Shown: positions 1 through 64,000 of the stretch, in pieces
Layout: the number at the start of each line of letters is the position of its first letter
How positions within the stretch are numbered: position 1 is the stretch's first letter
Origin: an uncultured Spirochaetaceae bacterium
Lineage (GTDB): Bacteria; Spirochaetota; Spirochaetia; DSM-27196; SLST01
Length of the DNA: 64,000 nucleotides
NCBI GenBank assembly: GCA_964625715.1
Contig: CAZVEF010000001.1
Location: forward strand, 52,030-116,029
Direction: 5' to 3'
Position numbers and translations under genes: made by a program
Notes under the pieces: model-generated
What the model saw: only the letters and a program-made list of their open reading frames with translations
Database searches by the model: none
What the model was told of the DNA's origin: nothing

Positions 1-581
1 GCCGCGTCGAGCTCTGCGCGGGCCTCTACCGAACGCTTGGCCCGGTAGAGCAGCAGGCCCAGGCGGGCGTGCGCCTCGCCGTTGCGGGGATTGAGCTCGG
101 TCGCTTTCTTGTAGTACTGCGCGGCACGGTCGGTCCGGTTGCGCTCCTCGAAGATACGCCCGACCGCGAAGTAGTAGTCCGCGTTGTTCGGCTCGCGCTT
201 GAGCAGGAGCAGGTACTCCTTGAGTGCTTCTTCCTGCTGATTGAATTTGGAGTAAAGCTCCGCTATCTTCTTTCGAAACGGGACCTCTTGGACCAGACCG
301 TCGAAGTTGCCGATCTGGTTGACCGTCTTGAGCTCCATGAGGGCGAGTTCGTTCTTGTTCTCCTGGCCGTACGCGAGCCCGAGGAGGTAGTGAGCATCGG
401 CGTTGCGCGCGTCTTTCGCGATGAGCTGCTTGGCCGCCTTGATCACCGCCTGCGTCTTGTTTTGCTTCAAGAGGTTGCGCAGCGCTTCGACCCGTTTGGG
501 GATGAGGATCGATCGCACGAGAAAATACGCAACAACTGCGATAGCTATTCCGAGGATGATAATAGCGATGGTCAAGGCCAT
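1..581 (-). CDS. TPR-repeat membrane protein (gene runs off the window edge)
   Basis: Absent from the ORF track because it is open at the window edge. Hand translation of the minus strand from ATG (complement of 579-581) gives MALTIAIIILGIAIAVVAYFLVRSILIPKR, an N-terminal TM helix. TPR-like repeats follow (AHYLLGLAYGQENKNELALMELK; YYFAVGRIFEERNRTDRAAQYYKKATELNPRNGEAHARLGLLLY), with no stop before position 1. Confidence 0.7.
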   Translation of the reverse strand, partial: MALTIAIIILGIAIAVVAYFLVRSILIPKRVEALRNLLKQNKTQAVIKAAKQLIAKDARNADAHYLLGLAYGQENKNELALMELKTVNQIGNFDGLVQEVPFRKKIAELYSKFNQQEEALKEYLLLLKREPNNADYYFAVGRIFEERNRTDRAAQYYKKATELNPRNGEAHARLGLLLYRAKRSVEARAELDA

Positions 582-598
582 AAGTTTTGCTTCTTCGA

Positions 599-627
599 AG
601 AGTACGGACTTTCCATACCCCTGTCAA
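599..627 (-). promoter_or_regulatory. Candidate sigma70-type promoter for the 1..581 gene
   Basis: On the minus strand: TTGACA (627-622), 17 nt spacer, TACTCT (604-599). This lies about 18 nt upstream of the ATG at 581. Confidence 0.35.
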
Positions 628-654
628 ACACGGTTTCGGGCTGTTGCCGCGTGG

Positions 655-1401
655 TTGCTGCTCGTCGTCGTGGCCGTCGGCGCGGGTGCTTCGGAGCTCT
701 TCGACGAAGGTTCGGAGGCGTTACTCTACAACCGGCCCCGCGAGGCGGCGACGATCTTCGAACGGGTGATCGACGCCGAGCCGGTCAACGCGCGCGCCTA
801 CCTCTATCTCGCGCTGAGCTACGAGCAGCTGGAGATGTACGAACGGGCGATCGCCACGCTCGAGCGCGCGGAGAGCGTGCCCGGCGCGAACCGCAGCCGC
901 ATCCGTTTCAACATGGGCAACAACTACCTCCACCTCGGCGACGCGGAGCGAGCGCACGCGGCCTACACGGCGGCGATCGAGGCGGACTCCGCATCCACCG
1001 AGGCGCACCTCAACCGCGCGAATCTGAACGTATCGCTCGAGCGATACGAGGAGGCGATCGCCGACTATACGCGTGTGCTCGGTCTCGAGCCCGATCACCA
1101 GCAGCGCGAACGCATCGAGCGCATGATCGCGTTGCTGAAGGACCATATGGAACAGGCGCGTATCGCCGCGGAGGAAGAGGCGCGCCGGAAGGCCGAAGAG
1201 GAGCGCCGACGCGAGGAGGAAGAGGCGCGTCGGCTCGCCGAGGAGCAGCGCAGGCGCGAAGAGGCCGAGGCCAGTCGGCGAGCCCTGCTCGATAACGTTC
1301 TCAACTCGATCGACAGCTCGGCCGAGGAGACGGAAAACCTGTCGGCGGGCAGCGAAGATATCGACACCTACGAAGACGACGAGTTCGACATTGCAGACTG
1401 A
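655..1401 (+). CDS. TPR-repeat protein with signal/anchor segment and C-terminal E/R/A-rich charged helix
   Basis: This is the C-terminal part of ORF 403..1401. The upstream part overlaps the divergent gene, so the start is placed at the first in-frame start codon after 581 (TTG 655); this start is uncertain. A hydrophobic LLLVVVAVGAGA segment is followed by TPR repeats (ARAYLYLALSYEQLEMYERAIATLERA; NMGNNYLHLGDAERAHAAYTAAIE). The tail is EEEARRKAEEERRREEEEARRLAEEQRRREEAEA. Confidence 0.7.
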   Translation: MLLVVVAVGAGASELFDEGSEALLYNRPREAATIFERVIDAEPVNARAYLYLALSYEQLEMYERAIATLERAESVPGANRSRIRFNMGNNYLHLGDAERAHAAYTAAIEADSASTEAHLNRANLNVSLERYEEAIADYTRVLGLEPDHQQRERIERMIALLKDHMEQARIAAEEEARRKAEEERRREEEEARRLAEEQRRREEAEASRRALLDNVLNSIDSSAEETENLSAGSEDIDTYEDDEFDIAD

Positions 1402-1424
1402 CGCACGGCGAGGGAGGGCGCTAC

Positions 1425-3410
1425 GTGTACGATAGACGAAGGTTTCTGATCATCGGCGGCGCCGTGCTGCTCGCGCTTGCAGGCGGAACGTTCGCGTTAC
1501 TGAGCTCGCGAGACGGCGAACCGGAGCCCGCCGCCGCGCCGCCGGACGCGACCGAGGCCGAGGAAGTCGACGAGACCCGACTGAACACGCTGCGGCTCGC
1601 CCGGGACTACCTCGAGGCCGAAGAGTACCAGAGGGCGCTCGACCTCGTGGACCGGCTGCTCATCGAGGACGGCTCGGACGACGAGGCGCGGGCGCTGAAG
1701 GACGAGATCGTGCAGGCGAAACGCGAGGCCGACGAGCGCACCGCACGGAGCGAGGCGGACCCCGATCTCGCGGCGCGTCAGGCCGAGGCCGAGGCGCGGC
1801 GCCGCGAAGCTGAGGCCGCCGCGCGAGCCGCCGAAGCGGAGGCGAGCGCGAGAGAGGCGGAGATCGCATCGCGACTGGCAGCCGAGGAGGAACGCCGCCT
1901 CGAAGAGCAGCGGGCCCGCGAGGAAGCGGAGGCGCGGGCGCGCGAGGAAGAGCTCGCGCGCATGAACGAGGAGGAGCGGCGCAAGCTCGAACGCGTCAAC
2001 GAGCTGCTCGACGAGGGGCTCGACGCGGTCGACGACGAACGTTACGAGGCAGCGCGCGAGGCGTTCGACGAGGTGCTCTCGATCGAGCTTCAGGACGAGG
2101 CCGCGGAGGACCGCAGCCACGCGCTCGCGCTCGCGAGGAGCGCTCGCAGCTACTTCGAGGAGGACGAGGAGAACGAGACCAACCGACAGACCGCGATCAG
2201 GCTTGCGAATGAGGCGATCGGTCGCGACGATGAGGTCTGGGAGCCGCACTTCACGCTCGGCGAGATCTACCAGCAGACCGAGCTTTACGACGAGTCGATC
2301 GAGTCGTTCCGCTCCGCGGCCCGGTTGAACCCGGACGAGGCGCAGATCTTCTTCGAGCTGGGCAACAGCCAGTTCCGCGCGGGACGATACCGCGACGCGC
2401 GCGCGAGCTACCGGACGGTCGTCGAGACGGACCAGCACTACCCGAACGCGTACCACAATCTCGGCGTGACCAATCTCGCGCTGCGCGACAACGAGAAGGC
2501 GCTGGAAGCATTCGAGTTCGCCGCGCAGGTCGACGAGGACGATCACCGCGCGTGGTACCGAATCGGCCTGATCGAGACCGGCCGAGAGAACTACAGCACT
2601 GCGATCCGCGCGCTCTCGAAGGCGGTCGAGCTCGCCCCTGACCGGGGTAACTACCACTTTCGCCTCGCGCTCGCGAACTACTTCGCGGGAGAGCTCGAAC
2701 GCGCGGAGTCAGGGTTCGCCGAGGCGGTCCGACTGGAACCCGACGCGGCGCCGCACAACTACAACCTCGCGTTGACCCGGCTCGAGCGTGGGCGTCACGA
2801 GGAAGCGCTCGCTCCGGCGCGGAAGGCAGTCTCGCTCGACGAAGAGACGGCCGAGTATCACTACACGCTCGGACAGGTCCAGGAGGAGCTCGGCGAGGTC
2901 GACGCGGCGCTCGCGAGCTACGCGGACGCGGTTCGTCTCGACAACCGCTACTACAAGGCGCTGAACGAGCTGGGCAGCCTCCTCGACGAGCTCGAGCTCT
3001 ACGACGAGGCGCTCGAATACCTGCTCGCCGCCTACGAGCTGCGCCCCGACGGGCTCGAGGTGAACAACAATCTCGGCAACGTCTACCTCAACAAGAAGCT
3101 CTACGAGGACGCCATCGAGCATTTCCAGGTCGCGATCGCGAACCGGCCGGACGATACGGCCATTCGCTACCATCTGAGCATCGCGTACCTGCAGGCCGAG
3201 CAGTTCGAGCGCGCCGAGCGGAGTCTGCGCGAGCTGATCAAGGTCGATCCGAACTCCTGGCAGGCGTACCACCGGTTGGGCGAGGCTCTGATCGCTCAGG
3301 AGGAGAACGAAGAGGCGAGCACGGTGCTCGAGCGTCTGCTCGAGCTCAACCCCGACTACGAGCGCCGCGACCGGATCGAGGAGATGCTCGGCAACCTCGA
3401 ATCGTCGTGA
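1425..3410 (+). CDS. Membrane-anchored TPR-repeat protein with E/R/A-rich coiled/charged helix
   Basis: GTG start preceded by GAGGGAGG. There is an N-terminal TM segment (FLIIGGAVLLALAGGTFALL) and an E/A/R-rich stretch (AEAEARRREAEAAARAAEAEASAREAE...). More than 8 TPR-like repeats follow (e.g. AYHNLGVTNLALRDNEKALEAFEFAAQVD; NNLGNVYLNKKLYEDAIEHFQVAI). Confidence 0.85.
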   Translation: MYDRRRFLIIGGAVLLALAGGTFALLSSRDGEPEPAAAPPDATEAEEVDETRLNTLRLARDYLEAEEYQRALDLVDRLLIEDGSDDEARALKDEIVQAKREADERTARSEADPDLAARQAEAEARRREAEAAARAAEAEASAREAEIASRLAAEEERRLEEQRAREEAEARAREEELARMNEEERRKLERVNELLDEGLDAVDDERYEAAREAFDEVLSIELQDEAAEDRSHALALARSARSYFEEDEENETNRQTAIRLANEAIGRDDEVWEPHFTLGEIYQQTELYDESIESFRSAARLNPDEAQIFFELGNSQFRAGRYRDARASYRTVVETDQHYPNAYHNLGVTNLALRDNEKALEAFEFAAQVDEDDHRAWYRIGLIETGRENYSTAIRALSKAVELAPDRGNYHFRLALANYFAGELERAESGFAEAVRLEPDAAPHNYNLALTRLERGRHEEALAPARKAVSLDEETAEYHYTLGQVQEELGEVDAALASYADAVRLDNRYYKALNELGSLLDELELYDEALEYLLAAYELRPDGLEVNNNLGNVYLNKKLYEDAIEHFQVAIANRPDDTAIRYHLSIAYLQAEQFERAERSLRELIKVDPNSWQAYHRLGEALIAQEENEEASTVLERLLELNPDYERRDRIEEMLGNLESS

Positions 3411-3465
3411 GCGGGTGCGACCGCCGGCCGGCAGCGCGTTCGTCGGGAGCCGCGCCGGCGGGGCG

Positions 3466-5199
3466 TCAGGTTCGCCCGACGAGCGAGACGAGCTGGTCGC
3501 GGGTGAACTCGGCCCAGACCGGGCGCCCGTGCGGGCAACGCGCGTTCTTCAGCCCCAACACGCCGCGCACGATCGAGACCGCCGTCTGCGGGGCGAGCGC
3601 GTCGCCGTCCTTCACCGCCGAGCGGCACGAGAGCGAGGCGTAGAGCTCTCGCTCGAAGTCGGCCGGCCGGTCCAGCAGATCCATGAGCAGCGCGGCGAGC
3701 GACTCGGCCTCGACTGCCACCGCGGAAGGCACCGTCAACAGCTCCCATGCCCCGTCGCGTTCGGCGAGCTCGATACCCAGGCGCCGCAGCTCGTTGCGTT
3801 TCCCGCGCAACGTCTGCTCCGCACCGGCGTGAACCTCGAGCCGGACCGGAAAGAGCAGCTCCTGCCCGCCGGCTCCGGAGCGCAGGCGGTCGTAGATGAT
3901 CCGCTCGTGCGCGGCGTGCTGGTCGACGAGGTAGAGCCGGTCGCCGCGCTCGACGACGAGAAAAAGCCCCATGATCTGGCCGAGATACCGGAAGCCCGGT
4001 TCGTCGCCGGTGGGCGGTTCGGTCGCGTGGTCAACCGACGCCGTGCTGTCGCCTGCGTCGGAGCGCGGCGTCGGCGCGAGCACGCGCGAGAGGTCGAACG
4101 TTGAGCGGCCCGACGGCGCGGAGTGCGCCGACGATCCGGAGGGCTCGGCGACCGTCGATTCGCCGAACGGCAACGCCTCGCCCATCGAAACGGCACGTCG
4201 GTCGAATACGCTGAGATAGCTCGAAAGGGCTGAAACGACGCGGCGGTGGATCTCCGGAAGGTTTCGGAACCGTACTTCGCGCTTGGCCGGATGGATGTTG
4301 AAGTCCACGAGCTCCGGCTCCACGTCGACGAAGAGGTAGGCAACCGGATAGAGGCCACCGTGAAGATAGTCGCGATACGCGTATTCTACGGCCTGAACGA
4401 GCGCGAACTCCCAGACGCGGCGCCGATTCACGAAGACCTGCAGCGCCTTGCGGTCCTTCCGCGGAGCGGTCGGCTCGCCCGCCACAATGACGGCGCGGAA
4501 GCCCTCGCCGGCGGCCTCGATCTCGTGCAGCATCGCCGGTTCGGTGCGCTGCGGATAGGCGGCGGCGATGCGCTCGACCCGCGCGGCTTTCGGCAGCACG
4601 CTCTTGAGCTCGCCGTTCGACGCGAGGCGGAACTCGACGTGGGGGAACGCGAGCGCCTTGTCCAGGAAGACCGACCGCGCGGTCGTGAATTCGCTGCCGG
4701 GGCGCTTGAGGAACCGCCGCCTCGCGGGAACGTTGTAGAAGAGATCGGCGACCGCCACGCTCGTGCCCGGCGCGCCGGGAGCGGTTTCGAGCGCCGCGAC
4801 GCGCCCCGCCTCCACGCGGAGGCGGTGGGGTGTCTCGTCGGGCGGTGCGCTCGTGATTTCCAGCCGGCTGACCGCGGCCACGCTCGAAAGCGCTTCGCCC
4901 CGGAAGCCGAGCGTTCGAACGCGGAGAAGGTCGTCGTCGGTCGCGATTTTGCTCGTGGCGTGCGGGAGGACCGACCGTTCGAGGTCGTCTCTGCCCATGC
5001 CGTACCCGTCGTCGACGACGCGGATGAGCTCGGTACCGCCGGCCTCGAGCCCGACCTCGACTCGCGAGGCACTCGCGTCGAGGCTGTTGTCGAGGAGCTC
5101 TCGTACGACCCCCGCCGGACGCTCGATGACCTCGCCGGCGGCTATCTTGCGAGCCACCGACGGGTCGAGGATGCGGATGCACGATGCGCCCTCGCTCAT
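3466..5199 (-). CDS. mutL: DNA mismatch repair protein MutL
   Basis: GHKL ATPase motifs are present: IRILDPSVARKIAAGEVIERPAGVVRELLDNSLDA, VVDDGYGM, TLGFRGEALSS. The C-terminal dimerisation region contains FLVVERGDRLYLVDQHAAHERI and CPHGRP. Confidence 0.95.
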   Translation of the reverse strand: MSEGASCIRILDPSVARKIAAGEVIERPAGVVRELLDNSLDASASRVEVGLEAGGTELIRVVDDGYGMGRDDLERSVLPHATSKIATDDDLLRVRTLGFRGEALSSVAAVSRLEITSAPPDETPHRLRVEAGRVAALETAPGAPGTSVAVADLFYNVPARRRFLKRPGSEFTTARSVFLDKALAFPHVEFRLASNGELKSVLPKAARVERIAAAYPQRTEPAMLHEIEAAGEGFRAVIVAGEPTAPRKDRKALQVFVNRRRVWEFALVQAVEYAYRDYLHGGLYPVAYLFVDVEPELVDFNIHPAKREVRFRNLPEIHRRVVSALSSYLSVFDRRAVSMGEALPFGESTVAEPSGSSAHSAPSGRSTFDLSRVLAPTPRSDAGDSTASVDHATEPPTGDEPGFRYLGQIMGLFLVVERGDRLYLVDQHAAHERIIYDRLRSGAGGQELLFPVRLEVHAGAEQTLRGKRNELRRLGIELAERDGAWELLTVPSAVAVEAESLAALLMDLLDRPADFERELYASLSCRSAVKDGDALAPQTAVSIVRGVLGLKNARCPHGRPVWAEFTRDQLVSLVGRT

Positions 5200-5227
5200 G
5201 CGGCTATACTACCGCGACTGCGCGCCT

Positions 5228-5259
5228 AGAAAAAGGGCCGGCTTCGAAGAAGCCGGCCC
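5228..5259 (-). terminator. Intrinsic terminator ending the 13941..5290 operon
   Basis: Perfect 11-bp stem GGGCCGGCTTC / GAAGCCGGCCC (5235-5259) with a 3-nt loop. On the minus strand it is followed by TTTTTCT (plus-strand A-run 5230-5234). It lies about 30 nt after the stop at 5290. Confidence 0.75.
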
Positions 5260-5289
5260 TGGGAATGCCTGCGCTCGGAAGGCGAGCGA

Positions 5290-7608
5290 TCAGAATCCTC
5301 CACCCGAGCCGATGCGGGTCTCGATGCTGATGACCGGGCCGAACATCGGGTAGAGCTCGCCGTTGCGCCTCTCGTATCTGACGTTTCCGGTCTCGTCGCG
5401 GAGGACCGTCGTGGTGACGGTTCCCACGATGTCCATGATGGGGGCGACGGGATAGACGATCTCACCCTTGAGCACGGTATTCGCGTCGAACAGGCGCGCG
5501 CCCTCGAACCCGGTCTTGTCGATCAGCGTCGGAACGAAGCTGGTTCGCTCGTAGGCGAAGCTCGCGCTGATGTCGAGGGGGAGCAGACCTTCACGAAGCT
5601 CGAGACTCGTAAGCAGGTAGTCGTCGTCGCCCATTTCGATCGCGTCGGTTTCCGCACTCCGTGTCCACGGCCAGAGGTAACCGGCGTCCAGCCGGACGAC
5701 CCGTGCGATCGTAAGCCCGGCCTCACCGTAGATCCCGAGCGTCTCGTTCTTGTACTCGCTCGCCCCCGGATTCTGGAGGTAGTCGACCGTCCGGCGGACC
5801 TTGTCGCCGCTCGTGCGGTCGTAGTTCGCGTCGTAGAACGCCGGCTCGAAGATGCCGTGGTCGTTCTGGAACTCGAGTCTGAAGTCGAGCAGCGAGACGT
5901 TTCCGAACACTCCGGAGGCGATGCCGTAGTTGCGCAGCTCGGTACCGGCCGCGGTCTCCTGGATCAGCGCCTGGGTCTGCAAACCCGCGTCGAGCCCACC
6001 CGCCGAACGGCGCAGGTAGGGCAGCAGTCCTCCCACGTCGCCGAAGAGCACGAGCGAGAACGCGTCGCGTTCGATCACCGGCAGGTCGAGATCCAGCCCC
6101 ACGTTGAGGAAGACCGGATCGACGGTGCGCTCGGTCTCGAAGACCGTCGCTCCCTCGTCGTCCGCTTCCGGCAGATCCGAGGCGGGTGCGATGTCTGTGA
6201 CGCCGCTCACGCCGACGGCGAGCGGGAAGCCGTCGAGGGGGCGCGCGTAGAGCCGCGTTCCGAAGATCTCCGGCGCGGCGAGGTCGTTCGTGAGGACCTC
6301 GAAGCCGGCTCGGCCGAAATCGATACCCACGTTGAACCCGATGCGCCGGATCGCGGGGAACTCGATGTCGTTCGCGTAGTTGCGCATGAGCAGCCCGTGC
6401 CCGAGGGTGAGCGTGTTGAGGTTGCCCACCTTGAGGAAGAACGGGTCGCGCATCTCGCCCCATTCGATGAACCTGATCTTGAGCGCGATATCGCCGGTGA
6501 GGTCGCCCATCGCGCCGAGCGTGTCGTTCCGCCAGTCGTGATCGGTGCCGAAGGACCACTCGTCGTTGCCCTCGGGCTTGTACCAATCGTCGCGGTCGAA
6601 GAGATTGCCCGTGTAGATCACCGGGAGGTAGAGTCCGGCGCGGAGCTTGCCGATCCGGAAGGTCGGCTGGGCGACGAGCTTGCTGTACGTGCTGCCTTCG
6701 AGGCTGATCGAGCCGATTTCGAGCTCGAGCACGTCGGTGAGGCCTGCCATGAACTCGTCGACAGGCCCGTCGTCTTCGTCGTCAGCGGTGCTGTCGTCGG
6801 GTTCGGTCGGCGTAGCGGGCTCCTGCGGTTCCACGACGACGGCGTCGCCGGAGTCGACGTCCGAATCGGCCTCGTCGTCCGTCTGTTCGGCCTCGGCCGG
6901 CTCTTCCTCTTCAATCGGATCTTCGTCGGCCGACGGCTCTTCCTCGCCGACGCCGAGCTCCTCGAGTACCTGCTGGCGCGCGTTCTCGGTCTGCTCGGAG
7001 AGTTGCTCGAGCGAGCCGTAGAACTGCTCGGCAACGTCCGCCTGCGCGGCGGCGAACGAGGCGGCGAGCGCGTTGGCGAACTCGTTCGCCTGAAGCGAGA
7101 CGGTCGAGCCGGCCTCGTTCGTGAACTCCACGACCCCTTCGCGCACGGCGACAATCTCGTCGCCGGCCGCGACCTGCGTCACGAAGTCGGTGCCGCGAAC
7201 ACCTCCGACGGCTGTCGGGGTTCGTACCTCGAAGCCTCGTCCGGTGCCGGTGAGGTTCGACACGACGCTCCTCAGACGACCGGTCGCCACCGAGACGACG
7301 TCGTCGCCGGAGGAGGCTCCGCGCTCAAGCACGCTTTCGATCTTGATCTCCGTGCTGTCTGCGAGCTTGAGCGCGTGTCCGTTGGGAAGCAGGATCTCGG
7401 CGAACCCATCGAACGTCTTGACGACGTAGTTCAGATCGAGTCGGTAGCCGAAGTCGAGCAACCCGTCCTGCGAGTCCTGCAATTCGAAGAGCTCGCCGTC
7501 GACGCGTTCGTAGACGCGGACGTCGCCCTCGTAGTAGACGAGCTCCTGCGCGGTTGCAATGCCGCCGAAGAGCGCGAGCACGATGCAAAGTACCGTAATC
7601 CGTCTCAT
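5290..7608 (-). CDS. Secreted FecR-domain protein fused via an acidic linker to an outer-membrane barrel-like domain
   Basis: Start moved to the internal ATG 7608 (MRRITVLCIVLALFGGIATAQ signal peptide, GGAGG 7 nt upstream). FecR-like segment: FAEILLPNGHALKLADSTEI...VRTPTAVGGVRGTDFV. The D/E-rich linker is EEEPSADEDPIEEEEPAEAEQTDDEADSD. The C-terminal half alternates hydrophobic residues and ends ...IETRIGSGGGF, an aromatic terminal residue like OMP beta-signals. Confidence 0.85.
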   Translation of the reverse strand: MRRITVLCIVLALFGGIATAQELVYYEGDVRVYERVDGELFELQDSQDGLLDFGYRLDLNYVVKTFDGFAEILLPNGHALKLADSTEIKIESVLERGASSGDDVVSVATGRLRSVVSNLTGTGRGFEVRTPTAVGGVRGTDFVTQVAAGDEIVAVREGVVEFTNEAGSTVSLQANEFANALAASFAAAQADVAEQFYGSLEQLSEQTENARQQVLEELGVGEEEPSADEDPIEEEEPAEAEQTDDEADSDVDSGDAVVVEPQEPATPTEPDDSTADDEDDGPVDEFMAGLTDVLELEIGSISLEGSTYSKLVAQPTFRIGKLRAGLYLPVIYTGNLFDRDDWYKPEGNDEWSFGTDHDWRNDTLGAMGDLTGDIALKIRFIEWGEMRDPFFLKVGNLNTLTLGHGLLMRNYANDIEFPAIRRIGFNVGIDFGRAGFEVLTNDLAAPEIFGTRLYARPLDGFPLAVGVSGVTDIAPASDLPEADDEGATVFETERTVDPVFLNVGLDLDLPVIERDAFSLVLFGDVGGLLPYLRRSAGGLDAGLQTQALIQETAAGTELRNYGIASGVFGNVSLLDFRLEFQNDHGIFEPAFYDANYDRTSGDKVRRTVDYLQNPGASEYKNETLGIYGEAGLTIARVVRLDAGYLWPWTRSAETDAIEMGDDDYLLTSLELREGLLPLDISASFAYERTSFVPTLIDKTGFEGARLFDANTVLKGEIVYPVAPIMDIVGTVTTTVLRDETGNVRYERRNGELYPMFGPVISIETRIGSGGGF

Positions 7609-7622
7609 AGAAGCCTCCGGTA

Positions 7623-9053
7623 TTAGAAGAGGGAGATCGCCGTCTCGAGCTTGGAGGTGATGACCCACGGATCGTCGCCCGGTTCGGGGAACGGGTCGTA
7701 CTGCAGGTCGTAGACGAGCGAGATCACCGCGCTCTCGATCCGGTAGTTGACGCGCGCTCCGATCACCGAGTCCTCCGGACTTACGAGGTCTGCGAAGTCC
7801 TCGATACCCTTCTTGTCGTAGCTCGCCTCCATGCTGAATCCGCCGAGGATGCCCTCGCCGAGCATGAAGGTGGCGAGCAGATGCGGTTGCTTGAACGTGT
7901 CGTCCGGGTCGGCGCCGCCGAACGGGCCGTCGACGTTCGCGGCAAACACGAGCTGGTCGTCGAGCAGCGAGAACCCGGCACTCGCGAACCAGCCGACGTA
8001 GGAGTCGGTACTGAATCCGTCGACGCCGGCGTAGTAGGCGTACTTCCGGTGTCTGAACAGATCGTAGGACCGATCGAAGTAGACCGGGATGAAGTCCTCG
8101 CCGAGGAAGCGCAGCTGCGCGCCGTAGGTCATCACGCGGAACAGCCGCCCTCCGAAGCCGAGCATGCCGCCGGAGTTACCGCCCTGGTTGACGTAGTCGC
8201 CGAAACCGGCGAGCGAGACGAGGTCGTTGTTGAGCACCGGCATGCGGAAGTCGATGCCCCAGACGAGCGCCTTCGCGGCACTCTGCGACGTGCCTGCCGG
8301 CAGGAAGTCGGATACGCTCGCGCTCGGGTTGTCCTCCAGAGTGTCCTCGACGTAGTGGAACGGCTTGCGATCGCTCACAACCGTGCCTCCGAGCTGCAGG
8401 TTCCGGACGATGGGCAGCGCGGTTGCGGCGAGCGGTCGGACGAAGAGTCTGCTGCCGATCAGGTCGAACACCGCGAGGTTACCCACGAAGGTCTCGACGC
8501 CTGCGAACGGGAAGTCGAAGAGCCGTCCGTCCACGTCCAGGCTCATGCCGAAGATCCGCTGGTCGGGCAGGAACTGCGTATTCGTGTAGCCGCCCATGAT
8601 GAAGCCGTTGCCCAGCAGGCCGTTGTCGACCTGTCCGAGCAGCACGTAGAGCGGGTCGCCCTTCTGCGCCCAGCGGACGTAGCGCAGCTTCGGCAGGTAG
8701 AGCTCGAGGAAGCTCGTCTCGTCGTCCGGTACCCAGTCGGCGGCGCGCACCTCGAACCCGGTGTCGTCTTCGGCGTCGAATCGATAGTTGAGCGTGAGGT
8801 CGAGTCCCAGCCCGAACTTGCCGATGCCGATGTCGGGCGTCAGCCCGACCGACTGGTAGGTGATGGTCTTGTCGGTCGCTTCGGTTCCGTCGTAGTCGGG
8901 GTTCGGGAAGCTCTGGGCGCCAATGGTGATACCCAGCCCGACATCGGGCCCGACTCCTTCGCCTTGCGGTTCGTCGCCTTCCAGGTCTTGCGCGAAAGCG
9001 CCGAGAAGCGCCACGAAGGTCAGAAGCACCACGGATGCGGTCAATCGCTTCAT
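7623..9053 (-). CDS. Secreted outer-membrane barrel-like protein, paralogous to the C-terminal half of 5290..7608
   Basis: GGAGGG RBS and signal peptide MKRLTASVVLLTFVALLGAFAQ. The protein is G/Y/F-rich with an alternating pattern and ends ...SKLETAISLF. Similarity blocks to the neighbouring gene are clear (LRYVRWAQKGDPLYVLLGQVDNGLLGNGFIMGGYTN vs IRFIEWGEMRDPFFLKVGNLNTLTLGHGLLMRNYAN; LIGSRLFVRPL vs IFGTRLYARPL). Confidence 0.85.
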   Translation of the reverse strand: MKRLTASVVLLTFVALLGAFAQDLEGDEPQGEGVGPDVGLGITIGAQSFPNPDYDGTEATDKTITYQSVGLTPDIGIGKFGLGLDLTLNYRFDAEDDTGFEVRAADWVPDDETSFLELYLPKLRYVRWAQKGDPLYVLLGQVDNGLLGNGFIMGGYTNTQFLPDQRIFGMSLDVDGRLFDFPFAGVETFVGNLAVFDLIGSRLFVRPLAATALPIVRNLQLGGTVVSDRKPFHYVEDTLEDNPSASVSDFLPAGTSQSAAKALVWGIDFRMPVLNNDLVSLAGFGDYVNQGGNSGGMLGFGGRLFRVMTYGAQLRFLGEDFIPVYFDRSYDLFRHRKYAYYAGVDGFSTDSYVGWFASAGFSLLDDQLVFAANVDGPFGGADPDDTFKQPHLLATFMLGEGILGGFSMEASYDKKGIEDFADLVSPEDSVIGARVNYRIESAVISLVYDLQYDPFPEPGDDPWVITSKLETAISLF

Positions 9054-9120
9054 CGGAGTCCCTCCTCAAAGCCTGAGTATAGTACCGGCTAGCTCAAAAA
9101 ACCATGGCGATCGGCGGCAA

Positions 9121-12100
9121 TCAGAGGCGCAGACGTCCCTCGATCCCCACGCGAAGCCCCACGAGCGTGCCCGGCTCCCCGGCGAAGGTCTGCGTCCCGG
9201 CGCCGAATCCGCCGTGCAGTCGAATCGTTCCCGCCTCGTCGAAGCGCAGGCTCGTTGCGTGCTCCAGACGCGCGAGCAGGCGGTCGCCCGGCGTCTGATC
9301 GTACTCGACGGTCAGGCTCGACTCGTGCTCGATCGTACCCTCGGCCTCCGCGAGCACGCGCGGCAGCAGCGGGCCGGCGAAGCGCTCGGTCGGACGCGAG
9401 CGCAGGTGCGCGAGCCGAACGGTGAGCTGTCTCGTCCCGTCGTCCGGAACGACCGTCGTCACGAAGGTCTCGAGCTCGACCGAACGGTCGTCGGTCCAGA
9501 TGAGCCGGGTCGACTGGCTGAAGCCGATAGCGGTCTCCCACGGTGCCCCGTCGCCGCCGGTGACCTCGAGGCGGGCCCGCGACTGGAACTCGTCGCTGTC
9601 GTAGAAGCCGAACAGCGGCCGCACGCCGAGGCGACCGAAGAGGTTGGGCGCGACGAGCAGCGCTTGGCCCGACAGCTCGTAGGAGCTCGTCGCCGCGTCG
9701 AGGTCGCGCCGCGCCGGCCGCGCGGCGGAGAGCTCCACGCCGGTCGGGACGAGGAGCGACCACGGCGAGCTCGTGATCCCGCGTCGTGCTTCGAGCGAGA
9801 GCTGCGGGCGGTAGCGCGACGCGAGCAAGCCGAGGCTGAGATCCGCCGAGCGCTCCGGGTAGTCGCCGGCGAAGAGCTCGGCGAGGGGGACGAAGGCGAC
9901 GACGAGTGGATAGTCGGCGAGGAGCTCGGCCGCCGCGGCGACGTCGTCGGCCGGGCGGGGTCGGGGTGCGCCTTCGGTCTCGATCGAGAGCTCGCGGCGG
10001 GCCTTGACCGAAACGTCGAACCGGTCGCCGGCGCGCCACGGCACCCCCAGCTCGAGGAAGGTCTCGACGCCGCGCCGGGCCGCCGCGGCGTCGGCGTCGA
10101 AAGACGAGCCGGCCGCGGCGTCGAGCCCGACGCCCGCGAAGGCGAGCGAGCCCTCGAGGCTCGCCGACGCGTCGCGCTGCTGTGGCGAGGCGGTCGGGGC
10201 GAGCCTCGAGAAGCTTCGGGTCCACGCGACCGGGTAGGGGGGGGCACCGTCGGCCGTCGCGGAGGTCTCGCTGAGCTCGGCGTGAGCGCCGACGGTGACG
10301 CCGGGCGAGCGGCGCTCTGCCGGATCCTCGTCCCGGTCTCCGGCAACCTGCGTGGAATCGCGGGTCCGGGCAGCGGTTCCTCCGGCGCTCGCCGAGGCGG
10401 ACCACGCGACCCGGCTCGAGTCGCGCTGAACGCTCACCCAGTCGGTCTCGACGACGCCGATCGCCGGAATCGTGAGCTCGAAGCTCGTCTCGTGCGAGGT
10501 GCCGGGCCCGAAGACGCCGTATCCGGCTTGAAACGAGTCGACCAGTCGCAGCGGGACTACCCGCGGCGCCATCGTGACCTCGTGGCGGCCCTGGAGTCCG
10601 GTGCCCGCCGAGACCGTCCGAGCGTCGAGTCCGGCGGCCGCCTGCGCGCCGAGCACGGTGGCCGAGACGTCGGTCGAGCTCTCGAGGCCGCTTCGCCTCG
10701 CGTCCGGGTCGTCCGGCAAGCTCGCCGTCTCGGCGTGAAGCCGCTGCTCGACGGCAACATCCGAAAGCACGTTCGTCCCGTCGACGGTGATCTCGACATC
10801 CGGCCTCCACGCGAGCTCGGCCTGCGCGACCGCGCCGACGCTCGTCCTCGGTCCCCAGAACGAGAGCTCGTCGAAGAGCACGACCGCCTCCTCGACGCCG
10901 TTCGTCGCGATCTCCACGTCGATGCGGCGCACGACCGCGTCGACGTCGGTCGGCAGCGGAAGCGAGAGCTCGTGCCACGCGCCGTCGGCTACGATCGCCG
11001 GTTCGGCGAGCTCGGCCTCGAAGGCGCCGTCGCCGTCGCTCGCGCGCACCATGATCTCCGCGCCGGCGGCCTGCGCCGACGGCGCGCGGTAGTAGATCCG
11101 CAGCTCCTCGTAGTCGGCAGCCCGGACCGCGGTTGCTCGGCTGAGCGTGATGGTGTCCCCCGTGCCGGCGTCGTCCCAGCCGACCCGGAGCACGCGCTGC
11201 TCCGGGTCCTCGTCGGTCAGCCGGGAGGCGACCTGCGGGAATGCCTTTCCGAGCCGGTCGGCGTTCGCTTCGGTCTCCGGGAAGACGCTCGTCGTGACCT
11301 CCGGAGGGCTCCCGGAGGCTTCGACCGAGAACTCCGACCCGAAGACGTCGATCGCACCCACGACGATCTTCCCGGCTACCGCGTCCCCGGCCGTAGCCGG
11401 CTCGATCACGACGCGCATGGCGCGGGTGTCGGCGAGGCGGCGTGCCTCGGCGGCGGTGAGGTCGATCTCGAGCTCCTGCCAGCCGGCTCCGTCGTCGGTG
11501 AGGTCGTCTTCGTCGACCGGGTGCGCCAAGACGAGGTCGGGGAGCTCGGGGTCGAGTACGCCGTTGCCGTTCGCGTCCTCGCTGTAGGTGAGACCCGCCG
11601 GTGGCGGCGCGCCGGTGGCGAGCGTGAAGCCGTTCGACGAATCGTGGAAGGCAAGCGCGTCTGCTCCGGTGTCGCGCGTGCCGTCGCCGTCGAGGTCCTC
11701 GCCGATCGCGCCGAGCTCGAACGTCAGCCGGGCGGCCTCCGGGGAGGCCTCGACGACGCGGTACGGCACGACGATCCGGCGCGCATCCGAGAGGTCGGTG
11801 CCGCGGCCACCGTCGATGCGGACGAGACCAGCGACCCAGCTCCGGTCGGAAGGGATCTCGTAGTCGAACACCGCGACCGTCCCGGCGTAGTCGTCGTCGG
11901 GCGGCGTGCTCGCCGGGTACGGGCCGCCGCGTCCGCCGGCGGCGTACTCGGAGGGGGACACCGCCTGAGGGTCGGCGGTGTAGGGGAGGTAGCTGCGGTC
12001 GCCGAGCGCGTTTACGCTCAGGTGGTCGGCAAAGTGCAGGAACCCGCGTCCGCCGGCGGAGAGGTCGGGGCCGGGGCCGGCGTCGAGGCTGCGCGGGGCG

Positions 12101-13941
12101 AGGAAGAGCGCGGTCGGCGAGACCGGAAAGGAACGCGCACCGTCGTTCATCCCGGCCACGCGAAGCACGCCGGAGGTGTCAGGGCTCGAAAGCGAGACCG
12201 CGCCGGCGAGGTGCGCGTCGAGCTCGCTCGGCGGAGGGGTGCGCCACGAGGAGCTTCGGGTCTCCACCGAACCCGATAGCGTGAGGCGTCCGGGGTATTC
12301 GTCGGCGCGCGTCGAGTAACGTGCCCGCGAGGGTTTCAGACGAGCGCCGAGCGCGAGCTGCGCGTTCGTCCCCGGTGCGAGCTCGAAGCGGTTGCCGCTC
12401 GCGAACAGCAGATCTTCCGCGCCGGAGGCGGCGGAGGTACGGAAGGAGACGCGCACGACGTCGGTGCGGCGCAGCGGAGTATCGAAGACGATGCGTCCCG
12501 AATCCTCGACGACGAACCGCGTCTCCACCGTGCCGTTCCGTTCGATCCGGACGCTGCCGGGGATGAACTCCTCGGGCAGCTCGATCGTCTCGGCCGGCGT
12601 GACGCTGCGGAACACGAGGTCGGGCGTCTGCGGCGGCTCGGCGGGCGCCGGCCCGTAGATCCCGGGAACCGGGCGCTCGGCGAGCTCCGAGGCGAGCGGG
12701 TAGCGGTTCTCGAAGGCGCGCGGATCGCCGGCGAGCGAGCCGACCGTCACGGTCTCGCGGGCGTCGGAGACGACGAGGTCGAGCGAGCTCGGGTAGCGCG
12801 AGCCGGGGGCCGCCTCGAGCTCCACGGTGCCGCCGGCGGACTCCGGACGCTCGTACGTCGCGGCGGTCGCGAACGGCGAGAACCGGCCGGGCTGGTGGAT
12901 CAGGAACGCCTCGCGGTCCGTGCCGTCGCCGGTGAGCGTGACGGTGAGCTCGTCGGGATCGAGCGGCTCGAACAGCTCGGCGTAGTTGCGCAGCTCGGTG
13001 GACTCGAAGCTGAAGTCGAGCACGGTGTCGGGATCGGGCCGGCCGTCGGCGTCGAGGCCGAAGCAGGAAGCTCTGCCGAGCGCAGCGTCTCCGATCGGCA
13101 CGCCTCCGGCCTCGTAGTAGACGAGCAGGCGCGTAGTCGGCGCCTCCCGGAGGCTGAACACGCCGTCGGCAAGTGAAAAGACGACCTCGGTGTCCAGGTC
13201 GAGGAGACGGTAGCGCCGACCGTCGCCGTCGGTAAAGTCGCCGCTCGGGCTCTCCAGGTAGAGCTCGAGGGAATCGAGGCTACCGTCGGGCAGGACGAAG
13301 TGCCGGTTGCGTTCGTACTCACTCGCCGACACGCGCGTCTCGCTGACGATCCCGCCATCCGCGTAGACGATCTCCTCGCGCTCACTCGGCGCGTACCGCA
13401 CCATGAGCTCGTGCGTGCTGCGCCCGGTGCGAAACGCGGCGCTCGCGCCCGGCGCGTCCTGGCCTACCGAACCGGTCTCGTCGCCGAAGTCGAGGAAGGG
13501 GTAGGTGCCGATCCCGATCGCCGTGTTCCCCGCGAGTACCGACTGCACCGTCTCGTCCTCGCGGCCCGCGTATCCGAAGAGGATCGTCGACTCCTCTATC
13601 TGCTCGCTCACGGTGGTTTCGAAGAAGTAGCGCTGCAGGAGCCACAGCGAGAGCGTGAGGTTGACCTGTTGCTCGAAGGGAACCGACTCGAGCCCCGGAA
13701 AGTCGTAGCCGGGAAGCGAGCGCAGCGATCCGTCGTCGGTGCGGCTCATGAGCCAGCCGACCGCCGGCGCGAAGCCGGTGGTCCAGGTACCGGTTGCGAA
13801 CAGAGACACATCGGCATCCCCTATCTCGAAGTCGTAGAGCGCAGACGGAGCCTCGGTCTCGAAGGGATTCGGCGGTGCATCGGCGGCGAGCGGGACGAGG
13901 CCGAGGGCTGCGAGGGCGAGGAGGGCTATGCGGGAACGCAC
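9121..13941 (-). CDS. Giant (1606 aa) secreted / outer-membrane protein of unknown function
   Basis: Uninterrupted ORF with GC3-rich codon usage and a GTG start. The signal peptide is MRSRIALLALAALGLVPLAADA. There are no internal TM helices, and the protein is rich in beta-type G/S/T/D/alternating segments. It ends ...GLRVGIEGRLRL. Confidence 0.9.
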   Translation of the reverse strand: MRSRIALLALAALGLVPLAADAPPNPFETEAPSALYDFEIGDADVSLFATGTWTTGFAPAVGWLMSRTDDGSLRSLPGYDFPGLESVPFEQQVNLTLSLWLLQRYFFETTVSEQIEESTILFGYAGREDETVQSVLAGNTAIGIGTYPFLDFGDETGSVGQDAPGASAAFRTGRSTHELMVRYAPSEREEIVYADGGIVSETRVSASEYERNRHFVLPDGSLDSLELYLESPSGDFTDGDGRRYRLLDLDTEVVFSLADGVFSLREAPTTRLLVYYEAGGVPIGDAALGRASCFGLDADGRPDPDTVLDFSFESTELRNYAELFEPLDPDELTVTLTGDGTDREAFLIHQPGRFSPFATAATYERPESAGGTVELEAAPGSRYPSSLDLVVSDARETVTVGSLAGDPRAFENRYPLASELAERPVPGIYGPAPAEPPQTPDLVFRSVTPAETIELPEEFIPGSVRIERNGTVETRFVVEDSGRIVFDTPLRRTDVVRVSFRTSAASGAEDLLFASGNRFELAPGTNAQLALGARLKPSRARYSTRADEYPGRLTLSGSVETRSSSWRTPPPSELDAHLAGAVSLSSPDTSGVLRVAGMNDGARSFPVSPTALFLAPRSLDAGPGPDLSAGGRGFLHFADHLSVNALGDRSYLPYTADPQAVSPSEYAAGGRGGPYPASTPPDDDYAGTVAVFDYEIPSDRSWVAGLVRIDGGRGTDLSDARRIVVPYRVVEASPEAARLTFELGAIGEDLDGDGTRDTGADALAFHDSSNGFTLATGAPPPAGLTYSEDANGNGVLDPELPDLVLAHPVDEDDLTDDGAGWQELEIDLTAAEARRLADTRAMRVVIEPATAGDAVAGKIVVGAIDVFGSEFSVEASGSPPEVTTSVFPETEANADRLGKAFPQVASRLTDEDPEQRVLRVGWDDAGTGDTITLSRATAVRAADYEELRIYYRAPSAQAAGAEIMVRASDGDGAFEAELAEPAIVADGAWHELSLPLPTDVDAVVRRIDVEIATNGVEEAVVLFDELSFWGPRTSVGAVAQAELAWRPDVEITVDGTNVLSDVAVEQRLHAETASLPDDPDARRSGLESSTDVSATVLGAQAAAGLDARTVSAGTGLQGRHEVTMAPRVVPLRLVDSFQAGYGVFGPGTSHETSFELTIPAIGVVETDWVSVQRDSSRVAWSASASAGGTAARTRDSTQVAGDRDEDPAERRSPGVTVGAHAELSETSATADGAPPYPVAWTRSFSRLAPTASPQQRDASASLEGSLAFAGVGLDAAAGSSFDADAAAARRGVETFLELGVPWRAGDRFDVSVKARRELSIETEGAPRPRPADDVAAAAELLADYPLVVAFVPLAELFAGDYPERSADLSLGLLASRYRPQLSLEARRGITSSPWSLLVPTGVELSAARPARRDLDAATSSYELSGQALLVAPNLFGRLGVRPLFGFYDSDEFQSRARLEVTGGDGAPWETAIGFSQSTRLIWTDDRSVELETFVTTVVPDDGTRQLTVRLAHLRSRPTERFAGPLLPRVLAEAEGTIEHESSLTVEYDQTPGDRLLARLEHATSLRFDEAGTIRLHGGFGAGTQTFAGEPGTLVGLRVGIEGRLRL

Positions 13942-13948
13942 GTGCGGT

Positions 13949-13977
13949 ATACTATTGGGCTGCGGCGGTCATGTAAA
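13949..13977 (-). promoter_or_regulatory. Candidate promoter of the giant-protein operon (near-leaderless geometry)
   Basis: On the minus strand: TTTACA (13977-13972), 17 nt spacer, TAGTAT (13954-13949), then 7 nt to the GTG start at 13941. No Shine-Dalgarno motif lies in between. Confidence 0.35.
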
Positions 13978-14005
13978 CGCGACCGCGGACCGAGACTAGA
14001 GAAGC

Positions 14006-14932
14006 ATGAACGCTGAACAGCAGAAGGCATCGGCATTCGTCTCCAGGCTCCTCGCCAACCCCGCGCTGAAGGCGTTGACGCCGCTGCAACGCGAGGAACA
14101 GATCATCCAGTTCCTCCATACCAACGCGGCGCAGCTCGCGCCGACGCTGAGCTCGCAGGCGTTCTTCCCCGGGAAGTCCTGGAACCAGATAATAGCACTT
14201 CTGATGCAGGCTCTCATGGAGCACGTCGACGGCGAGCTCATGCCGCAGCTTGACACCATCGTATCGGGTATTCGCTTCGGGTTCATGAGCGTGCTGCGAC
14301 AGCAGGCCGCCGCCGGCGGTGATGCGGGTGTGCAGGTGGGCTCCTTCATCCGCGGGGTGCTCGCGCGTATGGATGCGCGGCGCACCTTCACCGGCGCGCA
14401 TGCAGCGCTCGCCTATGGATTCGTCCATCGATACATGGACCCCATCTGGGCCCGCAAGAGCTACATCCATTTCGAGCTGACGAAGGTACAGCGGCTGAAG
14501 CTCGGCAAGGAGGACGTCGCCTCGATGATCGAGGTGACGCTTCTGTTGAAGCCGGTCGTGAACCTCGTTTCGGCGGTCGGGGGCGGTGTTCAGTCGGAGC
14601 AGACCTCCGGAATCGTCGACCAACGGTTCGCCGAGAAGGTCTTCGCGGCGGCGAAGAAACAGCTGCCTGCGGTGCCGGACCAGGTGGTCAGAAGCGGCGT
14701 CAACGCCAACGTATCGTACGTGGAGAACCGCTTCATCGAGGCGACCGCCCGACTCGCGGCGGTCTTCTCGGCGCGCGCACGGAGCTACCAGCCGAACGTG
14801 GATGTCGACCGCGGCGCCGACAGCCCGGACAAGAGCTGGCTCAGCGTCGCGAGGAGGAACTACAGATTCTACGGCTTCGACCTCAAGCTCCTCGACGAGC
14901 TCTATTCGATAGCCACGGAGAACGGGTGGTAG
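14006..14932 (+). CDS. Hypothetical cytoplasmic protein (308 aa), no recognisable motif
   Basis: ATG start and GC3-rich codons. The stop is separated from the next gene's ATG (14934) by a single nucleotide, so the two are probably co-transcribed and possibly translationally coupled. I cannot name a family. Confidence 0.8.
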   Translation: MNAEQQKASAFVSRLLANPALKALTPLQREEQIIQFLHTNAAQLAPTLSSQAFFPGKSWNQIIALLMQALMEHVDGELMPQLDTIVSGIRFGFMSVLRQQAAAGGDAGVQVGSFIRGVLARMDARRTFTGAHAALAYGFVHRYMDPIWARKSYIHFELTKVQRLKLGKEDVASMIEVTLLLKPVVNLVSAVGGGVQSEQTSGIVDQRFAEKVFAAAKKQLPAVPDQVVRSGVNANVSYVENRFIEATARLAAVFSARARSYQPNVDVDRGADSPDKSWLSVARRNYRFYGFDLKLLDELYSIATENGW

Positions 14933-14933
14933 T

Positions 14934-16055
14934 ATGAGTAAGACACGAGCATTCCTGGAAAACCTCGTCATCGTCGCGATCGTCCTCGTTCTCATCCAGA
15001 CCTTTCTCGAGGACTACGCGGTGCTCGCCGGATGGTCGTGGGACGTGCGACGGGCGCTGCTGTTCACCGGTTTCGCGTTCGACCTCATGTTCACGATCGA
15101 GTTCCTGACGCGGCTCTACGTCGCGTTCGTCAACCGGAGAACGGGGATCTACTTCTGGTACGAGCGGGGCTGGGTCGATCTGCTCGCCTCCATCCCGCTG
15201 CTCCTGTTCGCCTCCGGGCCGCAGGTACTCGCGTATCTCAGCGGATCGGCGACGGTCGTCGGCTTCGCCGGGATCCTGAACGTGCTCAAGGTGGTGAAGG
15301 CGATCCGCATCGCGCGGATCCTCAGGCTTCTGCGTGTGCTCAAGATCTTCGCCCGCATTCGCAATACCGAGTCGCAGATGGCACAGCGTCACGTCGCCAG
15401 GGTCGCCACCACCGCGGTCACCGTGGTTATCGGCGGTGTCCTCGTGCTGAGCGTGCTCTTCAGTGCTTTCGGCGTGCCGAGTCTCGAGACGCGCTATCAG
15501 GAACAAACGCTCGAGCTGCTCGAGCGAGTGGGCTCCTTTGATCTGTCGAACCGTTCGGCGGTGAACGAGGTCGAGGATCTCGCCGAGGTGGAAACGTCGA
15601 TCCTCGTCGTGCAGCGCGACGGTCGAACGGTCTACAGCCGGTACGAGAACGAGCACTACGAGACCCATTTCGGGCCGATCGACTACGGGTACGGCGAGCG
15701 CGGAGATGCCCGCGTGTTCTTCGATCTGAGACCGATGAACCAGGACCAGGCGCGCGCGAATCTCGTGTACTTCGCGGTGGTCGTGCTGCTCGTTCTCGTG
15801 TTCATGCTCTTCTACAGCCCGCACTTCGCGATGACGGTCTCCGATCCTGTCCACGTGATGCGACGCGGGATGAACGAGAAGGGGTACAACCTGGAGGTGA
15901 AGATCCCCCGGCTCTACCGCGACGACGAGGTCTACCGGCTCGGACGCCTGTACAACGAGGTCTTTCTTCCGCTGAAGGACCGCGCGGGCGGCGGGGACGA
16001 TGCGGATCTGCTCGATCTCAAGATGGATGACATCCGGGACATCCTGAACGAGTAG
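14934..16055 (+). CDS. Voltage-sensor-domain (Ion_trans-like S1-S4) protein lacking a pore, fused to TM-periplasmic loop-TM-HAMP
   Basis: S4 has K/R at every third position: LKVVKAIRIARILRLLRVLKIFARIR. S2 and S3 carry acidic counter-charges (FAFDLMFTIEFLTR; GWVDLLASIP). S5 is followed by a hydrophilic loop of about 95 aa, then TM6 (LVYFAVVVLLVLVFMLFY). A HAMP-like segment follows (SDPVHVMRRGMNEKGYNLEVKIPRLYRDDEVYRLGRLYNEVF). No output domain is present. Confidence 0.85.
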   Translation: MSKTRAFLENLVIVAIVLVLIQTFLEDYAVLAGWSWDVRRALLFTGFAFDLMFTIEFLTRLYVAFVNRRTGIYFWYERGWVDLLASIPLLLFASGPQVLAYLSGSATVVGFAGILNVLKVVKAIRIARILRLLRVLKIFARIRNTESQMAQRHVARVATTAVTVVIGGVLVLSVLFSAFGVPSLETRYQEQTLELLERVGSFDLSNRSAVNEVEDLAEVETSILVVQRDGRTVYSRYENEHYETHFGPIDYGYGERGDARVFFDLRPMNQDQARANLVYFAVVVLLVLVFMLFYSPHFAMTVSDPVHVMRRGMNEKGYNLEVKIPRLYRDDEVYRLGRLYNEVFLPLKDRAGGGDDADLLDLKMDDIRDILNE

Positions 16056-16058
16056 TCG

Positions 16059-16346
16059 ATGGTCGTCTCCATGATTCAACTCATCATCGAGCTACCCGAG
16101 ATCGGTTCGATCAAGGACAAGCGCCGGATGGTGAAATCGCTGAAGGAGAAGCTGATTCGCCGCTACCGGATCTCGGTGGCGGAGGTGGACCTGCAGGACA
16201 GCCTGACGTTCACGCAGCTCGGCGGGGCGGTCGTCTCCAACTCCCGACAGCACGGCGAGCAGGTCATGCAGAAGGCGCTGCACTTCGTCGAGGAAGAGTC
16301 GCTCGGGCGGATCCAGGACGTCCAGATCATCAGCGAACGCTTCTGA
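16059..16346 (+). CDS. DUF503 (YlxP-like) family protein
   Basis: MIQLIIELPEIGSIKDKRRMVKSLKEKLIRRYRISVAEVDLQD matches my memory of the DUF503 N-terminal pattern (SLKeKR...vaEv). The true start may be the ATG at 16071. Confidence 0.85.
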   Translation: MVVSMIQLIIELPEIGSIKDKRRMVKSLKEKLIRRYRISVAEVDLQDSLTFTQLGGAVVSNSRQHGEQVMQKALHFVEEESLGRIQDVQIISERF

Positions 16347-16397
16347 ACAGACCGCGCGGGCCCGCGACGCGGTTCGCGTCTATGCCGGCAGGAGCGT

Positions 16398-17105
16398 CTA
16401 CGCCGGCAGGAGATAGAGGTCCGGTAGACGGTGCTCCCCGGACATCTCGAGCGCGTCCGGGATCTGCGCGGTGCTCGTGCGCTCGATCGAGAAGAAGTGG
16501 CGCAGCGGCTCGTACGAATCGGCCTCGACCCGGATCTCGAACTCGAAGGTGCGTTCGATGCCGTGGGATTCGGCCGGCACCGGAGTCGGCCAGAACAGGT
16601 AGGTCCCGGCGGTGTTGGGTACGATCTCGTAGGGATTCTGCCAGCGCGAATCGAGCATCGTGACCCGCTCGTTGTCGAGCAGGAGAAGGACCTCCACGTT
16701 CGTGACGAGCTCGAAGCTCACCCCGTTGAAGAGCCGGCCCTTGATCGTGGGCAGGTAGAAGTGCGGTCCGGAGACCGATGAGACCGACGTGTGTTCGTCA
16801 CTGTAGAAGGAGCGACGCACGCTGCTGACGCGTCGAAGTCCCTCGTGCGCGAGCGTGACGAGATCGACGATGAGCTGCTGGTCCCTGCCGAGCTCGAGCT
16901 CGGTGTGCGCCTGGCCGCGCGCGGAGCTGACGTAGCGCTGCTGGACCCGATTGAGCACGTAGCAGGCGGCGTCCATCCGGCACTCCGGCGATGTGCAGTA
17001 CTTGGGGGCGTCCGCCGCTTCGTCCTCGTCGCAGATTTCGTCGATCACACGGAGTACCGATTCCTCCATTACGTTGTGGATGACGAGCGACTTATGCGTT
17101 GCCAC
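16398..17105 (-). CDS. ComFB-domain protein with a C-terminal extension of about 150 aa of unknown function
   Basis: The N-terminus (NVMEESVLRVIDEICDEDEAADAPKYCTSPECRMDAACYVLNRVQQRYVSS) fits the ComFB pattern: NxMEexV...C.C..C..D..a.aLN.l.p.Y. I do not recognise the remainder. Confidence 0.8.
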   Translation of the reverse strand: MATHKSLVIHNVMEESVLRVIDEICDEDEAADAPKYCTSPECRMDAACYVLNRVQQRYVSSARGQAHTELELGRDQQLIVDLVTLAHEGLRRVSSVRRSFYSDEHTSVSSVSGPHFYLPTIKGRLFNGVSFELVTNVEVLLLLDNERVTMLDSRWQNPYEIVPNTAGTYLFWPTPVPAESHGIERTFEFEIRVEADSYEPLRHFFSIERTSTAQIPDALEMSGEHRLPDLYLLPA

Positions 17106-17550
17106 CCGCGGCCCCCTTGCCGAGCTCGCTCTTGAGCTCGAGCACCTCGGCCAGCGATTCCACCGCCTCGCGGTAGTCGCGGACCGTCTCCTTGAGAGCG
17201 TAGTAGTTGAGGCCGGCGTAGTAGATCTTGGAAAAGACGGTGAGCGTGATCTCTCGCTGCGTGGTCATCAGCGTGTTGTAGCAGCCGTACTCGTAGCAGA
17301 TCTGCATAACGTCTTCGAGTTTGCCCTGGACGAAATCTGCCAGGTTACTCGAAAAGCTGAACGTATAGGCGAGCTCGAGGAACTTGCTGTCACGGTCTAT
17401 GTAGACCGCGCCCTGGAATCCGTCGGTCGACTCGAATGCCGCCGAGTACGTCTCCTCGAGAAACTCGCCGTCGAGCATCTCAAAGCCCAGCTCCCGCAGG
17501 AGAACACCCACTCGGCGAACCCGTTCCTTCATCAACTTGGAGTACTTCAT
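17092..17550 (-). CDS. Hypothetical protein, possibly YbjN / secretion-chaperone-like fold
   Basis: 152-aa ORF with coding-type GC3 bias whose 3' end overlaps the ComFB gene start by 14 nt. The alternating beta/alpha pattern (AVYIDRDSKFLELAYTFSF ... LTVFSKIYYAGLNYYALKE) is only weakly reminiscent of YbjN. Confidence 0.65.
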   Translation of the reverse strand: MKYSKLMKERVRRVGVLLRELGFEMLDGEFLEETYSAAFESTDGFQGAVYIDRDSKFLELAYTFSFSSNLADFVQGKLEDVMQICYEYGCYNTLMTTQREITLTVFSKIYYAGLNYYALKETVRDYREAVESLAEVLELKSELGKGAAGGNA

Positions 17551-17596
17551 GCGCTGGCTCTCCTGTGATCTTACTGCATGGTCGTCGCAGAATCAA

Positions 17597-18883
17597 TCAC
17601 GGAGACTCGACCGCCTCGTCGAGGAGCTGCCGATGCGCGTCGAGGTCGGCCGCCACGCCGGGCTCGAGGATCATACGGATCCTGCGAAGCGCGCGGGTGA
17701 AGTCCTCGATCACGTGGGGCGTGAAGACGCTACCGGCATCCGGGTAGTCGATGACCCGGTCCTCGTCGATGACCGGGAAAGTGACCTCGAAGCTCACCGG
17801 TTCCGGGATGTCGACGATGATGTCGAGCGGTTCGATCTCGCGTCCGAGCCGCCGCGATATCAGGCGGTGGAGGCGCTTCTCGACTGCGGCGCGGTCCGCG
17901 AGATTCGCCAGGCGTTGGTGCGCCGGGTTCGTCTCGTCGAAGCCCAGATCGGCGGTGGGAACGTAGAGCTGACGGTTGTAGACGCGGCGGATGAGATCGA
18001 ACGGCCGCTCCTCGTGCGAGCAGAATGCGGCGTAGAAGGTTTCGTCGTTCAGACCGTAGAGGTCTCGCTCGTCGATGAACCCCTCGGTGAGCCCATGGTA
18101 GAGCCCGACCTTGATCATCGCGGTCGCGACGCGAACGGTACGGTGCCAGTAGACGGCGCGATACATGAGGTACTTGCTGAACAGAACGTTCTCCACCGCC
18201 GAGATACCCGAACGTTCGAGCGCGATCCCGTCCGCGCCGTTGGGGCGCAAACGGCTCAGCGCAAAGTCGATGTCCTGCGTTCCGTAGGGCACACCGCAGA
18301 AATACGCATCGCGGTTGAGGTAGTCGAGCTTGTCCGGATCGAGCGAGCCCGACAGCAGCCTGCGAAAGAGTCGCACCTCGGGTCTGCCGTCGCCGTCGAG
18401 CGATTCGTCGATGATGCGCGCGACGAGATCGGGGTCGGTGCGCAGGTCGTCCCGGATGCGCCGAGCGAGGTCTCCCTCGCGCACGATCTCGGCTGCGAGC
18501 GCCTCGTGATCCGCGAGCGGGAGCTCCTTGAGGCTGTGCGTGAAGGGAAAGTGGCCCAGGTCGTGGAGCAGCGCTGCTGCGAGATAGGCGCTCACCAGCT
18601 CACGGTTGATCGCGGGGGCCTCGTCGTAGATGAGAAGCGCCCGGATCATGCGGTAGGCGGTGTGGTAGACGCCCAGACTGTGAGCGAGTCGGGTGTGCGT
18701 CGCGCCGGGGTAGACGAGGTGGGTCGGGCCGAGCTGTTTGATCCGGCTGAGCTGCTGGAATTCGACCGAGTTGACGATCGATACGAGCCCATCGCTGAGA
18801 TAGATGTGGCCCCACAGCGGATCCCTGATGGGGCGAGTGTAATCGTGATCGAGATGCCGGAGGACATGATCCTTTACACGCAT
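17597..18883 (-). CDS. HD-domain phosphohydrolase (dNTP triphosphohydrolase / SAMHD1-like family)
   Basis: Trimmed from the 808-aa ORF to ATG 18883 (MRVKDHVLRHL...IRDPLWGHIYL). Motifs: HTRLAHSLGVYH, LLHDLGHFPFTH, DKLDYLNRDAYFCG. Confidence 0.9.
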   Translation of the reverse strand: MRVKDHVLRHLDHDYTRPIRDPLWGHIYLSDGLVSIVNSVEFQQLSRIKQLGPTHLVYPGATHTRLAHSLGVYHTAYRMIRALLIYDEAPAINRELVSAYLAAALLHDLGHFPFTHSLKELPLADHEALAAEIVREGDLARRIRDDLRTDPDLVARIIDESLDGDGRPEVRLFRRLLSGSLDPDKLDYLNRDAYFCGVPYGTQDIDFALSRLRPNGADGIALERSGISAVENVLFSKYLMYRAVYWHRTVRVATAMIKVGLYHGLTEGFIDERDLYGLNDETFYAAFCSHEERPFDLIRRVYNRQLYVPTADLGFDETNPAHQRLANLADRAAVEKRLHRLISRRLGREIEPLDIIVDIPEPVSFEVTFPVIDEDRVIDYPDAGSVFTPHVIEDFTRALRRIRMILEPGVAADLDAHRQLLDEAVESP

Positions 18884-18910
18884 TGCCGCCAATCTATAGT
18901 ATGCCCACAG

Positions 18911-19645
18911 GTGCGTCCACCATTTCGCCGTACGATCACCGCGCTTCTGGCGATCACCCTCATCCTCGCGCAGATCGGTTGCGCCCGTCGCTCCGGCGAC
19001 GGGGATGAGCCCGCTGGGGCGTCGGCGGCCGAACGCTCGGAGGGGGAAGGTCAGCCGATGCGCCTCACCGATGCCGGGCGCGGGCGCCGCCCGACGACCC
19101 CGGGCGAGGAGGCGTCCCCGGGCGTCTCCGCCTCTACGCCCGGCGACGAGGACCGTCGCGCGGCCTCGGCTGAGCGGGATGTCTCTATCGACGCGCGCGA
19201 CGAGGCGTTCGCCTCGCGCCGGCTCGGGGCGCCGCCGCACTACCCGTCTGACTTCGTGATCGGCTCGCTCGCCACGAGCGGCCTCTCCCGGCCCGAGCGG
19301 GCGGCACGGCAACACGCCCGCGTTTTCCTGCAAACCGTGCTCGCAGACGGTCGGCCGCCGGAGGACGCCTTCATCGAACCGGCGCCCGGCGCGCTCGCGG
19401 TGATCGATGATCTCGCTTCGACCGGTCTCGCCGCCGCCGGCGTTCGCGTCGCTCGACCCGTTGCGCTTCCGGGTGGGGAGCGATCGATTGCCTACCGCGT
19501 GCTCGGCGAGACGGGCGGCGCTCACGGCGAGGTCATTCTGGAAATGGCCGAGGGGCAGTGGTATATTTCGGATATTCAGGCTATTGCGTCGAGTCGGGGT
19601 ACGGACGACCTGTTCGACCCCGCCTTTCAATCTCCCCGCCCTTAA
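18911..19645 (+). CDS. Putative lipoprotein (244 aa)
   Basis: C-terminal part of ORF 17537..19645. The in-frame GTG at 18911 gives MRPPFRRTITALLAITLILAQIGC, a signal peptide with a lipobox-like LAQIGC. A low-complexity linker precedes a globular C-terminal domain. Confidence 0.7.
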   Translation: MRPPFRRTITALLAITLILAQIGCARRSGDGDEPAGASAAERSEGEGQPMRLTDAGRGRRPTTPGEEASPGVSASTPGDEDRRAASAERDVSIDARDEAFASRRLGAPPHYPSDFVIGSLATSGLSRPERAARQHARVFLQTVLADGRPPEDAFIEPAPGALAVIDDLASTGLAAAGVRVARPVALPGGERSIAYRVLGETGGAHGEVILEMAEGQWYISDIQAIASSRGTDDLFDPAFQSPRP

Positions 19646-19655
19646 TGGAGCGTCG

Positions 19656-20903
19656 GTGGCAAACGAGATCAAGCGGATAGAGAGAGAGTTCATCCTGAAG
19701 AACGTCCTCGAACAGCGCACGCCGCTCGAGGTCCACCTCGGTGCCGAACGCCTCCAGGCGTTCGTCGAGCGGATAGACGACGAGCGGCTGTGGATCCGTC
19801 TTGCCGAAGACATCTTTCCCGAGGATGCGGACGAGATCACGGTCTTTTTCCGCTTCCGCAATAATCCCATGACGTTCACGTCGCGAGTTCTCGAGAGCTC
19901 GGAGGACGTAGCCGAGGTAGAGCAACCGACCGAGCTCTTTCGCGACCTCTCGCGGACCTTCGAGCGGATCAAGGCGCCCCGTGACGTCAGCGTCTCGTTC
20001 CTGTTCAAGGGCCAGCAGGTCAAGCTCGACTATCCAGACTCCGATCAGTACGAGCCGGCGGAAGATCCCGGGGCCGACCCCGGCTTCGACGCGTCGAAGA
20101 TTTCCGAGCTCCTGCAGGCGTTCCGCGAGCGCGCAGCCCGGTTCGCGACCGAGAACAAGATCGTCATGTTTCGCGAACGTCGCCCGCAGAGCTTCCAGGA
20201 GAAGCTGATCGCCAGATCGGGCAGGATTCTCGTACTCCCGTTCTACGCGGCCGAGGCGCAGATCAGGTCCGTGGAGGTCCGCGAGCGAATCCTCACGCAG
20301 GACGAGATCATATCGCTGAAGGCCGAAGACGGCGAAGACATGTTCAGCGTGCTCGAGCAGATCGGGAAGATCGTCGAGGCGAACCGTCAGAGGCGCCTGT
20401 GGCACGAGCTCTACTGCCCTATCCTCTACCGGCAGTACGTCGTGGGCTACATGTACCTCATCCGTGCGGACAACGACCGGGAGCGCTTCGAGCCGGGGGT
20501 ATTCGACTTCGTGCTCCAGTTCGGGCGCGTTCTCGCGTTCTCGCTGAAGGCGAACGGCTACTTCAAGGCCGAGCCGCAGGTTGACGAGTTCGGCGCGGCC
20601 GAGCTCATCGACATCTCCGGATCGGGCCTGCTGTTCAGCTACCCGCCCGAGGGGCCGGATATCCTGCTGTACACGGATCTCGACCTGAAGATCTCGCTCG
20701 GGCAGACCACGATCCCGTCGCGCGGCCGCGTCATGCGCAAGTACAGCGACTCCGGGCGAGTCTACATCGCGATCCAGTTCATCCAGCTCGATCCCGACGA
20801 CATGGAGACGCTGTTTCAGCACATCTACGGTTCCAGCTACCGGGGCGACGTCGACACGGTTGGAGCCGCCGATCCGAAGAACCTCCCGATCGACGAGCTC
20901 TAG
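19656..20903 (+). CDS. PilZ-domain protein with a large N-terminal domain
   Basis: In-frame GTG at 19656, with GGAG at 19647-19650, 11 nt after the lipoprotein stop. The C-terminal PilZ barrel motif is AELIDISGSGLLF...GRVMRKYSDSGRVYIAIQF (DxSxxG). No RxxxR lies within about 40 aa upstream. Confidence 0.8.
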   Translation: MANEIKRIEREFILKNVLEQRTPLEVHLGAERLQAFVERIDDERLWIRLAEDIFPEDADEITVFFRFRNNPMTFTSRVLESSEDVAEVEQPTELFRDLSRTFERIKAPRDVSVSFLFKGQQVKLDYPDSDQYEPAEDPGADPGFDASKISELLQAFRERAARFATENKIVMFRERRPQSFQEKLIARSGRILVLPFYAAEAQIRSVEVRERILTQDEIISLKAEDGEDMFSVLEQIGKIVEANRQRRLWHELYCPILYRQYVVGYMYLIRADNDRERFEPGVFDFVLQFGRVLAFSLKANGYFKAEPQVDEFGAAELIDISGSGLLFSYPPEGPDILLYTDLDLKISLGQTTIPSRGRVMRKYSDSGRVYIAIQFIQLDPDDMETLFQHIYGSSYRGDVDTVGAADPKNLPIDEL

Positions 20904-20937
20904 CCGACGGTAAGCCGGCGCTTCCATTCGGGCGATA

Positions 20938-23919
20938 ATGGAAGTGGGAGAGCTCATGTACACACTCGCGGTAGAGATTCACGGTCTGCGCCAGCTCGAG
21001 CGCCTGCAGCGCGAGCTCATCGCCGACGTGCGGCGGCGCGTCATAGCCGTCGTGGAGGTGCAGGGTGGTTCGTTCGCGCTCGAGCAGGGCAGCCTCTGGG
21101 TGTTTCGATTCGAGCGTGCGCAGCCGGACGACCGACAGGGAGTGCTCGATGCGCTCGAGCAGACGACCGCCTTGCTTTCGGCCCGGGAACCCGAGCTCGC
21201 GGGTTGGGGTGTCGTTCTCGATTACATCGATCTGCCGGCGCCCGAAGCGGCGGCCCATATTCGAGCGATGCTCCTGCCTGTCTACGAGGACGACGCCGCC
21301 TGGCTCGGCGAGGCGGCGCACCCGCTTCTCGCGCATCACCTCGACGTGGCGGCCGAGCCGGCTCCATCGACAAAGCTCTTCCGGATCAGCGGCACGAGGG
21401 GCGGCGGAGGCGAAGACGTCGAGTCGGCCACCGAGTACGCGCGGAACAACCGGGCGGTGGACGCGCTGATGGAGGCGCTCGTGCCCGACGATCTGGTCGG
21501 GCGTATGCTCCTCGTTGTCGGCGACGACCCGCTCGCGCTGCGCGTGAACGCTCGGGCGGCGCTCGAGCAGCTCGCCGGTTCGTCGCCCGACGTGCGGTGG
21601 CTCGAGGCCGAGGCCGATGACGCGCACCCGTACGCCCCGCTCAGCTCCATTTTCTCCGCGCTCGACGTACACGAAACTCCGTTCTGGCTCAACGACGCCG
21701 AACGCGGATCGTGGGAGGAGCGCTCGGCTTTGATCGAGGCGCTGCTCTCCCCCGGCGGGCCGGTTGTCCTGCCAGACGCGTTCCCGACCGACCTGCTGAT
21801 CGCGCTCGAAGGCTACCTTCTCGCCTACGTTCGTCGCGCCGCCGAGGCGGTCGTGACGCCGGTGCTGCTCTGCCATAACGTGGACCGATGGCCGGCCCAG
21901 GCCACAGACGCGCTGGTGCGCACGATCTCGCGGTTGCCGGTTCCGGAGCATCGGCCCGCGCTCGTGCTTGTCGGTACGAGCTCTCGATCTCTCAGCGCGG
22001 CGGGGCTCGCAGAGCTCGTTGTGCGCACCGTCCGTCTCCCGCGTCGGACCGCCAGCGAGCTGGCCGAGCTCTCGGGCGCACAGGCCAACTGGGACCGGTT
22101 GATGCGCCTTACCCGGGGCAAGGCCGCGCCCGTGGTGCACTATCTCACCTGCGCCGCGCACTGGGAGCGTTTGACCGACGGAGAGGTCGAAGACGTGGAC
22201 GACGCCGATCTCGCGTGGCGCGTGGCGTCGGCGCTGGACTCTGAGGTCCAGGAGCTCCTCCTCGCCGCGTGCTACGCCGCACCTTTCGTCACGCGCAATC
22301 AGTACGTGGATCTGGCGATCCGCCTCGGCACCGACCGTGTTCGAGTCCCCACCACGCTTTCGCGGCTGCGGCTGCTCGGCCTGATCGAGGACCGTGACGA
22401 CGTCGTCCCGTCGTATCCGGAACTCCGCTCGCGTCTGGAGCTCGGGCTCGGTTCGGCGGCGAAGACCGTCTACGAGAGGGTGAGCCGGGGACTCGTCGAG
22501 CTCGTCGAGACGCGCGGGATCGGGGTGAGCGAGCGTCTCGTTGGCTTCCTCGGTTCCTTTGCCGGTGGTGAGTATGTCCCCCGCCTCTACCACCAGCTGC
22601 TCACGTGCGTGATGAACGAGCGCCGACTCGACGAGGCGCAGCGGTTGCTCTACGACACGGCGCCTCCGCGCGGGTTGTCGAGCGCGGCCCGCGCCTGTGT
22701 GCAGGCGGTCGTCGCGACGAACCGCATTCGACTCGCTCTCCTCCAGGCGAACATGCAGGCCGCCGAACGCACCCGGTCGCACAGCGACCGTTCGGTCGAT
22801 GCGCAGCGGTGCGGAGCGGTTGGCGGCGATCTCGCGGTCCAGAAGGCGCGGCTGACCTTCCACGGCGGGCCGTCGAAGGAGACGGTCGCGCTCCTCAAGC
22901 GTGCGGTGATGATCTATCAGGAGTTCGACGATCAGGCCGGGCTCGCGCGGGCAAATCTGGACTTCGGCCTTGTTCTGCTCGCGCAGGAGGATCTGCTCGG
23001 GGCACGCGAGTACTTTCTGCTCGCCGCCAGGTCGGCAGCGAGCAGCGACGATACCTTCGAGCAGGTGCGCGCGCGGGCGTTGTCGCTGGTGTGCGACTAC
23101 GTCTACGGTAACCTCACTCGCGCGCTGCGCGAGGCGGGCGAGCTCGACGCAGAGGCCGGACGGGCCGGTATGCGCGAAGTGCAGCTGTTCGCCGAGCTCA
23201 CGCGCGGGCGAGTCGTCTTCGAGCTCGGCCGTTACCGGGAGGCCGGTGACATCTTCTCACGCGGCCGCAGCCGGGCGCGGCTGTACGGCATGAGCTCCCC
23301 CGGCGCCGTTATGGAACGTTGGCTTGCGCGCTCGCTCATCTACGACGGCAGGGTGCGCCGCGCCGGCGCGATCCTGCGGGACCACGCGGCCAACCCAGAA
23401 TCGTGCTTCTTCCTCGCGGAGGCGCATCTGAAGCTCGGCGAGCACGCGCAGGCGATCGCGGCGCTCGAGGAAGGGTTGTCGCTCATGCCGCAGACGCCGG
23501 GACCGGTGGAAGCGATCGCGTGGGCGAGCGGCTTCGCCGCGTTGGAGGACCGCGCGATCGGCGTGGTCGGCGGAACACAGGTGCTCACGCATCAGATGAT
23601 GGCGCTCCACGGGTATGTGCTCGCCGAAAGCGGCCGAATCGCAGACGGGGTCGAGGAGCTGCACCGGCTCACCCGGGAGCTGCGCATCAGCGAGATCGAT
23701 CCGTACAATCGAACGTACTTCTATCTCTACAGTCTCATCCTTCCGGAGAGCGGCGAGCTGAGCGTGGAGGACGGCACGACCGTGTTGGGCAAGGCGGTGC
23801 GCTACATCCAGCAGCGCACGAGCCGGATGGACGAGTACGCGCACAAGACCGACTACCTGCGCCGGAACGAGTGGAACGCGCGCCTCATGGGGCACGCCCG
23901 GACGCACAACCTGGTATAG
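20938..23919 (+). CDS. Large (about 990 aa) signalling-type protein: degenerate cyclase-like N-terminus, AAA_16/STAND-like middle without P-loop, TPR-like C-terminus
   Basis: Uninterrupted GC3-rich ORF; the start could instead be ATG 20956 (MYTLAVEIHG). PVLLCHNVDRWPAQATDALVRTISRLPVPEHRPALVLVGTSS resembles the Walker-B/arm region of AAA_16 ATPases. No GxxxxGK[ST] is present. The C-terminal about 400 aa is helical-repeat-like. Confidence 0.8.
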   Translation: MEVGELMYTLAVEIHGLRQLERLQRELIADVRRRVIAVVEVQGGSFALEQGSLWVFRFERAQPDDRQGVLDALEQTTALLSAREPELAGWGVVLDYIDLPAPEAAAHIRAMLLPVYEDDAAWLGEAAHPLLAHHLDVAAEPAPSTKLFRISGTRGGGGEDVESATEYARNNRAVDALMEALVPDDLVGRMLLVVGDDPLALRVNARAALEQLAGSSPDVRWLEAEADDAHPYAPLSSIFSALDVHETPFWLNDAERGSWEERSALIEALLSPGGPVVLPDAFPTDLLIALEGYLLAYVRRAAEAVVTPVLLCHNVDRWPAQATDALVRTISRLPVPEHRPALVLVGTSSRSLSAAGLAELVVRTVRLPRRTASELAELSGAQANWDRLMRLTRGKAAPVVHYLTCAAHWERLTDGEVEDVDDADLAWRVASALDSEVQELLLAACYAAPFVTRNQYVDLAIRLGTDRVRVPTTLSRLRLLGLIEDRDDVVPSYPELRSRLELGLGSAAKTVYERVSRGLVELVETRGIGVSERLVGFLGSFAGGEYVPRLYHQLLTCVMNERRLDEAQRLLYDTAPPRGLSSAARACVQAVVATNRIRLALLQANMQAAERTRSHSDRSVDAQRCGAVGGDLAVQKARLTFHGGPSKETVALLKRAVMIYQEFDDQAGLARANLDFGLVLLAQEDLLGAREYFLLAARSAASSDDTFEQVRARALSLVCDYVYGNLTRALREAGELDAEAGRAGMREVQLFAELTRGRVVFELGRYREAGDIFSRGRSRARLYGMSSPGAVMERWLARSLIYDGRVRRAGAILRDHAANPESCFFLAEAHLKLGEHAQAIAALEEGLSLMPQTPGPVEAIAWASGFAALEDRAIGVVGGTQVLTHQMMALHGYVLAESGRIADGVEELHRLTRELRISEIDPYNRTYFYLYSLILPESGELSVEDGTTVLGKAVRYIQQRTSRMDEYAHKTDYLRRNEWNARLMGHARTHNLV

Positions 23920-23956
23920 AACCGAGCGGGCGCCACCGGGCACGCTCGGCTTCGCA

Positions 23957-23976
23957 GGAACCGCTGGTGCGGTTCC
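23957..23976 (+). terminator. Hairpin downstream of 20938..23919 (weak terminator candidate)
   Basis: GGAACCGC-TGGT-GCGGTTCC forms a perfect 8-bp stem 38 nt after the stop. No T-run follows. Confidence 0.3.
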
Positions 23977-23992
23977 GCTGCCTCGGTGCGGG

Positions 23993-24021
23993 TTGACGCG
24001 CCCGGCGCCTTTGGCTATCTT
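23993..24021 (+). promoter_or_regulatory. Candidate sigma70-type promoter of the tRNA gene
   Basis: TTGACG (23993-23998), 17 nt spacer, TATCTT (24016-24021). The tRNA 5' end is 25 nt downstream. Confidence 0.5.
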
Positions 24022-24045
24022 CACCGAGCGTTTTTTTTATTGCAC

Positions 24046-24118
24046 GGTGGCGTAGCTCAGTCGGTAGAGCAAGCGGCTCATATCCGCTTTGTCGGGGGTT
24101 CAAGTCCCTCCGCCACTA
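24046..24118 (+). tRNA. tRNA with CAU anticodon (elongator Met, or Ile2 if lysidine-modified)
   Basis: Hand-folded cloverleaf. Acceptor stem: GGTGGCG/CGCCACT (G1:U72). D stem: GCTC/GAGC. Anticodon stem AGCGG/CCGCT with loop CTCATAT. T arm: GGGGG-TTCAAGT-CCCTC. Discriminator is A and no CCA is encoded. Confidence 0.9.
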
Positions 24119-24146
24119 ATTCCCCGTTAAACTCGCGCGAAGGCGA

Positions 24147-24175
24147 TGGTCAACCTCTCGAAAACCGGCTATAAT
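24147..24175 (+). promoter_or_regulatory. Candidate promoter of the coiled-coil gene
   Basis: TGGTCA (24147-24152), 17 nt spacer, TATAAT (24170-24175), 30 nt upstream of ATG 24206. Confidence 0.3.
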
Positions 24176-24205
24176 TGCCGTGACAAGTTCTTCGGGGGGG
24201 GAACG

Positions 24206-27200
24206 ATGCAATTCTCAGGTGCAGATATCATCGTCATCGCGATAGTTCTCATCGTGCTTTACGTCTATCGCCAGCTCGATCGGAACAATCGTTCGCTCGA
24301 GAAGGTGAAGAGGTACGCCGATCGAGTGCACGAGGAGCTCGACGCGCATGTCCGGGAGAAGGTCGTCACGATCAAGGACATGGGTATCGAGCTGGAGGTC
24401 CATCAGAAGGCGGCGAAGGAGGTGCTCAAACGGGTCCAGGCGATCGAGAGCGGCCTCGACAGTCGCGCCGAGGAGATTGAGCGTATCGGCGCGCGCATCG
24501 GCGAGTACGATGCGGCGCTCGACGAGCTCGTCGAGATGACCGGCCGGGCGCAGGAGAACATCAACCGTGTGCGCGACGAGTCGTCGTACGTCGACACGGT
24601 CGGCAGGCGCATCAAGCAGAGTCAGGAACGCCTGGACACCGTGGAGAAGGGACTCGACGCGATAACCGAGCGGTTCCGCACGGAAAACGACACGCGGCTG
24701 CGCGAGGTCGAGACGGAGGTGTTCCGTGAGGCGGGTGAGCGCGTCGAATCCATGCGGGGCGAGCTGGGCGGTCTGCAGGAGCGGGTGAATCAGTTCGGCG
24801 AGTACATTCGCGGCGCCGAGGAACGAGCGGAGGCGATGACCTCCCGTACGCGCGAAGAGCTCGAAGAAATCGCGGAAACGGTTGTCCACCGCGCCGAGGA
24901 AGCTTCCATCCAGGGCTCCGAGCAGCTCGGCGAGATTCGCGAGCAGCTCGAGGCGATGGAGAGCGACTACCAGAAACGCCTTCTCCAGCTCGCCGAACGC
25001 GGCGAGCAGATGGAGACCGAGGCGCTCGCCAAGCTGCGCGAGCGGATCGAGGACGCTTCACAGGAGGTCGCGCGCGAGCTCTCCTCGCGTCTCGACCACC
25101 AGAAGCGCGCGCTCGTCGAGCGTATCGACGCCGCCCTCGCGGAAGTGGATTCGGCAGAGAAGAAGCTCGCCCAGCGCGACCGTCAGCTCGAGGCCTCGCG
25201 CGGAGAGATCGATCGGCGCATCGAGAGCTTCGGCAGCGAGCTCAACGATCGGGTACAGCGGGCCGCCGACGAGCTGCACCGATCGATCCTCGGCGAGGTC
25301 GAGGAGCAGCTCGGAGAGTACGAGTCGCAGATCAGCTATCGCTTCGAGAAGCTCGGTGACGTGGGCCAGGAGGTCGAGGAGCTCGAAGGTCGGCTGCAGG
25401 ATGCGATGGACCGGGTCGTCAACCGCGTTCAGGGCGAGTTCACCGAGTTCACCGATCGTTTCCGCGAGAGCCGCGAGAAGGACCGCTCTGACGTCGAGGC
25501 GGAGATGAACGGCGTACGCGGTCAGATGGCCGAGCTCGAGAGCGGGCTGACCGACCTCAAAAACCGCGCCTACGAGAACGTGAACGAGAAGCTGCAGGTC
25601 TTCGAGGACGAGTTCTTCGCCGACCTCAAGGAACGCCAGGTCCAGATGGAGCAGCGACTCGTCGACTGGCAGGGCGGTTTCCAGCAGGAGCTCGACGAGG
25701 TCGCGGCGAGCGCCCGGGAGGAACGGGAGCGGATCGAGGCCGAATACACGAGTCAGGTCAAGGCGCAGCTCGAGCAGCTGCAGACGTCGACCTACGGTAC
25801 GTACGAGAAGATCCAGGAAGAGGCGATCGAGTTCCAGCGGGGGATCGAGCTGCGCGTGTCCGACTCGCGTGAGCTGATCGCTTCGCTCGAACGCGAGATC
25901 GAGGACGAGATCCAGCAGCTCGCCGCGGAGTCGAAGAGTGGTCTGCGGTCGCAGTTCGCGCAGCATCGCGAGCAGATGGCCGACGAGCTCGGCGAGCTCG
26001 AACGCAACGTGAAGCAGCAGATCGACGAGCTGGGCAAGCAGTTCGACCGGAAGCGCGGAGAGCTCGAGTCGGTCCTCGAGTCGGGTCGCGACGAGGCCTC
26101 CCAATGGAAGAACCAGGTCGACCGGCAGCTCGCGAGTACGACCGCGGAGGTGAACCAGCAGATCGCGGACTTCCGGGTCTCGGTGAACGAGACGATGTCC
26201 GAGCTTCGCGACGCCTTCTCGAGCGAGCGCGACGAGGCGCTCACCGACAACCAGGCCGAGCGCGAGCGGCTGCAGCGGCAGCTCGATGAGCTGGGCGAGC
26301 AGATGACGCGCGTGTCCGACGATATGCAGTCGAGGAGCCGAGAGATGCTCGCCGAGTTCGGGGAGCGCTACTCGCACCTCAAAGTGGACGCAGAGAAGCA
26401 GGTTCGCTCGATGGAGGGCGAGCTCGAGGCGCGTATCAAGGAGTTCCGCGGGGTCGTGCAGGACAGCCGTGACCAGTTCGCGGCAAATCAGGAGCGCCTG
26501 CTCGGGAGGTTGAACGAGGAGGCGAGCACGCTCGGCGCGAATCTGCAGGAGATTCAGCGCCAGCAGAAGAGCTTCGTCGAGCAGACGAAGGTCTTCGAGC
26601 GCGCCGACGCGCTGAAGGAGCAGCTCTCCGAGGAGATCTCGGATCTGCGTGGGGACCTCGAGCGGGTGGAGGCGCAGCGCAAGGAGCTGCGCGAGATGGA
26701 AGCCCAGTTCAACCGGATACGCAAGTCGGCCGACGAGGTCGGGGAGAAGATGAATCGCTTCGTGTCCGAGAAGCGTCGCATCGACTCGCTTGAGGAGGAT
26801 TACAAGAAGCTGCTCTCGATGAGCCAGGCGGTCGAGCTCAAGCTCGAGCACGTTACCGCGAGCAACGATGCGCTGCAGGCGATGCAGGCGCAGCTTCGCA
26901 ATCTCGAGCAACTCGAGAAGGACGTCGAGGGAAAGTTCCAGCGGCTTGAGAAGAAGCGCTCGATTCTCGACCTCACCACCGAGGGGGTGGACAAGAACTT
27001 CCAGGGCCTGCAGGAGATCGAGACGCGCCTGACCGACGTCAGGTCGCAGATCGACGTGGTCCCGGAGAAGATCGAGGAGCTTGCGACCCGGCTCAACCAG
27101 CTCGCGTCGAACAAGCGCGACGCGGACGCAGCGGTGAAGCAGCTCGCGCTGCTCGACCGCACCCTCGAAGACGTCGAGGAGCGGATGGAGAATCTCACGC

Positions 27201-27460
27201 AGGCGCGCGAGTGGCTCGCGCGGACCGAGACGAGGCTCGGAGAGGTGCAGCACGAGGCCGAAGAGCAGGTGAAGCTGCTCGGCGCGATCATGAAGCAGGA
27301 CGGCGGCGGCCAGAAGAACGCCGCCGGAGCGCCGCCGGTCACGACGCGCGACACGGTGATCAAGCTCGCTCGGCAGAGCTGGAACGTCGACGAGATCGCG
27401 CGCGCGACGAGCCTCTCACGCGGCGAGGTGGAGTTGATCCTCGAGCTCGCGGCGAAGTAG
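24206..27460 (+). CDS. Membrane-anchored giant coiled-coil protein (1084 aa) with HTH-like C-terminal tail
   Basis: Start moved to ATG 24206, with a G-rich RBS. The N-terminal TM segment is ADIIVIAIVLIVLYVY. About 1000 aa of heptad-like E/R/L/Q-rich sequence follow, then a G-rich linker. The tail is TTRDTVIKLARQSWNVDEIARATSLSRGEVELILELAAK. Confidence 0.9.
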   Translation: MQFSGADIIVIAIVLIVLYVYRQLDRNNRSLEKVKRYADRVHEELDAHVREKVVTIKDMGIELEVHQKAAKEVLKRVQAIESGLDSRAEEIERIGARIGEYDAALDELVEMTGRAQENINRVRDESSYVDTVGRRIKQSQERLDTVEKGLDAITERFRTENDTRLREVETEVFREAGERVESMRGELGGLQERVNQFGEYIRGAEERAEAMTSRTREELEEIAETVVHRAEEASIQGSEQLGEIREQLEAMESDYQKRLLQLAERGEQMETEALAKLRERIEDASQEVARELSSRLDHQKRALVERIDAALAEVDSAEKKLAQRDRQLEASRGEIDRRIESFGSELNDRVQRAADELHRSILGEVEEQLGEYESQISYRFEKLGDVGQEVEELEGRLQDAMDRVVNRVQGEFTEFTDRFRESREKDRSDVEAEMNGVRGQMAELESGLTDLKNRAYENVNEKLQVFEDEFFADLKERQVQMEQRLVDWQGGFQQELDEVAASAREERERIEAEYTSQVKAQLEQLQTSTYGTYEKIQEEAIEFQRGIELRVSDSRELIASLEREIEDEIQQLAAESKSGLRSQFAQHREQMADELGELERNVKQQIDELGKQFDRKRGELESVLESGRDEASQWKNQVDRQLASTTAEVNQQIADFRVSVNETMSELRDAFSSERDEALTDNQAERERLQRQLDELGEQMTRVSDDMQSRSREMLAEFGERYSHLKVDAEKQVRSMEGELEARIKEFRGVVQDSRDQFAANQERLLGRLNEEASTLGANLQEIQRQQKSFVEQTKVFERADALKEQLSEEISDLRGDLERVEAQRKELREMEAQFNRIRKSADEVGEKMNRFVSEKRRIDSLEEDYKKLLSMSQAVELKLEHVTASNDALQAMQAQLRNLEQLEKDVEGKFQRLEKKRSILDLTTEGVDKNFQGLQEIETRLTDVRSQIDVVPEKIEELATRLNQLASNKRDADAAVKQLALLDRTLEDVEERMENLTQAREWLARTETRLGEVQHEAEEQVKLLGAIMKQDGGGQKNAAGAPPVTTRDTVIKLARQSWNVDEIARATSLSRGEVELILELAAK

Positions 27461-27543
27461 GGCGGGAACGCGCCGCGGGCGGATTGCCGCAGCACCGGCA
27501 GATCGTGCGAAGGCGTTGGGTGTCGGCGTGTGGCGGTGTGTCA

Positions 27544-29370
27544 TCAGAACGAACCCCCGGGCATCGCGATGTCCAGCGTCAGGCCGAACGTCGGCGAGGC
27601 CTCGTCGGCGGTGAACAGCGCGGCCGGATCGGTGTACTCGTCGTCGGCGCCTCCGAGGGTGAACCGGCCGGAGACGCCGAGCGAGAACCGATCGAGAAAG
27701 CGATAGGTAATCGCCGGCGTCACGATCGCGGAGAGGTCGGTGAGGTTGACGAGCCCGAAGGCGGAAAGCGCGAGGTCGTCCAGGAAGAGGCTGGAGAGCG
27801 ACACCGTCGCGCCCGCGTAGTGTCGGCCCCAGTTGGCGAGGTCGCCGAACGCGAGATCGGGCGGGGGCTCGTATCCTTCGGGTTGATCGGCCTCGTTCTC
27901 GATCGCGAGCCCGTTCTCGCCCGGGTTGAGCAGAAGCCGCGCGGCGGCGGGCAGGAGCCCCTCGGTGTCTTCGTACCCTTCGCCGTTGAAGAAGTACTGC
28001 CCGATGAGCGCGAGGCTCGTGCCGCCGTCCCACTCCTTGAGGTAGCGCGCCCCGGCGGTCGCCTGGAAGAACGGCGCATCGTCGACGGTATACGTGTCGA
28101 GAATGAGTTCCGGACCGTCGTCCGGATTCTCGGTGGCCGCCGACTGATCGCGACTCGGTCTGACGAACACGCGGTCGGATCCCCAGAGCGCGACCCCCTC
28201 GCCGAAGAATTCGACCTCGCCCCAACTCGCGGTTCCCAGCAGAACAAGACGCGGCGCGAGCGCGCGCTGGTAGTAGGCGCCGATCGCAAGCTCCCCCGGG
28301 CCGACCGCGAACTCGACTCTCGGCGCGACGGCGACGTCGAGGATGTCGGCGCCGCTGTTCGTGATCGCGTACAGATAGGCGTTCCCGGTCAGACCGAAGG
28401 GGTACGTCATGCGCAGAGACACCGGACCCTCGCGGTCGGCGGTCGGATCCTCCGCGTCGACCGCGGTGAGGTTGAGCACGTCTGCCGGGCTGAAGAAGTA
28501 GCCCGTGCCCCACTTGATCGTGTGCTTGCCGAAGCGGAAGAAGAGCTGATCGCGCCAGACGTAGTCGGCGAACAGCTCGAAGACCGAGACGTCGAGGCCG
28601 GGGGCGGTGCCGGTAGTGGGCTCTTCGTCGGACTCGGTGTCGCCGGGTATTGTGAAGATGGGCTCACCGTCGATACCGTCGATGGAGATCTCGGTGTCGC
28701 CGTCCTCGTTCTCCTCGGCGGTCAGCCCGTCGGGTAGATCGTCGGTATCGAAGTCGTCGCCGGCGACGCCGAGATCCAGCCCCGTCAGGCCGCCGTCGTC
28801 GGTCGTGTCGATCTTGAGCTTCCCGAACGTACGGAACTCGCGCTCCGGGCGGGCGTCGAAGGTGAGGTCCGCGCCGACCGTGGGCGTGAACGAGTCGGAG
28901 GTGGGCTCGGTGAGCTCGAACTCCGACGTCCAGACATCGTCCCATTCCCAGTCGGCGGTGAGCGAGCCGCGGATCCGGCCGCCCCACCTGACGCCCTCGC
29001 TCTCGAGGAGCTCGTCCTGCGGGTTTTCGATCATCTGCGACTCGTCCGCCGTGTCGATCATGTCGTCGTCTTCGAACAGAGAGTCGAACTCGTCGTCGGC
29101 GAAGCCGTCCTCGCCGGAGCCGTCCTCGCCGGATGAGGCCTCCGATTCGGCATCCCCGCCGGCCTCGGAGCCGTCGTCGGTGTCCGCGCCCGGCTCCTCG
29201 TCGACGGCAAACGGATCTTCGAAGAACTCGTCGTCATCGGCCTGCGCCTCGTCCTCGGCCTCGGCGTCGCCCGAGGACCCCGCAGTGTCGGTGTCCTGCG
29301 CGACCAGAGGCGCCGCAGCGAGCGTGAACGCCGCGGCTACGAGCAGCCACCCGAGTGAGCGAGCCGTCAA
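27544..29370 (-). CDS. Secreted acidic-N-terminus outer-membrane barrel-like protein
   Basis: TTG start overlapping the stop of the upstream gene. The signal peptide is MTARSLGWLLVAAAFTLAAAPLVAQ. An extremely D/E-rich segment of about 100 aa is followed by alternating beta-type sequence. The protein ends ...LTLDIAMPGGSF with a terminal aromatic residue. Confidence 0.8.
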   Translation of the reverse strand: MTARSLGWLLVAAAFTLAAAPLVAQDTDTAGSSGDAEAEDEAQADDDEFFEDPFAVDEEPGADTDDGSEAGGDAESEASSGEDGSGEDGFADDEFDSLFEDDDMIDTADESQMIENPQDELLESEGVRWGGRIRGSLTADWEWDDVWTSEFELTEPTSDSFTPTVGADLTFDARPEREFRTFGKLKIDTTDDGGLTGLDLGVAGDDFDTDDLPDGLTAEENEDGDTEISIDGIDGEPIFTIPGDTESDEEPTTGTAPGLDVSVFELFADYVWRDQLFFRFGKHTIKWGTGYFFSPADVLNLTAVDAEDPTADREGPVSLRMTYPFGLTGNAYLYAITNSGADILDVAVAPRVEFAVGPGELAIGAYYQRALAPRLVLLGTASWGEVEFFGEGVALWGSDRVFVRPSRDQSAATENPDDGPELILDTYTVDDAPFFQATAGARYLKEWDGGTSLALIGQYFFNGEGYEDTEGLLPAAARLLLNPGENGLAIENEADQPEGYEPPPDLAFGDLANWGRHYAGATVSLSSLFLDDLALSAFGLVNLTDLSAIVTPAITYRFLDRFSLGVSGRFTLGGADDEYTDPAALFTADEASPTFGLTLDIAMPGGSF

Positions 29371-30116
29371 TTGTTCACCCGTTCCAGATACGCCTTGCTG
29401 AACACCGAATCAGGAATGGTTCGCGTGGTGGCGTCGCTCATCGTGAGCTGCGTGCGCTCGCCCTCGTTGAGCTCGTCGACGATGAGCACCTGCTTGGGCA
29501 ACAGCTTCTCGCCCACTCGTTCGTACCGCGGATAGCGGCTCGTGCGCATCAGGCGGCCGTTGACGCTGTAGTCCTCCTGCTTGAGCACGAGCGTCACATC
29601 CCTTCTGACCCAGAGCCTCAGCTTGTCGTAGGCGACGTCCGAATTGGTCGCCTCCAGGTCGAGAATCCACACGTCGAAGCTGCCCAGGGTCCCTTCCTCC
29701 CAGTCGACGACCTCGTAGTCCTCACTGAAGCTGTTCTGGTCGAGATCCGCGTTCTGCGCGTCCGAACCCTGGATGTTCTCGCGGATCGTTGTGCGCTCGA
29801 ACTTTCGGCTCTCCGGGTCGTAGAACCAGACGTTTTCATCGACCTGGAGATACCCCTGCCCGCGCTGTACCTCGGGTTGCAGGATGAGGATGAGGAACTG
29901 ATCGTTGACGTCGCGCCGGAAGAGACGCGCCTGCGTGACCTCGCGTTCCTCGCCCGGGGTCTCCGAGATGATCGTATAGACGGCGCTGAAGTCGCCATCG
30001 CCGAAGGTGGTTCGTTCGTCGAGCTCGGCGAGCAGCGCGTCGAAGTCGGGTGTCTGAGCGAATGCGATCCCGCCGAGCACGGCGAGTCCGAAAAGAAGTA
30101 CTATCAGGCGTTTCAT
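29367..30116 (-). CDS. LolA-like outer-membrane lipoprotein-sorting protein family
   Basis: Trimmed to ATG 30116, with GGAGG 5 nt upstream. The signal peptide is MKRLIVLLFGLAVLGGIAFAQ. The pattern ...FLILILQPEVQRGQGYLQVDENVWFYDPESRK... matches my memory of the LolA_like family. The gene is adjacent to FtsX-type ABC genes. Confidence 0.75.
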   Translation of the reverse strand: MKRLIVLLFGLAVLGGIAFAQTPDFDALLAELDERTTFGDGDFSAVYTIISETPGEEREVTQARLFRRDVNDQFLILILQPEVQRGQGYLQVDENVWFYDPESRKFERTTIRENIQGSDAQNADLDQNSFSEDYEVVDWEEGTLGSFDVWILDLEATNSDVAYDKLRLWVRRDVTLVLKQEDYSVNGRLMRTSRYPRYERVGEKLLPKQVLIVDELNEGERTQLTMSDATTRTIPDSVFSKAYLERVNN

Positions 30117-30148
30117 ATGCCCTCCTCGTGCATCCTCTCCATGCGAGC

Positions 30149-31480
30149 CTATACCGACCGAAGCGCGTCGACCGGTCTCATGCGGGCGGCCTTCCGGCTC
30201 GGGAAGAACGCCGCGAGGATCGTCAGCGACGCGACGACCCCGGTATTGAGCGCCACCTGCCACGGCAGTACCGTGAACGTGAAGTAGCCGTTCTTGAGCA
30301 GAATGAAGATGGGCGAGTCGAGCCCCAGGTAGATCTGCCCGAGGATCAGCATGATGACGCCGGCGACCGCGAGTCCGGCAAGAACGCCACCGAGCGCGAG
30401 GAAGAGCGCCTCGAGCAGGAAGCTTCCGAGTACGCGGTTCTGCTGCATGCCGAGCGCGCGCATCGTCCCGATCTCGCGAACGCGCTCGTACATGATCATG
30501 CGGAACGTGTTCGTGATGCCGACCATGATGATGACGAAGAGCACCACGAGGATCACGAGCGCCGCCTGGTTGAGCAGGTCGACGATCTGATCGACCTCGC
30601 TGAGAATGTCGTTCAGCGTATAGACGCGGTAGCGGGTTCCCTCCCACTCCTCGTCTTCGCTCTCCTCAAAGAGCTGGGCGACCGGGTTCTCTTCCTCGTC
30701 ACCCGCGTCGCTGCGCGGGAAGAGCTGGACGCGGTCTTCAAGCGCGGCGTAGTACTCGTCCACCGACGGTTCGATCCGGCTGAGGTTTTCGAGAAATATG
30801 CCGAGCGTCTGGTAGCTGCCCGGCGGCACGAGCAGGAGCTCGTTCACGTAGTCGAGGTCCGCGTAGGCCGACAGCGAGCCGAAGAGCCCCGGGTCGTAGC
30901 TGACCGCCGCGACCGAAAACTCGCCCACGTTCTGCTGACCGTCGAGCGTCTGGAGCCGCACAACCACCCGGTCGTCGATGCGCACGTTGAGCCGGTCTGC
31001 GATCTCCTCGGTGAGGATGATGCCGTTTCGCTCTCCGTCCCGGTTGCGACGGAGCATGTTCTCGAACGAGCCTTCGACGAGTACGAGCCGCTCGCGCAGA
31101 AACTCCTCCTGGTCCCAGTCGGCGCCGACAATGTTCTGCCGGATACTCTGGCCCTGAAAGAGGAGACCGCCGGTGAACTCGCTGCGTTTCGTGTAGGTGA
31201 CGACCGGCAGGTCGAGGCCCTCGAGCGTGCCGATGAGCTCCTCGTCGTCGCGGATCAGGCGGCGCTCGCGGCCGTCGGGAAGGCGCTCGCGGCCGGAGAC
31301 GAAGATGTGCCCGGCCAGAAGCTGCGAGAAGTTCTCGCTCACGTTCTCGACGAAGCTGCCCGCGAAACCGTTGATGAGCGTCACGATCGCGACGCCGAAG
31401 GCGATTGCCCCGCCGAGCAGGTAGGTTCTGCGCTTCTGCCGGTTGAGGTTGCGAAGCGCGATCATGATGGTCTTCTTCAT
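30149..31480 (-). CDS. FtsX-family (MacB/LolC-type) ABC transporter permease
   Basis: MKKTIMIALRNLNRQKRRTYLLGGAIAFGVAIV forms TM1. A large periplasmic domain is followed by three C-terminal TM helices containing REIGTMRALGM. Confidence 0.9.
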   Translation of the reverse strand: MKKTIMIALRNLNRQKRRTYLLGGAIAFGVAIVTLINGFAGSFVENVSENFSQLLAGHIFVSGRERLPDGRERRLIRDDEELIGTLEGLDLPVVTYTKRSEFTGGLLFQGQSIRQNIVGADWDQEEFLRERLVLVEGSFENMLRRNRDGERNGIILTEEIADRLNVRIDDRVVVRLQTLDGQQNVGEFSVAAVSYDPGLFGSLSAYADLDYVNELLLVPPGSYQTLGIFLENLSRIEPSVDEYYAALEDRVQLFPRSDAGDEEENPVAQLFEESEDEEWEGTRYRVYTLNDILSEVDQIVDLLNQAALVILVVLFVIIMVGITNTFRMIMYERVREIGTMRALGMQQNRVLGSFLLEALFLALGGVLAGLAVAGVIMLILGQIYLGLDSPIFILLKNGYFTFTVLPWQVALNTGVVASLTILAAFFPSRKAARMRPVDALRSV

Positions 31481-31485
31481 AGCCG

Positions 31486-33096
31486 CTACTCCGTCTGGAT
31501 GGCCTTGATCGGCTGGATCCGGAGCGCAACCGCGACCGGGTAGACGTGCGCGATCAGGCCGACGATCGACACTACGATGAGTCCCCCGAAAACGCTGATC
31601 GCCGAGGCAACCGGCTTCAGCTCGGGCCCGGCGAACAGGACCGTGAGAAAGGTGTTCGTCGCCGGGATCCCGACGAGGTGGAGGATGCCGATGACGGCAA
31701 GCGACAGCCCGATGCCGATCGTACCGAAGATGGTCGTGATCACGAGGATTTCATAGGCGAACATGCGCCAGACGAAGCTCTTCTGCGCTCCGAGCGCGCG
31801 CATCGTGCCTATCTCGCTTGTCCGCTCCATTACCGATATCACGAGCGTGTTCATCATGATGATCACCGCGACGACGCCGATCACGATGATCGCCACGTTG
31901 AACACGGTCCGGATGACGTCCGCGGTCGTCGCGAAGGGCCCCGCGGCGACTTCCCAGTTGCCGGCCTGGGCGTCGATGCCGGACGAGGCGAAAAACGCGT
32001 TCAAGTCGGCGATCGTCTCGCCGATGCGTCGCGGCGTGTTCACCCGGGCGAGGATGTAGTGCCACGTCGACGACGCGAGGCGCGGGTCGTCGACGCTGGA
32101 CGCCGCGTCCGGGGTTGCGTCTTCTTGCTCCGGCGGCGGCTCCGCGGCGGAGGGCTGCGACCGATCTCCGAGCGCGTCGAGGTCGAAGAAGTCCTCGTCG
32201 CTCTCCGCGGAATCGTCGTCGCCTTCGGCCGCGCCGAGCGAATCCTCGCCGAAGACGTCGTCGTCGTTGAACAGATCGTCTTCCGAGCCCCGGTCGAGCA
32301 ACTCGGTCTGTGACTCGTCGAGCTCGAGCTGCGCGCTCGAGCCGAGGTTGAGCCTGAGCATCGCGCGCAGCGTTTGGGGGTCCACGTAGCTCACGAGCTC
32401 AAACCCGACGCCCTCGCTGATACCGGTCATCTCGTAGATACCGACGATCGGGACGACGCGAATGCTCGGCAGGCCGTCGCTCGTGAGCCCGACGATCCGG
32501 ATCTCGTCGCCCACGGAGATCGGGTACGAATCGGCCTCGATCTCCTGCTTCTCGAGCGCCTCGAGGACATTCTCCTCGAGCTCTGCGACGCGGTCGGTGC
32601 TGAGCATCAGACCCCGCTCGCCTGGTTCGAGGTAGCGTCCCTCGACGATGCGAACGTTGTCGAAGGTCTCCTGGTAGGTCCGCGGTTCGGCGCCGAAGAG
32701 CACGGTCAACACGCTGTTGTCGGAGCCGTCGAGGCGCTCGTCTTCCGGGCGCAGCAGTCCGAAACCGGTGATCTGGGTTGTCCACAGCTCCACATGCGGG
32801 TGCTCGTCTACGAATGAGGCGATTTCCGGATAGTCGGGCAGCACGGGGGTCGGGTCGATACCTCCCACCGACTGCACGCCGAAGAGGCTGATCGGCCCAT
32901 CGGCGGTGCCCGAGATCATCACGTCCCCGGTGTAGTTGTCCACGAAGGCGCGCGAGATCCCGTCGCGCGCGGTGTCCATGAGCGAGTTACCCACGACGAG
33001 CACGACCACGCCCACCGCGACGAGAATGCCCAGGATGAGCGTCTTGCCCTTGTGCTCGACGAGATTGCGTAGCGCGATGCGCAGCAGGACGGGCAT
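31486..33096 (-). CDS. FtsX-family ABC transporter permease with acidic insert in the periplasmic domain
   Basis: The N-terminus reads LRIALRNLVEHKGKTLILGILVAVGVVVLV. The FtsX C-terminal region contains SEIGTMRALGAQK. The periplasmic domain carries an acidic insert: EDDLFNDDDVFGEDSLGAAEGDDDSAESDEDFFDLDAL. Confidence 0.9.
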   Translation of the reverse strand: MPVLLRIALRNLVEHKGKTLILGILVAVGVVVLVVGNSLMDTARDGISRAFVDNYTGDVMISGTADGPISLFGVQSVGGIDPTPVLPDYPEIASFVDEHPHVELWTTQITGFGLLRPEDERLDGSDNSVLTVLFGAEPRTYQETFDNVRIVEGRYLEPGERGLMLSTDRVAELEENVLEALEKQEIEADSYPISVGDEIRIVGLTSDGLPSIRVVPIVGIYEMTGISEGVGFELVSYVDPQTLRAMLRLNLGSSAQLELDESQTELLDRGSEDDLFNDDDVFGEDSLGAAEGDDDSAESDEDFFDLDALGDRSQPSAAEPPPEQEDATPDAASSVDDPRLASSTWHYILARVNTPRRIGETIADLNAFFASSGIDAQAGNWEVAAGPFATTADVIRTVFNVAIIVIGVVAVIIMMNTLVISVMERTSEIGTMRALGAQKSFVWRMFAYEILVITTIFGTIGIGLSLAVIGILHLVGIPATNTFLTVLFAGPELKPVASAISVFGGLIVVSIVGLIAHVYPVAVALRIQPIKAIQTE

Positions 33097-33830
33097 CAGG
33101 CGCGGCCTCCGTCTCCGGCCGGCTCTACGTCCCGGGAGACCGCGGTCCGCCGGTCCTCGATCACCACACCGTCCTGCAGACGGATCACGTGGTCGGCGAT
33201 GTCGACGATCGTGGCGTCGTGAGTGCTGAAGATGAACGTCGTGTCGAGATCACGGTTTGTCTTCTTCATGAGCTCGATGATGGCGCTTCCGGTCTTCGAG
33301 TCGAGATTCGCCGTGGGTTCGTCGGCGAGCACGACCTGCGGCTTGGTCACGAGCGCGCGCGCGATGGCTACGCGCTGTCGCTGCCCGCCGGAGAGCTCGT
33401 TCGGTCGGTGGGTACGCCAGTCGGTGAGGCCGACCTCCTCGATGAGAAAGTCGACGTACTCGGCCCGTTCGGCCTTCGGCGCGGTGTTCTTCCCGAGCAG
33501 GAGCGGAAACTCGACGTTCTCGTAGACGTTGAGGACCGGGATCAGGTTGAAGCTCTGAAAGATGAACCCGATGAAGCGATGGCGCAGGCTCGTGATCTCG
33601 CGGTCGGAAAGCCCGCCGGTCGGCTGGCCGTCGATGAGAACCGTGCCTTCGGTCGGCGTGTCGACGCAGCCGATCATGTTGAGAATCGTCGATTTGCCCG
33701 AGCCCGACGGTCCGGCGATCGATATGAAGTCACCGCGCTCGATCTCGAAGGTGACGCCGTTGACGGCTCTCACCTCGGTCTGACCGAGCGGATAGACCTT
33801 GTGGACGTTCTGGAGTGCTACTATGCTCAT
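33096..33830 (-). CDS. ABC transporter ATP-binding protein (LolD/MacB-type)
   Basis: Walker A GPSGSGKST, Q-loop, signature LSGGQRQRVAIARAL and Walker B VVLADEPT. The gene overlaps the downstream permease start by 1 nt. Confidence 0.95.
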   Translation of the reverse strand: MSIVALQNVHKVYPLGQTEVRAVNGVTFEIERGDFISIAGPSGSGKSTILNMIGCVDTPTEGTVLIDGQPTGGLSDREITSLRHRFIGFIFQSFNLIPVLNVYENVEFPLLLGKNTAPKAERAEYVDFLIEEVGLTDWRTHRPNELSGGQRQRVAIARALVTKPQVVLADEPTANLDSKTGSAIIELMKKTNRDLDTTFIFSTHDATIVDIADHVIRLQDGVVIEDRRTAVSRDVEPAGDGGRA

Positions 33831-33926
33831 GAGACCTCGTGTGCCAATCCTTCCCAGAAAGTAACAATACGCAGCGGGCTCCGTGTTACCCGAATGAGAA
33901 TTCGTTCACCAAGTGCTATCTTTCTG

Positions 33927-33961
33927 CCCGGGTTGACGTTACCCGGGGGCGTGGGTACTTT
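33927..33961 (+). promoter_or_regulatory. Candidate grpE-dnaK-dnaJ promoter with an inverted repeat over the -35
   Basis: TTGACG (33933-33938), 17 nt spacer, TACTTT (33956-33961), 32 nt upstream of the grpE ATG. The -35 sits inside CCCGGG-N9-CCCGGG (33927-33947). Confidence 0.5.
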
Positions 33962-33993
33962 TTGCTGCGAACGAATCACGCACAGAGGAACGC

Positions 33994-34668
33994 ATGTCAA
34001 ACGACGGAGAAGCGCGGGACGAGGCCGCGATGCCTGAGGAGCAGGCGTCGACGCAGGAGAGTCCGGAAGCGAACAGCGATGCGGAGCAGGTGGAGACCGG
34101 CGCTCCCTCCGAACCGGAGGAGCAGATTACGCCGGTGGATGCGGTCGAGCAACTCGAACGCGAGCTCGCGGACCTCAAAGACCAGCTCCTGCGCAAATCG
34201 GCCGACTTCGATAACTACCGCAAGCGAATGCAGCGCGATAAGGAGGAGTTCGCCTCGTACGCGAACCGCGAGCTGCTCCTCGACATCGTACCGATCATCG
34301 ACGACTTCGAGCGGGCCATCAAATCGGGGGAGGAGTCCGAGGACTTCTCGTCCTTCCACGACGGGATCGTGATGATCGAAAAGCAGTTCACGTCGATGCT
34401 CGAACGCAAGTGGAAGCTGCGACGCTTCGACAGCGAGGGCGAGGAGTTCGACCCGCAGCGCCACGAGGCGATGATGACAGAGGAGTCGACAGACGTCGAG
34501 CACCCCACCGTTCGCGAGGACTTTCAGAAGGGATATCTGCTCAACGAGCGGGTTCTGCGTCCGGCGAAGGTGAAGGTCGCGATGCCGGCTGAGGGCGGCT
34601 CCCCGGATGAACAGTCGGCCGGTGCCGGACAGGCGCAGGAAGACGATCGTTCGAAGACGGGAGCCTGA
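33994..34668 (+). CDS. grpE: Nucleotide exchange factor GrpE
   Basis: An acidic N-terminus is followed by LKDQLLRKSADFDNYRKRMQRDKEE...LLLDIVPIIDDFERA...FDPQRHEAM, classical GrpE blocks. Confidence 0.95.
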   Translation: MSNDGEARDEAAMPEEQASTQESPEANSDAEQVETGAPSEPEEQITPVDAVEQLERELADLKDQLLRKSADFDNYRKRMQRDKEEFASYANRELLLDIVPIIDDFERAIKSGEESEDFSSFHDGIVMIEKQFTSMLERKWKLRRFDSEGEEFDPQRHEAMMTEESTDVEHPTVREDFQKGYLLNERVLRPAKVKVAMPAEGGSPDEQSAGAGQAQEDDRSKTGA

Positions 34669-34746
34669 ACGGAGAGCCGGGTGAGGGCTTGCCTGTCGGG
34701 CGTATAGCGTTGATCTTTGGCGTAGAGAAGAATAGAGGGGTACTAG

Positions 34747-36684
<1,938 letters not shown>

Positions 36685-36686
36685 TC

Positions 36687-37814
36687 GTGGCCAAGCGTGA
36701 CTACTACGAGGTGCTCGGCGTCGAACGAGGCGCCGGCATCGACGACATCAAGAAGGCGTATCGCAGGATCGCCGTCGCGAATCATCCCGACCGTAACCCC
36801 GGGGACAAGGCGGCTGAAGAGCGTTTCAAGGAAGCCACCGAAGCGTACGAAGTCCTTGCTGACGACAAGAAGCGCCAGGCGTACGATCAGTTCGGGTTTG
36901 CCGGTGTGGAAGGTATGGGCGGAGGTGGCGGCGGTCCTCAGGACTACTCGCACGCGTTCCACGATTTCGAGGACATCTTCGGCGACTTCGGAGGCATATT
37001 CGAGCAGTTCTTCGGCGGCGGCCGGCGGCGCGGTGGTCGTCGTGAGAACGTTCGGCGCGGAAGCGATTTGCGCTACGATCTCGAGATCTCGTTCGAGGAC
37101 GCGGCCTTCGGGACCAAGGCGGAAGTCTCCTACCCGAAGCAAGTGACGTGTGACCGGTGCAGCGGCAGCGGCGCGGAGCCGGGAAGCGGAAGCAAGACGT
37201 GTCCGACCTGCGGGGGTGCCGGTCAGGTGCGCCGCAGTTCGGGGTTCTTCTCGATCGCGAGTACCTGTCCTACGTGCGGTGGAGAAGGGACGATCGTCGA
37301 GAAGCCGTGCACGAAGTGCGGCGGCAACGGGCTGCTGAAGAAGAACCAGAAGATCAACGTGACGATCCCGGCCGGCGTGGACGACGGTCGCCGCATCAGG
37401 ATTCCCGAGCAGGGCGATTCGGGTCCGAAGGGAGGTCCCCCGGGAGACCTGTATGTCGTTCTGCGCGTACGCCCGCACGAGTACTTCGAACGCGACGGGC
37501 AGGACGTGTACTGCGTCATCCCCATCACCTACAGCCAGGCGGCGCTCGGCACCGAGCTTCACGTGCCCACTCTCGAGGGCAGGAAGGTCAAGGTGAAGAT
37601 CCCCTCGGGAACCCAGAACAACAAGATTCTGCGACTGCGCAACGAGGGTATTCCGCAGCCAAACCACGGCCGTCGCGGTGACATGTACATCAGAATTCTC
37701 GTGACCGTCCCGCAGCGCCTCTCGTCGCGGGAGAAGTCGTTGCTCAGGGAGCTCTCGGATCTCGAGGGCAACAACACGTCGCCGCAACCCGTTCCCCTCG
37801 CGGACCTGAGATAA
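36687..37814 (+). CDS. dnaJ: Co-chaperone DnaJ
   Basis: J-domain with HPD (IAVANHPDRNPGD), a G/F-rich linker and four CxxCxGxG repeats (CDRCSGSG, CPTCGGAG, CPTCGGEG, CTKCGGNG). Confidence 0.97.
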   Translation: MAKRDYYEVLGVERGAGIDDIKKAYRRIAVANHPDRNPGDKAAEERFKEATEAYEVLADDKKRQAYDQFGFAGVEGMGGGGGGPQDYSHAFHDFEDIFGDFGGIFEQFFGGGRRRGGRRENVRRGSDLRYDLEISFEDAAFGTKAEVSYPKQVTCDRCSGSGAEPGSGSKTCPTCGGAGQVRRSSGFFSIASTCPTCGGEGTIVEKPCTKCGGNGLLKKNQKINVTIPAGVDDGRRIRIPEQGDSGPKGGPPGDLYVVLRVRPHEYFERDGQDVYCVIPITYSQAALGTELHVPTLEGRKVKVKIPSGTQNNKILRLRNEGIPQPNHGRRGDMYIRILVTVPQRLSSREKSLLRELSDLEGNNTSPQPVPLADLR

Positions 37815-37816
37815 CT

Positions 37817-38350
37817 ATGTGGCGGCGGGTGAGACGGAGACGGCGAAAGCTGCTCGCGTCGCCGCTGCAGTCCCGCCTGCTGACCAGGTTCGTTCTGGCG
37901 ATCGTGCTCGCGGTCGTCGGCACGACGCTCGGTTTCGTCGTCCACTATTGGGCGAGCTACATCGCCGGGGAGCGGCTCTACCGCGAGTTTGTCGTCGTCT
38001 ATCGTCAGGAGCAGCGGCGGGAACGCGTGGAGGTCGACGGACGCACCGTCGAGCGACGATCGTACGTCTCAGAGGCGATGCCTCAGACCACGCGCTGGGC
38101 GTTGATTCTCCCGCCGCTCATGCTCAACAACGCGATCATCGCAGCGGTGCTGCTCGTCTTCGCGGTCCGATCTGCGAATCGGCTCGGCGGGCCGGTCTAT
38201 CGCATGTCGACCGATATCCGACGGGCTCTCGCCGGCGACTCGGGAGTGCGGATCCAGCTGCGGCGCGGCGACGAGCTGCGAGAGCTCGCGCTGCGGGTCA
38301 ACGGCTTACTCGAGGCGCTGGAGGCTGCCGAGTCGCGCGCCCGTGAGTAG
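37817..38350 (+). CDS. Two-TM membrane protein consisting essentially of a HAMP domain (no output)
   Basis: Starts 2 nt after the dnaJ stop. TM1 is FVLAIVLAVVGTTLGFVV and TM2 is LILPPLMLNNAIIAAVLLVFAV. The HAMP-like segment is RSANRLGGPVYRMSTDIRRALAGDSGVRIQLRRGDELRELALRVNGLLEAL. Confidence 0.75.
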   Translation: MWRRVRRRRRKLLASPLQSRLLTRFVLAIVLAVVGTTLGFVVHYWASYIAGERLYREFVVVYRQEQRRERVEVDGRTVERRSYVSEAMPQTTRWALILPPLMLNNAIIAAVLLVFAVRSANRLGGPVYRMSTDIRRALAGDSGVRIQLRRGDELRELALRVNGLLEALEAAESRARE

Positions 38351-38442
38351 GAGGGCGGGGCGAAGAGCCGTCCGGAAGCCCGACCCGTATCGGCGCGGGT
38401 TTCCTCGTGCAGAGGCCCGCGCCACCTGCCGACACTGAGAGT

Positions 38443-38874
38443 GTGAACCTGCGTATCGTCCTTGTGACACTGAGCTTCGCCGCGGCAATCGCCGCCGGGG
38501 CCGAAGGCCTCGACTCCGAGGATTTTCCCGATCGGCGCGAGCGCCGGTCGTGGCAGAGTTTCGACCCGGAGGACTATGGAGAAGGCTGGCTGACGCTCGA
38601 TCGGAACGACGACGGCGTGGTCGACTACGCGGTCATGGTAGACGACAGCGGACGGAAGATGCGCGAGGCGGTCGACTTCAACCGCGACGGCGCGATGGAC
38701 GACTTCTACTTCTACGAGAACGGCGTTCTCGCGCGGCAGGAAGTCGACACGAACTACGATCATCGCATCGACGCGTGGGTCTACCTCCGCAGAGGGGTCT
38801 ACATCACTATGTGGGAGCGCGATCGCGACTTTGACGGCATCATCGACGACCGGGAGCGATATGACGGCGAGTGA
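38443..38874 (+). CDS. Secreted protein with four DxDxDG-type (EF-hand-like) calcium-binding loops
   Basis: The start is either GTG 38443 (MNLRIVLVTLSFAAAIAAGAEG signal peptide) or GTG 38407. Loops: DRNDDGVVDY, DFNRDGAMDD, DTNYDHRIDAW, DRDFDGIIDD. Confidence 0.65.
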   Translation: MNLRIVLVTLSFAAAIAAGAEGLDSEDFPDRRERRSWQSFDPEDYGEGWLTLDRNDDGVVDYAVMVDDSGRKMREAVDFNRDGAMDDFYFYENGVLARQEVDTNYDHRIDAWVYLRRGVYITMWERDRDFDGIIDDRERYDGE

Positions 38875-39601
38875 GCTTCTCACCTCGCACCGTGCCGTGG
38901 TCGAGGCGTTGCCGACCTCCGGTCCCGATGCGGTGCTCTACGTCGCCGGAGCCACCAGACGGCTCGACGAGATCGTCAAGCGCGCGCGTCGCTGTGGCGT
39001 GACGGTCCGCAGCGTCAGCAGACGCGAGCTCCTGCGGCTCGCACCCGACGCCCGGGACTGCGCGCTGGAAATGGGCCCTCACACCGGAGCTTCGACGGCG
39101 ACGCTCGAGGACGTTCTCGCGAACGCCCACCCCCGGCACGGGCTCGTGCTTCTGCTCGATCACGTCACCGACCCGCACAACTACGGCGCGATCCTGCGCT
39201 CGGCCGACCAGTTCGCGGCCGACGCGGTGGTCGTGCCCGATCGCCGTTCGGCACCGCTTTCGGCCGTGGCTGTGCAGTCGAGTGCCGGCACCGCGGAGCA
39301 CGTTCGCATCGTGACGGTGGCGAATCTTGCGGCCGCCATCGGGCAGATGCAGGCCGCCGGGTTCTGGGTGTACGCGGCGGATATGGCGGGCCGTCCCGCG
39401 CACACGACGCGTCTGGCGGGTCGTACCGCGATCGTTCTCGGCAGCGAGGGCAAGGGCGTGTCGCGACTCGTCACCGAGCGCGCCGACGCGCTCGTGCGGA
39501 TTCCCATGCACGGTCACGCGGACTCTCTGAACGTATCGGTCGCCTGCGGCGTGCTGCTCTACGAGGTGCGCCGTCAGCAGGGCTGGCTCGACGCGGTGTG
39601 A
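38861..39601 (+). CDS. SpoU/TrmH-family RNA 2'-O-methyltransferase (RlmB-like)
   Basis: Motifs: LLLDHVTDPHNYGAILRSA, IVLGSEGKGVS, IPMHGHADSLNVSVACGVLLYE. The start is taken as ATG 38861, which overlaps the upstream stop by 14 nt; the alternative is 38831. Confidence 0.9.
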   Translation: MTASELLTSHRAVVEALPTSGPDAVLYVAGATRRLDEIVKRARRCGVTVRSVSRRELLRLAPDARDCALEMGPHTGASTATLEDVLANAHPRHGLVLLLDHVTDPHNYGAILRSADQFAADAVVVPDRRSAPLSAVAVQSSAGTAEHVRIVTVANLAAAIGQMQAAGFWVYAADMAGRPAHTTRLAGRTAIVLGSEGKGVSRLVTERADALVRIPMHGHADSLNVSVACGVLLYEVRRQQGWLDAV

Positions 39602-39618
39602 ATGCGTCGCTTCGGCGT

Positions 39619-40869
39619 CTATCCGAAGATTCGTCCGCCAATGTCCGGGCGAAACCAGGAGCCCGGGAACGCGACGTTCTTCGCGGTCGTGTAGGCCCGC
39701 GTGCGCGCGGTCAGGAGCTCCCGTCCGACGCCGACTACCGTGAAGCAACGACCGCCGCCGGTCCTGATCTGTCCGTCCCGGACGACGGTCGAAGCGTGAA
39801 AGACGAGCGCCTCGTGCTCGGGCGGAACCGGCAAGGGGGCTACCGGAAGGTCACGCGGGTAGTCGGAGGGATAGCCGGGCGCGGCGACGACGACTCCCAG
39901 CGCGGTCTGGTTCGAGACCCGGACGGGAAAGCTTCCTATCGTGTCGTGCAGAACCGCGTCGCAGAGGTTGGCAAAGTCACTTTCGAGCAGCGGAAGAACG
40001 ACCTGCGTCTCGGGGTCGCCGAATCGAACGTTGTACTCGAGGACCATGGGTCCGGCGTCGGTGACCATGATGCCGAAGTACAGTACACCCCGATAGGAGA
40101 GACCGGCGTCGCGCAGACCGGCGTAGGTCGGTTCGACGATCGTCGTGCGGATCTGCTCGAGATCGTGCGGGGTGAGCCACGGTACGGGTGACAGCGAGCC
40201 CATTCCCCCGGTGTTCGGACCCGATCCGCCCGCGCCGGCCTTCTTGTAGTCGGTGGCGGGCGGGAGCAGGACGTGGTCGTCGCCATCCGAGATTCCGAAA
40301 ATCGAGACCTCGAAACCGCTGAGCCGTTCCTCGACGACGACCGAGTCGCCTTCGGCGAGAAAGGCCCGGCCCGCCTCCACGAGCCGCGCCGGCTCCTCGC
40401 TCTCTACGACGCCCTTCCCGGCGGCGAGGCCGCTCTTCTTGACGACGAGACGACGATCGGAGTTGTTTACGTAGCGCTCGAGCTCGTCGGCGTCGGTGAA
40501 GGTTCGGAAGGCAGCGGTAGGAATGCCGTAGGCATCCATGAACGCTTTGCCCGTGGCCTTGTTCGACTCGAGCTCGGCCGCTTTCGCCGGCGGACCAATA
40601 GCGGGGATCCCTGCCTCGGCGAGCGCGTCGACGAGGCCTGCCGCCAGCGGCGCCTCCGGGCCGACGAAAACCGCGTCGACGTGAACGTCCGCGGCTGCGC
40701 GTGTAATCGCCTCCACGTCGGAGGGCGAAACGTCGGGCAGATTCTCCGCGAGGCTTGCGGTCCCGGCGTTGCCGGGTGCGACGAAGAGCCCGGAGATCCG
40801 GTTGCTGCGCGCAAACTTCCAGACGAGGGCGTGCTCGCGAGCGCCGTTGCCGACAACGAGCGTCTTCAT
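39619..40869 (-). CDS. purD: Phosphoribosylamine--glycine ligase
   Basis: MKTLVVGNGAREHALVWK...GPNTGGMGS...ATP-grasp blocks. Last gene of a purF-M-N-D string. Confidence 0.95.
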   Translation of the reverse strand: MKTLVVGNGAREHALVWKFARSNRISGLFVAPGNAGTASLAENLPDVSPSDVEAITRAAADVHVDAVFVGPEAPLAAGLVDALAEAGIPAIGPPAKAAELESNKATGKAFMDAYGIPTAAFRTFTDADELERYVNNSDRRLVVKKSGLAAGKGVVESEEPARLVEAGRAFLAEGDSVVVEERLSGFEVSIFGISDGDDHVLLPPATDYKKAGAGGSGPNTGGMGSLSPVPWLTPHDLEQIRTTIVEPTYAGLRDAGLSYRGVLYFGIMVTDAGPMVLEYNVRFGDPETQVVLPLLESDFANLCDAVLHDTIGSFPVRVSNQTALGVVVAAPGYPSDYPRDLPVAPLPVPPEHEALVFHASTVVRDGQIRTGGGRCFTVVGVGRELLTARTRAYTTAKNVAFPGSWFRPDIGGRIFG

Positions 40870-41456
40870 CCGGCCTCCCGACGTCGGGCCTTGAGGCGGT
40901 CTATCGCGTCGAGCTGCTCTCCAACGATCTCCGGATAGTGGCGATGCTCGAGCTCGTGGATGCGGCGCTCCATCTCTTCGAGCGACGGAGAACCGGTCCG
41001 GTCGGCGACGAACCGCGCGAGCACCGGTCCGGTATCGACGCCACGATCGACGATGTGAATGGTAATGCCCATCTTGCCGCCGGCGTCCGCGTACGAGCGC
41101 TCGATCGAGTGCAACCCGGGGTAGTCGGGAAGCAGCGAAGGATGGATGTTCACGATTCGATCGGGGTAGGCCTCGACGATGTGCGGGGGCAGAACCTTCA
41201 TGAACCCCGCGAGAACGATGAGATCCGGGTGGTAGGAGTGGAGCAGCCGCGCGAGGCGCGTCTCCGCACGTCGACGTCCGGTGCCGTAGTTGACGACGAC
41301 CGAGGGTACGCCGAGTCGTTCGGATCGCACGAGTGCGTGGGCCGCCGGGTTGTCCGACACGAGCGCGAGGAGCCGGTGGGCGCCGCCGGAGAGCGCGCGG
41401 GCGATCGCCTCGAAGTTGCTGCCGGATCCCGATGCGAGTACGACGAAGTCAGCCAT
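40866..41456 (-). CDS. purN: Phosphoribosylglycinamide formyltransferase
   Basis: VVLASGSGSNFEAI...LIVLAGFMKVL...NIHPSLLPDYPGLH. There is a 4-nt overlap with purD. Confidence 0.95.
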   Translation of the reverse strand: MADFVVLASGSGSNFEAIARALSGGAHRLLALVSDNPAAHALVRSERLGVPSVVVNYGTGRRRAETRLARLLHSYHPDLIVLAGFMKVLPPHIVEAYPDRIVNIHPSLLPDYPGLHSIERSYADAGGKMGITIHIVDRGVDTGPVLARFVADRTGSPSLEEMERRIHELEHRHYPEIVGEQLDAIDRLKARRREAG

Positions 41457-42393
41457 GAACCAGGCTCCCTATCGCGATCAGCGGTTCGTCGAGCGCGTGC
41501 TCGAGCGCCTGAACGCCGTCGGCGGGGACGATCATCGCGATACCGACCCCCATATTGAAGACGCGACGCATCTCTTGCGTGTCGATGTTTCCGGCCGCGG
41601 CGATGCGCTCGAACACCGGCGGGACCTTCCAGTCCCACGCGATCTCGGCACGCAGGCCATCCGGCAGCACGCGCTCGAGGTTTCCCACGAGTCCACCTCC
41701 GGTCACGTGCGCGGCCGCTTTGATGTGAGCTCGGGCGACCCGCAGCTCGTGTACGTAGATTCTCGTCGGCGTCAGCAGCTCGCGAAGCGCGTCGCGGTCG
41801 TCGGGCGCGACGACCTTCCTTGCGAGGCTGAGGCCGTTTGAATGGACGCCCGAGGAGGCGAGGCCCACGACCCTGTCCCCGGCGACGATCGCGTCCCTGC
41901 GGGGCAGCTGCTCGTCGCGCTCGACGATGCCCGTGGCGAAGCCCGCGAGGTCAATGTCTTCGGGCCCGTACATATCGGGCAGCTCTGCGGTTTCGCCGCC
42001 GGTCAGCTTGCATCCGGCGCGCTCGCAGCCGGCGACGATCCCGGTGACGATCTGCCTGAGGACGGTGTCGTCTATACGGCCGCAGGCGATGTAGTCGAGA
42101 AAAGACACCGGGTCGGCGCCGCAGACGGCGAGATCGTTGACGCACATTGCCACGAGGTCGATCCCGACGGTCTCCCAGAGGTCGAGAGCGCGCGCGACGA
42201 GCAGCTTCGTGCCCACGCCGTCGGTCGTGGATAGGAGAACGGGCCGGCGATATCGCGAGAGGTCGACCTCGAGCCCGCCGGAGAACCCGCCGATCGAGCC
42301 GACGGCCGTGCTGTCGAGACCCGCGAGGTAGGCGGCGAACGCGTCGCCGCGAGCGACGCTGACGCCGGCGTCCTCGTAGGAGCGCGGCCTCAT
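41449..42393 (-). CDS. purM: Phosphoribosylformylglycinamidine cyclo-ligase
   Basis: Trimmed from the 693-aa ORF to ATG 42393, which forms an ATGA overlap with the purF stop. Motifs: SYEDAGVSV, LLSTTDGVGTKLL, HVTGGGL. Confidence 0.93.
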   Translation of the reverse strand: MRPRSYEDAGVSVARGDAFAAYLAGLDSTAVGSIGGFSGGLEVDLSRYRRPVLLSTTDGVGTKLLVARALDLWETVGIDLVAMCVNDLAVCGADPVSFLDYIACGRIDDTVLRQIVTGIVAGCERAGCKLTGGETAELPDMYGPEDIDLAGFATGIVERDEQLPRRDAIVAGDRVVGLASSGVHSNGLSLARKVVAPDDRDALRELLTPTRIYVHELRVARAHIKAAAHVTGGGLVGNLERVLPDGLRAEIAWDWKVPPVFERIAAAGNIDTQEMRRVFNMGVGIAMIVPADGVQALEHALDEPLIAIGSLVHG

Positions 42394-43874
42394 CGCCCGT
42401 CTCCGTATCCGGTCGCCTCGGCCGGCTCGCGCCGCGAATCGGCCATCAGCTCTTCCGGGGTCAGCGGCACTTCCATCGGGTACCTGCCGCTGAAGCACGC
42501 GTAGCAGAAATCGTCGGGCGGGTCGACCGCGCCACGCAGAAGGTCGAGCGAGAGGAAGCGGACCGAGTCGGCGTCGATGGAACGCGCGATCTCCTCGGGG
42601 GTGAGGTGGTTCGAGATGAGCTCCGACCTCGTAGGAATGTCGATCCCGAAGAAGCACGGCCATCGAATCTCCGGCGAGGAGAGCCGCAGATGCACCTCCG
42701 CGGCTCCCGCTTCCTTGATGAGCCGGACGAGAATGCGCGCCGTGGTACCGCGCACGAGCGAGTCGTCGACGAGAACGACTCGTTTCGCTTCGATGACTTC
42801 CCGCACGGGATGCAGCTTCATACGAACGGCGAGCTCGCGCTCGGAGGTCGTGGGCATGATGAAGCTGCGTCCGGCGTAGTGATTCCGCGTCAGGCCGAAG
42901 TCGAAAGGCAGCCCCGATTCTTCCGCGTACCCGAGCGCCGCGCTCGTGCCCGAATCGGGGACCGGGATGACGATGTCGCCCACCGGCGCTCCGTCGGCGT
43001 GGGCGAGCGCCGCCCCCATGCGCTTGCGGGCCTCGTGAACCGAAATGTCGAACACGTGCGAATCCGGCCGGGCGAAGTAGATGAGCTCGAAGACGCACTG
43101 GCGACGGTGCGGCTGACGCGGGAGGAAGTCGCTGCGTTCGCCCTCGGGTCCGACGAAGACGATCTCTGCGGGTTCGACGCTGCGGTACTCGCGAACCTTC
43201 AGGATGTCGAGCGCGCACGTCTCGCTCGCGACGACGGTCATGTCGTCCTTCCAGCCGATGTAGAGAGGTCGAAAGCCGTACGGGTCTCGCACGGCGACGA
43301 GCGAGTCGCCGTGCAGGAGGACCATACTGAAGGCTCCCTCGACGAGCTGGAGCGTTTCGACGAGCGCGTCGTAGAAGCTCGCCGCGCGGCTGCGCGAGAT
43401 GAGGTGGAGCAGCATCTCCGTGTCGGAGGTTGTCTGGAAGATCGAGCCCTCGTTGAAGAGCATCGTCTTCAGCGCCTGGGTGTTCGAGATGTTCCCGTTG
43501 TGGGCGAGGGCGATCTCGCCCTTGTTGCACACGACGTGCAGCGGCTGAACGTTCTCCACCTTGTTGCCGCCGCGGGTGGAGTAGCGGACGTGCCCGATGC
43601 CGGTCGTGGAACGGCGCTCGTCCTCGAGGTAGCGCGAAAGCACGCTCGAGACCATGCCGAGGTCCTTGTAGACCACGGTCCGGTCGTGCTTGCGATAGGC
43701 GATTCCTGCGCTCTCCTGACCGCGATGCTGCAGCGAGAAGAGCGGGAAGAACAGTTTCTCAGGGATATTGGTCGGCGAACGGCTGTAGATCCCCGCCACG
43801 CCACAGTGGTGGCGGAGCGATGGACCGGTCGCCGCGTGCGTCTCGCCGGGTGCCTCTTTCACCCGCAGATTCAT
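42390..43874 (-). CDS. purF: Amidophosphoribosyltransferase
   Basis: A propeptide precedes the catalytic Cys (HHCGVAGI). Also present: LQHRGQESAGI, the PRTase motif VVLVDDSLVRGTT, and C-terminal Cys residues. Confidence 0.95.
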   Translation of the reverse strand: MNLRVKEAPGETHAATGPSLRHHCGVAGIYSRSPTNIPEKLFFPLFSLQHRGQESAGIAYRKHDRTVVYKDLGMVSSVLSRYLEDERRSTTGIGHVRYSTRGGNKVENVQPLHVVCNKGEIALAHNGNISNTQALKTMLFNEGSIFQTTSDTEMLLHLISRSRAASFYDALVETLQLVEGAFSMVLLHGDSLVAVRDPYGFRPLYIGWKDDMTVVASETCALDILKVREYRSVEPAEIVFVGPEGERSDFLPRQPHRRQCVFELIYFARPDSHVFDISVHEARKRMGAALAHADGAPVGDIVIPVPDSGTSAALGYAEESGLPFDFGLTRNHYAGRSFIMPTTSERELAVRMKLHPVREVIEAKRVVLVDDSLVRGTTARILVRLIKEAGAAEVHLRLSSPEIRWPCFFGIDIPTRSELISNHLTPEEIARSIDADSVRFLSLDLLRGAVDPPDDFCYACFSGRYPMEVPLTPEELMADSRREPAEATGYGDGR

Positions 43875-43966
43875 AGCAGATGAACGGGTCCGAAGTCAAC
43901 TGCCGTTCCCACCGAGCGGTGGCCGTGGGCGACCGTCGTTTTCGGGCCCGCGTACGTCGCCGGCCG

Positions 43967-44737
43967 CTACCCGATACCGAAGAAACGCGTCGAGTTGTCG
44001 AACAACTGCTCGGCGAGCTCTTCCTCGTCCATTTCGCGGAGCTCTGCGAGAAACGTGAGGTTCTCGACCAGATAGGCGGGTTTGTTGCGCTTGCCTCGAT
44101 ACGCAGACGGAACCATGAACGGGCTCTCGCTCTCGATGAGCATTCGTTCGATCGGCATATTACGTGCCGTCTCGTGGAGGTTACGCGCGTTGCGGTAGGT
44201 CACGTTTCCGGCGAACGAGATGTAGAGCTCAAGCTCGAGTGCCTGCTGCGCGTACGCCCAGTCTTCGGAGTAGCAGTGGAGCACTCCGCCCCGGCGCGGG
44301 ATTTTCTGTCGCAGGATCTCGAGCACGTCTCCGCCGGCGTCGCGGTTATGGATGACGACCGGCTTGCCGAGCCGGTCGGCGATCTCGAGCTGGGCGATGA
44401 AGAGCTCTATCTGCGAGTCCTTGTCGCCGAACTTCCGGTAGTAGTCGAGTCCGATCTCGCCGATCGCGACGACCCGGTCGAGCTGGGCGCCCTCTTCGAT
44501 CTTGTCCCGCCAGTCGCGTCCGGGGTTCGTGACCTCGGACGGAGAGACGCCGACCGCGTGATACACGTGCGATGCGGTCCTCAGGTTCTCGTAAACCTGA
44601 AAGAAGTCGCGAAGGTTATTGCAGATCGAGAGAATGCCTTCTACCTTCTCCCGCTTTGCTTCCTGAACCACGATCAGCTGCTCAATCGGGTCCTCGTGAA
44701 TGAGCCCGATGTGGGCATGAGAATCGAATAATCTCAT
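43967..44737 (-). CDS. TatD-family metal-dependent hydrolase
   Basis: MRLFDSHAHIG (HxH), ...AIGEIGLDY..., VVIHNRDA, ...LHCYS..., ESESPFM. Confidence 0.93.
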   Translation of the reverse strand: MRLFDSHAHIGLIHEDPIEQLIVVQEAKREKVEGILSICNNLRDFFQVYENLRTASHVYHAVGVSPSEVTNPGRDWRDKIEEGAQLDRVVAIGEIGLDYYRKFGDKDSQIELFIAQLEIADRLGKPVVIHNRDAGGDVLEILRQKIPRRGGVLHCYSEDWAYAQQALELELYISFAGNVTYRNARNLHETARNMPIERMLIESESPFMVPSAYRGKRNKPAYLVENLTFLAELREMDEEELAEQLFDNSTRFFGIG

Positions 44738-44840
44738 AGTTCGTCCGTGTCGATGATCCTAGTGTGTTGAAATGCGAAGTCTGCCCAGAACATATCACTG
44801 GTGAGGCTCGACGTCAACAAATGGTCGTCGAAGTCGCTAT

Positions 44841-44882
44841 TTGACAAAAAGTTACGCGCATGCTACCGTTCTGCCGTATAAT
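44841..44882 (+). promoter_or_regulatory. Candidate promoter region of the M23-bactofilin operon
   Basis: TTGACA (44841-44846), 17 nt spacer, TACCGT (44864-44869). A perfect TATAAT sits at 44877-44882, but 30 nt from the TTGACA. Which -10 is used is unclear. Confidence 0.35.
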
Positions 44883-44916
44883 CCAGGTAAGTGTTCCGAA
44901 TCGGCAGGAGATAGAG

Positions 44917-45975
44917 GTGAGTCAAGACCCCAAATCAGGAGCGAAAGGCGGTGCCGCCAGCAACCGACGGCAGCCCATATCCATGCATCTGCGGTCAGGG
45001 CTCCGAAGCCTCGGTGCATTCCTGCGGCGGGTCGCGCGATCGGGGAAGCAGCGATTCACCATCATGTTCATCCCGCACTCGGAGAAGCGGGTCCTCAATC
45101 TCCAGCTCAACACCTTCGCGCTCCTGTTCATTGCGTTGGTCGTCGTGGCCGTCGTCTCCGGGTTCTTCTACCTCGCGACTGTGTTCACCGGTACCGAGCG
45201 ACTCGCGAACGAGAACGGCTCCCGGCTGCGCGAGACCGAGGCGAGTCTCGAAGAGGTTCGTCAGGAGGTGGGCGAGTTCCTCCAGGTCTGGGACGAGTTC
45301 GAGGGAACGCTGTCGGGCACGCTCCAGCGGCTCGACATCGATTCGGCGAGCGGGAGCGACTCCCCTTCCTCAGGAGGGGATCTCGCGTCGATGCTCGGTC
45401 TCGATCAGGTGGCCCAGGGCGAGATGCGTGAGATCACCGAACTGCAGAGTGTCGTCGCCTCGCTGCGTGCGTCCATGGGTCCGCTCGACGACATCTCGGA
45501 GGTGCTCGACCTGCACAAGCAGCTGTTGAGCGACATTCCGAATTACTGGCCGGTCATCAACGGACACGGCCACGTCACGATGGAGTTCGGACCGAACATC
45601 CATCCGGTCCAGGGCATCTGGTACATGCACAAGGGCATCGATATAGCCTTCTATCCCGGCACGCCCATTATCTCGGCGGCCAACGGCGTGGTTACCGACG
45701 CCGGTTTCGACAACGTGAGCGGCTACGGCGGCTATGTCGAAATCAACCACAACTACGGGTTCAGAACCAAGTACGGTCACATGGACCGCGTGGAGGTCAA
45801 CGAGGGGGACGAGGTCGTCCAGGGGCAGCGCATCGGGACGATGGGTAATACCGGGATGTCCACCGGAACGCACCTCGATTTCCAGATCTGGATCGGTACG
45901 GAGAACATCGACCCGGCCTATTTTCTGAAGCTCTCGAAACCCGACTTCAACCGACGTACGCGTAACAGGTTCTAG
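44917..45975 (+). CDS. M23/LytM-family metallopeptidase with N-terminal TM anchor and coiled-coil
   Basis: The start is taken at GTG 44917, with AGGAG at 44906-44910; ATG 44860 would lie inside the putative promoter. The TM segment is FALLFIALVVVAVVSGFFYL. Catalytic motifs: HKGIDIA (HxxxD) and STGTHLDFQI (HxH). Confidence 0.88.
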   Translation: MSQDPKSGAKGGAASNRRQPISMHLRSGLRSLGAFLRRVARSGKQRFTIMFIPHSEKRVLNLQLNTFALLFIALVVVAVVSGFFYLATVFTGTERLANENGSRLRETEASLEEVRQEVGEFLQVWDEFEGTLSGTLQRLDIDSASGSDSPSSGGDLASMLGLDQVAQGEMREITELQSVVASLRASMGPLDDISEVLDLHKQLLSDIPNYWPVINGHGHVTMEFGPNIHPVQGIWYMHKGIDIAFYPGTPIISAANGVVTDAGFDNVSGYGGYVEINHNYGFRTKYGHMDRVEVNEGDEVVQGQRIGTMGNTGMSTGTHLDFQIWIGTENIDPAYFLKLSKPDFNRRTRNRF

Positions 45976-45979
45976 ACCT

Positions 45980-46567
45980 ATGGCGGCGAGGCGACGCAGC
46001 GAAGAGAGCCTGATCAACTCGATCGTCGGCCCCGGAACGTTTTTCCGCGGTCACCTGGAGCTGAACGGGCTCCTGCGCGTCGACGGTGATTTCTCGGGAT
46101 CCGTTAAAACCGACGGCCGGGTGATCATCGGCCAGGCGGGCCGTGCGGATTGCGCGATACAAGCCGGTACGGTTGTCGTGGGCGGGCTCTTTCGCGGCGA
46201 GATCCTGGCCTACGAGAAGGTGGTTCTCCTCTCCTCGTCGATCGTCATCGGCACGATCTCCGCACCGAGGCTCGTCGCCGAAGGCGGCGTGATGCTCAAC
46301 GGCCGCTTTGCTATCAGCGGCACCGTCGAGAACCTCGTAGAACCGGGGGATCTCGCTGCGCGACGCAAGAAGCTGCTCCTCGAGAGCGTGCGTGCGCGCG
46401 AATCGTCCGAAGCGGTGACCGGGCACGCCGATCAGCGTCCCTCTGCGGAGCCGGGGCCGGAAACGACCGCCGACGATCCCGATCTCGCCGAGCGGCCTGG
46501 TACCGACGGGCCGCGTCAGCACAGCGTTGCGGTTGCACGGGGAAGCGATAGCGATTGGAACGCATAA
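45980..46567 (+). CDS. Bactofilin (polymer-forming cytoskeletal protein) with disordered C-terminal tail
   Basis: The sequence GTFFRGHLELNGLLRVDGDFSGSVKTDGRVIIGQAGRADCAIQAGTVVVGGLFRGEILAYEKVVLLSSSIVIGTISAPRLVAEGGVMLNG is a typical DUF583 beta-helical repeat. The gene starts 4 nt after the M23 gene stop. Confidence 0.9.
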   Translation: MAARRRSEESLINSIVGPGTFFRGHLELNGLLRVDGDFSGSVKTDGRVIIGQAGRADCAIQAGTVVVGGLFRGEILAYEKVVLLSSSIVIGTISAPRLVAEGGVMLNGRFAISGTVENLVEPGDLAARRKKLLLESVRARESSEAVTGHADQRPSAEPGPETTADDPDLAERPGTDGPRQHSVAVARGSDSDWNA

Positions 46568-47040
46568 GCGGCGACGGGTTCTTCAGCTTCCGTCGCGACG
46601 TGGAGAAGAAGAAGTATTCCCGACGGACCGATTCCTCCCCTTCGGTTCGGTCGTTCTCTTCGCGGCTCGACCCCGCCGACGGGTCCGGCCAGGCGGGACC
46701 GACCGGCCTCGAGGCGGTTGAGGAGGAGTCGGCCGCCTTGCTCGACGCCGTTTTCGAGGCCGGAGATCGCCTCAAGCGGCAGCGTGACACCGCGACGCTG
46801 ATGGCGTATAAGGAGACGGTACGGCGTTTCCTGAACGCCGTGGTGCGACGCGGGATCGGCATTGAGGAGCGCACATCCGGTTCGAGCATCCTTCGACGTA
46901 AGCGCTACGCGCTCGTGAAGGTCGTCGACGGCAAGCTCGAGCAGCTCGCCGCCGGCATGATTTCGAACCAGCGCGAACAGCTCCAGCTGCTCGCGCGGAT
47001 CGACGAGATCAACGGTCTCCTGATCGATCTCAGCCACTAG
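46555..47040 (+). CDS. DUF327 (YaaR-like) family protein
   Basis: ILRRKRYALVKVVDGKLEQLAAGMISNQREQLQLLARIDEINGLLIDL matches the YaaR/DUF327 C-terminal pattern. The start is ambiguous (TTG 46555 or GTG 46600). Confidence 0.75.
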   Translation: MERISGDGFFSFRRDVEKKKYSRRTDSSPSVRSFSSRLDPADGSGQAGPTGLEAVEEESAALLDAVFEAGDRLKRQRDTATLMAYKETVRRFLNAVVRRGIGIEERTSGSSILRRKRYALVKVVDGKLEQLAAGMISNQREQLQLLARIDEINGLLIDLSH

Positions 47041-47049
47041 GGGGAATTC

Positions 47050-47997
47050 ATGGTGGGCACGCCATGTGTACATTCGTTTTCGGTCACCGGAGGGCCGGGG
47101 GTCGTCGTTCTCGTTCGTGTACTGCACACCCTCGAGACACACCTGTGTCGCGTCGGCGACGGGATGACCGTCGCGTGCGGCGATCACGTCGTGATTCCCA
47201 CGCGCTACGGTCGCGATCTCGCGCGGGTGGTTGGACCTGTTCGTGACGAGAATCGCGGACAGTACGGAGAAGTCGTCGGGCTTCATCGAGTCGCGATGAA
47301 AGAGGACCTCGATCGGTACGAGGAGAACCTGAGGCGCGGCGACGACGCGCTGCTCGTGTGTCGCCGGCTCGTCGACGAGCACGGGCTGCCGATGAGGCTG
47401 GTCACCGCGCACTACGTGCTCGACGAACCTCGGCTGGTTTTCTTCTTCACCGCCGAATCGCGCGTCGACTTTCGCAATCTCGTGAAGGACCTCGTACACG
47501 AGTTCGACCTGAGAATCGAGCTCCGCCAGGTCGGCGTGCGCGACGAGTCGCGGATGACCGGTGGGCTCGGCGTGTGCGGCCGGGTGCTCTGCTGCAACGG
47601 CGTGAGCGACCGGCTGAAGGCGGTTTCGATCAAGATGGCGAAGGTCCAGGGCCTGTCGCTGAACTCGATGAAGATATCGGGTCCGTGCGGGCGGTTGCTC
47701 TGCTGCCTCGCCTACGAGTACGACTTCTACCGGCAGGAGAAACGCGGGCTTCCGAATGTCGGTGCTCGCGTGCGTTACGACGAAACGTCCTTTCGGATCA
47801 CCGAGGTCAACGTCCTGAGCGGACAGATCCGCATGGAGGGTGACGGACGGGCCCTCACCATTCCGTCGGGGCGCATCTACCAGGACGCGAAGACGCAGCG
47901 CTGGATGGTCGACGATCGGCCCGACGAGGGTGGCCTCGAGGCCACCCTCGTCGTTCACGATGAAATCACGATTCAGACCGATTCTTCGGACTGCTGA
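47050..47997 (+). CDS. PSP1-domain protein (RicT/YaaT-like)
   Basis: AGGGGGA RBS. The PSP1 core is LVFFFTAESRVDFRNLVKDLVHEFDLRIELRQVGVRDESRMTGGLGVCGRVLCC...GPCGRLLCCLAYEYDFY. Confidence 0.9.
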   Translation: MVGTPCVHSFSVTGGPGVVVLVRVLHTLETHLCRVGDGMTVACGDHVVIPTRYGRDLARVVGPVRDENRGQYGEVVGLHRVAMKEDLDRYEENLRRGDDALLVCRRLVDEHGLPMRLVTAHYVLDEPRLVFFFTAESRVDFRNLVKDLVHEFDLRIELRQVGVRDESRMTGGLGVCGRVLCCNGVSDRLKAVSIKMAKVQGLSLNSMKISGPCGRLLCCLAYEYDFYRQEKRGLPNVGARVRYDETSFRITEVNVLSGQIRMEGDGRALTIPSGRIYQDAKTQRWMVDDRPDEGGLEATLVVHDEITIQTDSSDC

Positions 47998-50069
47998 TAC
48001 TGCAGACGGTAGAGATTGTAGTAGATCCCCTGCGCGGCGATGAGTTCGTCGTGGTTTCCCATTTCGACGAGCTCACCCTGCGAGAGCACGATGATCCGGT
48101 CCGCGTTCTTGATCGTCGAGAGCCGGTGCGCGATCACGAGCGCGGTTCGGTTCTTCATGACCGCTTCCACCGCGCGTTGGATCAACTGCTCGGTCTCCGT
48201 GTCGATGTTCGACGTCGCCTCGTCCATGATGATGATGCGTGGATCGTGCGCGAGTATCCGGGCGAAGCTCAGCAGTTGGCGCTCTCCAGTCGAGATATTG
48301 CTCGCGCCCTCGGTGAGGCGCGTCTCGTACCGGGCGGGCAGTCGATCGATGAACCGATCGGCCTGGACCATGCGCGCGACCTCTTCAATGCGATCGTCGC
48401 TGAGCGGCAGGCCGAGCGCGATGTTGTTCCGGATGGTGTCGCTGAACAGGAAGACATCCTGCTGGATCGGCTGCACGAGCGTTCGCAGCCGGTCGAGGGA
48501 GTAATCGCGCAGGTCCACGCCGTCGAGACGGATGCTGCCCTCCTGGATGTCCCAGAGTCGGGTGAGAAGATTTGCGATCGTCGTTTTCCCGGCGCCGGTA
48601 TAGCCGACCACCGCGATCGTCTCGCCGGGCTCGATCGTGAGCGTGAGGTCGCGGATGACCGGCTCACCCTCCTTGTACGCGAACCAGACGTGGTCGAATT
48701 CGACCCGGCCGCGCGCATCTGCGTCGACGGTGCCTTCGTCGGTGATCCGATCGGTGGTGTCGAGCATCTCGAAGACGCGCTCGCTTCCAGCCATCGCGCT
48801 CTGCACGATCGTAAACTGTTCGGAGATCTGCATCACCGGCTGGTAGAAACGTCGGATGAGATTGACGAAGGCGATAAGCACCCCCAGCGAGACGAGGCCG
48901 GAGAGCAGAAACCTCGCACCGAAGTAGACGACGATTGCGATCGACGTGGAGCTGAAGAGGTCGATGAGCGGACGGAACGTCGCGAACACGTACATCTCGC
49001 CCAGGTTCGCCTTCATGAGCTCGTCGTTGCGTTCCTGAAACCCTTCGCGCGCGTGTCGCTCGCGGACGAAGAGCTGGACGATGGCCATGCCGGAGAGGTG
49101 CTCGCTGAGATAGGCGTTGAGCCGGGAGACCCACATCCGCACGCTACGGAACGCCTCGCGGGCCTTGCCGCGGAAGAATACCGTCAGCAGGATCACCGGG
49201 GGCAACGTGGCGACTGTCACCAGGCCGAGCCGCCAGTTGAGCAGCATGATCGTCACGATCGCACCGATCATCTTCGCGAAGTTGCTGATGAGGTTGATGA
49301 GGACCTCGGTGAACAGCTGGTTGACCGTCTCGACGTCGTTGGTGACCCGGGTGACGAGGCGTCCGACGGGGTGGTCCGACAGATAACCGAGCCGCTGGCG
49401 CACCGTGTGGCTGAAGAGCTCGGAGCGCAGGTCCTTCATGACTCCCTGCCCGGTGAGCGCCATGAGGTAGCGCTGAGTGAAGGTGAAGAAGAAGACGCTG
49501 ATCAGCAGCACCATGAAGACCCGCGTCGTCCGTTGGAGCTCTTCAATGTCCGCACCCCGGACGATCCGCCGGGCCTCGTCGCTGAGCTCGTCGAGTGACC
49601 GGGCCTCGATCGACGCGTAGGTCTCGCCCTCGTGTGACCCGTAATCGACGGTGAGATCCGCGAAGCGTCCGTCGAACGCCTCGACGACCTCCCGGTCGTA
49701 CGGAAAGAGGTAGTAGCCGATCTGCTCGATGATGCCTTCGTCTTCGAGTCGCCGACGGACGACACCGCTCAGCGCGACGAGCTCGTCGTCATGGACGTAC
49801 GTAGCCTCCTCGAGCACGATCGCCTCGCTGACATCGAGGTTCTGCAGCTCGTCGCGATCCATGAACTCGCGCGGGATCCTCGTGTACCGCGCGACCAGGT
49901 GTCTGTCGACCGCGCGCTGGATCACGACCGGCAAGAGCAGATCTCCGGTTGTCGCGATCCCGAGTGAAATGAGCGCCCCCACGACGAGGATCCAGTACGG
50001 TTTCGTGTAGCCGAGGAGCCGGCGCATGATCGCCGGGTTGTAGCCGGATATGACCTTTTCGTCTTCCAT
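47973..50069 (-). CDS. Fused ABC exporter (TMD+NBD), MdlB/MsbA-like
   Basis: Six N-terminal TM helices. Walker A GYTGAGKTT, signature STGERQLLSFAR, Walker B IIIMDEATS. Its 3' end overlaps the convergent PSP1 gene by 25 nt. Confidence 0.93.
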   Translation of the reverse strand: MEDEKVISGYNPAIMRRLLGYTKPYWILVVGALISLGIATTGDLLLPVVIQRAVDRHLVARYTRIPREFMDRDELQNLDVSEAIVLEEATYVHDDELVALSGVVRRRLEDEGIIEQIGYYLFPYDREVVEAFDGRFADLTVDYGSHEGETYASIEARSLDELSDEARRIVRGADIEELQRTTRVFMVLLISVFFFTFTQRYLMALTGQGVMKDLRSELFSHTVRQRLGYLSDHPVGRLVTRVTNDVETVNQLFTEVLINLISNFAKMIGAIVTIMLLNWRLGLVTVATLPPVILLTVFFRGKAREAFRSVRMWVSRLNAYLSEHLSGMAIVQLFVRERHAREGFQERNDELMKANLGEMYVFATFRPLIDLFSSTSIAIVVYFGARFLLSGLVSLGVLIAFVNLIRRFYQPVMQISEQFTIVQSAMAGSERVFEMLDTTDRITDEGTVDADARGRVEFDHVWFAYKEGEPVIRDLTLTIEPGETIAVVGYTGAGKTTIANLLTRLWDIQEGSIRLDGVDLRDYSLDRLRTLVQPIQQDVFLFSDTIRNNIALGLPLSDDRIEEVARMVQADRFIDRLPARYETRLTEGASNISTGERQLLSFARILAHDPRIIIMDEATSNIDTETEQLIQRAVEAVMKNRTALVIAHRLSTIKNADRIIVLSQGELVEMGNHDELIAAQGIYYNLYRLQYQQSEESV

Positions 50070-51821
50070 CTATCCTTCCTGGTGCGAGGTCTTCGCGCGC
50101 GAGAGCTGCTGGAGCGTCGCGATCTCGCGGTAGAACCCGTCTTCGGCGAGCAGTTCCTCGTGCGTTCCGTACTGGGCGAGCCGTCCTCCCTCGAGAACGG
50201 CGATCCGGTCGGCGGTAGCCAGCGTGCTCACACGGTGGCTCACGATGACGCTCGTCCGCCCCTCACGCTCGGTGAGCAACTTGTTCAGGATGAGCTCTTC
50301 GGTCTCCGTATCCACCGCCGAGAGCGCGTCGTCGAAGACGAGGATGTGCGGGTCCTTGGCGAGCGCGCGGCTGATCGCGACGCGCTGTTTCTGGCCGCCG
50401 GAGAGGGTGATTCCCCGCTCGCCGACCTGCGTATCCCATCCCTGCGGGAAGACCTTCATGTCGCGCGAGATGGTCGAAACGTCGGCGACGTGCTGGATGT
50501 ACTCCTCGTCCGGCTCGTCGACACCGAAAGCGATGTTCTCGCGAAGCGAGGCGGAGAACAGGAAGGTATCCTGCGGCACGGCGCCGAACGCGCGGCGCAA
50601 CGTCGCCAGATCGTAGTCGAGCACATCTACCCCACCCACGAAGACGGTACCCCGCGGCGGGTTGTCCAGCCGTGGCAGCAGACGCAGAAGCGTCGACTTG
50701 CCCGAGCCGGTACGGCCGAGGATTCCGAGAATCGAGCCTTGAGGAACCTCGAGATCGATCCCGTCGAGCGCCGGCTCCTCGCCGTCGCCGTAGGCGAAGC
50801 GAAGGTTACGGATCGAGATGGAGGTGGACTGCATCTCGACGACTGGATGCTCCGGGTTCGTGATCTCCGGCTTCTCGGCGAGTACCTCGTTCACGCGGCC
50901 GAGCGACGCGGCGCCGCGCTGGAGAAGGTTCACCGTGAACCCGGCCCCGAGCATGGGCCAGATGAGCATCTCCAGGTAGCTCAGCGTCGCGACGAACTCG
51001 CCGGGGCTCAGATCGCCCATGATTACCGCCTCGCCGCCGAATCGCAGAAGGATGAGCGTCATCAGTCCGGCGAGGAAGGTCACAACCGGGAAGAAGAGGC
51101 CCCACACGCGCACCAGGCGCATGTTTCGGGTCTGATACTGCTCGTTGGCGTCGCGGAATCGCTGGAGGAAGAATCGCTCCTTGACGAAGCTCTTGACGAC
51201 CCGGACGCCGGAGAAGATCTCCTGCGTCTGCCGACTGAGCTCGGAGAAGCCCTCCTGGACGGTCTTGAACATTCCGCGGATGAACCGGCCGAGAAAGAGC
51301 GTGAGCGCGGTGATGAAGGGCAGTGGGATGATCGCGATCGCCGCGATGCGCGGCTGCTGAGAGAACAGAATAACGAGGATCGCGATCGTCATGAACAGCC
51401 CGTCGAACAGCGCCACGAGCGCCATACCGGAGGCCATCCGAATCGCGTTCATGTCGTTCGTTGAGCGCGCCATGAGGTCTCCGATCTGGCTGCGGTTGTA
51501 GTAGCTCGGCTGCAGCTCGAGAAACTTGTCGAAGAGCCGCGAGCGCAACTCGGCCTCGATTCGGCGCGATGATCCCTGGATGAAGTAGCGCCAGCCGAAC
51601 CTGCCTCCGGCGATCGCGAGCGAGACTCCGACGAGGCCGAGCATGAGCCTTCCGATCTCGCGCAGATCCAGGCTGCCGCTCGAGATCTCGTCGACCGCGA
51701 GGCGGAGAAACTGCGGGATGAGGATCTGGCTTCCGCTCGTCACGGCGAGGCAAACGATGCCCAGGATGTAGGCCCAACGGTACTTCTTGAGGTAGGGGAG
51801 AAGCGTTCGCAGCTCTTTCAT
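50070..51821 (-). CDS. Fused ABC exporter (TMD+NBD), MdlA/MsbA-like
   Basis: Trimmed to ATG 51821 (MKELRTLLPYLKKYRWAYILGI), which follows the upstream stop and an AGAGGGA RBS. Walker A GRTGSGKST, signature LSGGQKQRVAISRAL, Walker B ILVFDDALS. Confidence 0.93.
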   Translation of the reverse strand: MKELRTLLPYLKKYRWAYILGIVCLAVTSGSQILIPQFLRLAVDEISSGSLDLREIGRLMLGLVGVSLAIAGGRFGWRYFIQGSSRRIEAELRSRLFDKFLELQPSYYNRSQIGDLMARSTNDMNAIRMASGMALVALFDGLFMTIAILVILFSQQPRIAAIAIIPLPFITALTLFLGRFIRGMFKTVQEGFSELSRQTQEIFSGVRVVKSFVKERFFLQRFRDANEQYQTRNMRLVRVWGLFFPVVTFLAGLMTLILLRFGGEAVIMGDLSPGEFVATLSYLEMLIWPMLGAGFTVNLLQRGAASLGRVNEVLAEKPEITNPEHPVVEMQSTSISIRNLRFAYGDGEEPALDGIDLEVPQGSILGILGRTGSGKSTLLRLLPRLDNPPRGTVFVGGVDVLDYDLATLRRAFGAVPQDTFLFSASLRENIAFGVDEPDEEYIQHVADVSTISRDMKVFPQGWDTQVGERGITLSGGQKQRVAISRALAKDPHILVFDDALSAVDTETEELILNKLLTEREGRTSVIVSHRVSTLATADRIAVLEGGRLAQYGTHEELLAEDGFYREIATLQQLSRAKTSHQEG

Positions 51822-51831
51822 CAGTTCCCTC

Positions 51832-52587
51832 TTACTCGCCGTCTTTCGACCGCCACTCCGCGATCTGCGCCGTGACGGCTTCCTGGGCACGGGCGAGCGC
51901 TTCCAGGATGCTCGGTTTTGTTCCGTCGTGCGCGAAGACACCCACGAGGCGCGCCCGGTACGTGATCGACGACAGGCCCTTCAAGATATCGCCGACCGAT
52001 ACGAAACGGAAACCTCCGTCGACCGCGACAGCGGTGATCGGAACGTTCGGCGCCGCGGCGAGGATAGAACGTACGGCCCCGGCATGGAACGTTCGTACTT
52101 CGCCGGAGCGCGAGCGGGTGCCTTCCGGGAACACAACCGGCGAGATTCCCTCGAGCGTGGCCCGGCCGAGCCGCCGCATCTCGATCGCCGCACGTCGGAA
52201 ATCGCCGGTGCGGTTCACGAAGGCGTGGCGCTGGATGCGCAGCACTTCGGAGACCCCGGGGAATCCGTGCGCGAGCTCGGCCTTCGCGACGAATCGGATG
52301 CGGTGGCCGCTGAGCGCGTCGAGCAGTACGACGATGTCCGCGACGCTCTGATGATTGGCTACTACGAGCGTGGGCGAAGGGACATCCGTGACCAGGCGTC
52401 GGTCACGCTCGACGGTCAGTCCGGCGTAGCAGCGAACCAGTACCAGGAGCCGGTGCGCCATCCCGGAGACCGCGCGGTCGAGGTGCCGTCGAGCGGCGGG
52501 TCGGTTGATCGCCTGGAGCACCTTGAGCTGGACGTCCCATACGAGCAGGAGCGAGACGAGGCACAGCATGGTGATCGTGATGCCCAT
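51832..52587 (-). CDS. plsC: 1-acyl-sn-glycerol-3-phosphate acyltransferase family
   Basis: Trimmed to ATG 52587 (MGITITMLCLVSLLLVW, TM anchor). Acyltransferase motifs: VVANHQSVADI (HX4D) and VVFPEGTRS. Confidence 0.88.
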   Translation of the reverse strand: MGITITMLCLVSLLLVWDVQLKVLQAINRPAARRHLDRAVSGMAHRLLVLVRCYAGLTVERDRRLVTDVPSPTLVVANHQSVADIVVLLDALSGHRIRFVAKAELAHGFPGVSEVLRIQRHAFVNRTGDFRRAAIEMRRLGRATLEGISPVVFPEGTRSRSGEVRTFHAGAVRSILAAAPNVPITAVAVDGGFRFVSVGDILKGLSSITYRARLVGVFAHDGTKPSILEALARAQEAVTAQIAEWRSKDGE

Positions 52588-52670
52588 GGCCCTACTGTAG
52601 CTGCTCGCCCGGACAGTGGGAAGCGGACGAGGCTCGCCCGGTCGGCCCCGAAATACCGATGCACCCGAGC

Positions 52671-52699
52671 TTGACACCCCCCTGGTCTTCTGATAACTT
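52671..52699 (+). promoter_or_regulatory. Candidate rpsT promoter
   Basis: TTGACA (52671-52676), 17 nt spacer, TAACTT (52694-52699). An extended -10-like TGCTATCAT lies at 52704-52712. Confidence 0.4.
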
Positions 52700-52739
52700 A
52701 CGGTGCTATCATCAGTTACTAGAACGGAGGCTATTTCCA

Positions 52740-53003
52740 TTGGCAGGTCAAGGCTCTGCAGCCAAACGTTACCGACAGAGTGAGCGACGGCGTCTGCGCA
52801 ATCGTGCGGTTAGAAGCCGGGTCCGCTCGGGTATCAGAAAGTTTCTCGTCGCGGTAGACGCGAAGAACAAGGACGCCGCGAGCGCCGAGCTCACGTCCGT
52901 AACTCGCCTCATCGATTCCGCAACCGGCAAAGGGGTATATCACCAGAATACCGCCGCGCGCACCAAGTCGCGACTGACGCGTAAGTTGAACGCATTGGAG
53001 TAG
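52740..53003 (+). CDS. rpsT: 30S ribosomal protein S20
   Basis: In-frame TTG start at 52740, 9 nt after GGAGG (52726-52730). AGQGSAAKRYRQSERRRLRNRAVRSRVRSGIRKF...HQNTAARTKSRL is the typical S20 sequence, with a length of 87 aa. Confidence 0.9.
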   Translation: MAGQGSAAKRYRQSERRRLRNRAVRSRVRSGIRKFLVAVDAKNKDAASAELTSVTRLIDSATGKGVYHQNTAARTKSRLTRKLNALE

Positions 53004-53039
53004 GAGCCGGGCCGCGCGCCGCTACCGAAGGAGATTGCT

Positions 53040-53342
53040 GTGGCCGGGAACAAGCTCACCAAGGCCGAGATCGTGGAATTGATCTCGGAGAACACCAAGG
53101 TTAGCAAGAAGGATATTCACGCCATCATCGACTACTTCTTCTCGGAAGTGAAGACGGCGCTGACATCCGACCGCACGGTCGAGTTTCGCGGCTTCGGCAC
53201 CTTTGAGGTCCGCACCCGCAAGGGGCGCGAGCGCGCGCGGAATCCCAAGACCGGTGAGACGGTGCGCGTTCAGAATCACGGCGTCGTCGTGTTTCGCCCC
53301 GGGAAAGAACTGAAGGACGCGGCCTGGCCGCTGCGTAGCTAG
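53040..53342 (+). CDS. HU/IHF-family DNA-binding protein
   Basis: AAGGAG RBS and GTG start. LTKAEIVELISE...FGTFEVRTRKGRERARNPKTGETVRV is the HU/IHF arm motif RNPKTGE. Confidence 0.92.
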   Translation: MAGNKLTKAEIVELISENTKVSKKDIHAIIDYFFSEVKTALTSDRTVEFRGFGTFEVRTRKGRERARNPKTGETVRVQNHGVVVFRPGKELKDAAWPLRS

Positions 53343-53359
53343 GCCGAGCGGAGAGATCG

Positions 53360-54988
53360 TTGGAACAGAGTCGTACTCTCGTCGCGTGGCGACAACGGGG
53401 CTTCCTCGAGAACCTTGCGGTTCACTTCGGCCTGGTCGCGGCCGGCGCGGTACTCTTCTCGCTTTCGTTTCCCAGCTTCGTGTCCATGTGGGGTTGGTTT
53501 CCCCTCGCGTACGTCGCGCTCATACCGGTGTTCGTGCTGGTGCACCGTGCCAACTGGGCGGAGGTGTTCTTCTACGGGTTCGTTTACGGGCTTGCCACGT
53601 ACGCGCTGCACAACTACTGGCTCAGCGGATTCCACCCGCTTGCGCTCATCGCCGTTCCGCTCATCTACGCGACGTACTTCCTCGTCTTCTTTCCGTTGCT
53701 CAAGCTCGCCGATTCGCTGCTTCCGCGCCACGGCTACCTCCTCCAGCTCGCCATCTGGCTCGCCTACGAATACTTTCGTACCCAGTTCTTTCTCGGGTAC
53801 GCGTACGGGATCATCGGCTATACGCAGTACCTCTTTCTGCCGCTCGTGCGTCTGAGCGGTGCGACGGGGGTATGGGGGGTGAGTCTGCTCGTCGCCTTCC
53901 CGAGCGTGTATCTCGGTAACGCGATCAAGGACGGTTGGGACCGGGCGAAGGAGTTCTTCTGCGCCCATCGTCTCGCGCCCGTCGTGTGGGTCGCGCTCTT
54001 CCTCGCGTCGATCGCGTACGGCTTTGCGACGAAGGTCGACTACAGCGAAGCGCCTACCTGGCGGACCGCGCTGATCCAGCAGAACTCGGATCCGTGGATC
54101 GGCGGTCCGGCCGCGTACCAGCGCTCGCTCGACATTTCACTGCGCCTGAGCGCGGAGGCGCTCGCGGAGGATCCGACCATCGATGTGGTCGTGTGGTCGG
54201 AGACGTCGGTGGTGCCGCCCATCGACTACCATTTCCGGTATCGAACGAATCGCGATTCGTACGGGATCGTCGAGCAGCTGATGGGGTACCTCGAGGCTGA
54301 GGAGGTGCCTTACGTCATCGGCAACTCGAGTGCGCGTCTGCTTCGCGGAGAGGACGGGGAGCTCGAACGTGTCGACTACAACGCGGTGATCGTGTACGAC
54401 GACGGCGAGTTCGGCGAGCCGTACCGCAAGACGCATCTCGTCCCGTTTACCGAGCACTTTCCGTATCGCAGGCAGTTCCCGTGGCTCTACGACCTGCTCA
54501 TGGCGAACGGGAGCAATCACTGGGGTAAGGGCGAAGAGTACACCGTCTTCGAGCTCGAGGGCGTGAGGTTTTCCACGCCCATTTGTTTCGAAGATACGTT
54601 CGGATACATCTCGCGCGAGTTCGTGTCGCGCGGAGCAGAGGTCATCGTCAACCTGACGAACGACCTCTGGTCGAAGAGCGTGGCCGCGAGCATGCAGCAC
54701 ATGCAGATGGCGGTCTTCCGGGCGACCGAGACGCAGCGCAGCATGGTTCGCAGCACCAACGGCGGCATGACGACGATCATCGATCCGAACGGCCGCATCA
54801 CCGACATGTACCCCCCGTTCGAGGAGGGCTACCTGATCGGCGACGTTCCGGTCTATACCGAGGGGCGCACGCTCTACGTCGTCTGGGGCGACTGGCTTGC
54901 CTGGGTCATGGTTGCGATCGCGTCGCTCGGACTGCTCGGCGCGGTCGCGTTCAAGGTGATCGAGCGCGTTGGCTCCCGCCCGCGTTGA
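53360..54988 (+). CDS. lnt: Apolipoprotein N-acyltransferase
   Basis: Multi-TM N-terminal half followed by a CN-hydrolase domain. Motifs: VVWSETS, YRKTHLVPFTEHFPY, the catalytic Cys in TPICFEDTF, NLTNDLWS, RSTNGGMTTIIDPNGRI. A C-terminal TM helix is present. Confidence 0.92.
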   Translation: MEQSRTLVAWRQRGFLENLAVHFGLVAAGAVLFSLSFPSFVSMWGWFPLAYVALIPVFVLVHRANWAEVFFYGFVYGLATYALHNYWLSGFHPLALIAVPLIYATYFLVFFPLLKLADSLLPRHGYLLQLAIWLAYEYFRTQFFLGYAYGIIGYTQYLFLPLVRLSGATGVWGVSLLVAFPSVYLGNAIKDGWDRAKEFFCAHRLAPVVWVALFLASIAYGFATKVDYSEAPTWRTALIQQNSDPWIGGPAAYQRSLDISLRLSAEALAEDPTIDVVVWSETSVVPPIDYHFRYRTNRDSYGIVEQLMGYLEAEEVPYVIGNSSARLLRGEDGELERVDYNAVIVYDDGEFGEPYRKTHLVPFTEHFPYRRQFPWLYDLLMANGSNHWGKGEEYTVFELEGVRFSTPICFEDTFGYISREFVSRGAEVIVNLTNDLWSKSVAASMQHMQMAVFRATETQRSMVRSTNGGMTTIIDPNGRITDMYPPFEEGYLIGDVPVYTEGRTLYVVWGDWLAWVMVAIASLGLLGAVAFKVIERVGSRPR

Positions 54989-55040
54989 CAGCGGCCGTGC
55001 TCGTGGAGACAATAGGGCGAGTGCAGTGAGGCTTGCAGAT

Positions 55041-55778
55041 ATGGCGAAGATACTGATCGTAGACGATGAGCAGATCAATCTCGATTTTTTCGAGGTGATG
55101 CTCACCAAGCTCGGGTTCGAGGTCGCGAAAGCCTCAGACGGAGAAGAAGCGCTGGAGGCGGTTCGTGAGAACGATCCCGATCTGATCGTCCTGGACAACA
55201 TCATGCCCAAGCTTTCGGGCTGGGAAGTGACGCGCATTCTCAAACGTGACGACGAGTATCGTGATTACGCGAGCACTCCGATCATCATGTTCTCGGCGAT
55301 GGACGACGTGAAGGACAAGATCGAGGGATTCGAGCTCGGCGTCGAGGACTACATCACCAAGCCGTTCAACTTTTCGGAGGTGCTTGCTCGCATCAAGGCT
55401 GTTCTTCGCAATCACGAGCTCAGCCAGCAGGTCGTGCACCGCGAGCGTCGCATCGCGCTCATCGAGTCGCTCAACAGCAGCCTCGTCTACTTCACCGAAC
55501 ACCTGAAGGAACCCATGCAGAGCCTGCGGGCGGCTGCCGAGACGGTAGTGGCCGGCGACGAGGTATCGGTTCAGACGTTCGTCGAGCTCGTGCGCCGGCA
55601 GGCTCAGCAGACCCTTGCCACGCTCGAAGGGCTCGAGGACGAAATCGCCGAGCTCACCCGTAAGGGCGACGAAATCAGGGCGGGAGAGGTCACGCTTGAC
55701 GATCTGGAGGACAAGTATCAGAAACACCTGCAGAATCTGAAGGCGAACGCGGACACGATCGGTGAGACGCATTCGTAG
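55041..55778 (+). CDS. Response regulator: receiver domain plus coiled-coil C-terminal region, no recognisable output
   Basis: In-frame ATG at 55041. REC motifs: MAKILIVDDEQ, DLIVLDNIMPKLSG (phospho-acceptor Asp), IIMFSA, YITKPF. The C-terminal about 110 aa is helical. Confidence 0.9.
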   Translation: MAKILIVDDEQINLDFFEVMLTKLGFEVAKASDGEEALEAVRENDPDLIVLDNIMPKLSGWEVTRILKRDDEYRDYASTPIIMFSAMDDVKDKIEGFELGVEDYITKPFNFSEVLARIKAVLRNHELSQQVVHRERRIALIESLNSSLVYFTEHLKEPMQSLRAAAETVVAGDEVSVQTFVELVRRQAQQTLATLEGLEDEIAELTRKGDEIRAGEVTLDDLEDKYQKHLQNLKANADTIGETHS

Positions 55779-55802
55779 CCGGCGCCACCCGCAGGAGGAA
55801 CA

Positions 55803-56024
55803 ATGATCACGGACGAGAAACGTGAGATCCTCGACCTGTTTCGGAAGGGACGGAATCTCTACAAGCAGATGGAGTTCGCCGAGGCGTTCAAGGTCTTCGG
55901 CCAGGCGTTGAAGCTCGACCCCGAGGACGGACCGTCGAAGGTCTACCTCGCGCGGTGCAGGCACTATGCGAAGAATCCCCCACCGCCGGACTGGGACGGC
56001 GTGTGGATCTATACGACGAAGTAG
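55803..56024 (+). CDS. 73-aa single-TPR-like miniprotein
   Basis: GGAGGAACA RBS. GRNLYKQMEFAEAFKVFGQALKLDPEDGPSKVYLARCRHYAKNPPPPDWDGVWIYTTK. Its stop abuts the ATG of the next gene (56025). Confidence 0.6.
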   Translation: MITDEKREILDLFRKGRNLYKQMEFAEAFKVFGQALKLDPEDGPSKVYLARCRHYAKNPPPPDWDGVWIYTTK

Positions 56025-56453
56025 ATGGCACGAACCAACCGCAAGAACGACGGCGACGAAGCGCCGCGGATACGGACCCGGCTCGGCGCAGACGCGGTCC
56101 TGAAGGGGACGCTACGGTTCCGCGAGAGCGTGGAGATATCCGGGAAGCTGGAAGGCAAGATCATTGCCGAGGGGTATCTGTTGGTGCGTGACGGGGCGGA
56201 GATTCGCGCTGATATCAGGGCGCAGGATATCATCGTAGCCGGCACCGTGCACGGAAACATCGAGGCGACCCACCGTCTCGAGATCCTCGAGACGGGTAGG
56301 ATCTACGGCAATGTTCGCACCGCGCAGTTCCGCGTCGCCGACGGCGTGATCTTCGAAGGCAAGTGCGAGATGATTCGAGGCGCCGAGGAGGTCGATGTCT
56401 TCTCCGCGCCGATCGACCAGATTCGCGAATCGATTCGGGGCGCGAGCCGGTGA
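56025..56453 (+). CDS. Bactofilin family protein (second copy in the window)
   Basis: [94 protein letters not shown] is a DUF583 repeat pattern. Confidence 0.88.
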
Positions 56454-56962
56454 GCGATGGAGCGACGCGTCACGACGACGAGGTGCTGCACGTCGCTGAA
56501 GACGTGGTCCGGGCCGCTGCTGAGGCCGGAGCAACCGTCGTGACCGCCGAGAGCTGCACCGGAGGGCTCGTCGCCGCCGCGATGACCGCGGTGCCGGGAA
56601 GCTCGCGGGTCTTCTGGGGTGCGTTCGTCGCCTACGCGAACGAGGCGAAACGCTCGTTGCTCGGGGTGCGCGAAGAAACGCTGGCGGCGCACGGCGCGGT
56701 CAGCGAGCAGACGGTGAGGGAGATGGCCACCGGCGCGGTCGAGCGTAGCGGCGCCGACTACGCGGTCGCGATCTCGGGCGTCGCCGGGCCGTCGGGCGCA
56801 ACCGCGGACAAGCCTGTGGGTACGGTCTGGATCGGCTGGTGCTCGCGAGTGGGTGCGACGGGTGCGAAGCGGTTCCGGTACGACGGTGATCGCGCGGCTG
56901 TCCGCAGCGCGGCGGCTCGGGACGCGCTGCGGGTCGTCGTGAGGGCCATAGTCTCGGCTTGA
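56450..56962 (+). CDS. CinA C-terminal domain protein (nicotinamide-nucleotide amidohydrolase PncC-like)
   Basis: GTG 56450 overlaps the bactofilin stop (GTGA). Motifs: [25 protein letters not shown]...KPVGTVWIG. Confidence 0.88.
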
Positions 56963-56987
56963 CAGCGCCGCGAGGACCGGCTATATT
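56959..56987 (+). promoter_or_regulatory. Candidate rho promoter
   Basis: TTGACA (56959-56964), 17 nt spacer, TATATT (56982-56987). This predicts a leader of about 140 nt before GTG 57137. Confidence 0.55.
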
Positions 56988-57024
56988 TGGGTCACCTGCT
57001 AAGGTTCCCGTAGAATCCATCCCG

Positions 57025-57051
57025 TTGGAAGCGATATCGCTGCGCTTCCAA
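57025..57051 (+). promoter_or_regulatory. Hairpin in the rho 5' leader
   Basis: TTGGAAGCG (57025-57033) pairs with CGCTTCCAA (57043-57051) in a 9-bp stem. The loop region contains the palindrome AGCGATATCGCT. Confidence 0.3.
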
Positions 57052-57136
57052 TGCCCTCAGATCGGGGCACGCCAATGTGGTCGTGACACGTCGGCGACCA
57101 CGAGATCATCCTCGATGAATCGAGACGGAGAAGTGA

Positions 57137-58951
57137 GTGAAACCCTCAGAAGACCATCCTACGCTTGGGCTGGATGCCGACGATAGCCCGGCCCCCAACG
57201 AACCAACGGCGAACACCATGAACGAGAACGAAAGCCAGAACGCTCAGAACGACGATCCGGAGAAGAACTCCAACGGGTCCGGTTCTTCCGGCGGCGGTCG
57301 CAAGATCGTGGCTCGCAAGAAGAACGTCCGCGTGGAGCTGATCAAGGACGGCGATCAGAACGGCGCCGAGGCAGGGGCAGAGGAATCCGACGCTGCGGCT
57401 TCCTCATCGGATGACGGGTTCTCGGAAGCCAGGGCCTCCGCCGACGAAGCGACGGTTTCCGCCGTCGGAACGAACGACGAGGGTCCGGGCGGTAACGGTG
57501 CCGCGGGCTCCGACGAGCGATCAGGCGGCGACGAGAAGGCGGGCCGCTCGCGTTCCGGCGGTGGGAAGCGCAAGCGCTCGAATCGGTCCGCCAAGCGGGA
57601 CGGTTCTCCCGCGGAGACGAGCCCGTCGCGGCAGCACAACGACTACGTGGGCCGCGACCACGGGAAGAACGGCAACGACAAGTCGTTGTCCATCAACGAA
57701 CTCACGCGGATGAACATGCGCGACCTGCGCGGCCTTGCCACGCGCCTCGGCATCAGCCAGGAGAATCTGATCGCGCTCAAGAAGCAGGAAGTGATCTTTG
57801 CCGTCCTGAAGGCGCATACCGAGCGCAACGGCACGATCTACGCGTACGGATCGCTCGAAATTCTGCCCGATGGATACGGCTTCCTTCGCAGCCCTCAGAA
57901 CTCGTACCTCCCCGGCCCCGACGACATCTATATCTCGCCCAGCCAGATCCGACTTTTCGGGCTGAAGACCGGCGACACCGTCTACGGACAGATTCGCCCG
58001 CCGAAAGAGGGTGAGCGTTTCTTTGCGATGCTGCGCGTGGAGACGGTCAATTTCGACACTCCGTCGGTCGCGCAGATGCGGATCCCGTTCGAGAATCTCA
58101 CCCCGCTCCATCCCGACGAGCGGCTGAACATGGAGACGCGATCGGGCGACCCGGCCACGCGGATGATCAATCTGTTCTGCCCCATCGGGAAGGGTCAGCG
58201 TGGTCTGATCGTCTCACCGCCTCGCACCGGCAAAACGGTGATCCTCCAGAAGATCGCCAACGCCATCACCGAGAACCACCCGGAGGTCTACCTCATCGTT
58301 CTGCTCATCGACGAGCGTCCGGAAGAGGTGACCGACATGGAGCGCAACGTGGACGCGGAGGTCCTCTCGTCGACGTTCGACGAGCAGGCGACACGGCACG
58401 TGCAGGTCGCCGAGATGGTGCTCGAGAAGGCGCGGCGCCTCGTCGAGCACCGGAAGGACGTGGTGATCCTGCTCGACTCGATCACGCGGCTCGCTCGGGC
58501 GTACAACCAGACGGTCCCGACGTCCGGCAAGATTCTCTCCGGCGGTGTTGACTCGAACGCGCTGCACAAGCCGAAGCGCTTCTTCGGTGCGGCACGAAAC
58601 ATCGAGGACGGCGGGAGCCTGACGATCATGGCGACGGCGCTCATCGAGACGGGGAGCCGGATGGACGAGGTCATCTTCGAGGAGTTCAAGGGAACCGGCA
58701 ACATGGAGCTCAACCTCGACCGGCGACTGAGCGATCGCAGGCTCTTCCCCGCGATCAACATCAAGAAGTCCGGTACCCGGCGCGAGGATCTTCTGCTCAC
58801 CGAGGAAGAGCTGCAGAAGATGTGGATCCTGCGGAAGGTCATCAATCCGATGGACGACGTTGAGATCATAGAGCTGCTCATCGATCGGATGCACAAGACG
58901 AAGACGAACGACGCCTTCCTGCGCTCGATGAACACCTCGTCGGTCGAGTGA
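57137..58951 (+). CDS. rho: Transcription termination factor Rho with a low-complexity N-terminal extension of about 185 aa
   Basis: GGAG lies 6 nt before GTG 57137. The Rho core starts at [23 protein letters not shown]. Also present: the RNA-binding DGYGFLR, Walker [31 protein letters not shown], and the C-terminal [10 protein letters not shown]. Confidence 0.95.
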
Positions 58952-58971
58952 CGCACCGGCCTGCGCCCGGT

Positions 58972-59000
58972 TTGACAGAATCGGCTCGTTTTTGTACCTT
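58972..59000 (+). promoter_or_regulatory. Candidate rpmE promoter
   Basis: TTGACA (58972-58977), 17 nt spacer, TACCTT (58995-59000), 47 nt upstream of ATG 59048. Confidence 0.4.
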
Positions 59001-59047
59001 GCGGCCTTGCCGAGAGGCTCGATCCAGTGAGAATCGGAGTTGCACAG

Positions 59048-59293
59048 ATGAAGAAGGATATCCATCCCAACTACAGAGAGGTCGTCTTCAAGGACGCTGC
59101 GTCGGGGACGCTCTTTCTGACCCGCTCGACGGTGGAGACCAACGAGACGGTGGAGTACGAGGGCAAGACCTATCCGCTGTTCCAGGTCGAGATCTCGAGC
59201 GCGTCGCACCCTTTCTACACCGGTAAGCAGCAGATCGTCGACACGGCGGGTCGTGTCGAGCGGTTTCGCAGGAAGTACAACCTCAAGTCGTAG
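59048..59293 (+). CDS. rpmE: 50S ribosomal protein L31 (type B-like, no CxxC)
   Basis: Internal ATG 59048 gives [16 protein letters not shown]...[28 protein letters not shown]. The N-terminal CxxC zinc motif is absent. Confidence 0.93.
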
Positions 59294-59342
59294 CGGGCCG
59301 GGACGAAACGGTAGAGGCCGTGCCGGACTGCAGAAGCAAGCG

Positions 59343-59370
59343 AAAGGGCGCCGAACGGCGCCCTTTTTTT
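59343..59370 (+). terminator. Intrinsic terminator after rpmE
   Basis: AAAGGGCGCC-GAAC-GGCGCCCTTT forms a stem that runs into a T7 tract (59364-59370), 50 nt after the rpmE stop. Confidence 0.8.
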
Positions 59371-59372
59371 GT

Positions 59373-59394
59373 GGTGCGCCCGGCAGGGCGCACC
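59373..59394 (-). terminator. Second GC hairpin, possible terminator for the convergent lnt paralogue
   Basis: GGTGCGCCC-GGCA-GGGCGCACC is a 9-bp stem lying 66 nt beyond the minus-strand stop at 59460. On the minus strand the neighbouring hairpin supplies only a short T-run. Confidence 0.35.
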
Positions 59395-59459
59395 CACGTG
59401 GAGGTGCCCGGCAGACCGTGAGCGCGGGCGTCCCGATCGCTGCGGCCGGGCGAGCGACG

Positions 59460-61028
59460 TCACTTCCGGCTGCGTATTCTCGCCTGTTCGAGGGCGAAGA
59501 GCGTGAGGAGCACGAGCAGGAACGTCTTCGGCAGGTAATCCCCCCAGCGCATGTAGATCGGCTCCGACTCCGGTCGGTAGACCGGGACCCTCGCGGACAG
59601 GTGCGCGGTTTCGAACATCGGCAGCGATTCGGTAACCCGGCCCCACGGGTCGAGCACCGCGGTGTATCCCGAGTTCGTCGATCGGATGAGTCCGCGACGC
59701 GTCTCGATCGCCCGGTAGCGCGCGGCGACGAAGTGCTGCAGTTGCGCAGAGTCGGTGCGCGACCACGCGTTGTTGGTCAGGTTGAGAATCGCATCCGCGC
59801 CCGCGAGAACGAAACGGCGGTTCACGTAGGCGAAACCGTCCTCGAAGCAGATGGGCGTGGCGATGGCGACGTCCCGCCCATCGTTGCCCTCGACCTCGAA
59901 GAGCCGAGGGCCCGGACCCGGAGCCCATATCCCCGAGATTCCGACCACCGTGTCGAAGAAGTCTCTCACGACGGGAAGATCCCAGAACGGAATGATCTCT
60001 GCGAAGGGGACGAGGTGCTGCTTGCCGTACCAGTGCTCGACCGTCGTTTCCGGATCGATGAGCAGCACCGCGTTGTGCACGGCGAACTCGTCGTCCGCAG
60101 CGGGCAGCGGGCTGCCGGTCAGCAGAGGTGCCGGCAGGTCGGCGAGGAAGTCGAGGAAGGGGCGCTCCGGGGGGTTGGCCGCGTACCAGGTGCGCGTCTC
60201 CCCGTAAGGGTAGCGGAGGCTCGTCTCGCTCCACACGACGAGCTGCGGTTCGTGCTCGAGACGGGCGAGCGCGCGCTCGGTCTCCTCCTGCGCGGTACGC
60301 AGCGGTCCGGCGATATTCCGCGTGTTCCACGCATCGGCGTTCTGCTGCACGAGCACGAGGTCGAGCGTGTCGTGGACAGGTACCTCGCTTCGCAGGCGCA
60401 GAGCGCCATACCCGGCGACGAGCGCCACGAGGATCGCCGCCATGCCGATGTTCGCTACGGCTGCGCGGGGAACGGCCGCGAGGGACGGCCGGGCGCGCGG
60501 TGCGAGCTCGGCGAGCGCGGCGGCGGCGTAGACCGCGAGGAACGAAAGCGCCCACACCCCGGTCACGTCGACGACCTGGTTGAGGGCGGCGAGGTCGTTG
60601 AACGGGTACGCGGCGAGGCCCCACGGATAGGCGAGGAAGCCGATGCTCTTCGCGTACTCGTAGAGCGTCCACGTCATCGCGAAGAGTACCGGGCGGTACG
60701 CGGCGGGCGCGCGTGTGGTCTTCCAGAGAAAGCCGGCAAGCACCCAGTTGTAGCCGATATACCCGATCGTGGTCCCTCCGATCGTCCAGACCGAGTAGTC
60801 GCCGAAGAACATCAGCCAGTAGTTGGCGATGACGGTGGAGACACCCCCGAAGAGCGCGCCGAGGCGAGCGGCCGTCTTCGGCCGGTCGGTCTCGCGCAGC
60901 GCGAGGTAGTAGGGCACGAGCGCCACCAGGCCGAGCCAGGGTGCCCCGAGGGGGAACAGCTCGTTCGGTAGCGCGAGCGGAAAGAGAGTCGCAGAGGCAA
61001 TCGTGAGCAACACAGTTCGTGACAGCAC
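59460..61028 (-). CDS. Apolipoprotein N-acyltransferase paralogue
   Basis: Motifs: VVWSETS, YGKQHLVPFAEIIPF, the catalytic Cys in TPICFEDGF, NLTNNAWS, RSTNSGYTAVLDPWGRV. A C-terminal TM helix is present. The start is trimmed to in-frame GTG 61028 (MLSRTVLLTIASATLFPLALP) and is uncertain. Confidence 0.88.
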   Translation of the reverse strand: MLSRTVLLTIASATLFPLALPNELFPLGAPWLGLVALVPYYLALRETDRPKTAARLGALFGGVSTVIANYWLMFFGDYSVWTIGGTTIGYIGYNWVLAGFLWKTTRAPAAYRPVLFAMTWTLYEYAKSIGFLAYPWGLAAYPFNDLAALNQVVDVTGVWALSFLAVYAAAALAELAPRARPSLAAVPRAAVANIGMAAILVALVAGYGALRLRSEVPVHDTLDLVLVQQNADAWNTRNIAGPLRTAQEETERALARLEHEPQLVVWSETSLRYPYGETRTWYAANPPERPFLDFLADLPAPLLTGSPLPAADDEFAVHNAVLLIDPETTVEHWYGKQHLVPFAEIIPFWDLPVVRDFFDTVVGISGIWAPGPGPRLFEVEGNDGRDVAIATPICFEDGFAYVNRRFVLAGADAILNLTNNAWSRTDSAQLQHFVAARYRAIETRRGLIRSTNSGYTAVLDPWGRVTESLPMFETAHLSARVPVYRPESEPIYMRWGDYLPKTFLLVLLTLFALEQARIRSRK

Positions 61029-61093
61029 AGCCCCATAGTACCGCAAACGCCCGTCAACGACGATGACTGCAGGTAATCGAAGATCGCCCCCGA

Positions 61094-61121
61094 TTGCGTA
61101 CCGCCGAGATGCGGCTATAAT
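61094..61121 (+). promoter_or_regulatory. Candidate galK-surE promoter
   Basis: TTGCGT (61094-61099), 16 nt spacer, TATAAT (61116-61121). GAGGA (61132-61136) then precedes ATG 61141. Confidence 0.45.
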
Positions 61122-61140
61122 GGGGCACGACGAGGAACGG

Positions 61141-62298
61141 ATGAGCGACGTCAGATCGCTGCACGAAGAAGAATACGGCGAGCAACCGCAGATCGTCACC
61201 TCCGCCCCGGGGGTCGTCAATCTCATGGGTTCGCATACCGAGGCGACCGACGGATATCTGCTGGTCTTCGGTATGGACAGGCGGGCCTACGTTGCCGCCG
61301 CGCCGCGCAGCGACGGTTCCATGCGTTTCTACGCCGCCGATCTCGGCGAACGCAAGCGGACGAGCAGCTCCGCGCTGAGGTACCGGCGTGAAGACCGCTT
61401 TGCCGGGATCGTGAAGGGCATCCTGAGTCGACTGCAGACGCTCGGGGCGCACGTGGGCGGGGTGAACGTCACGATCACGAGCGATGTTCCCTCCGGGATC
61501 GGGCTGGCTTCCTCGCAGGCGATCGGTGTGGCGCTCGCGAGCGCGCTCGCGGCTGTCTTCAACTTCCCGCTCAACCCCGTCGAGTCCGCACAGGTCGCCT
61601 ACTACGTCGAGCACAGCCTCGAGGGTATGCCGATCGGGTTCGCGACCTTCGTGGCTTCATCGATCGTGCGCCGAGCTCACGCGCTCTTTCTCGACACGCA
61701 TCGACTCGACTGGTCGCACGTCCCCGCCGATCTCGACGGCGCGATGATGTTCGGCATCGACACCCACGCCCCGGCGGCGTTGACGATCGACGAGGAGTCG
61801 GTGAGACAAGCGGGCTGCGTGCACTGCCTCGAGGTGCTCACGGGGCGTTCGAACGGGTGCAGCTTCCAGGAGTTCTCGCTCGAGGAGATATCGACGAGCA
61901 TCGGCAGGATCCCGGAGGGTACGCGCCACTACTGTCTGCACATCGTGAGCGAGAACGAACGCGTGCTGAGCTGTCTCTCGGCGCTGAAGCGTTGCGACGT
62001 AGCGCGGGTCGGGAAGCTCCTCACCGAGAGCCACAACAGCCTGCGCGACCTGTACGAGGGCACCTCCCCGGAGGTAGATTGGCTCGTGAAGCACGCGCAC
62101 GCCGTGGAGGGCGTCTACGGAGCACGCCTCGCCGGCGGATCGACCGGGACGTGCGCGCTCATCGTAGGCGACCAGAACGTCGAGCAACGGATCGCCGACG
62201 TGCTTCGCGATTACGAGCGAATCTTCGGCTTTCATCCGCTGGTCGTGCCGTGCCGGCCCGACGAGGGGGTGAGGTTCGAGCATCGGGAGGGGACGTGA
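61141..62298 (+). CDS. galK: Galactokinase-family GHMP kinase
   Basis: TSAPGVVNLMGSHTEATDGY is a divergent GEHxDY-type motif. The GHMP phosphate-binding motif is DVPSGIGLASSQA. The C-terminus contains GARLAGGSTGTC. Confidence 0.8.
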   Translation: MSDVRSLHEEEYGEQPQIVTSAPGVVNLMGSHTEATDGYLLVFGMDRRAYVAAAPRSDGSMRFYAADLGERKRTSSSALRYRREDRFAGIVKGILSRLQTLGAHVGGVNVTITSDVPSGIGLASSQAIGVALASALAAVFNFPLNPVESAQVAYYVEHSLEGMPIGFATFVASSIVRRAHALFLDTHRLDWSHVPADLDGAMMFGIDTHAPAALTIDEESVRQAGCVHCLEVLTGRSNGCSFQEFSLEEISTSIGRIPEGTRHYCLHIVSENERVLSCLSALKRCDVARVGKLLTESHNSLRDLYEGTSPEVDWLVKHAHAVEGVYGARLAGGSTGTCALIVGDQNVEQRIADVLRDYERIFGFHPLVVPCRPDEGVRFEHREGT

Positions 62299-63044
62299 GG
62301 ATACTCCTTACGAACGACGACGGGATCGACAGCGCCGGCCTGGACGCGCTCAGGCGTGCGCTGTCCGGGCACGAGGTATGGATCATCGCGCCGGATGGGG
62401 AACGCAGCGCGCAGTCGCACTCGATCACCGTGCACGACCCCATCCGCTGTCGCCGGATGGGCGACAGTCTCTTCGCCACCAGCGGAACACCGGCGGATTG
62501 CGTCATTGTGGGTCTGCTCGCCGTCATGGACGAGAAGCCTGACGCGGTCGTGTCGGGTATCAACATCGGGCCGAACCTGGGAACGGACATTATCTACTCG
62601 GGTACGGTCGCCGCGGCCCGACAGGCCGCCTTCATGGGCACCCCGGGTATCGCGGTGAGCATCAACTCGTACACGCCCCCGTTCCACCTGGACCCGCTGG
62701 CCGCGTTCGTAGCGGGCAACCTCGAGCAGCTCGTGGGGCTGTGGAATCCACGCCATCTCATCAATATCAACGGTCCGAACATCGATTCACCCGAGCTCCC
62801 GGTGGAGATTACCTATCCGAGCTGGCGCGTCTATCACGATCAGCTGCAGGAGTTCACCGCTCCTCGCGGCGAGCGGTACTACTTCCTCAACGGCCATCCG
62901 GTGGAAACCCCCAGGGAACCGGGAAGCGACTGGACCGCGGTCGCCGAGGGAGCCATTTCGATCAGTCCCGTCTACCTCAACCCCATCGATCACCACGAGG
63001 ACGAGGCGTACGGTCGTGCGCATTTTGTGGCGAAGGGTGTATAA
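62295..63044 (+). CDS. surE: 5'/3'-nucleotidase SurE
   Basis: GTG 62295 overlaps the galK stop (GTGA). Motifs: RILLTNDDGIDSAGL, SGTPADCV, SGINIGPNLGTDIIYSGTVAAA. Confidence 0.93.
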   Translation: MRILLTNDDGIDSAGLDALRRALSGHEVWIIAPDGERSAQSHSITVHDPIRCRRMGDSLFATSGTPADCVIVGLLAVMDEKPDAVVSGINIGPNLGTDIIYSGTVAAARQAAFMGTPGIAVSINSYTPPFHLDPLAAFVAGNLEQLVGLWNPRHLININGPNIDSPELPVEITYPSWRVYHDQLQEFTAPRGERYYFLNGHPVETPREPGSDWTAVAEGAISISPVYLNPIDHHEDEAYGRAHFVAKGV

Positions 63045-63050
63045 TCTGCG

Positions 63051-63725
63051 ATGATGAACGAGGGCATCCGGCTTCTCAAACGAGGCCAGTACGAGCGTGC
63101 TCTTCAGCACCTGCTCGACGCGCACGTCGAATCGCCTGAGTATCCGGAGCTCTCGTACTACCTTGGCCTGTGCTACACGCATCTCGACCGTTATGACGAG
63201 GCGCTGCTCTACCTCGAGCAGGTGGTCACCTCGGAGCTTAGCTTCACGCACGTCTACCAGAGCCGCATGATCCTTGGCTACATCTACTCGGTCACCGGGC
63301 GCTACCGACTCGCGGAGTTCGAGTTCCGCAGGCTGCTCGACGACGGGTTCGATTCGGCGCGCACGCACGCGGCGCTCGGGTACGTGCTCTACGAGGAGGA
63401 GGACCTCGAGGGCGCGATCGCCGAGCTCGAGCGCGCGCTCGAGCTCGACCCCGACAACAGTAATGCGCTCAATTCGCTCGGCTTCATTCTTGCCGATACG
63501 GAACGCGACCCCCGTCGTGCGGTCGACTACTGCCGGCGCGCGGTCCGGCGGCAGCCGAGGAACCCGGTCTACCTCGATTCGCTCGGCTGGTCGTACTACA
63601 AGCTCGGTCGGACCGACGAGGCGCGCGACGTCCTTCGCTCTGCTCTCGAGGCGGCGCCGGGCAACCGGGATATCGCCTCCCACCTGCGCGAGATCATGCA
63701 CGGCCCCTCGGAGGCGCGCCGATGA
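63051..63725 (+). CDS. TPR-repeat protein
   Basis: TPR repeats are evident: YYLGLCYTHLDRYDEALLYLEQVV; ALGYVLYEEEDLEGAIAELERALELDPDNSNALNSLGFIL; YLDSLGWSYYKLGRTDEARDVLRSAL. Confidence 0.85.
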   Translation: MMNEGIRLLKRGQYERALQHLLDAHVESPEYPELSYYLGLCYTHLDRYDEALLYLEQVVTSELSFTHVYQSRMILGYIYSVTGRYRLAEFEFRRLLDDGFDSARTHAALGYVLYEEEDLEGAIAELERALELDPDNSNALNSLGFILADTERDPRRAVDYCRRAVRRQPRNPVYLDSLGWSYYKLGRTDEARDVLRSALEAAPGNRDIASHLREIMHGPSEARR

Positions 63726-64000
63726 CCGGTGCCCGCGAGAATCCCGCCGCACGCGTGGTGGTGCTCGTGGCGCTGCTGTTCGCGTCGAGCGGTGTCCCGG
63801 CTCAGAACGTCGACCTGAATCAGATCACGGCCGACGACGAGTTTCGGTGGGGCGTGACCGCGATGCACGACGGCAGGGTCAACGAGGCCATCGCGAGTTT
63901 CAACCGCAGTCTGAGCGCAGACAGCGACAGCGCCCTCACGAGGTACTGGCTCGGCCGCGCGTACTACTACGGCGGCTTCGAGCAGGCAGCGCTGGACGAG
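63722..64000 (+). CDS. Secreted TPR-like protein (5' part only; runs off the window)
   Basis: ATGA overlap with the preceding stop. Hand translation gives MTGARENPAARVVVLVALLFASSGVPAQNVDLNQ...GRVNEAIASFNRSLSADSDSALTRYWLGRAYYYGG, which remains open to position 64000. Confidence 0.7.
   Translation, partial: MTGARENPAARVVVLVALLFASSGVPAQNVDLNQITADDEFRWGVTAMHDGRVNEAIASFNRSLSADSDSALTRYWLGRAYYYGGFEQAALDE

Follow-up and report, generated by a model that had tools for sequence, protein, structure and literature searches.

A giant protein of 1606 aa encoded by an uncultured Spirochaetaceae bacterium is probably, though by no means certainly, a compact and highly diverged homologue of SprA/Sov, a relative of the T9SS-type pore, which would form an export complex independent of the T9SS together with the products of the two genes that follow it, here called p2 and p3. 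SprA, or Sov, is the giant capped beta-barrel that makes up the outer-membrane translocon of the Bacteroidota T9SS, with an architecture and mechanism that have been described (PMC10994853). That the protein might be a giant barrel resembling SprA, in a lineage from which T9SS is not known, had been offered as a hypothesis in a preliminary description of this DNA, and it is now supported by Foldseek matches to both halves of the protein, by a profile alignment with SprA_N, and by synteny. Coordinates refer to the window, which is the whole stretch of 64,000 nucleotides that was analysed.

Table 1. Features of the giant, p2 and p3 genes and their boundaries, with positions in the window
Feature	Position	Strand	Basis
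Promoter-like site TTTACA-17-TAGTAT	13949..13977	-	Consensus match only
Giant gene, 1606 aa, GTG start; probable divergent SprA/Sov-type outer-membrane barrel protein	9121..13941	-	ORF, same gene call, Foldseek
Giant, signal-peptide-like N-terminus, about aa 1-22	13876..13941	-	Read from sequence; helix 2-14, low pLDDT in model
Giant, aa 117-218, most conserved segment, homologous to SprA_N (PF14349) region	13288..13593	-	hhalign, profile searches
Giant, aa 509-586, four long mid-protein beta strands, candidate barrel staves	12184..12417	-	DSSP, identical in both models
Giant, aa 740-800, conserved acidic loops	11542..11724	-	Conservation; hhalign alignment
Giant, aa 820-868, module 1 (W821...GKIVVGAIDVFG), closing part of jelly-roll domain	11338..11484	-	Conservation, hhalign, Foldseek
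Giant, aa 988-1030, module 2 (W989...VVLFDELSFWG), end of second jelly-roll domain	10852..10980	-	Conservation, hhalign
Giant, aa 1018-1606, C-terminal barrel bulk	9124..10890	-	DSSP, family consensus
p2, 476 aa secreted protein, highly conserved, beta-rich, ends ...AISLF	7623..9053	-	ORF, homologue alignment
p3, 772 aa secreted protein; FecR domain, acidic linker and p2-like domain	5290..7608	-	ORF, Pfam, homologues
p3, FecR domain, aa 67-161	7126..7410	-	PF04773, E 3.5e-9, 37.4 bits against cut-off of 24
p3, acidic low-complexity linker, about aa 215-290	6739..6966	-	Sequence; homologue lengths differ
p3, p2-paralogous C-terminal domain, aa about 294-772, ends ...RIGSGGGF	5293..6729	-	BLASTP, hhalign
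Intrinsic-terminator-like hairpin, p3/mutL interval	5234..5260	-	12-bp stem, 9 G-C pairs, T run

The three genes are all on the minus strand, with intergenic gaps of 67 and 14 nt, and the co-directional trio first described is reproduced with identical boundaries by an independent gene call. For p3, the open reading frame in the mechanical list reaches further, to a GTG at 7668 (792 aa), while all of the homologues begin at the 772 aa start (MRRITV), which is also the start in the independent call for the same contig (GCA_048616435.1). The bounds proposed for the trio, a divergent promoter region upstream and a strong terminator downstream, are both borne out by the sites listed in Table 1. 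The divergent intergenic region 5' of the giant gene is 64 nt, and two promoter-like sites were found in 9.3 kb where 0.3 would be expected. There are only 7 nt from the -10 hexamer to the GTG and there is no Shine-Dalgarno sequence, which would mean that the giant transcript may be leaderless. The p2 gene has a strong GAGGAGG ribosome-binding site 7 nt before its ATG. All three products have a visible signal-peptide-like N-terminus, as had been claimed for them.

The giant was modelled with AlphaFold2, without templates, as two overlapping pieces, aa 1-1200 (pLDDT 84.0, pTM 0.60) and aa 407-1606 (pLDDT 84.9, pTM 0.75), and the secondary structure of the two models is identical over the 794 aa that they share. 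AlphaFold2 was trained on structures older than the first one of SprA, which was released in November 2018. Comparison with the Flavobacterium SprA structures had been put forward as a check, and in Foldseek searches of the PDB the four F. johnsoniae SprA chains are indeed the top matches to both models, with TMq values ranging from 0.39 to 0.59. For aa 1-1200 these are 8gl6_A (7.7e-38, TMq 0.59), 8gl8_A (1.1e-37), 6h3i_A (6.0e-33), and 6h3j_A (1.3e-23), with the best match that is not SprA at E 1.5e-7; with aa 407-1606 the E-values of these chains run from 8.2e-29 to 5.9e-20. Over both models the next folds have E-values of at least 3.9e-8, the runners-up being single beta-sandwich domains at about 1e-7, and SprA is separated from every other fold in the PDB by 12 to 30 orders of magnitude. 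With aa 407-1606, LptD is matched at about 1e-4 (TMq no higher than 0.21) and SlpA at 3.5e-4, with TMq at most 0.24. The sequence identity between the giant and SprA in the Foldseek alignments is about 10 %. Long strands were counted by DSSP, another of the checks proposed, and there are about 26 in the C-terminal part, where they are antiparallel and accompanied by one helical insertion (aa about 1330-1368), four in the centre, and six to nine in the N-terminal part, which is compatible with the 36 strands of the closed SprA barrel. In these models, therefore, the giant has the SprA fold in both of its halves, which does not in itself establish that the barrel is closed, that it is capped, or that it opens laterally.

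The sequence comparisons used F. johnsoniae SprA, the structures 6H3I, 6H3J, 8GL6, and 8GL8, the TIGR04189 model, and PF14349 as the reference set for SprA. The profile of the N-terminal part of the giant family aligns with SprA_N in hhalign with a probability of 92.9 % (E 3.6e-7, 93 columns), and in an hmmsearch of the PDB sequences this profile has SprA as its top match, at E 0.051. On this profile evidence the N-terminal segment, aa 117-218, is homologous to the SprA_N region and corresponds to SprA residues 202-294. The signal is only obtained with the N-terminal sub-profile, as nothing was found in the PDB sequences with the full-length profile of the family. With TIGR04189, aa 118-217 of the giant align to model positions 165-256 at 10.1 bits (E 0.075), which misses the curated cut-off of 200 bits. 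TIGR04189 is nonetheless the sole NCBIfam family matched among 30 members of the giant family, by three of them, with a best E-value of 0.017. Pfam SprA_N has no match at E<=1 to the giant or to 30 homologues. The profile check envisaged in the preliminary description is therefore met in part, by the N-terminal profile-profile match, but not at the thresholds of the two curated models. A full-length comparison was made with a SprA profile built from three SprA genes stitched from frameshifted contigs, and with this thin profile (Neff 1.9) the probability is only 41 %. Giant residues 34-1055 are aligned with SprA 123-1527 at E 2.8e-4, over 939 collinear columns. Along this alignment the correspondence of motifs was judged by eye, and the motifs are in the same order in both proteins: GY.G.E.E.VQ.V.VGN, DY...RHF.L, LG..SEDl..DG, EDAN, W....I.., and (D/N)EL before the C-terminal strands.

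An EDANGNG loop of the giant and its two modules of the type W-x-E-L ... R-[IV]-x-[IV] had been suggested to be SprA-like, and by hhalign these do align with the equivalent motifs of SprA. The acidic loop LGAIGEDLDGDG aligns with SprA LGSVSEDILKDG, and the loop SEDANGNGVLD with SprA PDKEDANRD. In 37 homologues of the giant D751 is invariant, with E748, D749, D753, E788, and D789 nearly so, and these homologues all share W821, W989, and D1024 in the two modules. Module 1 aligns with SprA WIQFKIPV...FRSIRFLRM...LRFARFELV, and module 2 with the SprA ...VWVNELRLS motif (row AEIWVNELRLS), directly before the C-terminal barrel strands. The domains in which the modules sit, aa about 690-1030, also match CBM4-, CBM11-, and CBM22-like jelly rolls and reelin-type sandwiches in Foldseek (TM to target 0.5-0.6).

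The giant family, which is conserved throughout the free-living spirochaetes, contains 590 clusters at 50 % identity; among the matches listed, its full-length members have about 1530-1720 aa, and its consensus C-terminus is GIEGxLxF. In an exhaustive search of representatives with the N-terminal profile, the best 150 are all strong family matches, of which those that are not full-length are fragments, and 116 weak matches (1e-10 to 1e-3) might include relatives from other phyla. All of the homologues are annotated as "hypothetical". The named sources are almost all Spirochaetota, and the sole other label, Gemmatimonadetes, is probably due to misbinning.

The second and third genes of the trio encode proteins that are related to each other. 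Alignment of p2 with the C-terminal domain of p3 (BLASTP E 6e-15; hhalign 99.8 %, E 1.3e-29, 370 columns) shows that p2 is, at the level of sequence, paralogous to the C-terminal two-thirds of p3. In Spirochaeta africana DSM 8902 the p2 gene is Spiaf_1454. The aromatic-terminal ends noted for both proteins hold across their homologues, since in 39 homologues of p2 its final L475 and F476 reach a conservation of at least 90 % and the last residue of p3 homologues is aromatic or hydrophobic in all but one, which ends in E. A crude count gives 13 amphipathic beta segments for p2; with the same threshold, 19 of the 26 known strands of the giant are recovered. Within the 39 homologues of p2 there are weak matches to OMP_b-brl (5/39, best E 0.01) and Toluene_X/FadL (2/39, best E 0.041). 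Searches of the PDB sequences with the p2 and p3 profiles returned nothing meaningful and no PorV match. It is thus from sequence features alone that p2 is predicted to be an outer-membrane barrel partner, its fold not having been determined, and that a barrel fold is inferred for both p2 and p3.

The FecR domain of p3 passes the PF04773 gathering threshold and is called in every homologous locus, and the same region is matched by the Leptospira Lsa33/LipL45 models. While this likeness to FecR-domain proteins such as LipL45, Lsa33, and Lsa19 is clear for the N-terminal domain, p3 is neither an anti-sigma factor nor a lipoprotein of that type, and its FecR domain is joined via the acidic linker to the 480 aa p2-like domain. 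The ImpL63 model (NF047543) is matched weakly in the same part by p2 (E 3.4e-5; 22.7 bits against a cut-off of 1000) and by p3 (E 0.1), and ImpL63 is probably, on these matches, a distant member of the partner superfamily. ImpL63 is the only studied distant relative of p2, and in fractionation it goes with the inner membrane or protoplasmic cylinder, for which it serves as a marker (PMC2698987), an observation that counts against outer-membrane barrels in p2 and p3 and against an export complex.

Absence of synteny in related genomes had been set beforehand as a result that would refute the proposal, and the trio is in fact syntenic in 42 of the 43 Spirochaetales species-level loci with enough upstream DNA. 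The order giant, p2, p3, mutL is conserved for the giant in 42/43 loci, for p3 in 58/63, and for mutL in 43/47. Gene order thus shows strict conservation of the giant-p2-p3 operon within Spirochaetales, and the arrangement, recurring in all but one of the 43 loci, is more than chance. Counting against the proposed complex, a giant stands alone in one Treponema MAG, and in two MAGs p2 and p3 have no adjacent giant. The operon is found among housekeeping genes and is vertically inherited. In other genomes mutL overlaps p3 or starts within a few nt after it; in the window a separate promoter-like site and the terminator intervene, and functional linkage of the trio to mutL is unsupported. As was said of the window at the outset, it has no other T9SS-like genes: no T9SS motor, ring, PorV, PorU, or CTD genes are present in its 64 kb or within 7-10 kb either side of the related loci, nor are there T9SS-like genes in the approximately 20 kb around the giant in seven other genomes.

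The likeness of the giant to SprA extends to the overall fold of both halves, the N-terminal segment, the signal peptide, and the smaller partners, for p2 and p3 only inferred to be in the outer membrane, with which each is encoded or works; a collinear order of motifs, judged by eye on a thin profile, and a number of long strands compatible with that of SprA may be added. The differences are also considerable. The giant has about 1600 aa, where SprA has about 2400 (2300-2500), with roughly 380 more residues in the stretch aligned to giant 34-1055 and about 350 more in that facing the C-terminal part. It is far under the curated cut-offs of the SprA family, it is present in Spirochaetota rather than Bacteroidota, it has no gldKLMN-type genes near it, and in its operon it is accompanied not by PorV, Plug, PPI, SprE, or SkpA but by two new proteins that are paralogous to each other, one of them with a FecR domain. 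PorV is a FadL-family carrier barrel of 14 strands that docks on SprA, and p2 and p3 resemble it in being secreted, beta-rich, aromatic at the end, and encoded directly after a SprA-like gene. Their sequences nevertheless show no significant similarity to that of PorV, p2, with about 455 mature residues, is the larger protein, and p3 carries the added FecR domain, for which a periplasmic location is inferred.

The most likely function, which is inferred by analogy, is that of an outer-membrane protein-conducting channel without the known T9SS motor. All three products would be exported by Sec and then inserted into the outer membrane, where the giant would form a wide pore, capped on the outside, although closure, cap, and lateral opening are unverified. 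The p2 and p3 proteins may dock on it as smaller barrels, much as SprA is bound by Plug and, at its lateral opening, by the carrier PorV. Via the acidic linker of p3, its FecR domain would hang in the periplasm, in contact with a periplasmic or inner-membrane partner, and periplasmic proteins, folded or partly so, would be handed on by the complex to the cell surface. As the trio has no adjoining GldKLMN/PorKLMN motor-ring genes, the SprA pore would here be used independently of the T9SS, in what is possibly an ancestral arrangement. Neither an energy source nor a substrate was identified for the complex.

It is possible that the giant is a true homologue of the SprA fold and that its pore does not export protein, serving instead in the import or surface capture of a large substrate, glycan for example, or in the structure or biogenesis of the outer membrane. 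Glycan capture would use the two CBM-like jelly rolls and the calcium-type acidic loops on the extracellular side, with p2 and p3 as accessory barrels, and it is with such a role that the jelly-roll matches, the conservation of the D-x-D-G-D-G and E-D-x-N-G-N-G loops, the lack of a secretion motor or CTD substrates nearby, and vertical inheritance among housekeeping genes would agree. The FecR domain of p3 would also agree with it, as FecR domains are classically linked to TonB-dependent uptake signalling. However, the modules and loops align with SprA itself and are therefore features of the family rather than a new glycan-binding addition. There is also no TonB box, Sus-like gene, or glycoside hydrolase linked to the operon, and protein export is the only known function of the SprA fold (PMC10994853). 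A function other than export is accordingly regarded as rather unlikely, without being negligible.

Export through a complete spirochaete T9SS that has gone unrecognised, with the trio as its translocon and with the motor, ring, attachment parts, and CTD-tagged substrates elsewhere in the genome, would explain the SprA homology of the giant, and the search covered the window and not the rest of the genome. Indeed another spirochaete, Brachyspira, carries PorV/PorQ-family annotations (preprint 10.1101/2025.01.03.631275). Yet T9SS is assigned in reviews and surveys to Bacteroidota or the FCB group alone (PMC7463736, PMC7906972, PMC12398890), no report linking SprA or T9SS with Spirochaetota was found in the literature that was searched, nothing T9SS-like accompanies the giant in the DNA that was searched, and p2 and p3 are not detectably PorV, which makes a hidden system improbable. 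That the giant is not related to SprA at all, being TamB/AsmA-like, LptD-like, or a beta-rich adhesin whose match to SprA arises spuriously from the modelling or from comparing large barrels, is scarcely tenable. The missed curated models, the empty full-length PDB search, and the low sequence identity would be in keeping with this. LptD and TamB/AsmA are likewise large, beta-rich, Sec-exported envelope proteins. But two separately modelled halves, made without templates by a method trained before any SprA structure was available, give the same unique answer, many orders of magnitude above LptD, SlpA, and TonB-dependent receptors, and an independent sequence signal comes from a region outside the C-terminal model. 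The TamB, AsmA, and LptD Pfam domains have no match in the giant or 30 homologues, and in a Treponema contig TamB is encoded by a separate gene beside the giant. By Pfam, by this separate TamB, and by Foldseek, the TamB/AsmA, LptD, and soluble beta-helix adhesin identities are rejected for the giant.

SprA/Sov has been regarded as limited to Bacteroidota with their relatives in the FCB group, and its tie to the T9SS motor as indissoluble. What would be new here, going by the sequences and the models, is a SprA relative with a fixed operon and two new partners in a phylum without described T9SS machinery, conserved and vertically inherited across hundreds of spirochaete lineages with no adjoining T9SS genes. 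If the export complex proposed here is real, this would mean that the giant pore need not be part of a T9SS, and at about 1600 aa it would be a minimal natural SprA with which to ask which features are essential, with a bearing on the origin of the T9SS. More tentatively, the Spirochaetales may have a stand-alone SprA-type translocon that lacks the T9SS motor and ring, in which paralogous barrels, one of them tethering a FecR domain, replace PorV and Plug, and which is either an ancestral form of the Bacteroidota T9SS or the result of an ancient transfer. Such a translocon could be an unidentified route for spirochaete surface proteins or lipoproteins. As the routes by which spirochaetes export their surface proteins are poorly understood, the giant and its partners would, if this is true, provide a testable candidate for protein traffic across the spirochaetal outer membrane.

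The preliminary description had likened the 1606-aa product (the giant) to SprA, the giant outer-membrane translocon of the Bacteroidota type 9 secretion system (T9SS), and had suggested structural comparison as a check. The giant was modelled without templates, using a 37-sequence family alignment, as two pieces, aa 407-1606 (pLDDT 84.0, pTM 0.60) and aa 1-1200 (pLDDT 84.9, pTM 0.75), which match strand for strand where they overlap. In Foldseek searches of the PDB, four F. johnsoniae SprA chains occupy ranks 1-4 for each model, in agreement with the proposed resemblance. For aa 1-1200 the E values are 7.7e-38, 1.1e-37, 6.0e-33, and 1.3e-23 (TMq 0.46-0.59; about 1650-1730 aligned columns), with reelin/CBM-type sandwiches next from 1.5e-7, and for aa 407-1606 they are 8.2e-29 to 5.9e-20 (TMq 0.39-0.44), with single sandwich domains next at 3.9e-8. 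A generic match to big barrels was rejected, as LptD (~1e-4) and Deinococcus SlpA (3.5e-4), with TMq <= 0.24 against aa 407-1606, are far behind SprA. AlphaFold2 training data end before the release of the first SprA structure, which would mean that the fold was not memorised. DSSP assigns about 26 long strands to aa 1018-1604, four to aa 509-586, and six to nine to aa 36-205, a predicted count compatible with the 36 strands of the SprA barrel (PMC10994853), although the coordinates were not inspected.

That the giant is unrelated to SprA could be argued from the curated profiles, another suggested check, of which only part succeeded. Both TIGR04189 (NCBIfam SprA) and PF14349 (Pfam SprA_N) failed, no Pfam match was found for the giant or 30 homologues, and no Pfam domains occur in the 39 homologues from a word-index search, but hhalign of the giant aa 25-235 profile against 23 SprA_N fragments gave a probability of 92.9 % (E 3.6e-7). 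TIGR04189 is also the giant's only NCBIfam match (E 0.075, aa 118-217) and the only NCBIfam family matched by any of the 30 homologues, and the best PDB match of the aa 25-235 profile, a region outside the C-terminal model, is SprA (E 0.051, SprA 202-294). A full-length SprA profile, made from three near-complete sequences stitched from frameshifted Bacteroidota contigs, aligned collinearly (giant 34-1055 with SprA 123-1527, E 2.8e-4), the probability being only 41 % because this profile is thin. The motifs paired by hhalign (giant / SprA) are GY.G.EGE.VQSV.VGN / (LE/LD)(Y/F)..EDDI...(I/L)E.GN; DY.RGR.FVLPD / Y..NRH.FL; LGAIGEDLDGDG / LGSVSEDILKDG; SEDANGNGVLD / PDKEDANRD; W.ELEIDL...R.MRVV...IVVGAIDVFG / WIQFKIPV...FRSIRFLRM...LRFARFELV; and VVLFDELSFWGPR...(barrel) / EIWVNELRLSDFDN...(barrel). 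The modules that had been proposed as SprA-like are therefore genuine features of SprA, where two jelly-roll domains end in them as their closing strands. The tryptophans and acidic residues that had been singled out in the giant are invariant or nearly so across 37 homologues. The giant is very probably a SprA-fold homologue.

The Bacteroidota sprA genes used here (L092 8300-15500, L093 8393-15681, L094 8400-15300), from long-read assemblies, are split by frameshifts into 4 to about 19 pieces, which would explain the many short 'SprA_N' fragments in public protein sets. All three lie between ruvA and gcvH.

Compared with SprA/Sov, the giant is structurally and evolutionarily related, whereas it lies outside the curated family, is one third shorter, comes from a different phylum, and has different partners; a similar way of working is inferred by analogy. 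In published accounts T9SS and SprA occur in Bacteroidota or the FCB group and nowhere else (PMC7463736, PMC7906972, PMC12398890), and no report tying SprA to spirochaetes was found in the literature searched.

The three-gene operon was confirmed as described, with gaps of 67 and 14 nt, and the N-termini of all three products, read by eye, are of the basic-hydrophobic-A-x-A type. The mechanical ORF of p3 reaches further upstream, to a GTG at 7668, but the 772-aa start is that of an independent gene call on the source contig (NCBI GCA_048616435.1, JBMCJH010000001.1), and all aligned p3 homologues start at its first residue.

Features of the operon and other parts of the window
Feature	Position	Strand	Remarks
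giant	13941..9121	minus	ORF, 1606 aa, GTG start
p2	9053..7623	minus	ORF, 476 aa
p3	7608..5290	minus	ORF, 772 aa
p3 domain weakly matching ImpL63	5290-6729	minus	
TTTACA-17-TAGTAT	13977-13949	minus	promoter-like match upstream of giant
12-bp G+C-rich hairpin and T run	5260-5234	minus	downstream of p3
308-aa gene	14006-14932	plus	no Pfam match
Ion_trans-family channel	14934-16055	plus	after 308-aa gene; DUF503 further on
tRNA gene	24046-24118		directly before 1104-aa ORF
1104-aa ORF	24146-27460	plus	apolipoprotein A1/A4/E-like helical repeats (E 1.5e-17, under Pfam cut-off); DUF6115-like tail

TAGTAT followed by exactly 7 nt precedes both the giant GTG (13941-13977 minus) and the mutL ATG (5199-5215 minus), neither of which has a Shine-Dalgarno sequence, while p2 has a strong GAGGAGG ribosome-binding site. 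From sequence, this suggests that the first genes may be leaderless and that mutL may have its own promoter past the terminator. The G+C content of the giant gene (9001-13000) is 0.71-0.73, that of p2 and p3 about 0.64-0.66, and that of the flanks 0.62-0.69. The 308-aa gene, which with the Ion_trans gene behind it is a divergent neighbour of the giant in most Spirochaetales loci, is separated from the giant's GTG by 64 nt, and co-regulation through this common region is possible; its product is better conserved than the giant (70 % vs 42 % in locus L001).

The trio is syntenic in related genomes; loss of synteny would have counted against the proposal. The giant is directly ahead of p2 in 42 of the 43 loci with sufficient upstream DNA, a FecR-bearing p3 follows p2 in 58/63, and mutL is next in 43/47. 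Gene calls from seven loci (giant identity 25-84 %) give the common order ComFB, then DUF503, Ion_trans, and the 308-aa gene facing away from giant, p2, p3 (FecR), and mutL. Exceptions are a Treponema sp. MAG (L002 8001-12800), where the giant is beside DUF503 without adjoining p2/p3 and with a separate TamB nearby, and two Spirochaetales MAGs (L065 1-5200, L066 1-10000) with p2-p3-mutL and no giant adjacent upstream.

The 39 word-index homologues of the giant are 1538-1695 aa, those with names being annotated 'hypothetical protein' and belonging to Spirochaetaceae, Alkalispirochaetaceae, Spirochaetes, and Treponema MAGs. Clustered at 50 % identity, the matches from an exhaustive search with its N-terminal profile form 590 clusters, 280 of them at E<=1e-30, with full-length matches of ~1530-1720 aa and Marispirochaeta aestuarii among the named members. 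p2 has at least 284 relatives, with a homologue in 188 species-level genomes; carriers include Salinispira, Marispirochaeta, Gracilinema, Breznakiellaceae, Treponema sp., and S. africana DSM 8902, and the best 80 are all Spirochaetota. A 2871 bp SLST/SLSF contig (L032) that carries homologues of both p2 and p3 has been assigned to a 'Gemmatimonadetes bacterium', probably a binning error since every other carrier is Spirochaetota. In one genome pair the giant evolves much faster than its partners, with 42 % identity against 68 % for p2 and 67 % for p3.

What the evidence supports is a SprA fold and SprA homology in the giant, and a conserved operon whose other two products are secreted paralogues of each other, one bearing FecR; function is a matter of analogy. 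The capped 36-strand pore of SprA-PorV/Plug takes substrates from the periplasm, which exit sideways on a carrier barrel, while a plug closes the pore when it is not in use (PMC10994853). On that model the giant would be an outer-membrane protein-conducting channel on which p2 and p3 would dock as carrier, gate, or anchor, with the FecR domain of p3 extending into the periplasm. The pore may instead have another cargo direction or a role other than export, and export, resting on the analogy, is only somewhat favoured. A full T9SS might also be hidden in these spirochaetes, but neither the 64-kb window, as had been stated, nor the surroundings of the giant gene in other genomes hold genes for the motor, the ring, the attachment complex, or CTD proteins; the window's ten largest other ORFs are TPR, DnaK, PurD, PurF, M23 peptidase, ABC exporters, FtsX/MacB-type permease, and similar. 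The SprA-like system may therefore do without a T9SS motor, or draw on components whose genes lie elsewhere.

p2 and p3 aa 294-772 are paralogues (BLASTP 6e-15; hhalign 99.8 %, E 1.3e-29, 370 columns), to which p3 adds a FecR domain (PF04773, 37.4 bits, aa 67-161) as well as an acidic linker, which varies in length. That they are barrel-like is plausible but unproven. Counting amphipathic beta segments at a threshold that picks up 73 % of the strands of the giant gives about 13 in p2, whose C-terminal L-F is conserved at >= 90 %; there is no match to PDB sequences for either family, and Pfam matches in the p2 family are weak (OMP_b-brl in 5/39 homologues, FadL/Toluene_X in 2/39). Weak matches to the NCBIfam model for Leptospira ImpL63 come from p2 (E 3.4e-5) and from the p3 domain (E 0.1). 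ImpL63 serves as an inner-membrane/protoplasmic-cylinder marker (PMC2698987), which advises caution in taking p2 and p3 as outer-membrane barrels. A common superfamily for ImpL63 and the two partners is possible, and the localisation of this long-used inner-membrane marker may merit re-examination.

Follow-up and report, generated by a model that had tools for sequence, protein, structure and literature searches.

The voltage-sensor domain (VSD) protein Hv1 lacks a pore domain and conducts protons through the VSD itself; it carries three arginines in S4 and an aspartate filter in S1, has no S5 or S6, and dimerises through a C-terminal cytoplasmic helix. In the sensory rhodopsin II-HtrII complex, a membrane sensor lies beside a two-TM transducer whose second helix leads to a HAMP domain; movement of a helix inside the membrane is passed on to the cytoplasm. 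The protein Af1503 ends after its HAMP domain, with no output domain. MCPs recruit soluble partners (CheR/CheB) via a flexible linker and a short C-terminal motif, the pentapeptide tether. Reviews name only a few eukaryotic proteins in which a VSD is coupled to a non-pore output (VSP, Hv1, TMEM266 and SLC9C1), in agreement with the initial annotation of the present locus, which held non-channel VSD effectors to be restricted to a few eukaryotic proteins. That annotation also suggested that a bacterial fusion of this kind would be new, and no description of a bacterial VSD joined to a chemoreceptor-style relay was found in the literature searched.

Here, we analysed a two-gene unit in a 64,000-nt stretch of DNA from an uncultured Spirochaetaceae bacterium (the window). 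The larger gene encodes a VSD followed by two further TM helices and a cytoplasmic helix-connector-helix module, and its family may be a bacterial device that converts membrane voltage into a biochemical signal. Features are collected in Table 1.

Table 1. Features of the sensor-transducer locus, with positions in the window. AF2, AlphaFold2 model; bits, conservation.
Feature	Residues	Position	Strand	Remarks
308-aa partner gene		14006..14932	+	soluble, all-alpha; co-transcribed, probably translationally coupled
Sensor-transducer gene		14934..16055 (incl. stop codon)	+	373 aa
Voltage-sensor domain S1-S4	2-141	14937..15356	+	Pfam Ion_trans and Kv1.2 alignment
S4	114-141	15273..15356	+	seven K/R at every third position, read from sequence
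S4-S5 linker	142-154	15357..15395	+	invariant S-x-M-A-Q-R-H motif; 2.91 bits
TM5	155-178	15396..15467	+	hydrophobic, poorly conserved; 1.98 bits; AF2
Periplasmic alpha/beta domain	179-270	15468..15743	+	stands in the place of the pore loop; AF2
TM6	274-293	15753..15812	+	continuous with the first cytoplasmic helix; 2.06 bits; AF2
HAMP-like helix-connector-helix	294-350	15813..15983	+	helix 1 YSPHFAMTVSDPVHVMRRGMN, connector EKGYNLEVKIPRLYRDD, helix 2 EVYRLGRLYNEVFLPLKDR
Variable acidic linker and C-terminal amphipathic helix DLKMDDIRDILNE	361-373 (helix)	15984..16052	+	proposed partner docking site
DUF503 gene		16059..16346		syntenic with the sensor only within Spirochaetales

Gene, Protein Model and Family Distribution

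The sensor has 682 full-length homologues, with lengths of 356-411 aa and coverage of 94-100% of the 373-aa query. Relatives were found in the genomes of at least about 250 species throughout Spirochaetota, and almost none outside the phylum. When 185,579 species were scanned with a 15-aa S4 pattern, the matches listed comprised only spirochaete-labelled genomes and one unclassified record. Apart from Salinispira pacifica and Ca. Marispirochaeta associata, the sensor-carrying records listed were all MAGs, and no sensor gene from S. aurantia or other model spirochaetes appeared among the titles in the matches listed by this pattern-based scan. The locus is chromosomal and syntenic.

The AlphaFold2 monomer model (pLDDT 79, pTM 0.71) comprised S5 at residues 148-178, a soluble insert at 184-264 and a single long helix at 266-314. 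After it come a 17-residue connector (315-331), a second cytoplasmic helix (332-352), a disordered segment and, at the end, a last helix (364-372). Between the second cytoplasmic helix and the C-terminus lie 23 aa, somewhat fewer than the roughly 30 aa first estimated. Searches of the PDB with the full-length protein (phmmer) and the family profile returned nothing significant; at E ≤ 10, only weak VSD matches to Kv1.2, Kv3.1 and hERG were seen. Foldseek comparison of the full-length model with the PDB yielded no match below E = 0.1; a weak one to the sensor kinase WalK (model, E = 0.15) ranked first, followed by GPCR and helical noise.

The architecture is fixed across the family. The non-VSD half of the protein fell into 198 clusters at 50% identity, and every inspected cluster represented the same architecture, a fragment or a low-complexity repeat; in none was this half joined to a kinase or MCP output. 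The extra length of longer members consists of acidic low-complexity tails only. Pfam searches of the sensor revealed no cytoplasmic output domain (MCPsignal; HisKA with HATPase_c) and no PTEN-like phosphatase domain, and output domains were likewise missing from the family members inspected, which bears out the original statement that the protein has none.

Voltage-Sensor Domain

Pfam Ion_trans (PF00520) matched residues 7-179 of the sensor with 35.9 bits (E = 6e-9), above the cutoff of 25. With this match and the invariance of the hallmark residues, the assignment of residues 1-145 to a canonical S1-S4 voltage sensor was upheld. Residues D50, F53, E56 and R60 of S2 and D82 of S3 were invariant in 62 homologues; the presence of acidic residues in S2 and S3 had been noted previously. 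The S2 motif F-x-x-E-x-x-x-R and the S3 aspartate make up the charge-transfer centre, which is intact. Alignment of the family profile with S2-S4 of Kv1.2 paired F53/E56/R60 with F233/E236/R240 and D82 with D259.

The basic residues of S4 are K119, K122, R125, R128, R131, R134 and K137, followed by R141, so that the regular series holds seven charges rather than the six counted in the initial annotation. They align one-to-one with R1-R6/K7 of Kv1.2; six are invariant and one is kept in at least 90% of sequences. S4 was the most conserved segment of the sensor (3.27 bits, 145 members), and together with S3, the S4-S5 linker and the two cytoplasmic helices it forms the most conserved part of the protein. 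Model confidence in S4 was below that of its neighbours (pLDDT 56-76 across residues 101-150, AF2). As read from the sequence, S1 has no aspartate at its middle.

Absence of a Pore Domain

Judged by profile and model, the sensor has no pore domain. The Ion_trans match covered only profile positions 3-151 of 241 and ended after S5, and neither a P-loop nor a selectivity filter nor S6 follows. Considered as a possible pore domain, the insert region was instead modelled as an alpha/beta domain lacking a P-loop, and the whole domain is absent from one variant of the family; these results are in line with the earlier claim that pore helix, filter and S6 are missing. The predicted fold runs in the order of two helices, hairpin, helix and hairpin (AF2), a mixed alpha/beta arrangement and not the beta-rich loop first described. 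The domain had no match in Pfam or the PDB and was the least conserved part of the sensor (1.35 bits), although it contains a few nearly invariant residues, e.g., an FGPxDYGY stretch and F..D. In variant D (Brevinematales-type), TM5 and TM6 are joined by a hairpin of ~10 residues in its place, while the VSD, cytoplasmic module, tail and partner are all kept. The low conservation of the domain and its absence in variant D weaken the suggested periplasmic cue as a core input.

The sixth TM helix placed after the loop was recovered in the model, where TM6 lies within the long helix and extends into the cytoplasm. TM5 and TM6 were the least conserved helices of the sensor (Table 1), and both are hydrophobic, with 2.5% charged, amide or His residues in TM5 and 7% polar residues in TM6. 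No conserved pore-lining S6 or gate was found in this pair.

HAMP-Like Cytoplasmic Module

The module directly following TM6 has a HAMP-type layout of ~50 residues, helix, 17-residue connector and helix (AF2), and conservation of 2.92, 2.44 and 2.93 bits, respectively. The architecture originally proposed, a TM-loop-TM unit with a two-helix cytoplasmic module joined to a VSD, is thereby supported.

Its assignment as HAMP was not confirmed in the form first stated. The full-length sensor gave no HAMP match in Pfam at E ≤ 1, and the isolated segment scored 15.3 bits against PF00672 (E = 0.025), below the cutoff of 25; the genuine HAMP of E. coli PhoQ, used as a control, scored 21.5 bits and likewise fell under the Pfam cutoff. 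Sub-threshold PF00672 matches were obtained in 13 of 23 close members (best E = 3.3e-4) and were confined to the Spirochaetales branch, with one in 30 distant members, which is at noise level. For comparison with noise, the Pfam family that recurred most often among the partner sequences matched only 5 of 52. Residues P305, E332 and N341 would fall at profile positions 9, 36 and 45 in ungapped coordinates, like P185, E212 and N221 of EnvZ. The helix-2 asparagine (N341) was invariant in the alignments made, and the helix-1 proline (P305) was missing in many distant members.

Profile-profile comparison was not significant: hhalign against seven E. coli HAMPs aligned 15 helix-2 columns (E = 0.078, probability <1%), and against EnvZ 17 columns (E = 0.16), the target profiles being very thin. 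The family-segment profile retrieved no HAMP structure from the PDB. An HMM of the segment matched nothing outside the family among all ORFs of the window and of ~1.6 Mb of DNA from spirochaete loci, which may include no HAMP protein at all. Of the initial HAMP call, the helix-connector-helix following a TM helix stands, with sub-threshold matches among close members; the missed cutoff, the near absence of matches in distant members and the profile-profile result count against it. The failure in profile searches that the initial annotation had set as a ground for rejection has partly come about. On profile and model evidence, the module is best called HAMP-like and is possibly a divergent HAMP.

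C-Terminal Tail and the 308-aa Partner

The stop codon of the upstream 308-aa gene and the ATG of the sensor lie 1 nt apart. Of 158 loci, 136 have this gene immediately before the sensor in the same orientation. The gap between the two genes has a median of 8 nt and lay between -10 and +30 nt in 111 of 125 loci. No other neighbour is conserved throughout the phylum, and in Leptospirales, Brachyspira, Exilispira and Brevinematales the 308-aa gene is the single one kept. Its presence also tracks the C-terminal tail motif of the sensor: both occurred in 121 loci and neither in 17, and in one locus (L013) tail and partner were lost together, a single natural co-loss. The upstream gene, named at the outset as a candidate partner, is thus strongly supported as such by its genomic context. 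From co-occurrence alone, we propose that the tail docks the partner.

The AF2 model of the partner was confident (pLDDT 88, pTM 0.88). However, the protein had no fold or sequence match in the PDB and none in Pfam, NCBIfam or PADLOC, and a search of 52 partner members against Pfam at E ≤ 10 returned noise only. An HD-GYP domain was the best Foldseek match and was rejected (E = 1.5, TM-score 0.26). The partner shows no fold or motif from which an output could be named. The PADLOC defence-system models likewise gave no match for the sensor or for DUF503, and an anti-phage defence role was rejected on these grounds.

Genes for DUF503, ComFB, a 152-aa protein, an HD protein and a giant 1606-aa protein were rejected as partners because they are syntenic with the sensor only within Spirochaetales. 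This speaks against the other partner originally considered, DUF503. A giant secreted protein adjoins the sensor in Spirochaetales; in other orders, the two are no longer linked. In the loci examined, genes for chemotaxis, flagella or two-component systems were not linked to the sensor.

Proposed Mechanism and Alternative Explanations

We consider it moderately probable that the gene encodes a non-conducting voltage sensor-transducer which signals to a tethered partner. The Kv-type S1-S4 domain with its seven gating charges would respond to membrane potential, and S4 movement would be passed through the conserved S4-S5 linker to the TM5/TM6 pair. On the pattern of chemoreceptors and sensor kinases, the TM5 and TM6 helices of a dimer probably pack into a four-helix membrane bundle; dimerisation is assumed here, because the model is a monomer. 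TM6 runs into the juxtamembrane helix-connector-helix, which may signal in the HAMP manner. The state of the module would then be read by the co-encoded soluble 308-aa protein, presumably bound at the sensor through the C-terminal amphipathic tail, and relayed to a downstream output.

The protein might still conduct ions, either via the VSD itself (Hv1-like or omega currents) or through a non-canonical pore lined by TM5 and TM6; gating or regulation would then fall to the partner and the cytoplasmic helices. Membership of the Ion_trans superfamily, the precedent of pore-less conduction by Hv1 and the NCBI label 'ion transporter' on the relatives point this way; the label, however, was carried over automatically from the Pfam match. 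The missing P-loop, filter and S6, the purely hydrophobic and least conserved TM5 and TM6, and the complete loss of the insert in variant D argue against a pore, while seven unbroken S4 charges and the lack of a mid-S1 aspartate set the sensor apart from Hv1, with its three-arginine S4 and S1 aspartate. We therefore regard conduction as unlikely. Slightly less likely still is that the VSD fold is a relic, serving as an anchor or oligomerisation scaffold in an otherwise ordinary chemoreceptor-like sensor with an unusual N-terminus, whose true input is a ligand at the periplasmic domain. The TM/periplasmic domain/TM/HAMP-like layout does match that of sensor kinases and MCPs, and a few periplasmic residues, including the FGPxDYGY stretch and F..D, are nearly invariant. 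Conservation, however, is distributed in the opposite way, highest in S4 and its charges and lowest in the periplasmic domain; the charge-transfer-centre residues are invariant, and variant D dispenses with the periplasmic domain and keeps everything else.

A role for the VSD in sensing another membrane variable (lipid composition, thickness or tension), or a structural or assembly role of the pair in the spirochaete envelope in place of signalling, is given an equally low probability. Such a role would suit a family limited to a phylum whose envelope is unusual, the giant secreted neighbour in Spirochaetales and the lack of linked signalling genes. Nevertheless, seven periodic charges and an intact charge-transfer centre are what one would expect of a sensor of electric fields, and linkage to the giant protein does not extend to other orders. 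A pseudogene origin, by frameshift or truncation of a longer sensor or channel, can be practically dismissed: nothing in its favour was found, hundreds of homologues share the length of the sensor with near-complete coverage, family conservation implies strong purifying selection, and the C-terminal half is never joined to further domains, acidic low-complexity tails being the only additions.

Significance of a non-conducting voltage sensor-transducer would extend beyond the locus. Goulbourne and Greenberg (1981 and 1983) reportedly tied membrane potential to chemosensory transduction in Spirochaeta aurantia, as their titles state. According to a 2020 review, CheY-P diffuses too slowly for flagellar motors more than 10 µm apart to be coordinated in this way, and the mechanism is unknown. 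Since a change in voltage reaches the whole length of the cell almost at once, a polar voltage sensor-transducer could supply the missing link in motor coordination. Being all but limited to spirochaetes, the family offers a concrete, testable candidate for the old idea of voltage-borne behavioural signals along very long cells. The strongest version, that the two-gene unit is the first prokaryotic voltage-to-biochemistry signalling system and might in addition serve free-living spirochaetes as their long-sought receiver for electrical signals, is speculative, and we rate its chances as small. If the proposed function is true, bacteria can read membrane potential as a signal, and the family would provide a small prokaryotic system in which to study electromechanical coupling with no pore present, as well as a natural scaffold for voltage-controlled synthetic signalling.

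Comparison with Known Systems

With Kv1.2/Shaker-type channels, the spirochaete sensor shares the S1-S4 sensor, the F-x-x-E-x-x-x-R motif, the S3 aspartate, seven S4 charges in one-to-one correspondence and a subsequent S5 helix. Unlike these channels, it has no pore helix, filter or S6, and its S5-TM6 insert is a dispensable alpha/beta domain. Hv1 is likewise a VSD protein without a pore domain; in contrast, the spirochaete sensor has seven S4 charges, two further TM helices and nothing that suggests a conduction path. With six TM helices, seven S4 charges and no phosphatase domain, it shows the defining features of neither VSP nor Hv1. In Ci-VSP, TMEM266 and SLC9C1, a VSD controls a cytoplasmic non-channel output, as is proposed for the spirochaete sensor. 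However, the spirochaete family is bacterial; a HAMP-like relay and two additional TM helices take the place of a fused enzyme or transporter, and its output appears to be a separate, tethered protein.

Af1503 and the input modules of MCPs and sensor kinases have the same TM/periplasmic/TM/helix-connector-helix layout. They differ from the spirochaete sensor in that its HAMP membership is unproven, it has no DHp/CA or MCPsignal domain, and a VSD precedes the module. The proposed tethering of the partner recalls that of CheR/CheB to MCPs, although the spirochaete partner belongs to no recognised family. The closest working analogy is sensory rhodopsin II-HtrII, from which the spirochaete protein differs in combining sensor and transducer in one polypeptide, in lacking an MCP signalling domain, and in its stimulus, which would be voltage and not light.

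Gene and genomic context

The sensor ORF claimed in the initial annotation is present and codes for 373 amino acids; its ATG lies 1 nt past the stop codon of an upstream ORF encoding a soluble 308-aa protein, here called the partner. The window itself is unremarkable chromosomal DNA (~65% G+C), with genes including those for MutL, GrpE-DnaK-DnaJ, PurD/PurF, ABC transporters and TPR proteins. No domain was found in a Pfam search of the 1606-aa giant protein, whose gene is syntenic with the sensor operon throughout Spirochaetales, not in other orders. The ComFB and 152-aa genes are syntenic in most, not all, Spirochaetales loci. The N-terminus of the 808-aa ORF is probably over-extended; relatives are called at 430–447 aa. 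At the homologous locus L002, the source annotation has its gene call on the strand opposite the DUF503 gene.

Features of the window and of homologous sensor loci in other genomes (L numbers)
Feature	Position	Strand	Remarks
792-aa FecR-domain protein	5290–7668	−	just beyond giant protein
476-aa protein	7623–9053	−	no Pfam match; adjoins FecR-domain gene; recurs in L001 and L002
1606-aa giant protein	9121–13941	−	N-terminal signal-like sequence; divergent from partner gene
Partner	14006–14932	+	
Sensor	14934–16055	+	
DUF503 protein (95 aa)	16059–16346	+	starts 3 nt past sensor stop; Pfam E = 2e-26
235-aa ComFB-domain protein	16398–17105	−	convergent with sensor operon
152-aa protein	17092–17550	−	family not recognised; overlaps ComFB gene; convergent with sensor operon
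808-aa HD protein ORF	17597–20023	−	Pfam HD and HD_assoc_2 at residues 445–757
1104-aa protein	24146–27460	+	apolipoprotein-like amphipathic helical repeats, sub-threshold (64 bits vs. cutoff 90)
Tail-less sensor paralogue	L141 4983–6041		similar: L110, L123, L128, L133, L134, L139, L140
Further tail-less paralogues	L142, L145, L146, L148, L150		

A voltage sensor without a pore

The sensor carries an intact Kv-type voltage-sensor domain (VSD, S1–S4). Pfam Ion_trans covers residues 7–179 at 35.9 bits, above the curated cutoff of 25, and across 62 aligned full-length homologues the hallmark residues D50, F53, E56 and R60 in S2, D82 in S3, and K122, R125, R128, R131, R134 and K137 in S4 are invariant, while K119 is kept in at least 90% of sequences. 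This agrees with the canonical voltage sensor initially annotated; the proposed spacing of S4 K/R at every third position was also confirmed, but the count is seven (K119–K137) rather than six. The family is distant from all solved channels, the top PDB match to its profile being Kv1.2 (E = 0.017). In that alignment F53, E56 and R60 fall on F233, E236 and R240, D82 on D259, and the seven S4 charges on R1–R6 and the following Lys.

The Ion_trans match spans only profile positions 3–151 of 241, i.e., S1 to S5. An AlphaFold2 model run on the family alignment (pLDDT 79.4, pTM 0.71) places S1 at 2–32, S2 at 36–66, S3 at 79–103, S4 at 112–141 and S5 at 148–178, followed by a soluble helix-helix-hairpin-helix-hairpin domain (184–264) and a single helix (266–314). 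This periplasmic domain had no match in Pfam or PDB searches. In variant D, the Brevinematales-type sensors of 291–295 aa (L132, L144, L151, L154), a TM5–TM6 hairpin of ~10 residues replaces it, with the VSD, TM5/TM6, cytoplasmic module, C-terminal tail (DDYSDLL) and partner gene retained. The truncated profile match, soluble insert and variant D hairpin bear out the earlier claim that the pore is missing after S5.

Conservation, calculated as information content per segment across 145 family members, was strongest in S4 (3.27 bits), S3 (3.06), the S4–S5 linker (2.91) and the first and second cytoplasmic helices (2.92 and 2.93), and fell to 2.06 in TM6, 1.98 in TM5 and 1.35 in the periplasmic domain. 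In TM5 2.5% of residues are charged, amide or His, and in TM6 7%. Channels are normally most conserved in their pore elements, whereas here the pattern is reversed. Ion conduction, whether by the VSD or by a non-canonical pore, is thus unlikely. With S4 the most constrained segment and the periplasmic domain the least, we give slightly less credence still to the VSD being a relic and the true input a periplasmic ligand. That the sensor reads another membrane variable or has a structural role is rated equally low.

HAMP-like module after TM6

The HAMP domain claimed after TM6 stands as a layout and falls short as a profile match. In the AlphaFold2 model the TM helix continues into a helix that is joined to a second by a 17-residue connector, which is HAMP-compatible. 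The window's isolated segment matched PF00672 at 15.3 bits (E = 0.025, profile positions 3–46 of 53), below the 25-bit cutoff; the bona fide E. coli PhoQ HAMP, at 21.5 bits, likewise falls below it. PF00672 was matched, below the cutoff, in 13 of 23 Spirochaetales members (best E = 3.3e-4) with no other family recurrent; as a noise control, the commonest Pfam family among 52 partner sequences matched just 5. Read from the ungapped match coordinates, P305, E332 and N341 occupy PF00672 positions 9, 36 and 45, also held by EnvZ P185, E212 and N221. Against this, only 1 of 30 distant-branch segments touched PF00672 (E = 0.18), and many lack the helix-1 proline. In hhalign comparisons with seven E. 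coli HAMPs, and with EnvZ alone, only the second helix aligned, in the right register and without significance, and the segment profile retrieved no HAMP entry from the PDB. We therefore name the module HAMP-like, leaning slightly towards true homology on these sequence comparisons.

Partner gene and C-terminal tail

The co-encoded partner is obligate, and its presence tracks the sensor's C-terminal tail. Spirochaetales share a seven-gene synteny (giant protein / 308-aa, sensor, DUF503 / ComFB, 152-aa, HD), of whose neighbours only the 308-aa gene is kept in other orders, directly upstream on the same strand; it was the sole recurrent neighbour in clustering of neighbouring ORFs. Of the two candidate partners proposed initially, the upstream product is thus favoured, and the DUF503 gene, its position conserved only in Spirochaetales, is probably outside the functional unit. 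The distance from partner stop to sensor ATG has a median of 8 nt (−10 to +30 nt in 111 of 125 loci).

At the C-terminus, partner-bearing sensors carry a variable hydrophilic linker followed by an amphipathic L-(S/K)-(M/L)-D-D-phi-x-x-phi motif; partner-less paralogues terminate just past LPxKRR. Tail and partner are both present in 121 loci and both absent in 17; the 11 discordant loci are explained by a missed regex, a contig cut short or an acidic extension past the motif. In L013 (3270–3600 and 4560–4740) all that is left of the partner gene is its C-terminal remnant (...GNFQFFGFGAKILHECYSMAYNGW*), and the sensor tail motif is also lost, a possible natural co-loss in one MAG contig. The tail-less paralogues (352–366 aa), which have no partner gene either, keep the VSD, insert, TM6 and helix-connector-helix, and several genomes hold both forms. 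In nine loci the tail-less gene is followed by one for a TM, coiled-coil, polysaccharide-deacetylase-like protein (L141 6048–7316).

All 477 partner homologues are annotated as hypothetical or unnamed, save one stray automated JGI label. The partner model is confident and all-alpha (pLDDT 88.3, pTM 0.88). Its fold matched nothing in the PDB (best E = 1.5), and Pfam, NCBIfam and PADLOC searches were likewise negative.

Family architecture and distribution

The sensor has 682 homologues. Of the 120 best listed, 118 are 356–411 aa with 94–100% coverage; the other two are fragments (276–277 aa). An exhaustive search with residues 181–373 gave 198 clusters (50% identity), almost every one 350–400 aa long with its match at positions ~185–375; longer members differ only by added acidic low-complexity tails, and two matches were spurious repeat proteins. 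In no cluster inspected is this region joined to an output domain of the kinase, MCP or cyclase kind. Truncation or pseudogene status is refuted by the uniform length and the C-terminal half never being fused to an output. Relatives of 308–321 aa in L135, L138, L147 and L149 stop right after TM6, lacking the cytoplasmic helix-connector-helix and partner gene.

Genome scans yielded 197 and 76 loci, spread over Spirochaetales (Alkalispirochaeta, Marispirochaeta, Salinispira, Sediminispirochaeta), Leptospirales, Brachyspira, Exilispira and Brevinematales. When a degenerate DNA pattern encoding the 15-residue S4 peptide was run against a single genome from each of 185,579 bacterial and archaeal species, it matched 77 stretches, and all those carrying a label were spirochaete. 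Nearly all records are environmental MAGs, the exceptions being Salinispira pacifica and Ca. Marispirochaeta associata JC231. Among the matches listed, the gene was not seen in Treponema, Borrelia, named Leptospira species or S. aurantia. A Myxococcota-labelled MAG (L069) holds a full spirochaete-type locus with the whole Spirochaetales synteny block, and a Ca. Methylomirabilis-labelled one (L135) only the short relative with none of the neighbours; both contigs are probably mis-binned.

Proposed mechanism and comparison with known systems

Full-text literature searches found no description of a bacterial VSD fused to HAMP or another signalling module, in line with the novelty initially suggested; the non-channel VSD proteins given in recent reviews are all eukaryotic. 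A 2020 review on how spirochaetes move puts CheY-P diffusion over 10 µm at ~5 s, too slow for rapid two-end motor coordination, and leaves the signalling mechanism open. A voltage sensor-transducer specific to spirochaetes would be an evident candidate to receive such signals, though we hold this reading to be a long shot; no che or flagellar genes lie beside it in the neighbourhoods examined.

We propose that membrane potential would shift S4 and that the S4–S5 linker, which shares its predicted membrane face with YSPHF, the conserved beginning of the cytoplasmic helix, would pass this motion to TM5/TM6. The helix-connector-helix module may next switch state, and the tail-tethered partner could then be activated, released or repositioned. 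In a dimer, TM5/TM6 would form a central four-helix bundle, modelled on that of chemoreceptors or the SRII-HtrII complex, and the putative tethering of the partner by the sensor tail resembles that of CheR/CheB by the MCP pentapeptide.
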